Source: Mycolicibacterium mageritense (GTDB lineage: Bacteria; Actinomycetota; Actinomycetes; Mycobacteriales; Mycobacteriaceae). From it: a stretch of 32,000 nucleotides of DNA. The notes beneath the pieces were generated by a model. That model had not been told where the DNA came from. It saw only the letters and a list, made by a program, of their open reading frames with translations, and made no database searches. The first letter of the stretch is position 1. Every line of letters starts with the position of its first letter. The stretch covers positions 2,481,910 through 2,513,909 of the forward strand of contig NZ_AP022567.1 of the NCBI RefSeq assembly GCF_010727475.1, written 5' to 3'. Positions 1-32,000 of this stretch are shown piece by piece. A program made the position numbers and the translations under genes.

Positions 1-43
1 CCCGCTGACGGTGCTCGACGCGCTCACCGCGGCCGGGTACTGA
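1..43 (+). CDS. 3' terminus of an unidentified CDS entering from the left (last 13 codons ...PLTVLDALTAAGY, stop TGA 41-43)
   Basis: Frame beginning at nt 2 is open to TGA 41-43 and is followed 19 nt later by a strong hairpin. Too short to assign a product. Confidence 0.3.
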   Translation, partial: PLTVLDALTAAGY

Positions 44-61
44 GAAGGCCCCCACACAGAC

Positions 62-89
62 GCGACGCCCCCGTGACCGGGGGCGTCGC
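62..89. terminator. Bidirectional intrinsic-terminator-like hairpin between convergent genes
   Basis: Perfect 12-bp stem GCGACGCCCCCG (62-73) / CGGGGGCGTCGC (78-89) with 4-nt loop TGAC. Lies between the + strand stop (41-43) and the ppiA stop (117-119, minus). No clear U-tract. Confidence 0.55.
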
Positions 90-116
90 CTCGTGTTGAA
101 GGACCGGGTGGACGGG

Positions 117-644
117 TTACGCCACGGTGACCGACTCGATCACGACGGGCTCGGTCGGGCGGTCAGAGCGATCCGTCGCGGTGGACGCGATCGCGTCGAC
201 GACCTTCTGCGACTCCGGATCCACGACCTCACCGAAGATGGTGTGCCGCCGGTTCAGGTGCGGGGTCTTGCCGACCGTGATGAAGAACTGCGACCCATTG
301 GTGCCCGGGCCGGCATTCGCCATCGCCAGCAGGTAGGGCTTGTCGAACTGCAACTCGGGGTGGAACTCGTCGGCGAACTGGTAGCCCGGGCCACCGCGGC
401 CGGTGCCCGTGGGATCGCCACCCTGGATCATGAAGCCGTCGATCACGCGGTGGAAGACCGCGCCGTCGTAGAACGGGCCGGACGTGCCCCCAGAGGCGTT
501 CTCGGTGCTGTAGTCCTTGGTGCCTTGCGCCAGACCAACGAAGTTGGCCACCGTCTTCGGAGCGTGGTTTCCGAACAGTGCGATCTTGATGTCGCCGCGG
601 TTGGTGTGCAGGGTCGCGGTCGCGGTCTGAATGGGGCTCGTCAC
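117..644 (-). CDS. ppiA: Peptidyl-prolyl cis-trans isomerase A (cyclophilin type)
   Basis: 175-aa ORF with cyclophilin motifs [15 protein letters not shown] and [12 protein letters not shown]. Nearly colinear with M. tuberculosis PpiA (Rv0009) as I remember it ([39 protein letters not shown]...). Divergent from cwsA, as in Mtb. Confidence 0.96.
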
Positions 645-778
645 GGAATGTCAGTGTGCCATCCCGGTCGCACCGCGCGACCGGCACCCGCCACTTTGCC
701 CCTCAACTCGCCCGGAGATGGCAGGCTGGGTTGAGCGCTTTCCATGACGTGCGACCCGCAGGCCCAGAAAGGTACGAG

Positions 779-1183
779 ATGACCGCGAACACCGATGCCC
801 GGTTGGCCCCCAGTCAACGACTGTCCCGCGGATTGAAGTACACCGCGGTCGGGCCCGTGGACATCACCCGCGGCGTCATCGGGATCGGCGCAGGGACCGT
901 TCAGGCCACGGCGTCAGAGCTGCACAGGCGCTATGAGTCGGGCAAGCTGCGCCGCCAGCTCGCCGCGGCAGCCCAAGCCGTCGCAGCCCTGCCCGAAATC
1001 GTCCAGGCCGAGATCGCCCAGGAAACCGCACCCGCCAAGCGGCGTCGTCGTCCGCTGCTCATCGCAGCCGTCGCCGCGGCCGTGCTGGCCGGGGGAGCGG
1101 TGGCGTTCTCGATCGTCCGGCGGTCGATGCGCCCCGAGCCGTCACCGCTACCGCCGAGTGTCGAGGTCACACCCAAGCCGTAG
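779..1183 (+). CDS. cwsA: Cell wall synthesis protein CwsA (Rv0008c-like small membrane protein)
   Basis: ATG 779 with GAAAGG upstream; the track ORF from 656 is an upstream extension. 134 aa. RLSRGLKYTAVGPVDITRG and the C-terminal TM plus tail AVLAGGAVAFSIVRRSMRPEPSPLPPSVEVTPKP match Mtb CwsA from memory. Conserved position beside ppiA. Confidence 0.88.
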   Translation: MTANTDARLAPSQRLSRGLKYTAVGPVDITRGVIGIGAGTVQATASELHRRYESGKLRRQLAAAAQAVAALPEIVQAEIAQETAPAKRRRRPLLIAAVAAAVLAGGAVAFSIVRRSMRPEPSPLPPSVEVTPKP

Positions 1184-1266
1184 CCCGCCGGCGCGACGGA
1201 TCGCCCAGTTCGACGGAACTGTCGTCACCCGACGGGATTCACGACATTTTCGTCGAATCGAGGTCG

Positions 1267-1757
1267 TCATCCCCGCTCGACGACCGCCTTGATGGCCGCG
1301 AGGGTCACGGGGATTCCGGACAGCGCGGCGGCACTGCGCGCCGCGATCTGGGCATCGGCCTCTTCGCCGTACCGTTCGCGGAAGCCCGCGAGTCCCGCGT
1401 CGAGGAAGTGCCACGACTCAGTGAGTCGCGTGCCCTCGCCCTCGGGGGCCAGCGTGAAACCCCAGCGCACCCAGCCGCTGTTGACCTCCCACGCGAATTC
1501 GCGCCCCGGCTCCGCGGCGACCACCTGACTGCGGGTCTGCCACTCGCGCTCAGGGTGACGTTGCGGCCCGTGAACCAGGCACCGACTTCTGGGCCGCCGC
1601 CCTCGTCCCACCAGCATTCCTTGCACACCGGACTCCACTCGCCCGTGCGGGTCACGTCGGAAACGGTGGCGTAGACGGTCTCGGGCGACGCTGCTACGTG
1701 GATTGAATCGGTGAACTCCAAAGGCGGCACGCCCTGATTATCCGTTGCCGTCATCAC
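1267..1757 (-). pseudogene. SRPBCC (polyketide cyclase/START-like) family gene with a single frame break
   Basis: Two overlapping minus ORFs (1305-1757 and 1267-1638) carry the N-half (SIHVAASPETVYATVSDVTRTGEWSP...GAWFTGRNVT) and C-half (PEREWQTRSQVVAAEPGREFAWEV...GTRLTESW) of one ~160-aa protein. The frames switch at the G3 run 1553-1555; on the minus strand, AAC GTC ACC C|CT GAG needs one more C. Confidence 0.7.
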
Positions 1758-2235
1758 CCGCGCCGTGATTGGGGTTGGTGCAGATCGTGCCCTCGCACGG
1801 CACGTCCGATCCGTCCCCGTTCGGGTTCGGCATCACCGCGCCGCCGTTCTCCTCCGGATTGTCACCGGCACCATGATTCGGGTTGGTGCAGATCGTGCCC
1901 TCACACGGCACGTCCGATCCGTCCCCGTTCGGGTTCGGCATCACCGCGCCGCCGTTCTCCTCCGGATTGTCACCGGCACCATGATTCGGATTGGTGCAGA
2001 TCGTGCCCTCACACGGCACCATCGACCCGTCGCCGTTCGGATTGGGCATCATCGGCACCGATGACGTCGCCGGGGCGCCCGGTGTCGCGGGTGCGGCCGG
2101 AGCGTGCGTCGCCGAGCTGGTCGGCGTCGGCGCGCCCGAGGTGGTCGGGGCTTTTTCGCTGGTGTCGGTACCGCAGGCAGCGCTACACAGGACGAGTGCC
2201 GCCGCGACAGGAATTATCTTGTGCAAACACTTCAT
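1738..2235 (-). CDS. Putative secreted lipoprotein with P/T/S-rich linker and three 36-aa Cys-containing repeats
   Basis: ATG 2235 gives MKCLHKIIPVAAALVLCSAACGTD (signal peptide plus lipobox-like SAAC). This is followed by the APTTSGAPTPTSSATHAPAAPATPGAPATSS linker and 3 x MPNPNGDGS[MD]VPCEGTICTNPNHGAGDNPEENGGAV. The track ORF extension up to 2394 has no start support. Confidence 0.7.
   Translation of the reverse strand: MKCLHKIIPVAAALVLCSAACGTDTSEKAPTTSGAPTPTSSATHAPAAPATPGAPATSSVPMMPNPNGDGSMVPCEGTICTNPNHGAGDNPEENGGAVMPNPNGDGSDVPCEGTICTNPNHGAGDNPEENGGAVMPNPNGDGSDVPCEGTICTNPNHGAGDDGNG
1741..2049 (-). repeat. Tandem direct repeat, period 108 bp, about 2.9 copies (coding)
   Basis: Units 2049-1942, 1941-1834 and 1833-1741 (the last truncated to 93 bp). 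GGTGCAGATCGTGCCCTC recurs at 1777, 1885 and 1993. Units 1 and 2 share an identical 48-nt stretch (CACCGCGCCGCCGTTCTCCTCCGGATTGTCACCGGCACCATGATTCGG). Roughly 90% identity overall by eye. Confidence 0.95.
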
Positions 2236-2371
2236 GTGGTCCGACGCTATCAAGCAATCGCGAGAAGGGGTGGGCGTTGGAGTCGCTATTTCGAGCGAAT
2301 TTCGAAAGTCTGCAACGGAATTCGATAGCGACGGAACGCCGGCGGCCGGGCCCGCCGCTAATTCGATTGAA

Positions 2372-2395
2372 GTGAACGATACCGTTTCGTACACT
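2372..2395 (+). promoter_or_regulatory. Candidate TetR operator palindrome overlapping a -10-like hexamer (leaderless geometry)
   Basis: 23-bp imperfect palindrome GTGAACGATAC-C-GTTTCGTACAC (9/11 arm matches) at 2372-2394. TACACT (TANNNT) at 2390-2395 ends 7 nt before the GTG start at 2403. Confidence 0.35.
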
Positions 2396-2402
2396 TTGAC
2401 TC

Positions 2403-2975
2403 GTGGTACGAGGGCAACAACGCGTCGACGCGATCCTGGCCGCCACCCTGGACCTGGTGGCCGAACACGGCTATCCCGCGCTGACCATGGACGCCGTGGC
2501 CGCGCGCGCGAACGCGAGCAAGGCGACCATCTATCGTCGTTGGCGCAACAAGGCCGAACTGGTCAAGGCCGCGCTCGACGCGTACGACGCCCGGCAGAAC
2601 TCCGTGATCCCCGATACCGGGAGCCTGCGCGGCGATCTGATGGCGGTTCTGGATATGTTGCGGGACAAGTCATCTGAACACTTCACCGCGATCATCGGCT
2701 CACTCGTCGCGGCGAGCAGACATGACCGGGAACTGGCCGCGGCACTGCGCGAGCACGTCGACAACGAGGAGTTGTCCCCGTTTCACGATGCCCTGCACCG
2801 CGCGATCGGTCGCGGCGATCTGCCACCCGACACCGACGCCGTCCTGATCCACGACGTCGCCGAAGCAATGATCCTGCGCCAGTTGCAGATTGGCGCAGCC
2901 CTCGATGATGCGTTCGCAGCCCGCCTCGTCGACGACATTCTGCTGCGCCTGCTGCACCGGGAAGGAAATTCATGA
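2403..2975 (+). CDS. TetR/AcrR-family transcriptional regulator
   Basis: 190 aa, GTG start. N-terminal HTH signature LTMDAVAARANASKATIYRRWRNKAELV. Stop overlaps the next start (ATGA, 2972-2975). Confidence 0.9.
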   Translation: MVRGQQRVDAILAATLDLVAEHGYPALTMDAVAARANASKATIYRRWRNKAELVKAALDAYDARQNSVIPDTGSLRGDLMAVLDMLRDKSSEHFTAIIGSLVAASRHDRELAAALREHVDNEELSPFHDALHRAIGRGDLPPDTDAVLIHDVAEAMILRQLQIGAALDDAFAARLVDDILLRLLHREGNS

Positions 2976-4396
2976 CCGTGCTGATCGTCGGGGCCGGACC
3001 GACCGGCCTCACACTCGCGTGCGATCTGGCCCGTAACGGCGTGCCGTTCCGGATCGTCGACAAAGCGGGCGGTGTGTTCAACGGATCGCGCGCCAAAGGC
3101 CTGCAACCGCGCACGCTCGAGGTTTTCGACGATCTCGGTGTGATCGACGCGGTGCTCGCGGGTGGGGAGCCTTTCCCGCAGTTCCGCCTGTACCGTGGCC
3201 AGGACGTGGTGTGGGAACGCTCGGTGTCGGAAATGCTCGGCGCACCGGCCCTCACGGCGTCGGACGCGGTGCCGTATCCGGATCCGTGGCTCATTCCCCA
3301 GTGGCGCACCGAAGAGATCCTCTGCGCCCGGCTCGCCGAGCTCGGCGGCCGGGTCGAATGGGACACCGAAATCCGCACGCTCACACAGGATCTCACCGGA
3401 GTGTCGGCACACACCGACGACGGTGTGATCCGGGCCGACTACGTCATCGCCTGCGACGGCGGGCGCAGCACCGTCCGCAAGACACTCGGCGTCGGGTTCG
3501 AGGGCAACACGTTGCAGACTGAAAGCACCCTGATCGGTGACGTCCGCGCGGCGGGCCTCGACGGTCGTTTCTGCCACATGCTGACCGGCGGAGGTGATGT
3601 GGGCCAACGGTTCTCGCTATGGAACCTGCCGGACAGCGACCATTACCAGTTCGTCGTGTCGATGGCGCCCGACGAACTGCCCGCCCTGACCCTCGAGGCG
3701 GTACAGCAACTTTGCGTGCAGCGTTCGGGACGCACCGACATCCGGCTGCACGATCTGCGCTGGATCTCCCTGTACCGCGTGAACACCCGCATGGTGGACC
3801 GTTATCAGGTGGGCCGGGTCATCCTGGCGGGCGACGCAGCACACGTGCACTCGTCGGCGGGCGGCCAGGGCCTCAACACCGGCGTCCAAGACGCCTACAA
3901 CCTCGGCTGGAAGCTCGCCGCGGTGTACGCGGGCGCGGACCCGAGCCTGCTGGAAACCTTTGCCTCCGAACGGATGCCCGTCGCCGCCCAGGTGCTCGGC
4001 CTGAGCACGCTGCTGCATGAACAGAACTTTCGCGGCGGGAACGGCACGCCGGCCATCCATCAGCTCGACATCACCTACCGCGACGGCCCGTTGGCGCAGG
4101 ACGACCGCCGTCAGCGGGGCCGGTTACGCGCGGGTGACCGAGCGCCGGACGGTTTCTCGGCGGCCGGCGACCGGCTGTTCGACGTCTTCCGGGGCACGCA
4201 CCACACTCTGCTTGCCTTTGACGCGCCCGTGCCGCAACTCGACATCCCCGCGGTCACGGTGTCGCCCGGTGCCGGCTACGACGTGGCTCCCGGCACCTAC
4301 GTCCTGGTGCGGCCCGACGGTTACATCGGTGCGATCAGCGAGTCCGCCGACACCGTGGTCAGGTACTTGGGAGGCGCCCGGCATGCAGCGGTGTGA
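2972..4396 (+). CDS. FAD-dependent (class A flavoprotein) aromatic-ring monooxygenase
   Basis: 474 aa. GxGxxG fold VLIVGAGPTGLTLACDL, CDGGRSTVRK, and GDAAHVHSSAGGQGLNTGVQDAYNLGWKLA are fingerprints of PheA/TfdB/Rox-type hydroxylases. Confidence 0.88.
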   Translation: MTVLIVGAGPTGLTLACDLARNGVPFRIVDKAGGVFNGSRAKGLQPRTLEVFDDLGVIDAVLAGGEPFPQFRLYRGQDVVWERSVSEMLGAPALTASDAVPYPDPWLIPQWRTEEILCARLAELGGRVEWDTEIRTLTQDLTGVSAHTDDGVIRADYVIACDGGRSTVRKTLGVGFEGNTLQTESTLIGDVRAAGLDGRFCHMLTGGGDVGQRFSLWNLPDSDHYQFVVSMAPDELPALTLEAVQQLCVQRSGRTDIRLHDLRWISLYRVNTRMVDRYQVGRVILAGDAAHVHSSAGGQGLNTGVQDAYNLGWKLAAVYAGADPSLLETFASERMPVAAQVLGLSTLLHEQNFRGGNGTPAIHQLDITYRDGPLAQDDRRQRGRLRAGDRAPDGFSAAGDRLFDVFRGTHHTLLAFDAPVPQLDIPAVTVSPGAGYDVAPGTYVLVRPDGYIGAISESADTVVRYLGGARHAAV

Positions 4397-4889
4397 GGAG
4401 TGCGGGTACACCTACGACCTGGAGGCCGCGCCGCAGGCCCCTGAAGCCATCCGGGCGGGCACAGCGCAGCTCGCCGGGCTGCTGACCACGACCGAACACT
4501 ACGCGTTGGTACGCAGGCCGGCGCCCGGCGTGTGGGCGCCGCTTGAGTACGCGTGCCATCTACGCGACATGCTGCTGACCCAACGTGAGCGCGTGCTGCT
4601 GGCGCGTCGCGTGGACACCCCGCAGTGCGTCCCGATGGGCCGCGACGAGCGCGTGGGGCACGAGGGATACGTCGAGCAGGATCCCGTCGAGGTGGCCGCC
4701 GAACTCACGATGGCCGCGCGGCTGCTGGGCAATGTGTTCGCCCGGCTCGACACCACGGACTGGGAGCTGCGGCTCGTCTACAACTGGCCCGAGCGGCACG
4801 TCCGGACGCTGCGCTGGGTGGCCGCGCACACGCTGCACGAGGTGCAGCACCATCTGCTGGACGTGCGCCGTCAGCTCGAAGCGGAGTGA
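4383..4889 (+). CDS. DinB-superfamily (mycothiol-dependent-enzyme-like) protein
   Basis: ATG 4383, 168 aa, 14-nt overlap with the monooxygenase gene. The 290-aa track ORF (4017-) is an out-of-gene extension. His-containing helices WAPLEYACHLRD and VAAHTLHEVQHHLLDV are typical of DinB-like four-helix bundles. N-terminal CEEC knuckle. Confidence 0.7.
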   Translation: MQRCEECGYTYDLEAAPQAPEAIRAGTAQLAGLLTTTEHYALVRRPAPGVWAPLEYACHLRDMLLTQRERVLLARRVDTPQCVPMGRDERVGHEGYVEQDPVEVAAELTMAARLLGNVFARLDTTDWELRLVYNWPERHVRTLRWVAAHTLHEVQHHLLDVRRQLEAE

Positions 4890-4914
4890 TGACGGCGTGC
4901 GACGAAAAGAATTG

Positions 4915-4987
4915 TGGAGCCTAGGAGATTCGAACTCCTGACATCTGCCTTGCAAAGGCAGCGCTCTACCAACTGAGCTAAGGCCCC
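4915..4987 (-). tRNA. alaT: tRNA-Ala (anticodon TGC)
   Basis: Reverse complement GGGGCCTTAGCTCAGTTGGTAGAGCGCTGCCTTTGCAAGGCAGATGTCAGGAGTTCGAATCTCCTAGGCTCCA folds as a cloverleaf (7-bp acceptor, D arm GCTC/GAGC, anticodon stem CTGCC/GGCAG with loop TTTGCAA, T arm AGGAG/CTCCT). 73 nt, no encoded CCA. Confidence 0.97.
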
Positions 4988-5140
4988 GTATTCGGCTGCG
5001 ACGGTGGGGTTTCCGCCTCGTGCCAAACTTCTGCACCGTGTCGTGACCGCCACACGATCACCGCGACGGCTGCGATGACAGCCAGAACCACGAACCGCAT
5101 GGCGGACCCTCTCGGTGATCACCGGCGATGCCGGTTGTCG

Positions 5141-5214
5141 TGGGCCTAGGAGGACTCGAACCTCCGACCTCTTCGTTATCAGCGAAGCGCTCTAACCGCC
5201 TGAGCTATAGGCCC
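5141..5214 (-). tRNA. ileT: tRNA-Ile (anticodon GAT)
   Basis: Reverse complement GGGCCTATAGCTCAGGCGGTTAGAGCGCTTCGCTGATAACGAAGAGGTCGGAGGTTCGAGTCCTCCTAGGCCCA. Anticodon stem CTTCG/CGAAG with loop CTGATAA, T arm GGAGG/CCTCC. 74 nt. Same Ile-Ala pair downstream of gyrA/Rv0007 as in Mtb. Confidence 0.97.
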
Positions 5215-5274
5215 GGATAAGGGGACGACCGAGCGACGAGATTACCTCACGAGGCCCGTTCTGCCCAAACCGGT

Positions 5275-6102
5275 TCAGTCCCGATCGGCCAACGTCACTT
5301 CCACACCGCCGACGAGGTCGGTCGTGAGGTTGTAGATGAAGGCCCCGATGGTCGCCAACGCCGTCAACACCACGATGTTGACGAGGCCGATCAGTGCGGC
5401 GCCCCCGAAGATGGTGCCGCTCGAGACCAGCTCGCCGCCGCTGCTTCCACTGGCGCTCGTCAGCAGGTCGCCGACGTTGCTGTTGAGCTTGCTCCAGACG
5501 CCCATGCCGCCCAGTACGAGGTACAGGAACGCCACGGCGATCATCCACACGAAAAACAGTGCCACCGACAGCACGAGGGACACCTTGAGCACCGTCCACG
5601 GATCCACCCGCCGGATCTGCATGCTGGCCCGGACGGGACCGTTCTGCGTCTGCGGCCGGCTCGCCACCTGGACCCGCGCCGCGGGCCCCGACCGTGGCGC
5701 CGGGCCGTCCGAGGTGGGCTTCCGCTGCGTGGAACGCGGGACCGGCCCGGACAGGTCCGGGAGCTCGCTCGCGTACGCCTCGGGCCGCACCGGCTCGTTG
5801 CGGGGCGCGGGCTCGTTGCGGGGCGCGGTCCGGGGCTGTTCCGCCTCGGCCGTCTCACCACCGCTGATGAACCGTTGCACCCTGGCGTCGACCCCGGAGG
5901 AGGACCGCGATCCGTCGCCCCGTGCGTCGGCGGGCGGCTGCTGCGCGGTACGTGACGACCCGCGCTGCCACGGCGGCACCTCACCGGTCTCGGTGATCTG
6001 TCCGCGGGGCACAGCCGCGCCTTCGCCCCCGGCTGCCGAACCGTTGGTGCTGCCGGGCCGGTCGCCCGTGCGCGGGTATCCCGGCTCGTTCGGTGAACTC
6101 AC
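5275..6102 (-). CDS. DUF3566-type membrane protein (Rv0007 position)
   Basis: GTG 6102 with AAGGAG 7 nt upstream. 275 aa. Disordered P/R/S-rich N-half, then a C-half with TM segments ([63 protein letters not shown]). Sits immediately downstream of gyrA, as in other mycobacteria. Confidence 0.88.
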
Positions 6103-6154
6103 CTAACAGCTCCTTAGTTCAGGCCGAGGGCCAGGCAGCGCCTCGGCGGACGCG

Positions 6155-9100
6155 TCACGCCTCGTCGGGCTCGGCAGCTTCGGCTTCCGGGCCCTCCTCG
6201 GCGTTGCGCGCAATCGCAATCAGTGTGTCGCCCTCGCCCAGGTTCATCAAGCGGACCCCCTTGGTTTGCCGCCCGGCCTTGCGAACCTGACGGGCAGCGG
6301 TCCGAATGACACCCCCACCGGAGGTGATCGCGTACAACTCGGTCTCGTCGTCCACGATCAGTGCTCCGACCAGACTGCCACGTTTGCGGTCGTACTGGAT
6401 CGTCAGGATCCCCTTGCCGCCGCGGCCCTGGACCGAGTACTCGTCGATCGCGGTCCGCTTTGCATAGCCGCCGGCGGTCGCCACCAGCAGATATGTGTCC
6501 GGCCGCACGACGTTGAGCGACAGCAGCCGGTCGTCCTCGTTGAACCGCATGCCCTGCACACCCGACGTGGCCCGGCCCATCGGACGCAGTGCCTCGTCGG
6601 TTGCCGAGAAGCGGATCGACTGGCCGTTGGCGCTCACCAGCAGCAGGTCGTCCTCGGCCGAGCACAGCACCGCGCCGACCAGTTCGTCGCCGTCACGCAG
6701 GTTCACCGCGACGATGCCGCCCGAGCGGTTCGAGTCGAAGTCCGTCAGCTTGGACTTCTTCACCAGACCGTTGCGGGTAGCCAGCACCAGGTACGGCGCG
6801 TCCTCGTAGCTCTTGAGCTGGATGACCTGCGCGATGCGCTCCTCCGGCTGGAACGCGAGCAGGTTGGCGACATGCTGGCCGCGCGCGGTGCGGGAGGCCT
6901 CCGGCAGCTCGTAGGCCTTGGCCCGGTACACCCGGCCCTGCGTGGTGAAGAACAGGATCCAGTCGTGCGTCGAGCACACGAAGAAGTGGTTGACGATGTC
7001 GTCCTGCTTGAGCCCGGCACCCTGCACGCCCTTGCCGCCGCGCTTCTGGCTGCGGTACAGGTCGGTCTTGGTGCGCTTGGCGTAGCCGGTCTCGGTGATC
7101 GTCACGACCACGTCCTCGCGGGCGATCAGATCTTCGTCGCTCACCTCGCCGTCGGCGGGGACGATCCGGGTCCGACGGTCGTCGCCGTGCTTCTCGACGA
7201 TCTCGGCGAGCTCGTCACGCACGATGGCCCGCTGGCGCTCCGGCTTGGCCAGGATGTCCTCGAGGTCGGCAATCTCGGCCTCGATCTTGGCCAGGTCGTC
7301 GACGATCTTCTGCCGCTCGAGGGCAGCCAGCCTGCGCAGCTGCATGTCGAGGATGGCCTGGGCCTGGATCTCGTCGATGTCGAGCAACTCGATCAGGCCG
7401 GCCCGGGCGATGTCGACGGTCTGCGACGCCCGGATCAACGCGATCACCTCGTCGAGGGCGTCGAGCGCCTTGACCAGACCGCGCAGGATGTGGGCCCGCT
7501 CGTTGGCCTTGCGCAACCGGTAGCGCGTGCGGCGGACGATGACATCGAGTTGGTGGTCGACGTAAAGCCGGATCAGCTGGTCCAGGCGCAGGGTGCGCGG
7601 CACGCCGTCGACGATCGACAGCATGTTGGCCCCGAAGCTGGTCTGCAGCTGGGTGTGCTTGTAGAGGTTGTTCAGCACGACCTTCGCGACGGCATCACGC
7701 TTGAGCTCCACCACGATTCGCAAGCCCACGCGGTCGCTGGACTGGTCTTCGATGTTGGAGATGCCGGCCAGCTTGCCGTCGCGGACCTGCTCGGCGATCG
7801 AGGTGATGAAGTTGTCGTGGTTGACCTGGTAGGGCAGCTCGGTGATGACGATGCCCGTGCGGCCACGGCTGTCCTCTTCGATCTCGACGACGCCACGCAT
7901 CTTGATCGAGCCACGACCGGTCTTGTACGTGTCCTCGATGCCCTGGCTGCCCACGATCAGGCCGTGGGTGGGGAAGTCGGGCCCCTTGACCCGCTCACAC
8001 ACCGCAGCCAACGTGGCTTCCTCGTCGGCGTCGTAGTTCTCCAGGCACCAGTACACGGCCTCGGCCAGCTCCCGCAGATTGTGCGGCGGGATGTTGGTGG
8101 CCATGCCGACGGCGATGCCGCCCGAACCGTTGGCCAGCAGGTTGGGGAACCGGCTGGGCAGCACGGTCGGCTCTTGCACCCGGCCGTCGTAGTTCGGAAT
8201 GAAATCGACTGTCTCCTCGTCGATTTCACGCAGCATCTCCATGGCCAGCGGTGTCAGCCGGGCTTCTGTGTTGTGGCTGACGAAGCCGTTGGTGATGAAT
8301 GCGTGATCGTCGGTGTCAACCCGCAGGCTGTACACGGGCTGCACACCAGCTTCGGTCACCGATGAGACACGTGCGTAGTAGAACCGTCCATCGGTCAGCT
8401 CGCTGGCGATCGCTCGCACGTCCGGGTCCGCGATGTGGCTCAGGATCTCCGCACCGTTGCGACGCCAGCGGTCGAGACGGTCGATGTTGTGCTTGCGCAG
8501 CCACTCCTTGTCCGCCCATCGGCCACCACCGTGGGCGCGGATGAACTCGGCGAGGCCGGGCACGTGATCGCCGTCGAGACCCGCGGCCTTCTCCGGTAGC
8601 GCGGCGACGATCGCGTCGAGCTTGGCGCGCTTGGCACCGCCGAATCCCACCTGGGAGACAAACAGCTCGGCCTGCGCCCGGTTCGTGATGACGACCTTGT
8701 GTTCACCCGTCGCATGACGGTACCGACGCGAGACAACACCGAATTCCAGCAGCATCTGCTGGACGTCCTTGGCGAGCCGCTCGCTGCGCGTCGAGTACGA
8801 CACCTGAATCGTGTTGCGCGGCAACGCCGAGCACGATCCATCGCCTTCGAACAGGGCTTGCAGGAACACGCGTTTGACGGCCGCCGGCGCGTGCCAAAGC
8901 CATTCCGGCACGGCCTTGTCCGCCGACCGCTGCCCGATCATGTCGGCGAGACGCGACTTCCGCAATGCCTCGAGGTTGTGGATGTCCAACTCGAACAGCT
9001 CGGAACCCGAGGCGATCGTCCGCGCTGACGTGTACCGGGGCCCACCGACCACTGCGTCGTAGGCGGCGACCACCATCGTGAAGAAGTCGCGGTCCAGGTT

Positions 9101-9922
9101 GTTGAATCCGGCCCGCTTCTCCGAGACAAAACCCTCGCTGACAAACGCACCCACGAGCAGGGCTTCGAGTGCGTCGTGCCAGTCCGCGGGCCCGAATTCC
9201 ATCGGCGGGGTCCGTTGGATCGCCACCCGGTCGTCCGGGCGGATCTCCTCGATCAGCTTCCACAGCAGCGTCGGCACGCCGGCCACATCCACCAGGCACA
9301 GCACCGGGTGGTTGGCGGTTCCCGTGACCTCGTATCCCTCGTCGGTGCGCACCGTGTAGGTCTGGTGCTCGCCGGAGTGGAACAAGCGGTCCGCCGACAC
9401 CGGGTTGCCGTGACGGTCGACAACTTTGAGATCGATCACGTTGTCGGTGTTGGGCCGTGCGCCGGGGACGACGTCCGCGATGCGCACCGACTGTCCCATC
9501 GGCAGACGCACCAACGCATCGCCGGTGATGCAGTACCTCATCGCCGCCGGCGGGTCGTTACCCGGCGAACCGAAGTTGCCCTGCCCGTCGACGAGGGGGT
9601 AGCGCAGCGACCACGGCTGCGCCATCCGGACCAGGGTGTCGTAGATCGAGGCGTCACCGTGCGGGTGGTAGTTACCCATGGTCTCGGCGACCGAACGTGC
9701 GGATTTCGCGTGGCTGCGATCAGGACGGAACCCCGAGTCGTACATCGCGTAGAGCACCCGGCGGTGCACGGGCTTCAGACCGTCGCGCACCTCCGGCAGC
9801 GCACGGCCGACGATCACGCTCATGGCGTAGTCGATGTAGCTGCGCTGCATCTCCTGCTGGATGTCGACCGGTTCGATCCGGTCGCCCGCTTCGCCTCCCG
9901 GTGGGAGGGTGGTGTCAGTCAT
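6155..9922 (-). CDS. gyrA: DNA gyrase subunit A, interrupted in frame by an intein
   Basis: 1255-aa ORF. The N-extein (aa 1-130, ...[21 protein letters not shown]...[45 protein letters not shown]) and C-extein ([23 protein letters not shown]...) are canonical GyrA. 834 aa without the intein. Acidic C-terminal tail. Confidence 0.98.
8270..9532 (-). mobile_element. GyrA intein (421 codons) with LAGLIDADG homing-endonuclease domain
   Basis: Starts at Cys131 (TGC, 9532-9530) right after AAMRY. Ends ...[10 protein letters not shown] (AAC, 8272-8270) followed by Thr (TEARL). The splicing blocks CITGDALV... and ...[13 protein letters not shown] closely resemble the M. xenopi GyrA mini-intein from memory. 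Central LAGLIDADG blocks [11 protein letters not shown] and [11 protein letters not shown]. Confidence 0.93.
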
Positions 9923-10108
9923 CTAGTCCTCGTTCGTCAGGTTCGCCCGGGCGTACAGCAACCACGGGCAACCCTGAAAGTCTAGTTGGTCTGCGGCGCG
10001 GCGCCCTGCGGCGTGTCGTCGGGTGTCGGGGGAACGTCCCGCGTCGGGCGCGGCACCGAGCGAACCCGTAATTGTCGACGGCGTCATCGCCGCCGCCCCG
10101 GTCAGGCG

Positions 10109-11302
10109 TCAACGCAGCCGTGGCACGCGGCGATTGCGGTTGAACCCCTCGGCCACCGACGCGGTGAGATCCAGAAAGGCTTGCCGCGTCTTGCGATTCA
10201 GCAGATCCATCGATATCTCGGCGCCTTCGGCGAGGTGATCGTCGAACGGGATCACCACCACGTCGCGCACGCGGGCCTTGAAGTGCATGGTCAGCTGATC
10301 GATGTCGACGGGCACGGCGCCGGGCCGCGCCGAGCTGAGCACCACCGTGGCGTCGGGCACGAGATGGGCGTGGCCGTGATGCTGCAGCCAGTCCAGTGTC
10401 GCCAGGGCGCTGCGGGCCGAATCGATCGCCGGCGAGGCCACCAGGACCAGGGCATCGGCCGCGTCGAGCACGCCGTTCATGGCCGAGTGGGTCAAGCCGG
10501 TGCCGCAGTCGGTGAGGATGATGTTGTAGAAGCGATCCAGGATGTCGTGCACGGCCCGGTAGTCGGCCTCGGAGAACGCTTCCGACACTGCGGGATCGCG
10601 CTCAGAGGCCAGGATCTCCAGCCGGCTCGGGCTCTGTGAGGTGTGCCTGCGCACGTCGGAGTAACGGAAGATCTCCTGGTCGGCCAGCAGGTCGCGGACC
10701 GTGGAGCGAGTCTCGCTCGGGCCGCGCTGGGCCAGCGTCCCGAAGTCCGGGTTGGCGTCCACCGCGATCACGCGGTCGCCCCGGTTCGCGGCGAACGTCG
10801 AGCCGAGGCACACCGTCGTCGTTGTCTTCCCGACGCCGCCCTTGAGGGACAGCACGGCGATGCTGTACGCGCCGCGGACCGGCTGGTTCACCCGGTCCAG
10901 AGCGCTCTGCAGACGCGGATCTGCTTGCGGCTCAGGGAGATTCATCGTCCCGCCGGTCATGCGGTTCATGACCTTGCGCCAGCCGTTCTGGTGCGCCTGC
11001 TTGCGCGGGCGCAGCCCGAGCTCCTCGGCCGTCGTCCGCCGCGTGTAGATGACGGTCGGCTCATCCGGCACCGCGGCCGTGAAGTTCGTCGAAATCGGCG
11101 TCAGGCCGTGCGGCTGCGGCCGAGGATCCTGCGGGGGCGGTGGCGGTGGGGGCAGATATGGCTGCGGCTGGGGCGGAGGTGGCGGCGGGACAGCTTGGCC
11201 GTTCGAAGGCGGAGCCGGCTGACCGGAGGGCGCGCCGGGCACACGGATCGGCGTGGTCGCCTCATCCGGCTGCTGGTGGCCGTCAGGATCGGTCGGGGTC
11301 AA
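10109..11302 (-). CDS. EspI-like ESX-associated ParA/MinD-family ATPase with proline-rich N-terminus
   Basis: 397 aa. TTG start overlaps the eccA stop (TTGA, 11302-11299). N-terminal PPPPPPQPQPYLPPPPPPPQDPRP. C-terminal deviant Walker A SLKGGVGKTTTT, then DANPDFG and ILTDCGTG. Same architecture as ESX-1 EspI (Rv3876). Confidence 0.75.
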   Translation of the reverse strand: MTPTDPDGHQQPDEATTPIRVPGAPSGQPAPPSNGQAVPPPPPPQPQPYLPPPPPPPQDPRPQPHGLTPISTNFTAAVPDEPTVIYTRRTTAEELGLRPRKQAHQNGWRKVMNRMTGGTMNLPEPQADPRLQSALDRVNQPVRGAYSIAVLSLKGGVGKTTTTVCLGSTFAANRGDRVIAVDANPDFGTLAQRGPSETRSTVRDLLADQEIFRYSDVRRHTSQSPSRLEILASERDPAVSEAFSEADYRAVHDILDRFYNIILTDCGTGLTHSAMNGVLDAADALVLVASPAIDSARSALATLDWLQHHGHAHLVPDATVVLSSARPGAVPVDIDQLTMHFKARVRDVVVIPFDDHLAEGAEISMDLLNRKTRQAFLDLTASVAEGFNRNRRVPRLR

Positions 11303-13116
11303 GAGTCCAGATTCAGGGTTTGCAGGATGTTGCTGATCGCGGCCTTCATGTCGACGGCCTCGATCCGCATGAGGGCATCCTCGTCGAGGGATTCCAGTTC
11401 GGCGCCATGGCTTTCGCTGAGTCGGTACTCGCGCTCCTCCTCGGCCGACTCGATGACGTTTCGGATGAAACGGCCGTTGCCGGCGAGGTCGATATTGCGC
11501 CGGACCTTACCGTCGTGATCGGTCGACTCCTGGGCGCACAACCGGGTGCACACCGCGACGAGCTCGTCGTGGGCCTCCGAACTCAGCTCGGAGTCACGCG
11601 CCTTCGCGGTGATCCGGCCGATGTCACCGAGCTCGGCCGGGGTGTACGACGCGAACCGGATCCGCTTGGTGAAACGCGAGGACAGGCCTTCGTTCGAGGC
11701 CAGGAACCGGTCGATCTCGGCGTCATACCCGGCGATGATGACCACGAGCCGGTCGCGATCGTTCTCCATGCGCGCCAGCAGCGTGTCGACGGCTTCGCGG
11801 CCGAACGCGTCGCCACCGGACAGGCCGGTCTGAATCAGGGTGTAGGCCTCGTCGATGAACAGCACACCGTCCATCGCACTGTCGATCAGCGCCGACGTCT
11901 TGATCGCGGTGCTGCCCAGGTGCTGCCCCACGAAATCCTGGCGCTTGGCCTCGATCACCGCCGGTGTCTTCAAAAGCCCCAGGCCGCAATAGGTTTGAGC
12001 GACGACGCGGGCGATGGTGGTCTTGCCGGTTCCGGGCGGGCCGGTGAAGGCCAGGTGCAGGCTGCGGGCCGCGGTGGTCAGCCCCTTGTCCTCGCGCACC
12101 TTCGCCAGGCGGGCCGCCGAACGCAGCTTGGCCACCTGCAGTTTCACGTCGCTCAGGCCGACCTGCCGGTCCAGCTCGTCCTGGGCCGCCCGCAGATACT
12201 CGTTGCCTCGCTCGGTCAGGCTCTCGGCGTCGAACTCCGCCGCGCTGCGTGCGGACGCCGGATCCCACTTGTCGCTGCGGGAGTCGATGATCTCCTTGGT
12301 CGTGACGATCAGCCGGTACTTCGGATCGTTGAGTGCGGCGGAGTTCGCCTCGAAACCGGGTTCCTCGCTGTAGATCCGCTCGAAGATCTTCCTGGCTTCC
12401 GGCTCGTTGCCCATCTCGCGCAGGGTGAGGCCTTTGCAGAATTCGGCGGCGCGGCTTGCTGCGGGGATCGGCCCTTCGATCGCCTGGTCGAGCCTGCGCA
12501 GGCCCTCGCCGAACAATCCCATCTGCGCGCACGCCGAACCGACCATGAGGTGTGAGCCCGCGGAGATGTATTCGTCGGTGAACTGTGCGGACGCCGCCAA
12601 CGCCGTGAGCACGTCGGGCCACCGTTGCGTGGTGAAGTGCAGGACGCCGCGGATGTACGCGCAGATTTCGTCGGACCCCGAGTCGTCGGGCATGGTCGCC
12701 CGCAGCTTCGCGAGCTCGTCGAGGGCCATCTCGGCCTCGTCGTAATCCTTGCCCTGAATCATGCTGGCGGCGTATGCCAGGTGCACCTCGGTGAGAGAGC
12801 TCAGCGTGTAGTCCAGGTAGAGCCCCGTCTGGAACCGTCCGCCGAGAGTGCGCGGCGGCAGACCGAGCCGCCGCTGTTCACGACCCAGGTTCTTGCTCGA
12901 GCGATGAAGATGGTGGATCACCTCGGGCGTCGACTCGCCGGCCGCCGCCCGGCCCAGCCAGGCATCGCACATGTCGGGGTCGTACTCGGTGGCGCGTTTG
13001 AAAGCCAAGGCGGCGTACTGCACGTCGGGCTCGGTCTCCAAGCCGTCGATGGGTATCCCGAGGGACAGCACGCCCGCATCGAACACCCGCTGCGCGTCCC
13101 TGGTGCCACCACTCAT
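11299..13116 (-). CDS. eccA: ESX type VII secretion AAA+ ATPase EccA
   Basis: CbxX-type AAA+ half with Walker A FTGPPGTGKTT, Walker B VLFIDEAY and ARMENDRDRLVVIIAGY. TPR-like N-half (CDAWLGRAAAGE). Colinear with Mtb EccA1 from memory. Start placed at ATG 13116 (605 aa); the track ORF extends to 13197. Confidence 0.9.
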   Translation of the reverse strand: MSGGTRDAQRVFDAGVLSLGIPIDGLETEPDVQYAALAFKRATEYDPDMCDAWLGRAAAGESTPEVIHHLHRSSKNLGREQRRLGLPPRTLGGRFQTGLYLDYTLSSLTEVHLAYAASMIQGKDYDEAEMALDELAKLRATMPDDSGSDEICAYIRGVLHFTTQRWPDVLTALAASAQFTDEYISAGSHLMVGSACAQMGLFGEGLRRLDQAIEGPIPAASRAAEFCKGLTLREMGNEPEARKIFERIYSEEPGFEANSAALNDPKYRLIVTTKEIIDSRSDKWDPASARSAAEFDAESLTERGNEYLRAAQDELDRQVGLSDVKLQVAKLRSAARLAKVREDKGLTTAARSLHLAFTGPPGTGKTTIARVVAQTYCGLGLLKTPAVIEAKRQDFVGQHLGSTAIKTSALIDSAMDGVLFIDEAYTLIQTGLSGGDAFGREAVDTLLARMENDRDRLVVIIAGYDAEIDRFLASNEGLSSRFTKRIRFASYTPAELGDIGRITAKARDSELSSEAHDELVAVCTRLCAQESTDHDGKVRRNIDLAGNGRFIRNVIESAEEEREYRLSESHGAELESLDEDALMRIEAVDMKAAISNILQTLNLDS

Positions 13117-13272
13117 CCGTGGATCCCTATCTTTCGTCCGAACAACGTGGGGTTTCGCGGATTCGTCGACGCAGGCAACGCAGCCCCCAGCGGACAAATT
13201 ACTGCAGCCCGGCCTCCTGCGATTGTACTAAGTTGACACCTAGACGGCGTCCGAGTGTTTGGGGAGGTGCCG

Positions 13273-13599
13273 ATGGAGGTCCGGCCGGTGCGGTCGTCGG
13301 GTGGCGACATCCAGGTACTGACGACCGAACGGGGTCTGCCGATCCGGCTCAAACTCAGCCAGCGCGCGCTTGCGCAGGCTCCGCAGGATCTGGCGCAGGA
13401 GCTCCTGACGCTGTGCCAGCTCTCGGCCAAGCGGGCCCAGGTGGCACACCGGCGGGAATTGGCGCAGCGGGGGTTCAGCTCTGAGCTGGTTCGCAATTTC
13501 AACCTCGCGACCGAGGACGAGCTCGCGGCGGCCGAGGCCGCGTTCCGCGGCGACGACGACGAGGACGGTCCGCCCGATACGTGGATGAGGTCGGTATGA
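13273..13599 (+). CDS. Small YbaB/EbfC-EspL-like protein (core only) with acidic tail
   Basis: ATG 13273 with GGAGG 5 nt upstream. 108 aa. GGDIQVLTTERGLPIRLKLSQRALAQAPQDLAQELLTLCQLSAKRAQ resembles the YbaB/EspL core. Stop overlaps the next ATG (ATGA, 13596-13599). Confidence 0.55.
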   Translation: MEVRPVRSSGGDIQVLTTERGLPIRLKLSQRALAQAPQDLAQELLTLCQLSAKRAQVAHRRELAQRGFSSELVRNFNLATEDELAAAEAAFRGDDDEDGPPDTWMRSV

Positions 13600-13949
13600 A
13601 CGGCGGCCTGGCGGATTCGTTGATCGCGCGAATCATCAAGCAGCGCGATCTGATGCAGGCGATGGACGAGCACCTCAAGTCCATCTCCGCGCGGGTCACC
13701 AGCCGGGATCAGTCGGTCAGCGTCGAGGTCGACGGCATCGGGACTCTCAAGGGCATCTGGCTCGGCGAGAACGCGTACCGACATGGGCCGGACGGGCTGG
13801 CCCGGTTGATCATCGAGACCGGGCAGGCCGCTGCCAAGACCGCGCTGGACCGGCAGAACTACCTGATGAAGGAGTTCAACAGCCGGCTCGCGGCACTTCA
13901 GCAAACCCCGCTGACGAAGTGGGACGGAACGACGGTGACACCGTCGTGA
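13596..13949 (+). CDS. YbaB/EbfC-family, EspL-like protein
   Basis: 117 aa. N-terminal helix (LIARIIKQRDLMQAMDEHLKSISARV) followed by SVSVEVDGIGTLKGIWLGENAY...GLARLIIETGQAAAKTA. This is the same layout as YbaB and Mtb EspL (Rv3880c) from memory. Confidence 0.7.
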   Translation: MNGGLADSLIARIIKQRDLMQAMDEHLKSISARVTSRDQSVSVEVDGIGTLKGIWLGENAYRHGPDGLARLIIETGQAAAKTALDRQNYLMKEFNSRLAALQQTPLTKWDGTTVTPS

Positions 13950-14114
13950 TGGAACCGGTTATCTGTTTGCCGGCAGGTCAACCAGCGTTTGCTTGGCCTT
14001 GATGCGACTACAAGTGGGACAAAAATATGTGTTAGCTGCCCCTTGTGGCGCGGGTTATAGTTCCGAAAGGGACTAAAACCACAGCTACTTGGCAGTAACC
14101 GGGGAGGGGTAACG

Positions 14115-14405
14115 ATGTCCGACACCATGAAGGTTGTTCCTGGTGTGCTGGAGGCGTTCAACGCGGCCAACAGTGCAGCTGGTGCGACGATCTCGGCGGC
14201 GGGCTCCGCAGATGCCGCTGCCATGAGCAGCGCGGTGGCCACCGCCATCGGGCCGATCGGGTTGATCTACCTGAACGGATTCCTTCCGGCGATGTTCACC
14301 AACCTCACGCAGACCGTTGACGTCGGCCTGAACCACACCTTGATCGGTGCCGCGACCGAAGTTACGAAGGTGTCCACGGTCGCCACGGACGCTTCGTTCA
14401 CCTGA
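14115..14405 (+). CDS. Small helical T7SS-substrate-like protein (PE / EspC-EspF-like)
   Basis: ATG 14115 with GGAGG upstream. 96 aa, Ala-rich. N-terminal MKVVPGVLEAFNAANSAAG... follows the L-x-V-x-P-x-x-L pattern of PE/EspC-type proteins. Sits 3 nt upstream of a large WxG protein. Confidence 0.55.
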   Translation: MSDTMKVVPGVLEAFNAANSAAGATISAAGSADAAAMSSAVATAIGPIGLIYLNGFLPAMFTNLTQTVDVGLNHTLIGAATEVTKVSTVATDASFT

Positions 14406-14408
14406 CCC

Positions 14409-15809
14409 ATGCCGGCCACTCCAGCGCCGCCGGGCAATCCGACGCCGGTAGCCCCGTCGGTTCCGATCAGCCCAAGCCACCCCGGGAGCAGTGCACCTGC
14501 CCCGGTGTTCGATCCCACGCCGTACATCAACGCGCAGGAACAGAACCTCGCGGATTATCTGAATCAACCGGTCCAGGACATCCTCGCCAAGCTCGGGCTC
14601 CCGCCGCTGCCCAACGGTGCACCGCCGCCAGGTGAACCGCCGCCGGAGGGACAGCCGGGGCCCGCGAATCCCATGGATCCCAGCGCGATGATCCAGCCTG
14701 TGCTCGACGCACTCGGCACGTTGGGAACCGGGATCTTCGACAGCGTCGACCCGACCAAGATGTTCGAGGGCATCTCGAAGGCATTCGAGTCCGCATCCAG
14801 CTCGGTGCAAGAAGCACTCGGCTCGATGGAGGGCATGTGGTCGGGGGCTTCGGGCACCTCGGCCGCCGCCAAGACCGGCGAGACGCTGGCCAACGGTGCC
14901 CAGGTGGCATCCCAGTCCGCGGGGTTGGGTGCCAACCTGTCGACGTCGGTGGCCGATGTTCAGCAGGCCCAGATTCGGTTGTTGCAGATCATCGACGAGT
15001 ACAACGCCAAGATCGCGGCCATCGGGCCCAACATCATCTTCCCGTGGGGCCAGGCCCAGGCCGTCGAGGCGGCGACCCAAGCCATCACCATGACCACCGA
15101 GGTCATCACCGAGCTGCAGACCACGCTGGCCGCGCAGGGCGGCGAAGCCGCCGCGATCGGTGCGCCGACGGCACTGGCACAGGCGCCGACGGCCGCTTCT
15201 TCCATGATCAGCCCGATGATCCAGATGGCGACGGGCCTGGCGTCACCGCTGATGCAGGTTGCGACCGAAGGGCTGTCGACCGGCATGCAGACCATCACCG
15301 GTGCGGTGCAGAGCGGCGTGGAAACCGCGACGGGGCTTGCCTCGAGCCTCAGCGGCGCCGCGGGGAAGGGTGCCGACACCGCCGCGTCCACGGCCAGTGG
15401 CACCGGTGGCGCCGGGATGGCTCCGCTGAGCAAGGCCGGCGGAGGCGGCGGAGGAGGAGTACACGGTGGCGGAGGTGGCGGCGGCTCGTCGTCGGTGGCC
15501 CCGTCACGCATGATGACGCCGATGTCGATGCCCACCACCGAATCGACCAACGCCGTCCAGGGTGCCGTCAAACCCGCGTCCGTGTCCGGCGCGAGCATGG
15601 GCGGCGGCGGCATGGGCGGCGCCGGGATGATGGGCGCCGGCCACGGCGCGGGCAAGGCCGGAGTCGACGGCAGCGGACACAATGCCGCGGCGTTCCTGCA
15701 CACCTCCGATCAGGGCGACGAGATCGTCGGGGATCTCGGCAATGTGGCCCCGCCGGTGATCGGTGAGATCGACCCCAACGACAGTCCAGACATCGAACTG
15801 AGAATCTGA
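14409..15809 (+). CDS. Large WxG-containing T7SS-substrate-like protein (EspA/EspE/PPE-related architecture)
   Basis: 466 aa. Pro-rich N-terminus, then a helical region with W-x-G (MEGMWSGASGTSAAAK). A/T/S/Q/M-rich middle, poly-Gly (GGGGGGGVHGGGGGGG), Gly/Met-rich tail MGGGGMGGAGMMGAGHGAGKAG and C-terminal VAPPVIGEID. Confidence 0.6.
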   Translation: MPATPAPPGNPTPVAPSVPISPSHPGSSAPAPVFDPTPYINAQEQNLADYLNQPVQDILAKLGLPPLPNGAPPPGEPPPEGQPGPANPMDPSAMIQPVLDALGTLGTGIFDSVDPTKMFEGISKAFESASSSVQEALGSMEGMWSGASGTSAAAKTGETLANGAQVASQSAGLGANLSTSVADVQQAQIRLLQIIDEYNAKIAAIGPNIIFPWGQAQAVEAATQAITMTTEVITELQTTLAAQGGEAAAIGAPTALAQAPTAASSMISPMIQMATGLASPLMQVATEGLSTGMQTITGAVQSGVETATGLASSLSGAAGKGADTAASTASGTGGAGMAPLSKAGGGGGGGVHGGGGGGGSSSVAPSRMMTPMSMPTTESTNAVQGAVKPASVSGASMGGGGMGGAGMMGAGHGAGKAGVDGSGHNAAAFLHTSDQGDEIVGDLGNVAPPVIGEIDPNDSPDIELRI

Positions 15810-15824
15810 GTCAGGAGTTTTGAC

Positions 15825-16121
15825 ATGGCCAACACCAACGACTTTGCGATGCAGCCCACCGAGGTCGCCGATGCGACCAAGCAGCTCGACGATCTCGCGA
15901 GCCGCGTCGAGAAGGTCATGCAGACCGAGGCGCCCAACCTGACCGTGACCGCGTCCGGCCGTGACGAGGTGTCGCAGCGGGTCGCGTCGACCCTCAATGA
16001 GGTGCATGCCGCCTTCACGCGCTCGTCCGACCAGGGCATCAACGAGGTTCGCGAGGTTGCTGCGACGCTGCGCAAGCACACCGGCGACGTCGTCGCGATC
16101 GATCAGGACTTTGCTGTCTAG
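15825..16121 (+). CDS. PE-family-like protein
   Basis: 98 aa, ATG 15825 with CAGGAG upstream. TASGRDEVSQRVASTLNEVHAAF parallels the PE core (AAADEVSALTAAQFAAHAQMY, from memory). Immediately upstream of a PPE-like gene. Confidence 0.7.
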   Translation: MANTNDFAMQPTEVADATKQLDDLASRVEKVMQTEAPNLTVTASGRDEVSQRVASTLNEVHAAFTRSSDQGINEVREVAATLRKHTGDVVAIDQDFAV

Positions 16122-16172
16122 TTAGCTGGCAATCGAATCCGCGGGTTGTTTCGACCGGAGGGGGGTTAGACC

Positions 16173-17258
16173 ATGGGTTTCACCAATGTCGCGTGGGAGT
16201 CGCGCAGCACGGAGCAGCTCGCCCGTGACCTGACCGACGGTCCGGGGCCCACGTCCGTCGGGCAGGCGGGTGCCGCATGGGTGCGCGTCGCCAATGAATT
16301 GGCAAGTGTGTCGGCCGATTTCGACAAGATCGTGGAGCGCATCAAGGCCTCGTTCGCCAGCCAGGGATCCGAAGCCGCCACCCGCAAGCTCGAAGAGTTC
16401 GGCAAGTGGCTGCAGGCCATCAGCCTGAGCGCCGCGGCCAACGGCCAACGCGCCGAGGAAGCCGCCGTCGCGAACACCGTCGCGATCATGGCCATGCCGA
16501 GTGTTTCCGAGGCCATCGAGGCCAAGGCGTCGCAGGACATGATGGCCTCGCTGGCGGCATACAACGGCGCCATCCTCACCGGTCGGTTCGCCGAGTTCGA
16601 CGAAGCCGCCACCGCTGATCAGGCCAACGCTGCCGCCGTCATGCAGCAGTACGAAGAAGCGTGCAACGCCCTGGCCCAGCCATGGGACCAGCCGCTGCCG
16701 CCCGATGTCGCCAAGGGCGACGCGCTGAAGGCCGAGCAGGACGCCAAGGCCGGCGAAGGCTCGGGTGGCGGCGCAGGCGGCGGCGGGGCCGGGGGCGCCG
16801 GTGTGGCGCCTGCCCCGTTAGCTCCGTTCCGGGCCAACACCACCGCTTCGACCGGCGAGGCCAAGCCATTGCAGAAAGTCGCGGCCACGGGCGCTGGTGG
16901 TGGCAGCGGCATGGGCGGCGGCTATGGCCCGATGGCCGGTGCCCACGGCCGCGGCGACAACAACCGGGAGCACGAATCCTCGCTTCCCGCAGCCACATTG
17001 GCCGGTGGCGGCGAACCCGGTGCGGGCTTGTCGGACACCGGAGGCTCGTGGCTGCCCGCAGCGCAACAGAGCGATGCGCCGTTCACCGTGTCCAACGTCA
17101 GCTGGGGCCCCAACACGTCGGTGTTCGATGAGTTGGTGGTACCGGAGGGGCCTGAGGCTCCCGGGTTCGCCGACGAGCCGGAGCGCACTCTCGAGCAGGT
17201 GTCAGATCGCTGGGTGGCACCGCCTGTGATCGGCGTGGACAAGGGGCTGTCGATATGA
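16173..17258 (+). CDS. PPE-family-like protein (divergent, no literal PPE motif)
   Basis: 361 aa, ATG 16173 with GGAGGGGG upstream. The N-terminal ~170 aa are colinear with the PPE domain (GPGPTSVGQAGAAWVRVANELAS...; ...AAVANTVAIMAMPSVSEAIEAKA...AAVMQQYEEA). Gly-rich C-terminal half. Stop overlaps the espG ATG. Confidence 0.75.
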   Translation: MGFTNVAWESRSTEQLARDLTDGPGPTSVGQAGAAWVRVANELASVSADFDKIVERIKASFASQGSEAATRKLEEFGKWLQAISLSAAANGQRAEEAAVANTVAIMAMPSVSEAIEAKASQDMMASLAAYNGAILTGRFAEFDEAATADQANAAAVMQQYEEACNALAQPWDQPLPPDVAKGDALKAEQDAKAGEGSGGGAGGGGAGGAGVAPAPLAPFRANTTASTGEAKPLQKVAATGAGGGSGMGGGYGPMAGAHGRGDNNREHESSLPAATLAGGGEPGAGLSDTGGSWLPAAQQSDAPFTVSNVSWGPNTSVFDELVVPEGPEAPGFADEPERTLEQVSDRWVAPPVIGVDKGLSI

Positions 17259-18067
17259 CGGCGTCTCTGCAGCCCCAGTTCGTGCTCACCGACGATGAGT
17301 TGCAGGTGGCAGCCGCTCGCGTCGGGGTGCAGAGCTTCCCGACGGTGCTCGCGGTACGGCCACGGCATGCCACCCTCGACAAGCTTCACGCGGCATTCGA
17401 CAACGCGACCCGGGCTCTGACTTCGCGCGAGGTGATCATCGACGGGGTCGTGGAGCCCGACCTCGTGCCGATCCTGCAGGCGCTGCAACGGCCCGACCGT
17501 GAACTGGCGCTGCGATTGGTGACGCCGGAAGGCACGGCGCGCATCTGCGCGGTGCGCCGCGGCGGGCTGGGCGTCCTCGCCCGGCGTATCGGTCACGAGA
17601 TCACACTGCGCGTCATCGGTCACGGCACCGAATTACGCGACGTGGTGTCCGCGTTGTTGGCCGAGCTGCCACGTGCCGCCGCCGCGGACGTGACCCCGGT
17701 CGGCGCGCCGCTCGATGTGGTGGCCGAAAAGCTCTCCGGCACACACGATCCCGCCGTGCTGGCCGACCGCATCCGGGCGCTGGGAACCGAGCCTCGGGCC
17801 GCGATGCTGCTCGGCTCGGCGCTGGCGTCGCGTCAGGCATTCGGCGAGATCGTCTACTACGCGCTCAACACCGAAGAAGACCGGATCGTCCGCAGCCCGG
17901 CCGCCGTCGGCATCTTCTACACGAAGCGCGGTCGAATTGTGGGCGCGCCCAGCGCATCTCCCGCCGGGCAACTGTGGACCACACTGAAAGCCGGCTCCGA
18001 TCACGCCATCACGCAGGCGATCGCGCAGCTGGTAGAGCTTTCCGACGAGGGATGGGGGGTTCCTTAG
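17255..18067 (+). CDS. espG: ESX secretion-associated chaperone EspG
   Basis: 270 aa. ATGA overlap with the PPE-like gene. Typical EspG layout (FVLTDDELQVAAARVGVQSFPTVLAVRP...; ...RELALRLVTPEGTARICAVRRGGLGVLARR...; C-terminal ...VGIFYTKRGRIVGAP...WTTLKAGS...). Position after PE/PPE as in ESX loci. Confidence 0.85.
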   Translation: MTASLQPQFVLTDDELQVAAARVGVQSFPTVLAVRPRHATLDKLHAAFDNATRALTSREVIIDGVVEPDLVPILQALQRPDRELALRLVTPEGTARICAVRRGGLGVLARRIGHEITLRVIGHGTELRDVVSALLAELPRAAAADVTPVGAPLDVVAEKLSGTHDPAVLADRIRALGTEPRAAMLLGSALASRQAFGEIVYYALNTEEDRIVRSPAAVGIFYTKRGRIVGAPSASPAGQLWTTLKAGSDHAITQAIAQLVELSDEGWGVP

Positions 18068-18142
18068 GGGGAATGGCACTTGGCCCAAAGGCAGAAATCA
18101 TGAGCAACAACAGATCACGACCAGAAAGTGAGAAGTAGCGAA

Positions 18143-18412
18143 ATGACAGTTTCCCTCACACCGGCCGAGGCCGAGGCGAAGATCGATCAGATCAACTCCG
18201 CCCGCGACCAGGCCGTGCAGAAGCTCAACCAGATCGAGGACGCACAGCAGCAGATGCTCTCGGCGTCCTGGCAGGGCACGTCCGCGGGCAACTACGGGCG
18301 CGTCTCGCAGGCGCAGCGCGAGGAGTTCGACCAGCTGATCTCCACGCTGAACAACATCGTCGACAAGGGCTCCGAGCACATCCGCGCGGTGGCCAACCTG
18401 GACCAGGGCTAA
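18143..18412 (+). CDS. WXG100 protein, EsxB (CFP-10)-like
   Basis: 89 aa from ATG 18143; the track start GTG 18128 is an alternative. Two-helix protein with W-x-G (SASWQGTSAG, TGG at 18269-18271). First gene of an esx pair. Confidence 0.8.
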   Translation: MTVSLTPAEAEAKIDQINSARDQAVQKLNQIEDAQQQMLSASWQGTSAGNYGRVSQAQREEFDQLISTLNNIVDKGSEHIRAVANLDQG

Positions 18413-18427
18413 GGGAGGTAGGAAACA

Positions 18428-18718
18428 ATGGCTGCAGACGGCATTCTTTACAACTTCGGCGCCAACGCCGGGCACCTCGAGGACATCACCGGAATGGCCA
18501 ACGCCATTCAGGAAGTCCGCGGCGACATCCAGAGCATCTTCCAGGCTCTGTCCACGGTGTACGAAGGTGACGGCGCCACGGCGCTGAACCAGGCGCACCA
18601 GGAAGTCAACAACATGCTCGACGAAGCGCTCAACACGGTGGTCAACACCCAGAAGCAGGCGCAGGATCAGCAGGACGCCATGCAGGCGATGGACAAGGCG
18701 AACGCAGCTGCGTTCTGA
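18428..18718 (+). CDS. WXG100-like protein, EsxA (ESAT-6)-like, with Y-x-G in place of W-x-G
   Basis: 96 aa, ATG 18428 with GGGAGG upstream. Colinear by eye with ESAT-6 (ILYNFGANAGHLEDITGMANAIQ...). The turn reads STVYEGDGATA (TAC at 18560-18562). Confidence 0.78.
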   Translation: MAADGILYNFGANAGHLEDITGMANAIQEVRGDIQSIFQALSTVYEGDGATALNQAHQEVNNMLDEALNTVVNTQKQAQDQQDAMQAMDKANAAAF

Positions 18719-18732
18719 CCGGTAGCCGTGAG

Positions 18733-18762
18733 GCCCGGGCTTGCATGACCGCAAGCCCGGGC
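18733..18762 (+). terminator. Terminator-like hairpin downstream of the esx pair
   Basis: Perfect 12-bp stem GCCCGGGCTTGC (18733-18744) / GCAAGCCCGGGC (18751-18762), loop ATGACC, followed by TT. Starts 15 nt after the esxA-like stop. Confidence 0.55.
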
Positions 18763-18804
18763 TTCGCGGCTTGAATCAGGATCTAGCTTCAGGAAGGCAG
18801 TTTC

Positions 18805-19140
18805 GTGGGTAAGGACAAACCCCAACTCGAAACACTGACAGATCAAATGAAGGGTTGGCAGGCAAAAGATGCCGACCTGAAAATCTCCGAAGCAGGCAAG
18901 ACCAAGTACACAAACGCCATCAAGGCGCTCCGCGCCGAGCTGGTATCCGCACAAACCAAGCTCGCCGAGTTGAAGCAGATCGGGGATTCCGGTGCGTACC
19001 CCTCGGCAACAGCCACCAAAGCCGGGCTCGAGCAGAATGCCAAGACCCTGGACGAAACCCTTACGGCGTACATCGCATACCTGGACGCGTACAACCAGAC
19101 CGTGATCGACGCGTGTAACCGCATGGTGCAGTCCGGGTAG
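18805..19140 (+). CDS. Small helical protein, candidate PE-like partner of the following large protein
   Basis: 111 aa, GTG 18805 with AGGAAGG 7 nt upstream. Predicted all-helical, Lys/Ala/Thr-rich (TKYTNAIKALRAELVSAQTKLAELKQ...LTAYIAYLDAYNQTVIDA). Locally lower GC than its neighbours. No family recognised. Confidence 0.5.
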   Translation: MGKDKPQLETLTDQMKGWQAKDADLKISEAGKTKYTNAIKALRAELVSAQTKLAELKQIGDSGAYPSATATKAGLEQNAKTLDETLTAYIAYLDAYNQTVIDACNRMVQSG

Positions 19141-19179
19141 TTTTGAAAATCGCCACAGTTGTGTCAGAACGGAGCAGTC

Positions 19180-20610
19180 ATGTGCTTTGACGACATCGGA
19201 GACGCCATCGAGTCCGGCGCCGAATGGCTGGACAACTGGGGCGAGGAGAATCTGGGTCTGCCCGGGATGTTCACGGACTGGACCACGTACGACGGCGAGT
19301 ACAAGGACGGCAGCGGCAAGGTCGACCTCAGCGAAGTACCCGGCGGCTACCCGGTGGACGCCCTCAATGTCGCGCCCGGCTCATACACCACGGTCGCATT
19401 CACCGATGTGTACGACAACATGAAGAACGCCGGCGAGAACGTCACGAACGGGCACGCTGCGATATGGGAACAGATCTCGAACACCATGTCGCAAGCCGTC
19501 ATGACGTACAAGACCTTCCTGGAAGGCATCCGGGACTCCGACGATAACTGGGTAGGTAAGGCGGCGGATTCCGCCAACCAGAACATCACCACGTCGTTCG
19601 CTCAATTGGATGGCGCATCCAAATCGTCCACCGCGATGGTCCATCTGGCGCCAGCCTTCGCCACGACCATCGGCAATGTGGTCAAGGAAGTCGTCCACCG
19701 CAAGAGTGACTACGACGACGACATGAGTTCCTGGCCCGATCACCGGGACCAGATCAAGCGGGAGTACGACACGCTCGCGCAGTCCGTCATGTCGGACTAC
19801 GCCTCGAACATCGGCCAGATCGCGACGAAGAATCCAGACTTGACGGGTGGCAAGGAGAATCCCGAGAAGCCGGGACCGGCCGCCCCCACCAACACTCCGA
19901 CGAACTACGGTGGGCCGTCCAACAGCGGTGGCGGATCACCCAGTAAGGGTTCGGGCGCGGGCAAGCCGGACCTCTCCGGACTCAAGAAGACCACGGCCAA
20001 ACCGAATTTCGATCCCACGAAGCTGCAGCAGCAGACCACGCCGCAAAAGACCACGCCGCAGACGAGCACACCCAGCTTGCCGACCCAAGGGTTGACCGAT
20101 GCGGCCAAGGCCGCACAGGATGCTGCCAGTCAGGGGCTCGACGCGGCGAAACAAGCCATGGATCAGGCGCTCGGCAACAATCAGAATCCGTCTGGTCTGC
20201 CTGAAGGCGTTCTTGGGCTCGGCCCGAAGGGGCTGAGCGGTGCGGGCAAGGGCACCGGAGGTGGCGGCGGCCGTGCAGGCGGTGGCAGCGGCAGCGGTTC
20301 GGGGGCACGCACGTCGCCGCTGGCCCGCAACGCCGGTACCGCAACGGCGGCTACCACGAAAAGCACCGGCGCGACGACCACGGCCGCGCGATCCGGTATC
20401 AGTGCCGGTTCGGGTGCACCGGGCGCAGGGGCACCGGCTGCCGGGCATCGCGGCAACGGGGCCGACGGTTCGGTTCACAAGGCGAACAAGGCGTTGCGCC
20501 GCAAGAAGAACGGCGAGAACGTGATGGGCGACGCCGAGGCAGTGGTGGCGGTTGTCGGCGATGACACACAAGAACCGCGGATGGTTGTTCCGGCAGCTGC
20601 TGAGAAGTGA
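19180..20610 (+). CDS. Large WxG-containing PPE/EspB-like T7SS-substrate-like protein with disordered C-terminal half
   Basis: 476 aa from ATG 19180 (GGAG 5 nt upstream). The helical domain HAAIWEQISNTMSQAVMTYKTFLEGIRDSDDNWVGKAADSANQN... contains W-x-G at aa 124-126. This is followed by a P/T/Q-rich tract and a Gly-rich tract (GKGTGGGGGRAGGGSGSGSG) and a basic tail. The overall layout resembles EspB. Confidence 0.55.
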   Translation: MCFDDIGDAIESGAEWLDNWGEENLGLPGMFTDWTTYDGEYKDGSGKVDLSEVPGGYPVDALNVAPGSYTTVAFTDVYDNMKNAGENVTNGHAAIWEQISNTMSQAVMTYKTFLEGIRDSDDNWVGKAADSANQNITTSFAQLDGASKSSTAMVHLAPAFATTIGNVVKEVVHRKSDYDDDMSSWPDHRDQIKREYDTLAQSVMSDYASNIGQIATKNPDLTGGKENPEKPGPAAPTNTPTNYGGPSNSGGGSPSKGSGAGKPDLSGLKKTTAKPNFDPTKLQQQTTPQKTTPQTSTPSLPTQGLTDAAKAAQDAASQGLDAAKQAMDQALGNNQNPSGLPEGVLGLGPKGLSGAGKGTGGGGGRAGGGSGSGSGARTSPLARNAGTATAATTKSTGATTTAARSGISAGSGAPGAGAPAAGHRGNGADGSVHKANKALRRKKNGENVMGDAEAVVAVVGDDTQEPRMVVPAAAEK

Positions 20611-21605
20611 CGTTTCTGTCGTCGGCGGCCCTGCTCTTGCCACCTGCCACGCCCCTTACGGATCCAACCCTGGATATCAGCGGTAGATGGCGCGGAGTGT
20701 CCGCATCCCCCGGCCGCTCCCCGGTGGACATGGCGGTACAAGCCGGGCGGGCGGCAATCTCCGCCTCCGCGGTGTCGTCCACCGACGTCCGGTGGACCCT
20801 GCATGCGGGTTCGGGATATCAAGGCCCGATGGGTTGGCCCATCCACCACGGGATCCAACACGGCATCGTCGGCAACGTAGGCAATGCGCTCGAGGTCAAG
20901 CAATACTGTGCCGCGGGCCTCACCACGTGGATCATGGCGTCCAGCATGCTCTCTGGCGATGACGGCGCAGTCGTGTGCACAGGTGCCGACAACTGGTCGT
21001 GGGGCGACCGTTACGCGACCTCCCGCTCCGCGGGCGGGGAGCCGTTTTCAGATGTGGCGCACGCAGTCGTGCTCACCGGCGGCGACGGGTTCGCGGATAT
21101 CCTCGGATACGGGACCGCAAGCTGTCCCGGTCAGGCCCGAGTGTGGCAGACCCGAGAGAGTTTCTGGGAGAACGCGTCACTCGACGATTACCGCGCTGCC
21201 TATGAGCGTGCCGTTGCTGCGCACCGCCCAGAGGACGCCCGTGATTCCCTGCGGATGCTGGTTCGAGCGGTGAGGTCGGCACTTTCCGCGGCGGCGTTGA
21301 GTCCGCAGTACATCACTCATTTCATTCCGCATGGAACAGGCAGTGGCGAACCGTACCGAACCTTGGCCGACAAGATCGGGCTGCCGTGGTCGGAGGCCCT
21401 GTACGACTACCAGGTCGCCCAGGGATACCTCGCCGTCAGCACTCAGGTCGCCGGGCTGATTCATTGTGCCGAAACGGGTTTGAAGGCGGATTCCATCGTG
21501 CTTCTGGTGGCCGCGGAGTACCAGCTGAGCGCCACGGCCGTGGTCCTCAGAATCCTGCGGACCCCGCAAGTATCAGGAGACGGCGACGTTAGGGTGATGG
21601 CGTGA
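20607..21605 (+). CDS. KAS III (FabH)-like thiolase-fold protein with non-canonical catalytic residues
   Basis: 332 aa. GTG start overlaps the upstream stop (GTGA, 20607-20610). Colinear by eye with FabH: NALEVKQYCAAGLT (Cys101, TGT 20907-20909) vs AACAGF; HFIPHGTGSG (His242) vs VPHQAN; QGYLAVST (Tyr274) vs HGNTSAAS; C-terminal LLVAAEYQLSATAVVLR vs LLEAFGGGFTWGSALVR. Confidence 0.65.
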   Translation: MTFLSSAALLLPPATPLTDPTLDISGRWRGVSASPGRSPVDMAVQAGRAAISASAVSSTDVRWTLHAGSGYQGPMGWPIHHGIQHGIVGNVGNALEVKQYCAAGLTTWIMASSMLSGDDGAVVCTGADNWSWGDRYATSRSAGGEPFSDVAHAVVLTGGDGFADILGYGTASCPGQARVWQTRESFWENASLDDYRAAYERAVAAHRPEDARDSLRMLVRAVRSALSAAALSPQYITHFIPHGTGSGEPYRTLADKIGLPWSEALYDYQVAQGYLAVSTQVAGLIHCAETGLKADSIVLLVAAEYQLSATAVVLRILRTPQVSGDGDVRVMA

Positions 21606-22372
21606 GCAGGATCCCGATGAATCACGTCGGCTCGATCGACGTGGTCGATCTCACCGTCGTGAGCCGCGATCATGGTCGGGATTTCATCCCGTTCCCATTC
21701 ATGCAGACGCGTGCGTCCACAGTCGATCCCGAGGCTTTCGAGATGCACGCCCGCAAGGTGATCGAGAGGTTCTACAACGGTGACCTGAGTGTTCTCCAGA
21801 ACTGGGCAGGCACCTACGTGCGGGCGGACATCCGCGTCGAAGCCCACGTCCAGTTCATCCCAGCGGACAAGACCAGCGTTCGTGTCGTCGCCCACCGAAT
21901 GGGTGAGAAAGGCTACTTCGCGAGGCAGACAGACGCTGACGTGATCGAGATCTTCTCGTTGTCGCCTTACGATCTCGGTGAAGCAGTTGCGGAATCGATG
22001 GGCACGGTCACTCCCGGCAACCGCCCCGCGATCGTTGTCCCCGAGTACCAGGCACCCCCGTCGCCCGTCGAGGAAAGCGATGGGATTTCCGTCCGATCTC
22101 ATCGCGACTCCGACGAGATCGCCAAGATCGCTCGTGGCGAGATCAGTGCACTGGCGACTGTGCAAAGCCATTGGCGGCCCACCCGCAGGTGGGGAGTCGA
22201 CCGCGGGAAGAATGCGGTCGTGTGGGTGCGGGTACAAGATGACGGCGATTACCTGTATGCACCGGATTACACTGTGGCACAACCGATGTCAAAACCGCAG
22301 CTGGCTGCTCGGATCAACCGGCTGATTGCCGATGACGTCGCCGTGCTGCGCAGGTTCCGCGACGGCGCATAA
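21602..22372 (+). CDS. EspG-like protein (second copy, divergent)
   Basis: 256 aa. GTGA overlap with the upstream gene; alternative ATG at 21617. Same block order as the EspG at 17255 (DFIPFPFMQTRAS..., ...ADIRVEAHVQFIPADKTSVRVVAHRMGEKGYFARQ...EIFSLSPYDLGEAVAESMG, C-terminal ...VVWVRVQDDGDYLYAPDYTVAQPMSKPQLAARINRLI). Assignment made by eye only. Confidence 0.5.
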   Translation: MSRIPMNHVGSIDVVDLTVVSRDHGRDFIPFPFMQTRASTVDPEAFEMHARKVIERFYNGDLSVLQNWAGTYVRADIRVEAHVQFIPADKTSVRVVAHRMGEKGYFARQTDADVIEIFSLSPYDLGEAVAESMGTVTPGNRPAIVVPEYQAPPSPVEESDGISVRSHRDSDEIAKIARGEISALATVQSHWRPTRRWGVDRGKNAVVWVRVQDDGDYLYAPDYTVAQPMSKPQLAARINRLIADDVAVLRRFRDGA

Positions 22373-22379
22373 CAGGGTC

Positions 22380-22802
22380 TCACCCGGCCCGCAGTTCGGT
22401 GAGTTCGTAGCGCGTACGCTGCACGAGGCCGGTTCCAACTTTCCACAAGCGCAACCATTCTCCGGTTTCCTGCTCCGTGAGTTCCCAGGCGATCGCGCAG
22501 GTCGAGGGATCCACGGCGCGCACAGTGTTCGACTCCAACCCGCCGCCGACGATCACGATCGAACCGTCGGATCCGACGTAATCGTGGCTCAGCCCAAGTT
22601 GACAGACAGGTCCGGATTCGCCGGTCGACAGATCCCATTGCTGCCAACGGTCGTCGGTTCCGCCCTGGTCCAGGTAGATCTTGTCGCCGATCACCCTGAA
22701 GTAGATGCCCGGTGTGGGCGCCGGGATCGAGGTGACCAGATCACCGGCCGCCGAGAATACTTGCCATTTGGCGGGTTTGGACCGCAGCCGAGCCATCGGC
22801 AT
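22380..22802 (-). CDS. Hypothetical beta-rich protein (propeller-blade-like), possibly a gene fragment
   Basis: 140 aa from ATG 22802 (GGAG 9 nt upstream); the track start is TTG 22826. Convergent with the EspG-like gene, 7 nt apart. Beta-strand-rich sequence (KWQVFSAAGDLV..., IYFRVIGDKIYLDQGG, DGSIVIVGGG). No family recognised. Confidence 0.4.
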   Translation of the reverse strand: MPMARLRSKPAKWQVFSAAGDLVTSIPAPTPGIYFRVIGDKIYLDQGGTDDRWQQWDLSTGESGPVCQLGLSHDYVGSDGSIVIVGGGLESNTVRAVDPSTCAIAWELTEQETGEWLRLWKVGTGLVQRTRYELTELRAG

Positions 22803-23048
22803 CACCTGGTTCTCCACCGGAGTCAAATCGTAGTTCTCGTCCAGATAGCGTGTTGACCGTCTCTCGGGATGACGACCACGAGGTACTCATCCGTCATTGA
22901 GCTTGCCGATGTGACCGTTGGCGTGGTCGCCAGGTTGATCTTGGTCGTGTGCACCATCAGTGTGACGAGGAACTGATGGGTCGCGCGGCACCCCGCTGAA
23001 GTCTTGGTGGGCTCGCAGGGTGCCGCGCTGTAGTGCACGGAGGCACCG

Positions 23049-23695
23049 ATGGTGACGGTAGAGGCTGATCTGGTCTGCGTCGAGTCCCGGCTGGCGGCCG
23101 GCCAGATCCGCTGCCCGGCGTGCCCGCAGGGCGTGCTGGCTGGATGGGGATTCGCCCGCACTCGCCGCGTGGTGGGCCTGGGTCTGGCCGGTGCGGTTCG
23201 GCCACGGCGGGCGCGATGCCGATCGTGTCTGGTGACCCATGTGTTGTTGCCGGTCACGGTGCTGCTGCGCAGAGCGTATGCAGCCGAACAGATTTGGATG
23301 GCATTGGCTGCTCGCGCACAGGGGGTGGGGCACCGCCGGATCGCCGCTGGACTCAACGTTCCGGCGACCACGGTGCGGGCTGGCTGCGCCGGGCCAGCGG
23401 CCGACTGGAGGCGATCCGGGCGCGGTTCATTCAGATGGCGGTGCTCATCGGGATCGACGTGACGATCCCCGACGAACAGAGCTATCCCTGGGGTGACGTG
23501 GTGGCCGCGGTCGATGCCGCGGCGGCGGCGATCGGGCAGCGGTTCGGGCCGGCCGGGTTGGTGGGCGCGGTGACGCCGGCGCAGGTGATGGTCGCGGTCA
23601 GCGGCGGCCGACTGCTGGCATCGGACTGGCCGGTGGCGTTACCGGCGCCGTTCACAACACCAGTTGCCCCTGATGCGCCACGTGGGAATCGGTGA
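23049..23695 (+). pseudogene. Transposon-associated Zn-ribbon + HTH protein, split by a frame break
   Basis: The frame from ATG 23049 (CPACPQG...CRSC, then ...HRRIAAGLNVPATTVR) continues sensibly only in the frame of ORF 23120-23695 (GWLRRASGRLEAIRARFIQMAVLIG...). The switch is at the G3 run 23377-23379, where one more G would give ...TTVRGWLRR.... Confidence 0.6.
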
Positions 23696-23761
23696 TCCTC
23701 GCGAAGGCACCTGCCCGACAAACAGTTTCGGGCCGGGCCATTGACTGTGTGAGGAGAGACG

Positions 23762-25213
23762 GTGTCGTTGGAAGAGCACAAGCGTCGGGAGCGGGCCCAG
23801 GCGATCGGCTTGTTCCGCTATCAGCTGATCTGCCCCGCCCTGGAGGCGGGGTTGTCGACCAAACAGCGGGGCCGGCTGGTCCGCGAGATCGCGCAGCGCA
23901 CCCATGTGGACCCGTTCGGCACCCGGGTGCAGATCGCACGACCGACCCTGGACCGCTGGATCCGCCGCTACCGGGCCGGCGGGTTCGAAGCGCTGGTGCC
24001 CGAACCGCGGCGACTGGCCACCCGCACCGACGTCCAGGTGCTGGAGTTGGCCGCGTCGTTGAAGCGGGAGAACCCCTCGCGCACCGCGGCGCAGGTGGCC
24101 CGTATCCTGCGCACCGCCACTGGCTGGGCGCCCTCGGAATCCACGTTGTTGCGCCATTTCCACCGCTGCGAACTGATGGGCCCAGCCGCCGGGACCAGCG
24201 GTGAGGTGTTCGGCCGGTTCGAAGCCACCGACCCCAACGAGCTGTGGGTCGGCGACGCCCTGCACGGCCCGCGGGTCGGAGACCGCAAAACCTACCTCTT
24301 CGCCTTCCTGGATGATCACAGTCGACTGGTGGTCGGGCACCGGTTCGGGTTCGCCGAGGACACCGTGCGCCTGGCCGCCGCGTTGAAACCCGCGCTGGCC
24401 GCCCGCGGCGTGCCCGCCTCGGTCTACGTCGACAACGGCTCGGCCTTTGTTGATGCGTGGCTGCTGCGGGCGTGCGCGAAACTCGGAATCCGGCTGGTGC
24501 ATTCGGCACCCGGCCGGCCGCAAGGACGCGGGAAAATCGAACGGTTCTTCCGGACGGTGCGCGAACAGTTCCTCGTCGAGGTCACCGACACCACCGTCGA
24601 GGACCTTGCCGCCGCCGGGGTCGACCATGCTGGCGCCCTGTTGGAGCTCAACCGGCTGTTCATGGCGTGGGTGGAAACCGAATACCACCGCCGGGTGCAC
24701 TCGGAGACCGGGCAATCCCCGCTGGCCCGGTGGGAGACCGGCTGGGAACGCGTCGGGCGCACCCCGGCATTACCGACGGCAGCGGATCTGACCGAGGCGT
24801 TCCTGTGGTCGGAATTCCGGGTGGTGACCAAGACCGCCACCGTCTCCCTGCACGCCAACACCTACCGGGTTGACCCCGCCCTGGCCGGCCGCCGCGTCGA
24901 GCTGGTGTTCTCCCCGTTCGACCTCGAGATGATCGAGGTCCGCCACGGCGGCCAGAGTTTCGGTGCCGCGGTGCCTCACACCATCACCCGCCACGCCCAC
25001 CCGAAAGCCCGACCCGAGACCGTCGAGACCCCGCCGGCAACGACGGGGATCGACTACCTGGCGTTGACCGCCGCCGCCCATCACGAGCAGCTACGCGACG
25101 ATGAACGTATCGGCTATCACGCCCTCTACGGTGATCATCATCTGCCCGGTCAGCTCTCGCTCACCGACATTGACAACATCGATGGCGAGTTCGAGGACGG
25201 GGTGTCGGCGTGA
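23762..25213 (+). CDS. DDE (rve-type) transposase, Mu / TniA / Tn552-p480-like
   Basis: 483 aa, GTG 23762 with GAGGAG 5 nt upstream. N-terminal HTH regions. Catalytic-core motifs LWVGDALHG, VYVDNGSAF and GRPQGRGKIERFF. C-terminal Mu-transposase-like beta domain. Confidence 0.85.
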   Translation: MSLEEHKRRERAQAIGLFRYQLICPALEAGLSTKQRGRLVREIAQRTHVDPFGTRVQIARPTLDRWIRRYRAGGFEALVPEPRRLATRTDVQVLELAASLKRENPSRTAAQVARILRTATGWAPSESTLLRHFHRCELMGPAAGTSGEVFGRFEATDPNELWVGDALHGPRVGDRKTYLFAFLDDHSRLVVGHRFGFAEDTVRLAAALKPALAARGVPASVYVDNGSAFVDAWLLRACAKLGIRLVHSAPGRPQGRGKIERFFRTVREQFLVEVTDTTVEDLAAAGVDHAGALLELNRLFMAWVETEYHRRVHSETGQSPLARWETGWERVGRTPALPTAADLTEAFLWSEFRVVTKTATVSLHANTYRVDPALAGRRVELVFSPFDLEMIEVRHGGQSFGAAVPHTITRHAHPKARPETVETPPATTGIDYLALTAAAHHEQLRDDERIGYHALYGDHHLPGQLSLTDIDNIDGEFEDGVSA

Positions 25214-26025
25214 GTATTCAACGGCTGCAATCACATTGGGGATTCACCCGGATGCCGTTCGGCCGGGATCTGGCCCCGTCGATGCTGCACCGCCACCCCG
25301 GCCACAGCGAAGCGATCGCCCGGATCGGCTGGTGTGTGGACCAATGCGCCATCGGGGTCATCACCGGCGAAGTCGGCGCCGGCAAAACCGTCGCGATCCG
25401 CGCGGCGGCCACCTCCTTGGATCCGGCGCGGCACGTCATCATCTACCTCGCCAACCCCACCATCGGAGTCCGCGGCATGCTTACCCACATCGTGGCCACC
25501 CTCGGGCACACCCCGGCGTTTCACACCGCCCGGCTGGCTCCCCAGGCCGCCGACGCCTTGGCCGCCGAGCACGCCGAACGGGGCCGCAACCCCGTCCTCG
25601 TCGTCGATGAAGCCCACCTGCTCGACAATCATCAACTCGAAGCGATCCGGCTGCTCACCAACCACGACATGGACAGTGGTTCCCCGTTCGCCGTCGTCCT
25701 GGTCGGGCAACCCACCCTGCGGCACCGACTGCGCCTGGGGGTGCTGGCCGCGTTAGATCAGCGCGTCGCCGTGCGCTACACCCTGCCCGGCATGACCGCG
25801 GCCGACACCGCCGACTACATCGGGCATCACACCAAGATCGCCGGCCGCTCCGATGCGCTGTTCGCCGATGACGCGATGACGCTGATCCACAACGCCTCCC
25901 GTGGACATCCGCGCGCGGTCAACAACCTCGCCCTACACGCGCTCACGGCCGCGTTCGCCGCCGGGCATTCCATCGTCGGGGAGAAAGCCGCCCGCATCGC
26001 CATCAGCGAAACAGCAACCGACTGA
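25210..26025 (+). CDS. AAA+ transposition ATPase (TniB / ExeA / Tn552-p271-like)
   Basis: 271 aa. GTGA overlap with the transposase gene. Walker A GEVGAGKT, Walker B VLVVDEAHLL, and ...LVGQPTLRHRL... typical of the AAA_22/TniB-type partner of rve transposases. Confidence 0.85.
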   Translation: MSIQRLQSHWGFTRMPFGRDLAPSMLHRHPGHSEAIARIGWCVDQCAIGVITGEVGAGKTVAIRAAATSLDPARHVIIYLANPTIGVRGMLTHIVATLGHTPAFHTARLAPQAADALAAEHAERGRNPVLVVDEAHLLDNHQLEAIRLLTNHDMDSGSPFAVVLVGQPTLRHRLRLGVLAALDQRVAVRYTLPGMTAADTADYIGHHTKIAGRSDALFADDAMTLIHNASRGHPRAVNNLALHALTAAFAAGHSIVGEKAARIAISETATD

Positions 26026-26035
26026 ACCTAATCCG

Positions 26036-26095
26036 CGTCACCACGGCGACGACCACGTCACCGCGACGAGGATCCCGTCACCGAGATCACCAACG
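26036..26095 (+). repeat. Three phased direct repeats (heptamer CGTCACC every 20 bp), candidate transposase-binding sites
   Basis: CGTCACC at 26036, 26056 and 26076 (exact 20-bp spacing): CGTCACCACGGCGACGACCA / CGTCACCGCGACGAGGATCC / CGTCACCGAGATCACCAACG. Begins 11 nt after the ATPase stop. Confidence 0.7.
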
Positions 26096-26124
26096 CCCCG
26101 CTCGCCACAAGCGAGCGGGGCGTT
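26092..26124. terminator. Strong hairpin between convergent genes (terminator-like)
   Basis: 14-bp perfect stem AACGCCCCGCTCGC (26092-26105) / GCGAGCGGGGCGTT (26111-26124), loop CACAA. Lies 7 nt downstream of the minus-strand stop at 26132-26134 and 66 nt after the ATPase stop. Confidence 0.55.
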
Positions 26125-26131
26125 CTCATCA

Positions 26132-27229
26132 CTACATCGTCATCAACACCGATGACGCCGACATCGTCATCTTCAGCGACGGCCAACAATAGCGTGCGAC
26201 GAGTTGGCCGGCGGTGTCATAGAAGAGTAGCCCGTCGCCCTTGCCCGACTCCTGGAAGGAGTAGGCGAATCCGCCGTTGTACACCAACGCTTTGCGGATG
26301 ATTGTGCCCTCGGGTGGCGTGGGCGTAAGGTCCGCTCCATCGAGGGCCGAGAACATCCGGTAAGGCGCCTCGGGATCGCTGGGCAGCGGGTTCTGCATCG
26401 CGACAGTCTGTGCCGGAATGTCGGACACTTGCAGATAGCCGGGGTTGAAGATGCTGCCCCCACCGGGGACAAACCAAGTTCGTTCGCCGTTCGGCCCCAG
26501 GCCGTAGACGCCTTCGCCCTCGCGTCTGGCGACCAGGCGCGTCTCACCCAGGTAATTGCCGATCGCTGCGACCACGTACTTGTCGCTTGCACTCTCGCCT
26601 TGTGGGAAGAGGTCGGTGGGGCCGGTGAACGTCACCTTGCCCTGTTCGAGATCGATGATCCAGATCAACTGCGCCAGACCTACTTCAGGGTCGCCCTCGG
26701 CGAGGCATACGGCAGTCCCCGGGCCGTTGCCGTAGCAGTCGCCGAGCGGATTGCCGCGAAACCCGGTCAATTCGATCGGCTGGAACAACAATTTGCCCGA
26801 ATGGATGTCGACACCGTAGACCCAGCCCGCCGGTGACAGGCCCTGCGAATCCGTTCTGTCGGTGATGAAGTACGCCTTGTCTTTGGTGCTGGCGAAAAGT
26901 GACCCCACCCCGACTTCAGGTGGGAGGCCGATGTCCGCGGCACTGACCTTCCAACCAGGCACCGGCTTCTTTTCCAGCGAGAACGCGATAAGCAGATCTT
27001 TGGGGGTGCCGATTGTGGCGTCGATGTGCGCGTTGGTTCCACGGACGGAGCGCCACACCACCACACCGCCGACGATAAGTCCGACCACTACTGCGATCAC
27101 CAGCACTGGCATCCACCAACGACGTCGCGGCTTGGCGGTGCGGGTTGACGCGGCGACTGGCGGGCCCCCACTGGGGGAGTCCACCCAGCGGAATCCCTCT
27201 TGTGGCCAGTTGGATCCCGAATCCGTCAC
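26132..27229 (-). CDS. Single-pass membrane protein with large beta-rich (propeller-like) ectodomain
   Basis: 365 aa, GTG 27229 with AAGGGG upstream. RRRWWMPVLVIAVVVGLIVGGVVVW TM anchor, then a beta-strand-rich domain. No family recognised. The last ~18 aa (CWPSLKMTMSASSVLMTM) look non-native. Confidence 0.6.
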   Translation of the reverse strand: MTDSGSNWPQEGFRWVDSPSGGPPVAASTRTAKPRRRWWMPVLVIAVVVGLIVGGVVVWRSVRGTNAHIDATIGTPKDLLIAFSLEKKPVPGWKVSAADIGLPPEVGVGSLFASTKDKAYFITDRTDSQGLSPAGWVYGVDIHSGKLLFQPIELTGFRGNPLGDCYGNGPGTAVCLAEGDPEVGLAQLIWIIDLEQGKVTFTGPTDLFPQGESASDKYVVAAIGNYLGETRLVARREGEGVYGLGPNGERTWFVPGGGSIFNPGYLQVSDIPAQTVAMQNPLPSDPEAPYRMFSALDGADLTPTPPEGTIIRKALVYNGGFAYSFQESGKGDGLLFYDTAGQLVARYCWPSLKMTMSASSVLMTM

Positions 27230-27246
27230 CGCTACCCCTTATCTCG

Positions 27247-27702
27247 TCAATCGGTCGGAACCGGCACAGGGCCCATGGCACAGACCCGCAACCGGCCGTC
27301 ATCGATCTTCAGCGTGAACATGCCCCCGTGATCGCGACCCAGACCATTGAGGGTCCATGTCGATCCCGCCCTGGCGAATCCCGTCAGGGCGACGATGTCC
27401 CATTCCGGCGGCGTGCCGCCCTCTTGGATACCGATCAGTTGCCGACTAACCCAGCTGTCCGGTGGGTCGGGACAGGTCATCTCCCTCAGGTTCACCGGGT
27501 TTCCGGCATTCCGTTCGCGCGCCCACACCAGCAGCGTCTTCTCGGCCACCTCACGTGCCTGGTCATCGGTCATCGACTGGTCCGCCGGGATCGCGCGTAT
27601 TGAAGGGCCGTCGTACCGGCCGACCACGGCCACCACCAGCAGAACGATTGCGACAACTGCCAGTGTCCACAGCCACAAGGGAATTCGCGTACGGTCACTC
27701 AC
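27247..27702 (-). CDS. Single-pass membrane protein with small Cys-pair ectodomain (NTF2/SnoaL-like architecture guessed)
   Basis: 151 aa. The GTG 27702 start overlaps the upstream stop by 8 nt. TM segment IPLWLWTLAVVAIVLLVVAVV. The ~110-aa domain is bracketed by MTCPDP and LRVCAMG. Confidence 0.6.
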   Translation of the reverse strand: MSDRTRIPLWLWTLAVVAIVLLVVAVVGRYDGPSIRAIPADQSMTDDQAREVAEKTLLVWARERNAGNPVNLREMTCPDPPDSWVSRQLIGIQEGGTPPEWDIVALTGFARAGSTWTLNGLGRDHGGMFTLKIDDGRLRVCAMGPVPVPTD

Positions 27703-28488
27703 TGCCGCAGACCTTCATCTCGCCGCCGTCATCAACCAACACGATCCAGCGGTGGGTCAGGCCCTCGCCTTCACGTTGATGTTGTTCGACGATCTCCTTC
27801 TCCCGCTCGGTAAGAGGCTTGGTGCGCAGCAGCACCTTGGCCGCCACTTGTGCACCGTCGTCCCGGAAATCGACGATGGCCTCCGCGTGGTCGATGCCGC
27901 CAAGGTAGTCGCCGTGCAACGCTTCGATGTCGTTCAGGATGGTCCCTGATGGATTGGCGCAGCTCAGCGCTTGAGCTCGCGCTGTGTCGTGTACGGCCAA
28001 CACGCGAAACCACTCGCTGATGACGTCAAAGGCCTGTTGTTGACGGGGCGGCGGTGGAGCCAGACGTTCGATGTCGGCCTCCGGCGGCGGTGACCAGCGC
28101 CAGCCGATCGTGAACACCACGGCGGCGGCGATCAAGCAGATCGCCGTAACTGCGATCAGCAGACGCTTCGGCCAAGCTGCCGGCTGGGCACCGGCCACCT
28201 TCTGCGTGGCGCCGGCTGACGATGCCGGTACCGGCTCGGTCCGAGCCGACAGGCGCCCGTCGGGGAAGCAGTCCACCACGAGCCGCTGCGCGCCGGGACT
28301 TCCTGTCGTGGACCTGACCAGGTACTGAACCAAAGCGTTCGCGGCCTCAGGTGGCACCGTCAGCCAGTGGCTGGTCGTTCCCACAAGGCCCACGTACGCG
28401 CTCGCAGCGCCCGACGGCAGGCACTCGACGTGCAGCTGCGACCAGCCTTGTGGCACCGAACCCAGCAGGATCTTGATTGCATCTTCGA

Positions 28489-29579
28489 CTAGTGTCCTGC
28501 GCCGGGAATTCGTTGAAGATATGAACCGAGTCGTTCGAAGATCTCGTCGGCGGTCTTGGTCCAGTTGAACGGGCGGGGGTTGTCGTTCCAGTCTGCGATC
28601 CACTCGCGAATGTCCTTCTCGAGGGCCTGAATTGAGCGGTGAACGCCGCGGCGCAGTTTCTGGTCGGTGAGTAACCCGAACCACCGCTCGACCTGGTTGA
28701 GCCACGACGAGTAGGTCGGGGTGAAGTGCATGTGGAATCGGGGATGGGCGGCAAGCCATTTGGTTACTGTCGGCGATTTGTGCGTCGAGTAGTTGTCGCA
28801 GATCAGATGGACGTCCAGGTCAGCGGGCACGGTGTTGTCCAACTTGGTCAAGAACTTCTTGAACTCGATCGCGCGGTGCCGGCGGTGAATCGAGCCGTAG
28901 ACCTCGCCGGTGGCCACATCCAGGGCGGCGAACAAGGTGGTGATTCCGTGCCGCACGTAGTCATGGGTGCGGCGCTCGGGCATGCCGGGCATCATCGGCA
29001 GGACCGGCGCGCTGCGATCCAAGGCCTGGATCTGCGATTTTTCATCGACGCAGAGCACCAGTGCCTTCTCCGGCGGGTCCAGATACAACCCACGACGTCA
29101 CGGACCTTGTCGACGAACTGCGGGTCGTTGCTGATCTTGAAGGTGTCCACCTGATGCGGCTTGAGGCCGAACGACTTCCAGATCCGTCCGACCGTTGACT
29201 TCGACAACCCGGTCTCAGCCGCCATCGAAGACCGCGACCAGTGCGTGGCGCCTTTGGGTTGACGCTCCAACGTGGCCACGATCAGCTGCTCGACCGCCTC
29301 GTCGGTGATCTTGCGCGGCGCACCAGGACGCGGCTCATCGGCCAGACCCTCCAGTCGCGCCTCCAGGAACCGTCCACGCCATTTGCCGACCGTTTGCGGC
29401 CACACACCTTCATCAGCGGCGACTTCCTTGTTGGATTTCCCTGCCGCGCAACCCAACACGATCCGACAACGTTGGGCCAACGCCTGCGAGGACTTCGATC
29501 GACGGGCCCACCGCTGCAACGTCTCACGTTCGTCGTCGGTCAACACCAACTCGACTACCGGCCTACCCCTGGTTCCCAC
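28489..29579 (-). CDS. IS630-family DDE transposase in two frames (orfA 29579-28992, orfB 29088-28489)
   Basis: The orfA HTH part (...ETLQRWARRSKSSQALAQRCRIVL...) and the orfB DDE part (YLDPPEKALVLCVDEKSQIQALDR...HLICDNYSTHK...YSSWLNQVERWF) join as ...KVRDVVG|LYLDPPEKA only with a -1 shift at GGT TGT (plus strand 29086-29091). Confidence 0.85.
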
Positions 29580-29623
29580 CCGCCAATTCTACAATTAATC
29601 AACTAATTTACGGCGCAGGACAC
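28492..29623 (-). mobile_element. IS630-family insertion sequence (1132 bp) with TA target duplication in a CTAG target
   Basis: Terminal inverted repeats GTGTCCTGCGCCGGGAATT (28492-28510) and the reverse complement of 29605-29623, GTGTCCTGCGCCGTAAATT (17/19 matches, first 13 perfect). Flanked by TA at 28490-28491 and 29624-29625. The reconstructed target is ...TTCGAC-TA-GACC... = CTAG, the classic IS630 preference. Confidence 0.92.
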
Positions 29624-29876
29624 TAGACCGCGGCTTCCGTCACCACCATCTGCTGGGCTCACAGACACGCGTTCAGCCTAAACAGCACTCGTGTTCGAAT
29701 TGACACCTGCGGCAACCGCCCGGCGCCCCCACCGTGAAGTCATGCCCGGAGTCAAACATGCCCTGCGGAGTGCGATCAAGGCGAGATTGCTGCTGGCGAG
29801 GCTCTGCGACGTCTGCGAGAATCGAACACGATGTCGCACCTGACGGGGTGGAGGCGCGCTTCCGGGGAGGGTAGCT

Positions 29877-30347
29877 GTGAGCAACGACGCGGCTCGGCAT
29901 GAGCTCGCCGAGGTGCTGGCGCTCGCCCAGGAACAAATGGCCGATCTGGCCGCCGTCCAGAAGAAGCGTGCCGCGCTCACCGCGAGCGCCACAGTCGCCG
30001 ACGGGACGGTCGAGGTGACGGTGAACGCGCAGGGCATCGTCACCCGCACGGTGATCGACGAGACATACCTGGACGAATTCGAGTTCGCCGATCTCGGTGA
30101 CTACATCACCACCGCGGCCCAGGCCGCGGCGCGTGACGTGGGGAAGCGGTCGGCGGAACTGCTGGTCCCGATGACTGAACGCCGCAAGAAATTCCCGGCG
30201 TTGTCCGACATCGTCGAAGGCGCGCCAGACTTCCGCGAGTGGATGCCGGACCTGACGCCACTTCGCCCCGAATCCGCCGCTGCCGCAGGCCCCGGAGATG
30301 ACGACGGTGATGACGACACTTCCTACACCCCCACTGTGAGGAGATAG
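29877..30347 (+). CDS. YbaB/EbfC-family, EspL-like protein with acidic C-terminal extension
   Basis: 156 aa, GTG 29877 with GGGGAGG 6 nt upstream. N-terminal helix (LAEVLALAQEQMADLAAVQKKRAAL) followed by DGTVEVTVNAQGIVTRTVIDETYL...LGDYITTAAQAAARD. Confidence 0.7.
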   Translation: MSNDAARHELAEVLALAQEQMADLAAVQKKRAALTASATVADGTVEVTVNAQGIVTRTVIDETYLDEFEFADLGDYITTAAQAAARDVGKRSAELLVPMTERRKKFPALSDIVEGAPDFREWMPDLTPLRPESAAAAGPGDDDGDDDTSYTPTVRR

Positions 30348-30349
30348 CG

Positions 30350-30646
30350 ATGAGCCAACCGCTGGGTGTGACACCCGAAGGCTTGCGGGCCACCTCCGAC
30401 CATTTGGCCGACGTGAGTTCGCGGATGAAGGGCGTGCTGTCCACGCTCCAGAACAACCTCAGCAGTGAGGGCGCAGCCTGGGGCGACGACAAGATCGGCA
30501 GCCAGTTCGCCGACGGTGGCGATGGCTACCTCGCCCAGGTGGATTGGGTCGACGGCTCGATCGATGCCAAGACCGGACTGTTGGACAACTATTCAGAGGG
30601 CTTGCGAACTGCTGCTGACACGCTCGAGCAGCAGGACCAGGCGTAG
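30350..30646 (+). CDS. Small EspC/WXG100-like helical protein
   Basis: 98 aa, ATG 30350 with GAGGAG upstream, 2 nt after the previous stop. N-terminal LGVTPEGLRATSDHLADVS parallels EspC (LTVQPERLGVLASHHDNAA, from memory). W-x-G present (GAAWGDDKIG). Confidence 0.65.
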   Translation: MSQPLGVTPEGLRATSDHLADVSSRMKGVLSTLQNNLSSEGAAWGDDKIGSQFADGGDGYLAQVDWVDGSIDAKTGLLDNYSEGLRTAADTLEQQDQA

Positions 30647-30684
30647 TTCTGACTGAATCGTGTTGATCGGCAAGGGGATCTCAC

Positions 30685-32000
30685 GTGGGCATTGAGATCC
30701 CCCCCGGTTTGCAATGGGTTTCGTACCTCACCGGCTCGGAATGGCCGCAGGGCGACGAAACGGCCATGCGCCGCATTGGCGACTACTGGCGCGACGCGGC
30801 CAGTGACCTGTCCGACCTGATACCCGACCTGAACCGGGTGCGCTCGGAAACCATGTCGGTGCTGATGGGCGAAACCGCCGACGCGGCCGAAGAGCAATTC
30901 GCCATGCTGTTCGACGGTGACTATTCGGTCGACAAACTCTCACAGGCGATGTCCGCCCTGGGTGATCTGGCCGACGGGGCCGGCACGGAGATCGAATACA
31001 CCAAGCTGCAGATCATCACGTCGTTGGCCATCGCCGCGGCGGAGATCGCCTGGGCGCTCGCCGCGGCGCCGGAGACTTTCGGCGGCTCACTGAGCCTCAT
31101 ACCGCCGGCCGAGGCCGCGACCATCATGACGGTGCGCCAGCTGGTGATGATGCTGTTGCGCCAACTGCTCCGAAAACTCGGCGAGGCCATGACCAAAACC
31201 ATGGTCCGCCGACTACTCAGGGAGGCCGCGCAGGAAATCGCCATCGGCCTCGGCCAGGAGCTGGCGATCCAAGGCTTCCAGGTCGCGCAGGGCAACCGAG
31301 ACGGAATCGACTGGAAGCAAGCTGGAATCGTCATCGCCGCTTCCGGAATCGGTGGGGCGGTCGGGTCGCCCGTGGGCGAGGGCCTGACCCGCGCCATGGG
31401 CCGGTCGGACAACCCAGTGACCAATGCTCTCAAGGGTGCCTTGAGTGGCTACGGGGCGGGTATTGCCGGCAACGTCGCCGGAACGCTCGGAACGGGCGGC
31501 GATCTGGATGCCGTCTCCATCTTCGGCGGTGCGGCCAGCAGCGCAGCGACCGGCGGTGTGCACGGCGCCAAGAGTGGCTCCCACGGTAATTCAAACAATG
31601 GCAACGGCAGACCGGACACGGGCTCGCCGGGGCGTCCTGACATCAACGGCGCCAACGGTTCCCGCCCGAACGGCGAAACGGGCAACAACGGGCAACAGAC
31701 CCACAACGGCAACGACCATCAATCGTCAAGCAACACTTCGACTTCTACCTCGCATTCCTCGTCGGACACCAACAGTCATGCCGGAGTGTCGCAGTCGCAA
31801 GACACCTCCGCCGGCTCGCCCGCCACGAGCACCTCACAGGATCCGGTATCGCACACCGCTCCCTCCTCTTCGACGTCCACCAACGGGGACGGTGGCTCGC
31901 ACAGTGCGTCCGCCACGCACAGTGGTGACAGCGGACCTTCCGGGCCGTCGGAGACCAGCCACGCCCCGGCCGGACAGGACGGCAGCTCGGCCCAGCACGA
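30685..32000 (+). CDS. Large T7SS-substrate / polymorphic-toxin-type protein, 5' part only (runs off window)
   Basis: Not in the supplied ORF track. GTG 30685 with AAGGGGA 7 nt upstream. I read 438 codons to nt 31998 without a stop. N-terminal helical domain VGIEIPPGLQWVSYLTGSEWPQGDETAMRRIGDYWRDAASDLSDLIPDLNRVRSET...AEEQFAMLFDGDYSVDKL. Hydrophobic and Gly-rich segments (LQIITSLAIAAAEIAWALAAA; GIVIAASGIGGAVGSPVG). The sequence then turns N/G/S/T/H-rich and low-complexity up to the edge. Confidence 0.75.
   Translation, partial: MGIEIPPGLQWVSYLTGSEWPQGDETAMRRIGDYWRDAASDLSDLIPDLNRVRSETMSVLMGETADAAEEQFAMLFDGDYSVDKLSQAMSALGDLADGAGTEIEYTKLQIITSLAIAAAEIAWALAAAPETFGGSLSLIPPAEAATIMTVRQLVMMLLRQLLRKLGEAMTKTMVRRLLREAAQEIAIGLGQELAIQGFQVAQGNRDGIDWKQAGIVIAASGIGGAVGSPVGEGLTRAMGRSDNPVTNALKGALSGYGAGIAGNVAGTLGTGGDLDAVSIFGGAASSAATGGVHGAKSGSHGNSNNGNGRPDTGSPGRPDINGANGSRPNGETGNNGQQTHNGNDHQSSSNTSTSTSHSSSDTNSHAGVSQSQDTSAGSPATSTSQDPVSHTAPSSSTSTNGDGGSHSASATHSGDSGPSGPSETSHAPAGQDGSSAQH

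Follow-up and report, generated by a model that had tools for sequence, protein, structure and literature searches.

Cargo and chaperone genes beside gyrA of Mycolicibacterium mageritense most likely form one arm of a spread-out ESX-4-bis locus

Results

Gene content of the region

The window analysed here is a stretch of 32,000 nucleotides of the chromosome of M. mageritense DSM 44476. Next to gyrA, which is the left boundary of the type VII secretion (T7SS) region and lies outside the T7SS itself, it carries 15 genes between positions 10109 and 22372 (the arm), and the content of cargo, chaperones and EccA read there in the initial annotation was borne out by family profile searches:

6155–9922, minus strand: gyrA with a 421-aa LAGLIDADG intein (aa 131–551, window 8270–9532); Pfam DNA_topoisoIV E 3.7e-146, LAGLIDADG_3, Intein_splicing
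10109–11302, minus: EspI-like protein, 397 aa; Pro-rich N-terminus and ParA/MinD ATPase domain (CbiA/AAA_31)
11299–13116, minus: EccA, 605 aa, AAA+ ATPase with TPR-like N-terminal domain; TIGR03922 and PF21545; ORF open to 13197
13273–13599, plus: conserved 108-aa protein, divergent from eccA, always paired with a YbaB-like gene
13596–13949, plus: YbaB/EbfC-fold protein, EspL-like by family; PF02575 E 1.4e-8, 35.3 bits (GA 25.5)
14115–14405, plus: EspC/EspF-like small partner, 96 aa; own Pfam EspC match weak (E 0.0064)
14409–15809, plus: putative substrate, 466 aa; Pro-rich N-terminus, helical core with WxG (W144), Gly/Ala-rich tail, C-terminal VAPPVIGE
15825–16121, plus: PE protein, 98 aa; PF00934 E 2.2e-12, 47.5 bits (GA 22)
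16173–17258, plus: PPE protein, 361 aa; PF00823 E 1.3e-14, 55 bits (GA 26); C-terminal VAPPVIGV motif
17255–18067, plus: EspG-1 chaperone, 270 aa; PF14011 E 1.9e-44; ATGA overlap with the PPE gene
18143–18412, plus: EsxB/CFP-10-like WXG100 protein, 89 aa, W43-Q-G; WXG100 26.3 bits (GA 27.3), TIGR03930 29.6 bits
18428–18718, plus: EsxA-like partner, 96 aa, without WxG motif; WXG100 21 bits, sub-threshold
18805–19140, plus: small helical protein of 111 aa, partner to the 476-aa protein, opening the variable cassette; synteny with homologues of the 476-aa protein and EspG-2
19180–20610, plus: putative substrate, 476 aa; helical N-terminal region with WxG (W124), Pro/Thr/Gly-rich tail, C-terminal AVVAVVGDD
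20607–21605, plus: KAS III (FabH)-like acyltransferase-fold protein of CerJ/ChlB3/DpsC type, 332 aa; PDB/CerJ similarity; GTGA overlaps on both sides
21602–22372, plus: EspG-2, divergent EspG-like chaperone, 256 aa; PF14011 E 9.1e-9, 35.7 bits (GA 27)

The ends of the gyrA intein read CITGD...SHN/T. EccA, which is 100% identical to a protein of M. mageritense DSM 44476, scores 620.8 bits against TIGR03922 (cut-off 466.65) and E 2e-111 against PF21545, and its stop codon is overlapped by the TTG start of the EspI-like gene. A ParA gene follows eccA in every related locus compared, and the combination of ParA domain and Pro-rich N-terminus, the latter also kept in M. peregrinum (L091), is an EspI-like architecture; both assignments stand as first made. 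At 57% identity, the EspI-like protein aligns with the C-terminal half, the ATPase part, of a 589-aa MinD/ParA protein of the M. arabiense plasmid pJCM18538 (NZ_AP022592.1). Two YbaB/EspL-like proteins had been proposed; the one at 13596–13949, whose gene overlaps the 108-aa gene by ATGA, is retained, but its 108-aa neighbour has no Pfam or NCBIfam family match and an hhalign probability to YbaB of 13%. The 108-aa gene has a dN/dS of 0.09 and, together with the YbaB-like gene, lies beside eccA in 17 of 77 core loci.

The four pairs of small and large proteins are supported to different degrees. PE and PPE exceed their gathering thresholds. The Esx pair is below the Pfam and NCBIfam thresholds (26.3 and 21 bits vs 27.3), but has counterparts in pJCM18538, where the EsxB-like protein matches a protein annotated as WXG100 (63% identity) and the EsxA-like protein matches the neighbour of the latter (67%). 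Three of the eight pair proteins (466, 111 and 476 aa) have no significant family assignment. The 466-aa protein gave no significant match in Pfam and NCBIfam searches; it has syntenic homologues in seven loci (38–81% identity), and its AF2 model is predicted to be helical at low confidence. The 111-aa protein had no family match in the profile searches, and the 476-aa protein had weak PPE/EspB_PPE matches alone (E 0.002–0.006; hhalign to PPE 39%), its AF2 model likewise being of low confidence. The 96-aa protein appears EspC-like only via its plasmid homologue (50% identical), which reaches 26.7 bits against EspC (GA 23.5) and carries the annotation 'type VII secretion target'. A search of PE, the EsxB-like protein and the other small partners for a canonical YxxxD/E motif gave none.

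Both proposed EspG-like chaperones were confirmed by PF14011; the nearest solved relatives of EspG-1 are EspG3 and EspG1 (E about 1e-11), and EspG-2 is 42% identical to an annotated EspG of pJCM18538. The thiolase-fold enzyme could be specified as KAS III-like by its matches to PDB 9z38 (E 4.8e-17) and CerJ 3s3l (E 1.2e-14); the Cys aligned with the CerJ RCNGG motif is retained, and the conserved His aligns with Tyr.

Gene integrity

Each of the 15 arm ORFs is unbroken in several strains as well as in two other taxa. Purifying selection acts on all 15 genes, with dN/dS of 0.06–0.31 at dS of 0.5–1.3 relative to M. peregrinum, and the overlaps of start and stop codons are present as ATGA (13596, 17255), GTGA (20607, 21602) and TTGA (11299), which upholds the earlier view that the genes are functional and not decaying.

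The adjoining DNA

To the right of the arm the window contains the following features:

22380–27112, minus: membrane-anchored beta-propeller protein, 462 aa (Conj_beta_prop_9 by precomputed Pfam); gene split here by the transposon
22851–26188, plus: 3.3-kb transposon; Mu-like rve transposase (23762–25213) and AAA_22 ATPase (25210–26025), by Pfam
27247–27702, minus: 151-aa protein, membrane segment at the N-terminus; gene linked to that of the propeller protein (gene calls)
27695–29668, minus: 279-aa membrane-protein gene, split by an IS630-like element (about 28493–29621, TA duplication)
29877–30646, plus: YbaB-like (156 aa) and WXG100-like (98 aa) genes upstream of the toxin gene; PF02575 E 1.1e-12; TIGR03930 24.2 bits, sub-threshold
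30685–32000, plus: 5' part of the gene for a 2082-aa WXG100_2/Abhydrolase_8/Ntox15 polymorphic toxin; WXG100_2 E 3.5e-24, the rest by precomputed domains on the full gene

This DNA is itself T7SS-related, consisting of the YbaB/WXG100/WXG100_2-toxin cassette and three genes that adjoin eccE in M. asiaticum, among them the beta-propeller gene and homologues of the 151-aa protein. The propeller gene and the 279-aa gene, the host of the IS630-like element (DDE_3 E 1.4e-21), are unbroken in other strains, and the transposon, bordered by a 6-bp ATAGCG duplication, is strain-specific and missing from strain BAAHWH. Over its left 150 bp the transposon matches M. intracellulare plasmids at 100% identity. 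Because the transposon and the IS interrupt two of the three membrane-protein genes between the arms, the ESX-4-bis system may be impaired in the type strain. The toxin gene runs past the window end and is followed by a gene for a GAD-like protein, which may be the immunity partner.

Location of the membrane core

As initially noted, no credible match to EccB, EccC, EccD, EccE or MycP occurs in the window, judged by tblastn in six frames with the core proteins of M. mageritense and of pJCM18538, the closest complete system. The best core match was a single chance-level EccD (E 3e-4) in one run, with none at E ≤ 0.01 in the other, while cargo and EccA queries in the same runs matched the window at 40–81% identity. 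The M. mageritense EccB (P0283), located via its protein cluster, belongs to a core locus (L094; CCBF010000001.1, 2104706–2126214) encoding EccE, EccB, EccD, EccC (1343 aa), a second EccD, MycP and an open EspI-like ORF. The window was placed at about 2061.9–2093.9 kb of this contig and the core at about window-equivalent 40.7–56.2 kb, where a gap of about 2.5 kb from L003 to L094 is covered solely by the gene calls of other strains. Measured from the window end, the EspI-like gene is 8.7 kb and mycP 12.3 kb away, which puts the start of the core 18–22 kb from the end of the arm; the whole machine (EccB, EccC, two EccD, EccE, MycP) with the long EspI-like protein occupies about 18–34 kb beyond the arm. 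The distance from eccA to mycP in this strain is about 31 kb, or about 27 kb minus transposon and IS. The eccA gene of M. mageritense had already been reported well downstream of mycP, at '~17 kb' (Morgado & Vicente 2020, PMC7478629), and the ESX-4-bis gene order in this species was described by Dumas et al. 2016 (PMC4779608).

Related loci

The module of cargo and EccA directly abuts an ESX-4-bis-type core in at least nine related genomes and one plasmid. Among the 77 loci from the EccB-profile search, 23 have an EccA of the same type within 10 kb and 16 contain the PE/PPE/EspG/Esx/466-aa homologues; moreover, at least 12 EccA relatives (≥79% identity) share a contig with an EccB of this type. 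The split layout recurs in M. peregrinum, where a single 86-kb contig carries both arms and the chromosomal surroundings are different, the flank being the egt operon there and gyrA in M. mageritense. The module order varies among M. mageritense, M. wolinskyi, M. asiaticum and pJCM18538. In the metagenomic relative L010 the proximal genes are 79–93% identical to the window (68% for the 96-aa gene) and the four distal ones 35–55%.

All modules are present in pJCM18538, with identities of 81% for EccA, 57–70% for ParA, 56% for YbaB, 56% for PE, 53% for PPE, 54% and 42% for the two EspG, 63–67% for the Esx pair and 40–44% for the 466-aa homologue; of its core proteins, EccC and EccB are 82% and 62% identical to those of M. 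mageritense. Unlike here, the system is plasmid-borne, and its two arms adjoin each other in a span of about 35 kb. The plasmid has a 752-aa protein where M. mageritense has the 476-aa one, and no KAS III-like gene.

Discussion

In our view the region from 10109 to 22372 is very probably the arm that encodes the substrates and cytosolic accessory proteins of one dispersed chromosomal T7SS locus, the ESX-4-bis of M. mageritense, which is a known system of ordinary mechanism. The region had been taken for an orphan cargo island or a rearranged or novel ESX variant; a module of cargo, chaperones and EccA without core genes in the window is indeed present, but the orphan or novel reading fails because the membrane machine is encoded on the same chromosome, at a distance of about 20 kb. 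With eccB–eccE and mycP encoded beyond the window end, the locus is complete but dispersed.

M. tuberculosis ESX-1 likewise has EccA, EspI-like, EspL-like (YbaB fold), EspC-like, PE/PPE, EspG and Esx proteins, although the gene order of the arm differs from it. The EccA N-terminal domain scores higher against EccA5 (6.7e-50) and EccA3 (3.7e-34) than against the ESX-1 EccA1 (2.4e-30), the arm's EspG is just remotely similar to EspG1 and EspG3, and the ESX-4-bis core, unlike ESX-1, carries eccD twice and encodes EccC in a single gene. ESX-4-bis, described from M. mageritense, M. sp. 960 and ICEMyc226 (PMC4779608; PMC7478629), is the same locus as that studied here and is reported to group phylogenetically with ESX-4, whose classical order in M. 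abscessus, M. smegmatis and M. tuberculosis is eccB/mycP/eccD/eccC/esx without PE/PPE or espG (PMC4779608). In contrast to classical ESX-4, the M. mageritense locus has PE/PPE, espG and eccA. Classical ESX-4 is also not known to carry eccA. The published ESX-4-bis was described without PE/PPE and espG (PMC4779608), whereas between mycP and eccA the extended locus includes PE, PPE, two EspG, the Esx pair and additional cargo; the presence of PE/PPE and espG appears to be new, as do the toxin-immunity cassettes between the two arms and the placement of the whole region, about 56–71 kb, between gyrB and gyrA beside oriC.

It is possible, though clearly less probable, that the arm, or its distal part of 111 aa, 476 aa, KAS III-like and EspG-2 genes, is an exchangeable cassette recombining between ESX-4-bis loci like polymorphic effector modules, in which case its present position would reflect recent exchange rather than an operon of fixed design; such exchange could occur in the dispersed ESX-4-bis locus as well. 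The drop in identity of the distal genes in L010, the differing distal content of pJCM18538, the variable module order and the different flanks in M. peregrinum all favour it, but no bounding recombination breakpoints, repeats or integrase sites were identified, and direct repeats sought at the two ends of the island were limited to chance 9–12-mers. A true orphan island, acquired separately, feeding another core such as ESX-1, ESX-3 or ESX-4 and lying near ESX-4-bis by coincidence, is improbable. Zero core genes lie in the window, about 18 kb of other genes intervene between the module and the closest gene of the core arm, and satellite substrate loci are known, some genes of M. tuberculosis ESX-1 (espACD) lying away from its core; against this, the same EccA/ParA/108-aa/YbaB/cargo module abuts the core elsewhere, its EccA relatives share contigs with the same EccB type, and M. 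peregrinum retains both arms in another chromosomal setting. A decaying remnant, whose core was deleted and whose remaining genes are becoming pseudogenes, is hardly credible: the locus does end right after the ParA gene, where the common layout has eccE and eccB, and a transposon and an IS have inserted close by, but the selection analysis already contradicts it, as do the intact ORFs, the retained translational-coupling overlaps and the intact cognate core nearby.

For the dispersed ESX-4-bis locus, we infer from linkage only that the cargo of the arm is functionally coupled to the ESX-4-bis core. Other ESX systems are said to exist in M. mageritense (PMC4779608), and some arm proteins could in principle be exported by them. 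By analogy with established ESX biology, EspG-1 would keep the PE/PPE dimer soluble and direct it to the ESX-4-bis core, and the divergent EspG-2 would play the same role for the 111/476-aa pair in its own cassette. EccC would recognise the Esx dimer and the EspC-like/466-aa pair, EccA would recycle the chaperone-substrate complexes, and the neighbouring WXG100_2 and RHS toxins would probably pass through the same channel. The present layout probably arose through the shuffling of modules in a mobile ESX-4-bis region, sited in M. mageritense between gyrB and gyrA.

Gene content at 10109-22372

The window has a GC content of 60–70% and a strong third-position GC bias in its ORFs, from which a clear gene map was obtained. 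Its features up to position 22372 are as follows.

117-644, - strand: ppiA, an ordinary oriC-proximal gene in the left part
left part: TetR regulator, FAD monooxygenase and DinB-like gene, also oriC-proximal
4914-5214: tRNA-Ala and tRNA-Ile, in the left part
left part: DUF3566 (Rv0007-like) gene
6155-9922, - strand: gyrA with a LAGLIDADG intein, in the left part
within 10109-22372, first gene: ParA/MinD ATPase of 397 aa with a Pro-rich N-terminus (EspI-like)
within 10109-22372: EccA (TIGR03922, 620.8 bits against a cut-off of 466.65)
within 10109-22372: 108-aa protein without family, then a YbaB-fold protein
within 10109-22372: 96-aa and 466-aa proteins, the former EspC-like through a plasmid homologue that is above the Pfam threshold
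within 10109-22372: PE (47.5 bits), PPE (55 bits) and EspG (152.6 bits, E 1.9e-44), all above their gathering scores
within 10109-22372: two WXG100-like proteins (the Esx pair), both below threshold
within 10109-22372: 111-aa and 476-aa proteins without significant family assignment
20607-21605: KAS III-like protein of 332 aa (E 4.8e-17 to PDB 9z38, 1.2e-14 to CerJ)
within 10109-22372: second EspG-like protein (35.7 bits, gathering score 27)

The gene content proposed in the initial annotation, namely EccA, an EspI-like ATPase, PE-like and PPE-like proteins, two EspG-like proteins and a thiolase-fold enzyme (here recognized as KAS III-like), is borne out, and the ATGA, GTGA and TTGA overlaps between the genes are real, the PPE and espG genes sharing an ATGA. 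Of the two proteins that had been taken as YbaB-like, one is supported and the 108-aa protein is not (hhalign against YbaB, 13%, without family support). The four small-plus-large helical pairs are likewise present, but the Esx pair stays below threshold, and no family could be assigned with significance to the 466-, 111- and 476-aa proteins. In the Esx pair, the WXG100 scores are 26.3 and 21 bits against a gathering score of 27.3, and those of TIGR03930 are 29.6 and 24 bits against 44.85; one of the two proteins has a WxG motif, and the pair shows 63–67% identity to that of the M. arabiense plasmid pJCM18538 (NZ_AP022592.1), where one member is annotated as WXG100. Comparison with hhalign also gave no family support for the 476-aa protein as PPE (39%) or for the 111-aa and 96-aa proteins as PE (0.2% each). 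A PDB sequence search with the 466- and 476-aa proteins returned no meaningful match, and their single-sequence AlphaFold2 models are helical, with mean pLDDT values of 40.6 and 42.2 that are too poor for a fold search. The canonical YxxxD/E export motif was looked for in the small partners and not found.

Compared with M. peregrinum, dN/dS is 0.06–0.31 for all 15 genes of the region, with a dS of 0.5–1.3 in 14 of them and a saturated dS (3.4) in the second EspG gene. Moreover, the reading frames are unbroken in two other taxa as well as in several M. mageritense strains. The 15 genes are kept up by selection, and the earlier view of them as functional and not decaying stands.

Location of the secretion core

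In a six-frame tblastn of the window, EccB, EccC, EccD, EccE and MycP of pJCM18538, the closest complete system found, gave nothing credible (one chance-level EccD match, E 3e-4), whereas the cargo, EspG, EccA, YbaB and ParA proteins of the same plasmid all matched with 40–81% identity. The core proteins of M. mageritense itself had no match in the window at E ≤ 0.01, so the core genes are indeed missing from it, as had been noticed at first. An EccB profile scan with one genome per species yielded 77 loci of one core type, M. mageritense not being among them, and its protein was also absent from the best 120 matches of the M. wolinskyi EccB. The M. mageritense EccB (P0283) was found through the M. 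peregrinum EccB, whose 90% cluster includes it; the M. mageritense core is closest to the M. peregrinum type, and the locus of P0283 is on the contig of the window.

The EccA of the window is 100% identical to a protein of M. mageritense DSM 44476, and exact-protein matches placed the window on record CCBF010000001.1 of that strain, with which it is nearly, not exactly, identical. The differences are a 10-bp indel in the ParA gene and, at the ends of the transposon and of the IS, slight changes in tandem copies, and thus the coordinates outside the window, projected from this record as window-equivalent positions, are good to about ±0.4 kb. The 10 bp are additional in the window (11138-11147, in the Pro-rich (CCN)n part of the EspI-like gene); the gene is frameshifted in the CCBF version, where it is called as 320 aa, and encodes 397 aa in the window and in other strains. 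This indicates that the window belongs to another assembly, either of the same strain or of one that is nearly identical. The core arm reads as follows, in window-equivalent positions.

about 40.7-43.6 kb: EspI-like protein, 974 aa
about 44.3-45.7 kb: MycP
about 45.7-47.2 kb: EccD
about 47.2-51.2 kb: EccC, 1343 aa, a single gene
about 51.3-52.8 kb: EccD (second)
about 52.9-54.4 kb: EccB
about 54.5-56.2 kb: EccE
after EccE: MAP_0900/DUF5336-like gene

All ORFs of this arm are intact according to the gene calls and Pfam (loci L093-L096). It starts with the EspI-like gene 8.7 kb beyond the end of the window, with mycP 12.3 kb beyond it; counted from position 22372, the two genes are 18 and 22 kb away and the core spans 18–34 kb. 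Likewise between gyrB and gyrA, the PE, PPE and two EspG genes are separated from mycP by 22–29 kb. Therefore eccB, eccC, eccD and mycP, by which an ESX locus is complete, are lacking within the window and present in the extended locus on the same contig, which also has an EccA above the TIGR03922 cut-off as well as PE/PPE and EspG. The initial annotation had left a choice between an orphan cargo island and a heavily rearranged or novel ESX variant; neither an orphan nor a novel variant is supported here, since the profile and genome-level search found EccB, EccC, EccD, EccE and MycP nearby, in a single gyrB-gyrA region. An EccA island without a machine would be a surprising architecture, but the machine is next door.

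Relationship to ESX-4-bis and other systems

What lies at 10109-22372 is one arm of the known M. mageritense ESX-4-bis locus, the one with the cargo, chaperone and EccA genes. ESX-4-bis was defined by Dumas et al. 2016, who stated it to be without PE/PPE and espG and by whom its EccB, EccC and MycP are reported to group with ESX-4 (PMC4779608). In their comparison of ICEMyc226 and M. mageritense, Morgado & Vicente 2020 described the same order, with eccA ‘~17 kb’ downstream, the ICE copy being a roughly 40-kb ESX-4-bis region between 167-bp repeats (PMC7478629), and lateral transfer of ESX-4-bis was inferred by Mortimer et al. 2017. Given the published order and the remote eccA, the system and its distant eccA were already known. 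The PE/PPE/EspG/Esx arm is absent from the gene-content accounts of ESX-4-bis in these three papers. The extended locus of M. mageritense has the core-arm genes of ESX-4-bis, but differs from the published type in having PE, PPE and two EspG genes; since this locus defines the type, the description of ESX-4-bis needs amending, and the membership is not in doubt.

Other identities do not fit. A satellite locus of the espACD type would be unlinked to any core, whereas here core and cargo share a single region devoted to T7SS, with gyrB and gyrA as its borders. A fragment of ESX-1 that arose when eccA1 and eccB1 were parted by an inversion was rejected, as neither the gene order nor the similarities of the EccA N-domain and EspG fit ESX-1: the order in ESX-1 is eccA-eccB-eccCa-eccCb-PE-PPE-esxB-esxA-espI-eccD, whereas here the ParA gene comes after eccA, with gyrA next, and instead of eccCa and eccCb there is a single EccC in a core of another order. 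ESX-P systems are plasmid-borne, typically beside type IV-like conjugation genes, whereas the present setting is chromosomal and oriC-proximal, no plasmid match exceeded 18% coverage, and megablast against plasmids gave eccA-level similarity only, which means that no known plasmid contains this region as a segment.

Distribution and order of the modules

When the window and plasmid proteins were mapped onto the 77 EccB-profile loci, this type of EccA was located within 10 kb of EccB in 23 of them, EccA plus the 108-aa/YbaB pair in 17, and cargo or EspG homologues in 16. The PE/PPE/EspG-bearing arm abuts the core in other genomes, the nearest contiguous version being that of Mycobacterium sp. 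ST-F2 (EccA 90%, PPE 86%). M. peregrinum 852002-10433 has the split of the M. mageritense type on one 86-kb contig (core from 1 to about 19 kb, EccA at 48.2 kb), with the ergothioneine (egt) operon, not gyrA, as its ParA-side flank, and in M. wolinskyi, M. brisbanense and M. aquaticum EspG and Esx genes are downstream of mycP. These varied layouts mean that the module order is fluid, and the cargo/EccA module is consistently associated with this core type. In addition, the 108-aa/YbaB pair, EccA and ParA are beside the core in many ESX-4-bis-type loci, namely L012, L014-L017, L019, L021-L024, L027, L028, L043, L069 and L078, with no PE, PPE or EspG found within 10 kb; such loci may lack the cargo arm or, like M. 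mageritense, have it at a distance. In a minimum of four further genomes (CBMA 226, 1423905.2, pUA109 and URHB0044), this EccA is on the contig of EccB, more than 10 kb apart.

Compared with L010, a metagenomic relative, the 111-aa, 476-aa, KAS III-like and second EspG proteins (18805-22372; 798-4265 in L010) show 35–55% identity, against mostly 79–93% for the proximal genes. Judged by these identities, the distal four genes look like a swappable cargo-plus-chaperone cassette.

Cargo proteins and the KAS III-like enzyme

The three large cargo proteins share a C-terminal motif, in the forms VAPPVIGE (14409-15809), VAPPVIGV (16173-17258) and AVVAVVGDD (19180-20610), and a 752-aa protein of pJCM18538 has VVPVIGDD. 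The motif is kept across homologues, and the tails of the 466- and 476-aa proteins align in hhalign at 87%. This VAPPVIG-like C-terminus may be a system-specific export or recognition signal. The gene of the KAS III-like protein (CerJ/ChlB3/DpsC-type) stands between those of a putative substrate and an EspG, with translational coupling to both; the Cys aligned to the RCNGG motif of CerJ is retained, but a conserved His aligns with Tyr. To our knowledge, no such enzyme occurs in classical ESX loci.

By analogy with established ESX biology, the first EspG (17255-18067) would chaperone the neighbouring PE/PPE dimer and give the system its specificity, and the divergent second EspG (21602-22372) would serve the 111/476-aa pair of its own cassette. 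On the same grounds, the Esx dimer and the EspC-like/466-aa pair would be clients of EccC, EccA would remodel or recycle the cytosolic complexes, and the YbaB-like protein would have an EspL-like stabilising role. Export would then proceed through the EccB/C/D/E-MycP complex of the other arm, and the WXG100_2 and T7SS_signal toxins probably take the same channel.

Interval between the arms and toxin cassettes

The DNA between the arms is related to T7SS as well. It encodes three membrane proteins, of 462 aa (a beta-propeller), 151 aa and 279 aa, a trio that adjoins eccE in M. asiaticum, and it also has DUF7161, 505-aa and 327-aa genes. A cassette of YbaB, WXG100 and a 2082-aa WXG100_2-Abhydrolase_8-Ntox15 toxin occupies 29877-32000 and continues to about 36.9 kb (10001-17725 in loci L001/L003); the toxin gene is followed by one for a GAD-like protein, a possible immunity partner. 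Beyond the core arm, near gyrB, another toxin (an RHS protein of 1994 aa with a T7SS_signal domain) is encoded together with SUKH immunity, and DUF1942 is also there. Together the two toxin cassettes suggest an antibacterial role for the ESX system, and with toxins and immunity genes in the locus, a part in bacterial competition could be put to the test in a mycobacterium that is tractable and grows fast.

Two insertions are found in the interval. A 3.3-kb transposon (22851-26188) with a Mu-like rve transposase and an AAA_22 ATPase, the inverted repeat TGTTGRCCGTC and a 6-bp ATAGCG duplication splits the beta-propeller gene in the strain of the window only, and over its left 150 bp it matches two M. 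intracellulare plasmids at 100% identity. An IS630-like element (DDE_3, 1.1 kb, about 28493-29621, TA duplication), which other strains do not have, splits the gene of the 279-aa membrane protein. Thus, of the three membrane genes linked to ESX-4-bis, the type strain carries two in broken form.

It is conceivable, though we would put it at somewhat less than an even chance, that ESX-4-bis is not a minimal ‘ancestral’ ESX-4-like machine but a full-featured, mobile T7SS. If so, the extended locus would be equipped with an EccA of its own, PE/PPE, two EspI-like ATPases, two EspG chaperones and an exchangeable cargo cassette with a KAS III-like enzyme, and the toxin-immunity pairs within it (WXG100_2-Ntox15/GAD-like and RHS/SUKH) would suggest that it serves interbacterial antagonism. 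In M. mageritense the whole region of about 56–71 kb has split the normally adjacent gyrB and gyrA near oriC. ESX-4-bis has been cast in evolutionary scenarios as an ancestral type lacking PE/PPE/EspG, and the linked PE/PPE, EspG and EccA modules in many mycobacteria bear on when these modules arose. The remaining interest lies in the corrected gene content of ESX-4-bis, the embedded toxin cassettes and the gyrB-gyrA split.

The gyrB-gyrA setting

In M. tuberculosis gyrB lies directly beside gyrA, as it does, as far as is known, in mycobacteria generally. The order here is rpmH-rnpA-yidD-yidC / dnaA-dnaN-gnd-recF-dciA-gyrB / T7SS region / gyrA-tRNAIle-tRNAAla-ppiA, an unusual break of a highly conserved gene pair; no report of gyrB and gyrA split by a T7SS region was found in the literature searched. 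gyrB is at about 81.3-83.3 kb window-equivalent (loci L097 and L100), and from its stop to the gyrA start there are about 55.6 kb in BAAHWH. In DSM 44476 this distance is about 71 kb, the extras of the type strain being an 11-kb integrase-bearing block by gyrB, the 3.3-kb transposon and the 1.1-kb IS. A search for direct repeats at the ends of the gyrB-gyrA region found only chance 9–12-mers. Being parted from gyrB, gyrA needs its own promoter in the 186-bp spacer 9923-10108.

The block of about 11 kb near gyrB (about 69.2-80.6 kb window-equivalent; L100 10667-20627 and L098 1-1459) contains a Phage_int_SAM_1 recombinase, 594-, 713- and 136-aa genes, a hydrolase, an FAD monooxygenase, a TetR regulator and a peptidase M19. 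It is present in DSM 44476 and one other strain, not in BAAHWH, and cuts short a 251-aa gene. The GyrA intein has 421 aa with a LAGLIDADG endonuclease domain (8270-9532, - strand) and is inserted after Tyr130 (CITGD...VSHN/T).

Follow-up and report, generated by a model that had tools for sequence, protein, structure and literature searches.

A thiolase-fold protein of the CerJ/DpsC/ChlB3 branch is a fixed accessory of actinobacterial ESX loci

Why does a KAS III-like gene lie inside a type VII secretion (ESX) locus, and what might its product do there? ESX loci are commonly viewed as a membrane machine accompanied by helical substrates and their chaperones. The window analysed here, a stretch of 32,000 nucleotides from Mycolicibacterium mageritense (contig NZ_AP022567.1, positions 2,481,910 to 2,513,909), contains a 332-aa KAS III-like open reading frame with a GTG start at positions 20607-21605 of the forward strand. 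As an earlier, sequence-only reading of this DNA had described, the frame is joined to both of its neighbours by GTGA overlaps: the stop codon of a 476-aa gene (TGA, 20608-20610) overlaps its start (GTG, 20607-20609), and its own stop (TGA, 21603-21605) overlaps the start of an EspG-like gene (GTG, 21602-21604). That reading knew of no described ESX locus with such an enzyme, and the literature that we consulted likewise contained no description of a KAS III-like gene within an ESX locus.

The open reading frame is a real gene and not a chance frame, based on its homologues, selection and predicted structure. We collected at least 125 sequences with 48-99% identity to the protein, with residue counts made on 121 homologues, and found a dN/dS of 0.10-0.29, indicating purifying selection, and an AF2 model with a pLDDT of 88 and a pTM of 0.90. 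The family is confined to Mycobacteriaceae, where it forms two full-length clusters at 50% identity. Many of the homologues are labelled '3-oxoacyl-ACP synthase III' by JGI.

The AF2 model confidently adopts the KAS III (thiolase) fold, in agreement with the colinearity with FabH that had been proposed from sequence. Its best Foldseek matches were CerJ, NatS, DpsC and ChlB3 (E 1e-21 to 6e-26), with CerJ (PDB 3S3L) at E 6e-26, TM 0.83 and 26% identity, compared with about 1e-15 for true FabH and TM 0.68-0.76 to FabH structures. A profile search against PDB gave E values of 2.7e-28 for CerJ, 2.3e-24 for NatS, about 5e-17 for DpsC and ChlB3, and about 1e-6 (at best 1.8e-6) for FabH. The CerJ/DpsC/ChlB3 branch tops both lists, 7-10 orders of magnitude before FabH, and the protein is a divergent member of this branch of KAS III-like thiolase-fold proteins. 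Direct hhalign comparison with E. coli K-12 FabH was weak (E 0.018) but colinear over residues 34-306, pairing QYCAAGL with AAACAGF (C101/C112), IPHGTG with VPHQAN (H242/H244) and QGYLAVST with HGNTSAAS (Y274/N274), which reproduced the alignment made by eye in the sequence-only reading (Cys101 and His242 kept, Tyr274 for Asn, GTG for QAN). FabH models scored below their cutoffs, with 20.2 versus 26.6 bits for Pfam ACP_syn_III_C and 33 versus 437 for the best NCBIfam model.

Within this fold, some active-site positions are strictly kept and others are remodelled. The nucleophile-position cysteine, Cys101 (codon TGT, 20907-20909, forward strand), is present in all 121 homologues as part of an invariant Q99-x-C101. 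Position 242 (codon CAT, 21330-21332, forward strand), equivalent to FabH His244 and DpsC His266, is His in 89 homologues, Gln in 27 and Pro in 5, and position 274 (codon TAC, 21426-21428, forward strand), equivalent to FabH Asn274, CerJ His295, ChlB3 His296 and DpsC His297, is Tyr in 113, Phe in 6 and Asp in 2. The E. coli Cys-His-Asn triad (C112/H244/N274) is accordingly incomplete: the Cys is present, residue 242 varies by homologue and the Asn is a Tyr. The His-Asp pair of the branch motif G-H-x-G-x-x-D is also gone, with Tyr274 and Thr279 standing where CerJ and ChlB3 have this required pair, and more distant, tier-2 relatives retain both residues. In the KAS III family, a Gly-rich loop shapes the oxyanion hole and the pantetheine tunnel; this loop (FGGGF in FabH) has become A-A-E304-Y305-Q306. 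In characterised members of the branch, CerJ H295N is inactive and the His266/His297 pair of DpsC serves as hydrogen-bond donors (PMC9573744).

These residues change two earlier interpretations. The proposed 'Cys-His-Tyr set' does not form a conserved triad, because residue 242 varies among His, Gln and Pro in the family, and Tyr274 displaces the catalytic His of the clade. The argument that a KAS III-like protein lacking the Asn should be an acyltransferase was sound in its affinity, since CerJ, NatS, DpsC and ChlB3, the nearest matches by structure and profile, are non-condensing members of the acyltransferase type, but too simple as a deduction, because the His-Asp pair and the Gly-rich loop of that branch have been replaced; judged from these residues, the protein could be a pseudoenzyme. 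Beside the Cys, the ChlB3-pocket positions G143, W180, M217, S244, Y274 and Y305 are >93% conserved and family-specific, and few segments of the family are as well conserved as the remodelled active-site loops. Taken as a set, ChlB3-pocket positions were not significantly more conserved than the rest of the protein (7/15 versus 104/332, P = 0.15).

Comparison with characterised proteins shows what has been kept and what has not. Like CerJ, an O-malonyltransferase from Streptomyces tendae, the window protein has the cysteine (C116/C101), the LxLH..QG..WP motif and the T-G-D core but, unlike CerJ, which combines Cys116-His295-Asp300 with a GGGAG loop and is encoded in a polyketide gene cluster, it has Tyr274, Thr279 and E-Y-Q and is encoded in an ESX cassette. 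With DpsC and ChlB3, acyltransferases of daunorubicin and chlorothricin biosynthesis, it shares the branch and an A-D-N-(F/W) motif, and DpsC has His266 at the FabH-His position as the window protein has His242; these enzymes, however, retain His296/297 and Asp301/302 and act on acyl-CoA or ACP in PKS pathways, whereas an ACP/PKS partner is absent from the ESX cassette. FabH (E. coli b1091) has the same colinear thiolase fold with the Cys and His positions retained but differs in Asn274 (Tyr here), in the GGG loop (lost), in its His (variable in the family) and in its fab gene context (absent).

The window surrounding the gene is a recognizable ESX region. A divergent arm on the reverse strand (10109-13904) encodes a ParA/MinD-like ATPase (10109-11302), EccA (11299-13197) and a conserved 263-aa ORF (13113-13904). 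On the forward strand, four genes (14115-17258) encode a PE/EspC-like protein (14115-14405), a 466-aa protein (14409-15809), a PE protein (15825-16121) and a PPE protein (16173-17258), followed by a canonical EspG chaperone of 270 aa (17255-18067; Pfam E 1.9e-44) and an EsxB-like and EsxA-like WXG100 pair (18128-18718, with genes at 18128-18412 and 18428-18718), whose Pfam WXG100 scores of 26.3 and 21.0 bits lie just under the 27.3 cutoff. Next on this strand come a 111-aa helical protein (18805-19140), the 476-aa substrate-like protein (19180-20610), the KAS-like protein and a 256-aa EspG-family paralogue (21602-22372). This cassette ends the PE/PPE/EspG/EsxB/EsxA operon, divergent from eccA. 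No gyrB was found at the far end of the window.

The 18 genome loci, from Mycolicibacterium and Mycobacterium species and MAGs, all show the cassette order (small helical protein, 476-aa WxG protein, KAS, EspG-like); the small helical gene was recovered in 10 of the 15 loci that reach across its site. A 4-nt overlap joining the 476-aa and KAS genes recurs in the window and 11 loci, and most KAS/EspG-like junctions overlap as well. The surroundings in mycobacterial loci are a PE/PPE/EspG/EsxBA/EccA cluster, and in one MAG (L003) EccC-EccD-MycP-ParA-like genes lie directly upstream of the cassette. Another locus (L004) carries an ESX-linked TNT/endonuclease/deamidase polymorphic toxin. No acyl donor, ACP or CoA ligase gene was conserved in the cassette, and the KAS gene had no conserved companion among lipid, PKS, ACP, ligase or transporter genes, the only invariant neighbours being T7SS substrate and chaperone genes. 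A plasmid-borne ESX-P origin was considered and rejected, as tblastn against 72,556 plasmids returned a sole match, at 26% and from Streptomyces.

The nearest relatives outside the family are uncharacterised KAS III-like proteins embedded in ESX loci of Gordonia (P0125, P0270 and P0272; profile score 184 bits). Two Gordonia genomes and a related metagenome contig encode relatives that lie among ESX genes and keep the Cys-His-Asp triad. The Gordonia proteins have the WPxHH and GADN..W.DRF motifs in common with the window family but differ from it in retaining both the triad and the Gly-containing loop. Their loci contain EccB/C/D/E, MycP, WXG100, EspG and PPE genes and, near the KAS gene, EspG-like homologues (E 4e-9 and 8e-8) and a homologue of the 476-aa protein with the same C-terminal motif. 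Gene order differs, with a 222-aa TPR-like gene upstream of the KAS gene and the EspG-like gene on the opposite strand, and on the metagenome contig (L023) the KAS gene sits among WXG100_2 and YbaB-like genes. A metagenome scan for tier-2 relatives gave a single weak partial match. The ESX linkage is specific to this clade, because one relative, 31% identical, is encoded in a natural-product cluster. The recurrent linkage anticipated from the M. mageritense sequence was therefore found in all 18 genome loci, in both Gordonia genomes and on the metagenome contig. The type VII linkage of the gene is very strong, and we conclude that actinobacterial ESX loci have taken on the CerJ/DpsC/ChlB3 branch as a fixed accessory gene.

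The partner genes supply further clues. The downstream gene had been called EspG-like, and its product exceeds the Pfam EspG (PF14011) cutoff (35.7 versus 27 bits), as do 10 of 10 orthologues. Calling the upstream gene 'EspB/PPE-like' is less well grounded: the 476-aa protein matches Pfam PPE/EspB_PPE at E 0.002-0.006, under the cutoffs, and matches were obtained for only 2 of 13 orthologues. The N-terminal domain of the protein is helical and includes a WxG turn (W124-x-G126); the protein also has a linker rich in Pro, Gly and Ala and, at its C terminus, the conserved motif HKxNKALRRKKNGE..AVVPVxGDD. Its N-terminal domain compared with the PPE protein of the locus, profile to profile by hhalign, gave a non-significant E of 0.011 over 47 columns; a homologue search with that domain returned nothing at E <= 0.001, the query itself included; and single-sequence AF2 modelling of the domain, with a helix break at the WxG, had a pLDDT of 38.6 and was unusable for fold search. 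Neither the 476-aa nor the EspG-like family profile matched any PDB sequence. The 111-aa protein aligns with a 161/166-aa protein beside the Gordonia KAS gene, and a conserved YxxxD/E motif, absent from the 476-aa and 111-aa proteins, occurs only in this Gordonia counterpart (AYQDTD/E). All 17 orthologues of the 476-aa protein have Cys (8) or Ser (9) at residue 2, followed by approximately 60 hypervariable residues. Although the identity of residue 2 agrees with that of KAS residue 242 (His versus Gln/Pro against Cys versus Ser) in 12 of 15 cases, the pattern follows clades, and this agreement is not evidence because it is confounded by phylogeny.

Our best reading, held tentatively and at rather less than an even chance, is that the protein is an acyl-thioester enzyme with a dedicated, ESX-associated role, a chaperone-type pseudoenzyme being the main rival. 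By analogy with solved members of the branch, it is predicted to be a homodimer in which Cys101 would take an acyl-thioester from a short acyl-CoA or acyl-ACP, in the ping-pong manner of CerJ and ChlB3. With the His-Asp activators of the clade lost, (His/Gln)242 and Tyr274 may occupy the positions of hydrogen-bond donors to the thioester or enolate oxygen (FabH His244/Asn274, DpsC His266/His297). From the cysteine, the acyl group would go to an acceptor from the ESX cassette; the likeliest may be the co-translated 476-aa protein while the EspG-like chaperone holds it, with the conserved N-terminal Cys/Ser2 as the leading candidate site. We count the fold and clade, the dN/dS, the invariant Cys101, the conserved family-specific pocket residues beside it, the hydrogen-bond pair and the T7SS linkage in favour of an enzyme, and the constant Cys/Ser2 as a lead to the acceptor. 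Against it, we count the losses at Y274/T279, the A-A-E-Y-Q loop, the Pro at 242 in 5 of 121 homologues, the non-significant pocket conservation, the lack of a donor, ACP or ligase gene, and the phylogenetic confounding of the Cys2/Ser2 pattern.

In its most specific form, this proposal has the Cys101 thioester transferred to Cys/Ser2 of the 476-aa protein by trans-thioesterification, or by esterification followed by an S/O-to-N shift, while the EspG paralogue holds the protein for export, a scheme that we consider distinctly improbable in this detail. If true, the product would be an ESX substrate carrying a lipid or acyl group, modified by a previously unseen class of protein acyltransferase. 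To our knowledge, KAS III-like enzymes acylate small molecules and carrier proteins but not substrate proteins. Acyl modification of ESX substrates does have a precedent in Emp1, a GNAT of M. marinum that N-terminally acetylates EsxA (PMC10653941), which differs in having a GNAT fold, in being encoded outside the ESX locus and in transferring acetyl directly, with no thioester intermediate.

A pseudoenzyme or adaptor, rather unlikely in our estimate, would be a thiolase-fold dimer without catalysis that acts as a structural partner of the 476-aa protein, serving as a co-chaperone, a specificity factor or a stoichiometric complex subunit with the EspG paralogue, and using Cys101 and the bulky residues for packing or for binding a ligand or peptide. 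The loss of the His-Asp pair needed by CerJ and ChlB3 and the variability of position 242 agree with this, as do the bulky E-Y-Q in place of the Gly-rich loop, the potential of W180, M217, Y274 and Y305 to fill the pocket, the translational coupling on both sides (which favours 1:1 complexes), the cassette without donor or carrier genes and a pocket statistically no more conserved than the remainder. The invariance of Cys101 and of Q99-x-C101 is harder to accommodate, as known KAS-fold pseudosubunits, such as PqsB, usually lose the Cys, and so is the strong conservation of the remodelled loops. In Gordonia, relatives from the same kind of locus have the Cys-His-Asp triad in full, an argument for an enzymatic function in the ESX-linked ancestor.

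Activity could instead be directed at a small molecule, with an active acyltransferase or residual condensing enzyme working on an envelope lipid or metabolite needed by ESX; we regard this as unlikely. CerJ, ChlB3 and DpsC all act on small molecules or carrier-protein thioesters, the pair (His/Gln)242 and Tyr274 mimics a hydrogen-bond donor pair for enolate stabilisation, and ESX function and outer lipids are known to be linked in mycobacteria, one title on this link being 10.1101/2024.01.09.574891. No lipid-related gene is conserved alongside the KAS gene, however, and 4-nt coupling to substrate-like and EspG genes is unusual for a metabolic enzyme. Very improbably, the protein might itself be an ESX cargo or effector with the EspG paralogue as its chaperone: its gene immediately precedes an EspG-family gene and is coupled to it in translation, and other ESX-linked loci carry enzyme-domain effectors such as the L004 toxin, but a compact thiolase fold fills all 332 aa, the protein has no PE, PPE, WXG or LXG-type helical targeting domain, and EspG proteins are known to bind PPE-type helical tips. 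An ordinary housekeeping FabH lying here by chance, as the JGI labels and weak NCBIfam matches might suggest, is refuted by scores far under the cutoffs, the missing Asn274 and Gly-rich loop, T7SS synteny in 18 of 18 loci and restriction of the family to Mycobacteriaceae.

The known carriers are environmental or opportunistic mycobacteria, including M. mageritense, M. peregrinum, M. sherrisii and M. heidelbergense, and not M. tuberculosis, which limits the immediate medical impact. The conserved linkage extends over Mycolicibacterium, Mycobacterium and Gordonia, the last with an intact triad, and amounts to a natural experiment within one ESX-linked clade, in which a Cys-His-Asp triad in Gordonia can be set against a Cys-only, remodelled site in mycobacteria. 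With two active-site states in a single clade, the choice between enzyme and pseudoenzyme is directly testable. The fixed position of a thiolase-fold protein between the genes for a substrate and an EspG-type chaperone points to a step in type VII secretion that has yet to be described, for which substrate acylation, lipid coupling and a new type of chaperone are the candidates.

We applied structure prediction to KAS, the KAS III (thiolase-fold) protein, using an alignment of 27 homologues, which gave a confident AF2 model (pLDDT 88.4, pTM 0.90). A Foldseek search of the PDB with this model placed the KAS III-like acyltransferase CerJ first (E = 6e-26, TM 0.83, 26% identity), followed by NatS, DpsC and ChlB3 (1e-21 to 1e-24), with true FabH, BioZ and PqsBC at only ~1e-15 to 1e-17. 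The profile of the mycobacterial family ranked PDB sequences in the same order (CerJ, 2.7e-28; NatS, 2.3e-24; 9Z38, 6e-23; DpsC and ChlB3, ~5e-17; FabH, 1.8e-6 or weaker). Together, these rankings place KAS in the KAS III-like acyltransferase branch; the sequence-only reading had pointed to acyltransferases from the missing FabH Asn. Curated models barely detect the protein: its scores were 20.2 bits for Pfam ACP_syn_III_C (cutoff 26.6) and 33 bits for the best NCBIfam FabH model (cutoff 437). With both cutoffs missed and the CerJ branch outscoring FabH by structure and by profile, FabH proper was rejected as its identity.

The KAS gene (20607..21605, plus strand; 332 aa, GTG start) matches P0001 of Mycolicibacterium mageritense most closely (99% identity). 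The full 332-aa reading frame is the right one, because the first 30 residues are conserved, including invariant W28 and R29, and form an N-terminal strand that is confident in the AF2 model; several database entries annotated at 291-302 aa are probably truncated. Many family members (P0001, P0002, P0009-P0012 and others) have a public start 30-41 codons too far downstream (window 20607-20730), so that both this strand and the W28-R29 motif are missing from the annotated proteins. Purifying selection acts on the gene (dN/dS 0.10-0.29 in 14 pairwise comparisons, with dS near saturation).

The same earlier reading described a Cys-His-Tyr set. Its FabH equivalences (C101/C112, H242/H244 and Y274/N274) were reproduced by hhalign against E. 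coli K-12 FabH (from NC_000913.3), an alignment that is statistically weak (E = 0.018) yet colinear and that puts E304-Y305-Q306 at the position of the FabH GGG loop. Across 121 family members, Cys101, Cys124 and His80 are invariant (121/121 each), while position 242 is His in 89, Gln in 27 and Pro in 5, position 274 is Tyr in 113, Phe in 6 and Asp in 2, Thr279 is kept in 106 and Tyr305 in 116. Thus, "Cys-His-Tyr" is true of the window protein alone and is not a conserved triad; by these counts, the family conserves one Cys and two positions that usually carry hydrogen-bond donors. CerJ and ChlB3 use C116-H295-D300 and C113-H296-D301, respectively, and the CerJ mutants C116A, C116S and H295N are inactive (PMC9573744); we rebuilt both sequences from HMMER output, with residue identities agreeing with the published numbering. 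In the window family, by contrast, the catalytic His corresponds to Tyr274 and the Asp to Thr279. At the FabH-His position, occupied in the window protein by His242, DpsC keeps an additional His (His266), which is described together with His297 as a hydrogen-bond donor pair (PMC9573744). We also transferred to the family alignment the 14 pocket residues that PMC9573744 lists for ChlB3, together with Asp301. Positions C101, G143, W180, M217, S244, Y274 and Y305 are more than 93% conserved and family-specific, while lid-helix positions vary. Close to Cys101, the site appears both remodelled and under constraint. Excess conservation of the pocket over the whole protein was not significant (low-entropy positions, 7/15 versus 104/332; P = 0.15).

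A profile searched exhaustively against 1.84 billion cluster representatives recovered, for the family proper, fragments and just two full-length clusters at 50% identity (P0041 and P0121). Below them came a thin second tier of nearest relatives (P0125 at 184 bits, followed by P0127, P0129 and P0132) and, at ~100 bits, a broad CerJ-like crowd. The second tier retains G-H-L-x-V-S-D and the Gly-containing loop, both lost in the mycobacterial family, and already has WPxHH and GADN..W.DRF motifs in common with it. Hence, the mycobacterial sequences form a derived branch from which the His-Asp pair has been lost.

In the window (62-70% GC), KAS belongs to a plus-strand run (14115-22372) with overlaps or intergenic gaps of at most 86 nt. 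Upstream lie genes for a PE/EspC-like protein (14115-14405), a 466-aa protein (14409-15809), PE (15825-16121), PPE (16173-17258), EspG (17255-18067), EsxB-like and EsxA-like proteins (18128-18718), a 111-aa helical protein (18805-19140) and a 476-aa protein (19180-20610), with an EspG paralogue (21602-22372) downstream, all on the plus strand. A conserved 263-aa ORF, EccA (Pfam EccA1_N, E = 2e-111) and a ParA/MinD-like ATPase are divergent on the minus strand. GTGA overlaps couple KAS at both ends, as first read from the sequence: the TGA of the 476-aa gene (20608-20610) overlies the KAS start, and the KAS TGA (21603-21605) overlies the GTG of the EspG paralogue. No EccB, EccC, EccD, EccE or MycP gene lies within the window, which makes the M. 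mageritense locus a satellite of substrate and chaperone genes.

The locus is flanked by gyrA on one side and by an IS21-like element and conserved hypothetical genes on the other. The gyrA gene (6155-9922, minus strand) carries a LAGLIDADG-domain intein and precedes a DUF3566 (Rv0007-like) gene (5275-6102, minus strand); the gene directly upstream of gyrA (9923-11302) belongs to the ParA-like/EccA arm of this ESX cluster and is not gyrB, which was found nowhere in the window. The IS21-like element (~22830-26130; IstA/IstB-type ORFs istA, 23762-25213, and istB, 25210-26025) lies between conserved 148-aa and 365-aa genes. Since M. peregrinum has these two genes side by side (L005 11717-13207), the element inserted recently, just downstream of the cassette formed by the 111-aa gene, the 476-aa gene, KAS and the EspG paralogue.

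Scanning one genome per species (185,579 species) gave 18 loci, every one from Mycobacteriaceae. Searches with the window proteins (tblastn) found the order 476-aa gene, KAS, EspG paralogue in 18/18, the PE-PPE-EspG-EsxBA block upstream wherever the flank was available, divergent EccA in 7 and the 111-aa gene in 10 of the 15 loci covering its position. The 476-aa gene and KAS overlap by 4 nt in the window and 11 further loci, with other junctions no more than ~10 nt apart, and most KAS/EspG-like junctions overlap. In one metagenome-assembled genome (L003), EccC, EccD, MycP and a ParA-like gene lie directly upstream of the cassette. Two further loci carry additional genes: in Mycobacterium sp. 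pUA109, a gene ~8 kb downstream of the cassette (L004 18752-20965, minus strand) encodes a 737-aa protein that resembles a polymorphic-toxin-type effector, with a Gln-deamidase (papain-fold toxin) domain, a non-specific endonuclease domain and a TNT (tuberculosis necrotizing toxin) domain, and the MAG locus L017 (12581-14893, minus strand; 15436-16167, plus strand) has a second EspG paralogue copy and a 770-aa EspA-like TPR protein downstream.

The linkage extends across genera. The KAS gene of Gordonia locus L020 is flanked by EccC-EccD-MycP-YbaB-like and EccB-EccE-WXG100x2-EspG-PPE, and Gordonia locus L021 and metagenomic contig L023 have the same local gene set; L025 contains a degraded copy. 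The Gordonia 249/258-aa genes are homologues of the window EspG paralogue (E = 4e-9 and 8e-8), and the 476/514-aa proteins share with the window 476-aa protein an MSGGD-type N-terminus, WxG and the C-terminal motif (EHKANKFL..TRNGE..PVV). The second tier is thus ESX-embedded, but P0273 (31% identity) sits in a typical natural-product cluster, where its neighbours include a methyltransferase, UbiA and a SARP regulator and the KAS III-like genes number three. The linkage is thus clade-specific, and it is older than the His-Asp loss. A 2024 review gives ESX-4 as the sole T7SS in non-mycobacterial Actinomycetota such as Gordonia (PMC11217815); the Gordonia loci (L020, GCA_000334455.1, 853-21077; L021) carry EccE, EspG and PPE genes.

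Of the neighbour assignments made earlier, the EspG-like one held (Pfam EspG threshold passed in 10/10 orthologues), while "EspB/PPE-like" for the 476-aa protein found only weak sequence resemblance. This protein starts at ATG 19180, preceded by ACGGAG (in M. heidelbergense, a GTG preceded by AGAAGAGGA), and has a predicted helical N-terminal domain with a helix break at the nearly invariant W124-x-G126, a Pro/Gly/Ala-rich linker and a C-terminal motif that is its most conserved segment. The 466-aa, PPE and 476-aa proteins (15690-15809, 17180-17258 and 20480-20610) have in common a C-terminal motif of the form ..G(D/E)xxxV(A/V)(P/A)(P/V)V(I/V)G.., which may be a shared recognition signal; two of the three end ..ELRI and ..GLSI, and Gordonia TPR-like neighbours of KAS end similarly, ..F(R/Q)(I/L). 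Residue 2 of the 476-aa protein is Cys in 8/17 and Ser in 9/17 orthologues, Gordonia included (L001-L017, L020, L021; window 19180-19185), followed by ~60 hypervariable residues, making it a candidate acceptor site that we treat as a lead, not as evidence. KAS position 242 is mostly His with Cys2 and Gln or Pro with Ser2 (12/15), a pattern confounded by phylogeny. Neither the 476-aa nor the 111-aa protein has a conserved YxxxD/E motif. The 111-aa protein aligns over its length with a Gordonia 161/166-aa protein beside KAS (L020 11118-11618 and L021 4484-4969, both minus strand); only the latter has a canonical YxxxD/E (AYQDTD/E), and the mycobacterial proteins have a conserved Y-x-x-Y-L-D.

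We tentatively favour a mechanism in which Cys101 would still form an acyl-thioester whose carbonyl would be polarised by (His/Gln)242 and Tyr274, before transfer of the acyl group to an acceptor belonging to the cassette. A pseudoenzyme working as a co-chaperone or adaptor, the main alternative, is somewhat less likely; against it stand the ESX-linked Gordonia relatives, whose intact triad argues that the ancestral role in ESX loci was enzymatic. That KAS instead acts on a lipid or metabolite required by the ESX system is improbable.

Full-text searches linking T7SS or ESX to ketoacyl synthases of the FabH or KAS III-like kind yielded nothing relevant within the literature covered, and three ESX-diversity surveys (PMC4779608, PMC4791881 and PMC11217815) make no mention of a gene of this kind, although one of them annotated the ESX loci of M. 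mageritense by hand. The sequence-only reading, which knew of no described ESX locus with such an enzyme, is thereby borne out within these limits; overall, its observation is confirmed and its interpretation supported in part. KAS is a T7SS-dedicated variant of the KAS III-like acyltransferases, enzyme or pseudoenzyme, that is new to the literature covered.

Follow-up and report, generated by a model that had tools for sequence, protein, structure and literature searches.

A predicted ESX-secreted polymorphic toxin with a putative Tde-type DNase end in Mycolicibacterium mageritense

[quoted passage not shown] An earlier sequence-only reading of the window had proposed that a GTG codon at 30685, with a good Shine-Dalgarno sequence, opens 438 sense codons of such a toxin. 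Translation of 30685–32000 gave 438 sense codons, stop-free up to the window edge, with AAGGGGA placed 6 nt upstream of the GTG. The peptide strings quoted in that reading are present in the translation, and the frame was missing from the ORF list solely because it leaves the window. The features of this part of the window are:

30672–30678, plus strand: Shine-Dalgarno-like AAGGGGA, by direct reading, 6 nt upstream of GTG 30685
30685–32000, plus strand: 5′ part of the predicted toxin gene, 1,316 nt, 438 of 2,082 codons
30712–31125, plus strand: WXG100_2 (PF25547) domain, aa 10–147, Pfam E = 3.4e-24, core of a PPE-like helical bundle (aa 1–∼175)
31210–31572, plus strand: Gly/Ala-rich segment with glycine-zipper-like motifs, aa 176–296 (G 22%, A 17%; 18 small-xxx-small-xxx-small motifs)
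31573–32000, plus strand: start of a low-complexity S/P/T/G/N/H-rich linker, aa 297–∼740, ∼440 aa, extending past the window

The GC content of the ORF at codon positions 1, 2 and 3 is 0.62, 0.56 and 0.80. Because of the high third-position value, the Pfam WXG100_2 match and the existence of homologues sharing the start, the ORF is coding rather than a chance high-GC frame. Homologues number 101 at E ≤ 1e-5; the aligned ones begin within a few residues of GTG 30685. Gene calls in seven public assemblies share this start; in an eighth, a 1-bp indel is followed by a later called start. Sequence past residue 438 was taken from other M. mageritense assemblies, beyond the window. In one of these (locus L003), the first 438 aa are identical, the gene is 6,249 nt long and its product has 2,082 aa, which by extrapolation puts the end of the stop codon at window-equivalent position 36933. 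The frame is complete across M. mageritense strains, with 0–36 substitutions in 2,082 aa. An ORF ending soon past the window, an outcome that would have told against a toxin, is thus excluded, as the same-species gene encodes 2,082 aa with an Ntox15 domain at the C-terminal end. The RefSeq product name is ‘alpha/beta hydrolase’, so that the toxin nature of the protein is hidden in the present annotation.

The N-terminal region had been likened to the delivery domain of T7SS toxins, and the strong PF25547 match (E = 8e-23 when the full-length product is searched) bears this out. The AlphaFold2 model of the region has a pLDDT of ∼90 across aa 1–170, and its best Foldseek matches, with weak E-values (∼0.03), were PPE41 (4w4k_B; TM 0.62, prob 1.0, E 0.034) and EsxA (3zbh; TM 0.78). 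A lack of profile similarity to T7SS toxins, the other outcome that would have counted against the proposal, is therefore excluded by the profile match and by the resemblance of the model to PPE41 and EsxA. Residues 1–∼175 are accordingly a predicted T7SS targeting domain. The Pfam PPE profile does not match this domain, NCBIfam gave zero families matching the toxin fragment, and a canonical YxxxD/E export motif is absent after the helix-turn-helix of both the N-domain and its 98-aa partner (below). The Gly/Ala-rich segment that follows has five glycines nearly invariant among family members (G203, G223, G224, G259 and G290) and low AlphaFold2 confidence over aa 176–296; it is a candidate membrane-insertion module. 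The linker (S 16%, P 14%, T 14% and G 11% over aa 297–740) has no Pfam match. The composition of aa 176–296 and of aa 297 onward agrees with the order that had been described, a Gly-zipper-like stretch and then an N/G/S/T/H-rich linker.

Two genes immediately upstream, in the same direction, complete an apparent three-gene operon:

29877–30347, plus strand: YbaB/EbfC-fold (EspL-like) gene, 156 aa, Pfam YbaB_DNA_bd E = 1.1e-12, first gene of the operon
30350–30646, plus strand: WXG100/PE-like helical gene, 98 aa, Pfam WXG100 27.5 bits (cut-off 27.3)

The gap between them was counted as 3 nt. Conservation of these partners was assessed in 80 loci of Mycobacteriaceae and Gordonia, and additional loci occur in Nocardia and Actinomadura. 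Homologues of the YbaB-like gene adjoin the N-domain gene in 47/80 related loci, and the 98-aa gene directly adjoins it in 45/80. The 98-aa protein also has sub-threshold matches to EspC (21.3 bits) and PE (E = 0.086), and W44-G45, Y81 and E93 are invariant across 17 of its homologues. It is predicted to be the targeting partner of the toxin N-domain, whilst the YbaB-like protein is, by analogy with EspL, a candidate chaperone or accessory factor. Thus, of the EspC/WXG-like helper gene proposed earlier, the WXG100-like part stands, but the EspC match is below threshold. The supposed esxE-esxF-cpnT helper arrangement does not hold, the actual set being one WXG100/PE-like and one YbaB/EspL-like gene. 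A second trio of YbaB, 96-aa and 466-aa genes (∼13.6–15.8 kb) was considered as a paralogue of the toxin trio and rejected, similarity being absent.

In the 2,082-aa protein, the PPE-like/WXG100-like N-domain, Gly/Ala zipper and linker are followed by an Abhydrolase_8 domain, a papain-fold domain, a coiled coil and Ntox15. The papain-fold domain (Cys1236, His1314) is divergent. Pfam scans of aa 151–300, 701–900, 1101–1420 and 1401–1920 at E ≤ 10 gave nothing usable, and a local HMM then tied aa ∼1215–1390 to regions called Gln_amidase by Pfam in relatives. At the C-terminus, Ntox15 (PF15604) is matched over aa 1920–2044, scoring 38.7 bits (cut-off 22.5; E = 1.3e-9). The sequence match of this domain to 8fzz_A, the crystallised Bacteroidales Tde1, is weak (E = 0.037); in it the intact HxxD motif, H2005-E-Q-D2008, falls opposite the HNPD active site and INSSLGSIW opposite INSSIGSQW. 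Mutation of the HxxD motif in Bacteroidales Tde1 abolishes its Mg-dependent DNase activity (PMC10470768). The C-terminus is thus a predicted Ntox15 (Tde-type) DNase, and the effector end that had been expected past the window is present in the same-species gene.

The immunity gene that had likewise been placed past the window was found directly after the toxin in the same species. A convergent gene 14 nt past the toxin stop encodes a 217-aa GAD-like/Tdi1-like protein, with 82.8 bits for the GAD-like profile (cut-off 25; E = 2e-23) and 24.5 bits for T6SS_Tdi1_C over its other half, under the Pfam cut-off of 27.4. Residues 7–204 match Agrobacterium Tdi1 Atu4351 (6itw_A; E = 1.8e-5), and 8fzz_B is also matched. 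This gene is a putative Tdi1-type (GAD-like) immunity gene, and in M. peregrinum, as in 7/7 examined assemblies of M. mageritense, it adjoins the toxin.

The strongest domain match is that of the Abhydrolase_8 lipase-like domain (E = 9e-25), which keeps the GHSYG nucleophile elbow and is weakly similar to Pseudomonas lactonizing lipase, and more than 100 actinobacterial proteins of ∼590 aa consist of a helical N-region and this hydrolase alone. A literature search for Abhydrolase_8/DUF1023 found nothing on function. The protein could on these grounds be mainly a secreted or surface lipase/esterase, serving nutrition or envelope remodelling, with a vestigial Ntox15 end. However, the intact HxxD and flanking Ntox15 motifs, together with the retention of a cognate-type immunity gene beside the toxin in all these assemblies and in M. 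peregrinum, argue for an active DNase, and we regard the lipase explanation as very improbable.

The 20 complete giant ORFs of the family carry varied ends: Ntox15 in 2, Endonuclea_NS_2 plus TNT in 1, Endonuclea_NS_2 in 1, ADPrib_exo_Tox in 7 and unrecognised sequence in 9. Between locus L015 of a relative and M. mageritense, identity is 73–89% in the body of the protein, 31.5% in the toxin end and 34% in the immunity protein; toxin end and immunity protein have diverged together there. Among seven M. mageritense assemblies, a swap of the C-terminus was not seen, only a few substitutions. The term polymorphic toxin therefore applies at the family level, where varied ends are borne on one N-domain, but not among M. 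mageritense strains, where the C-terminus is unswapped.

The target of the toxin could also be eukaryotic. UniRef names the N-domain family after CpnT (CpnT-like), this Pfam/UniRef family name being the only tie of the N-domain to CpnT, and the TNT or ADP-ribosyltransferase ends of relatives can hit eukaryotic targets. In such a case, the product would be a CpnT-like effector against amoebae or macrophages, with the immunity gene merely protecting the producer as IFT does for TNT; an immunity gene is by itself silent on the target, and the authors describing the mycobacterial prophage PEST cassettes leave their target open. Against this, the characterised Ntox15/Tde toxins are all antibacterial DNases (PMC10470768) and the helper set is unlike esxE-esxF. 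The immunity gene also occurs as an orphan in Nocardia asteroides (60% identical, in toxin-free surroundings), and M. peregrinum has a second immunity copy, nearer to the M. mageritense type; both fit an interbacterial arms race. We consider a eukaryotic target unlikely, and the interbacterial toxin is the reading followed here.

The predicted toxin gene lies in an ESX gene island, of which the following features bear on its export and expression:

11299–13197, minus strand: EccA-type AAA+ ATPase of a T7SS, Pfam T7SS_EccA1_N E = 2e-111, and AAA
21602–22372, plus strand: EspG-family chaperone gene, 256 aa, ESX-1_EspG on record for the product
28493–29621, strand not assigned: IS630-family insertion lying 255 bp before the start of the YbaB-like gene, DDE_3/HTH transposase domains on record

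In all, the window contains EccA, PE, PPE and two EspG genes, and EccC, EccD and MycP were read 7–10 kb downstream in a ∼99.7%-identical contig. The PDB matches of EccA were EccA1, EccA5 and EccA3, with EccA5 nearest for its N-domain and EccA1 for its C-domain; MycP5, MycP1 and MycP3 all resemble MycP to about the same degree, and a PDB search with EccD was without a match. EspG homologues are present in 13 related loci, in 10 of them ∼1–2.7 kb upstream of the N-domain gene. EspG is a candidate chaperone of the PPE-like N-domain, a tie to the toxin that we infer.

The region contains mobile DNA, with IS21 and IS630 insertions and a gene of a conjugation-associated beta-propeller family. The IS630 copy is missing in other strains, and the empty site in strain L006 joins 28492 and 29622. 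The insertion might affect, and perhaps silence, expression of the operon, in which case the gene would be intact yet silent or decaying in the type strain; a 1-bp indel close to the 5′ end of the toxin gene in strain L006 would be in keeping with decay. The complete frame, the small number of substitutions across strains and the conserved immunity gene speak against this, and 255 bp is enough for a promoter, so we rate silencing or decay as highly unlikely. The mobile DNA could also point to an intracellular addiction or abortive-infection module, acting without export to stabilise the island or to counter phage, and phage defence is one possibility raised for the PEST cassettes. Such a module would leave unexplained the 1,900-residue N-terminal extension with its T7SS-type domain, the dedicated WXG100 and YbaB partners and the location within an ESX locus. 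The phage and plasmid searches yielded no relative, and we give such a module hardly any weight. A phage or plasmid origin of the gene was itself dropped, since tblastn against 50,697 phage records gave zero matches for the N-domain or the Ntox15 end and the plasmid search gave weak partial matches at most.

For the interbacterial toxin, the following mechanism is proposed. The 98-aa protein would pair with the N-domain, as PE does with PPE, to form a composite export signal. Export competence of the complex would be maintained by the YbaB-like protein, perhaps together with EspG, and the immunity protein would keep the DNase inactive inside the producer. The complex would then be exported by the ESX machine, and at the cell surface its distal enzymatic domains would be positioned or released by the glycine-rich segment and by the linker, which is long and disordered. 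Perhaps aided by the envelope-acting hydrolase, the DNase would enter neighbouring actinobacteria that have no immunity protein and degrade their DNA. How a cytoplasm-acting toxin passes through the mycobacterial envelope is unexplained for the whole class (PMC13444075).

A bolder interpretation, to which we attach only modest credence, is that the protein belongs to an undescribed clade of giant multi-effector T7SS substrates in Mycobacteriales and Actinomadura-like genera, ranging in length from 1,500 to at least 6,940 aa. Its members would share a 300-aa module (PPE-like bundle and glycine zipper) with its own YbaB-like, WXG100-like and EspG partners; the zipper would insert in the mycomembrane, the linker would display nested toxins, each with an immunity gene, and conserved stand-alone copies of ∼310 aa would serve as a pore or translocator. 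Here DUF7161 would be the immunity partner of the aa 1420–1550 domain, and Tdi that of Ntox15, added later. The M. mageritense gene that follows the 505-aa gene was considered as a stand-alone N-domain copy, such as is present in other species, and is not one. If true, this interpretation would give diderm actinobacteria a ‘toxin on a stick’ of the CdiA/MARTX kind.

As an ESX-secreted interbacterial toxin, the locus would be a well-resolved chromosomal case supporting the recent idea that mycobacteria fight one another with such toxins. It is distinctive in being embedded in an ESX locus and in having a predicted cytoplasm-acting DNase payload and a recognisable immunity gene, and in its family one 300-aa targeting module bears very large cargoes with several enzymatic domains. 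It thus bears on two T7SS questions, the passage of large multi-domain substrates and the crossing of envelopes by toxins with cytoplasmic targets. M. mageritense is a soil mycobacterium. It is fast-growing and tractable, making the locus a possible experimental model.

The locus is a fresh example of an already described kind (Zhang 2012; mycobacterial prophage PEST/PT-Imm cassettes; EatA 2026), unusual mainly in its size and its several effector domains. The features of the T7SS (WXG-type) polymorphic toxins of Zhang et al. (2012), a WXG100-like N-domain, varied ends, a co-varying immunity gene and T7SS/WXG100 neighbours, are all present here. LXG toxins and their Lap partners (Bacillota, T7SSb) similarly have a composite helical targeting signal with small partners, a C-terminal toxin that varies and an immunity gene next to it, but differ in N-domain family, secretion subtype and cell envelope. 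A link to the PE/PPE-EspG substrates would rest on the PPE41-like fold of the N-domain (TM 0.62, weak E of 0.03), on the partner, whose match to PE is only E = 0.086, and on the nearby EspG gene; neither the Pfam PPE nor the Pfam PE profile is matched. Tde1-Tdi1 of Agrobacterium tumefaciens and Bacteroidales belongs to the same toxin family (HxxD) and the same immunity family (GAD-like plus Tdi1 C-terminal); there, however, delivery is by PAAR/Hcp and the T6SS rather than by a T7SS helical domain, and identity is very low. CpnT/EsxE-EsxF/IFT of Mycobacterium tuberculosis is likewise a large ESX-dependent toxin (export here is predicted) with a helical N-terminal carrier, a linker, a C-terminal toxin and a cytoplasmic immunity factor. 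It differs in having two Esx genes, against one WXG100-like helper and a YbaB-like gene here, and in being an NAD+ glycohydrolase, whereas the predicted end here is an Ntox15 DNase and a TNT match is absent.

The prophages of M. chelonae/abscessus (McProf, prophiFSIL01-1 and prophiGD43A-5) carry cassettes of WXG100, Ntox15 toxin and GAD/DUF1851 immunity genes, and these PEST (PT-Imm) cassettes are toxic without their immunity gene. They share with our locus a small WXG100 partner, a WXG100-like N-domain resembling PE/PPE heterodimers, the Ntox15 end and GAD-like immunity, with ESX export inferred in both. The M. mageritense locus differs in lying outside a prophage and inside an ESX gene island, in its toxin of 2,082 aa with an extra hydrolase, papain-fold domain and 440-aa linker, in the added YbaB-like gene and in an immunity gene that is convergent, not co-directional. 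EatA-TapA1/TapA2-EatI, an ESX-4-dependent inter-mycobacterial arabinanase toxin (Benedict et al. 2026), is likewise encoded alongside small helical partners and an immunity gene and begins with a helical domain; the survey in that study lists alpha/beta hydrolases and nucleases among the most frequent payloads. EatA acts on the cell wall, has a lipoprotein inhibitor and belongs to a class typically of 400–1000 aa, whereas the M. mageritense toxin is 2–5 times longer, has several enzymatic domains and is predicted to target cytoplasmic DNA.

The large open reading frame (ORF) running from GTG 30685 off the window edge, proposed in the sequence-only reading as a candidate T7SS-exported polymorphic toxin, was confirmed. 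Translation of 30685-32000 (+) gives 438 stop-free codons containing the peptide strings originally quoted, and the good SD is present as AAGGGGA, with the GTG six bases downstream. The ORF is indeed missing from the mechanical ORF list, only because ORFs leaving the window are excluded from it. Long chance ORFs are frequent in this window (66% GC), and several are in that list; however, the GC content of the toxin ORF at codon positions 1/2/3 (0.62/0.56/0.80) is a coding signature. The N-terminal part has 101 database homologues at E<=1e-5, and those aligned start only a few residues away from the GTG 30685 start. One strain (GCA_020907445.1; L006:10336-10420) has a 1-bp indel near the toxin 5' end that shifts the frame after residue 7, and its public gene call begins 82 nt later (2,055 aa); a sequencing error or incipient decay would account for the indel.

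The gene was extended by an exact-sequence look-up of the 98-aa protein encoded upstream, which returned eight contigs. All toxin sequence past residue 438 thus derives from other M. mageritense assemblies and none from the window. In assembly GCA_000612825.1 (locus L003), which also carries both IS insertions of the window, the N-terminus matches that of the window over 438/438 residues, and the gene is 6,249 nt long, encoding 2,082 aa. The exact full-length protein, named 'alpha/beta hydrolase' in RefSeq, is present on a further, 8.0-Mb contig. Pfam found three domains, listed here with two compositional segments.

Segments of the 2,082-aa toxin
aa 10-147: WXG100_2 (Pfam 8e-23, full length; E=3.4e-24 on the window fragment)
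aa 176-296: Gly/Ala-rich segment (22% Gly, 17% Ala, many small-xxx-small motifs)
aa 297-~740: low-complexity linker, S/P/T/G-rich
aa 902-1076: Abhydrolase_8 (Pfam 9e-25)
aa 1920-2044: Ntox15 (Pfam 1.3e-9; 38.7 bits, cut-off 22.5)

The strong WXG100_2 match supports the T7SS-type delivery domain claimed for the N-terminus, and the Gly-zipper-like segment and polar linker said to follow it are both present; several glycines of the former are nearly invariant across the family. AlphaFold2, run on residues 1-300 with 29 sequences, predicted a confident helical bundle at residues 1-170 (pLDDT ~90), and the model is poor beyond. Its top Foldseek match in the PDB was PPE41 of the PE25-PPE41 heterodimer (TM 0.62, probability 1.0, E 0.034), followed by other PPE chains and EsxA (TM 0.78 over 90 residues). 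Although the E-values are weak, T7SS substrates fill the majority of the top ranks. The hydrolase domain retains a GHSYG nucleophile elbow (aa 1012-1016), around which there is a weak resemblance to Pseudomonas lactonizing lipase. At aa ~1215-1390, a Cys (NDC) and a His (GSH) are invariant in five orthologues, and a local HMM matches regions of relatives assigned by Pfam to Gln_amidase (papain fold toxin 1), weakly suggesting a papain-fold-type domain. The composition of aa ~1590-1880, rich in A, R, D and E, is consistent with a candidate coiled coil. Near the C-terminus, H2005-E-Q-D2008 aligns with the HNPD of crystallised Bacteroidales Tde1 (8fzz_A), a Mg-dependent DNase whose active site is HxxD (PMC10470768), and the INSSLGSIW that follows aligns with INSSIGSQW of the same chain.

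The effector end and any immunity gene had been predicted to lie outside the window, and both were found in the same-species assemblies. The candidate immunity gene is convergent, starts 14 nt past the toxin stop and encodes 217 aa. Its product has a GAD-like match (2e-23) and a sub-threshold T6SS_Tdi1_C match (24.5 bits versus 27.4); further matches are to Tdi1/Atu4351, the immunity protein of Agrobacterium (6itw_A, E=1.8e-5, residues 7-204), and to Bacteroidales Tdi (8fzz_B); this is the immunity family known for neutralising Ntox15 toxins. M. peregrinum (L014) has two GAD-like immunity genes, L014:16259-16918 (-) and L014:20145-20804 (-), which are 77% and 87% identical to that of M. mageritense, the distal copy being closer to the M. 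mageritense type. In Nocardia asteroides, a 60%-identical gene (L095:9001-9654) lies amid unrelated metabolic genes with no toxin gene nearby.

The toxin gene comes last in a set of three closely spaced (+) genes.

Genes preceding the toxin gene
29877-30347 (+): YbaB-fold gene, 156 aa, E=1e-12
30350-30646 (+): WXG100-like gene, 98 aa, WXG100 at 27.5 bits, barely over the 27.3 threshold

The helper arrangement of esxE-esxF-cpnT, invoked earlier for this locus, holds in that a WXG-like gene lies upstream, but there is one Esx-like helper with a YbaB-like gene rather than an esxE-esxF pair, and the EspC match of the 98-aa protein is sub-threshold, as is a PE match. With one helper in place of two and no TNT domain, the toxin is probably not an orthologue of CpnT. 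The 98-aa protein is strongly conserved, with W44-G45, Y81 and E93 invariant; the canonical YxxxD/E motif is absent from both this protein and the N-domain. Scanning the N-domain alignment against one genome per species gave 285 confirmed stretches, of which 80 loci were fetched. A YbaB-like homologue directly adjoins the N-domain gene in 47 of these and a 98-aa homologue in 45, while EspG homologues occur in 13; in ten of these, the homologue precedes the N-domain gene by about 1-2.7 kb.

The window also encodes an EccA ATPase (E=2e-111), a ParA-like gene, PE, PPE, two EspG genes and small WXG100-like genes, and MycP, EccD and EccC lie 7-10 kb past the toxin stop (on a contig ~99.7% identical to the window). 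Thus, the toxin gene lies inside an ESX island. At ~13590-15809 (+), a second YbaB-like gene precedes one for a 96-aa protein with a weak EspC match and one for a 466-aa, Pro/Gly/Ala-rich protein, and PE-PPE-EspG come next; the gene order equals that of the toxin trio, but there is no sequence similarity, and a relationship was rejected. At 20607-21605, a 332-aa protein weakly matching ACP_syn_III_C is encoded beside EspG, as in the two other loci where it was seen (L012, L013). A conserved cytoplasmic 505-aa protein encoded downstream of the toxin (L003:17772-19289) is found in 28 of the 80 loci and weakly matches YezG/DUF600-like immunity proteins (E=0.0066).

Two mobile elements lie in the window. 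An IS21-family element (22853-26188; istA 23762-25213, istB 25210-26025) interrupts a 462-aa beta-propeller gene (Pfam Conj_beta_prop_9). Other strains have this gene intact, and their empty site has an 8-bp overlap; the 483-aa transposase of the element is identical to a protein on two ~320-kb records, LT703506.1 and CP084587.1. An IS630-family element (28493-29621) has inserted into a gene encoding 279 aa and lies 255 bp ahead of the toxin operon. In the window, the transposase of this element reads as two overlapping ORFs in different frames (28489-29088 and 28992-29579, -), and here the L003 draft assembly has a 1-nt indel relative to the window. Beside the ESX island, a 1,255-aa GyrA-like gene (6155-9922, -; DNA_topoisoIV, six GyrA C-terminal blades), with no adjoining gyrB, is split by an intein carrying a LAGLIDADG homing-endonuclease domain.

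The N-domain occurs in two gene forms. About 25 loci have a stand-alone gene of conserved length (~300-326 aa), comprising the N-domain and glycine-rich segment alone, followed by its own YbaB-like and 98-aa genes, with a giant toxin gene a few genes upstream; no such copy is found at the corresponding place in M. mageritense. The giant form comprises 20 complete ORFs of 1,542-3,599 aa and 20 more of >3,500 aa whose stop was not reached within the fetched DNA. An M. setense N-domain gene on record encodes a 6,940-aa product that carries three Abhydrolase_8, GDPD and Gln_amidase domains.

Gene forms and C-terminal domains (the latter tallied over the 20 complete giant ORFs)
Stand-alone genes: e.g. 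L017, L018, L020-L026, L028, L029, L031, L033-L041; also L012 and L013 at 6001-6942
Giant ORFs: L016, L030, L046-L049, L057, L059, L060, L062, L063, L067-L070, L072, L076, L080, L081, L083, L091; L013:1-3807
Ntox15 end: M. peregrinum (L014), Mycobacterium sp. ST-F2 (L015)
Endonuclease_NS_2 + TNT end: L019
Endonuclease_NS_2 end: L064
ADP-ribosyltransferase end: seven Actinomadura/Spirillospora loci
End without recognisable domain: nine loci

Internal domains of the giants include Gln_amidase, Abhydrolase_8, a SecA-like DEAD/preprotein-binding module (L032) and RelA_SpoT (with two ADP-ribosyltransferase domains in L073); separately, Abhydrolase_8 relatives have TNT or CdiA-tRNase ends. The C-terminus is thus polymorphic, as had been supposed, across the N-domain family, but not within M. 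mageritense, where seven assemblies conserve it. Substitutions in the Ntox15 end (L001-L007) form a small cluster at residues 1983-1995, just before the HxxD helix, and the immunity protein of the same strains has 0-5 changes. Identity to ST-F2 is 73-89% in the toxin body but drops to 31.5% in the Ntox15 end and 34% in the immunity protein, a profile typical of swapped toxin-immunity modules.

In 16 of 20 other loci, the giant toxin ends with the ~130-residue domain that lies at aa 1420-1550 of the M. mageritense toxin (L003:14593-14985; domain X), and a DUF7161 gene follows directly. In M. mageritense (DUF7161 at L003:17495-17758), L014 and L015, the coiled-coil and Ntox15 extension and the GAD-like gene separate the two. 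This arrangement suggests that the domain and DUF7161 are a candidate older toxin-immunity pair, onto which an Ntox15-Tdi cassette may have been added.

Domain content, active-site motif, immunity family, partner genes and ESX neighbourhood are established, and a mechanism can be proposed around them. The 98-aa protein and N-domain would form a PE/PPE-like composite signal, chaperoned by the YbaB-like protein and perhaps by EspG. Inside the producer cell the immunity protein would inhibit the DNase, an ESX machine would export the toxin complex, and the DNase would kill neighbours lacking the immunity protein. More speculatively, the glycine-rich segment could insert into a membrane, the long linker act as a spacer and the hydrolase aid entry. 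The toxin interpretation is supported, with corrections to the helper genes and within-species polymorphism.

Toxins of this kind are known, and the M. mageritense gene is newly added to them, given several precedents. The class of actinobacterial T7SS polymorphic toxins whose N-domains are of WXG type goes back to Zhang et al. (2012), who also defined Ntox15 and its HxxD motif; M. chelonae and M. abscessus prophages carry cassettes of WXG100, Ntox15 toxin and GAD/DUF1851 immunity genes; the PEST study predicted PE/PPE-like heterodimers and found toxicity relieved by the immunity gene; and EatA (2026) is an ESX-4-dependent toxin mediating inter-mycobacterial competition, the accompanying survey (2026) finding alpha/beta hydrolase and nuclease payloads common and typical sizes of 400-1000 aa. 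To a specialist who knows the 2021-2026 papers, the toxin would hold little surprise. Unlike the prophage cassettes, however, its gene is chromosomal, within an ESX island. It is also 2-5 times longer, carries no fewer than two enzymatic or toxic domains, perhaps four, and adds a YbaB-like partner; its size, nested modules and conserved accessory set make the locus useful as a model.
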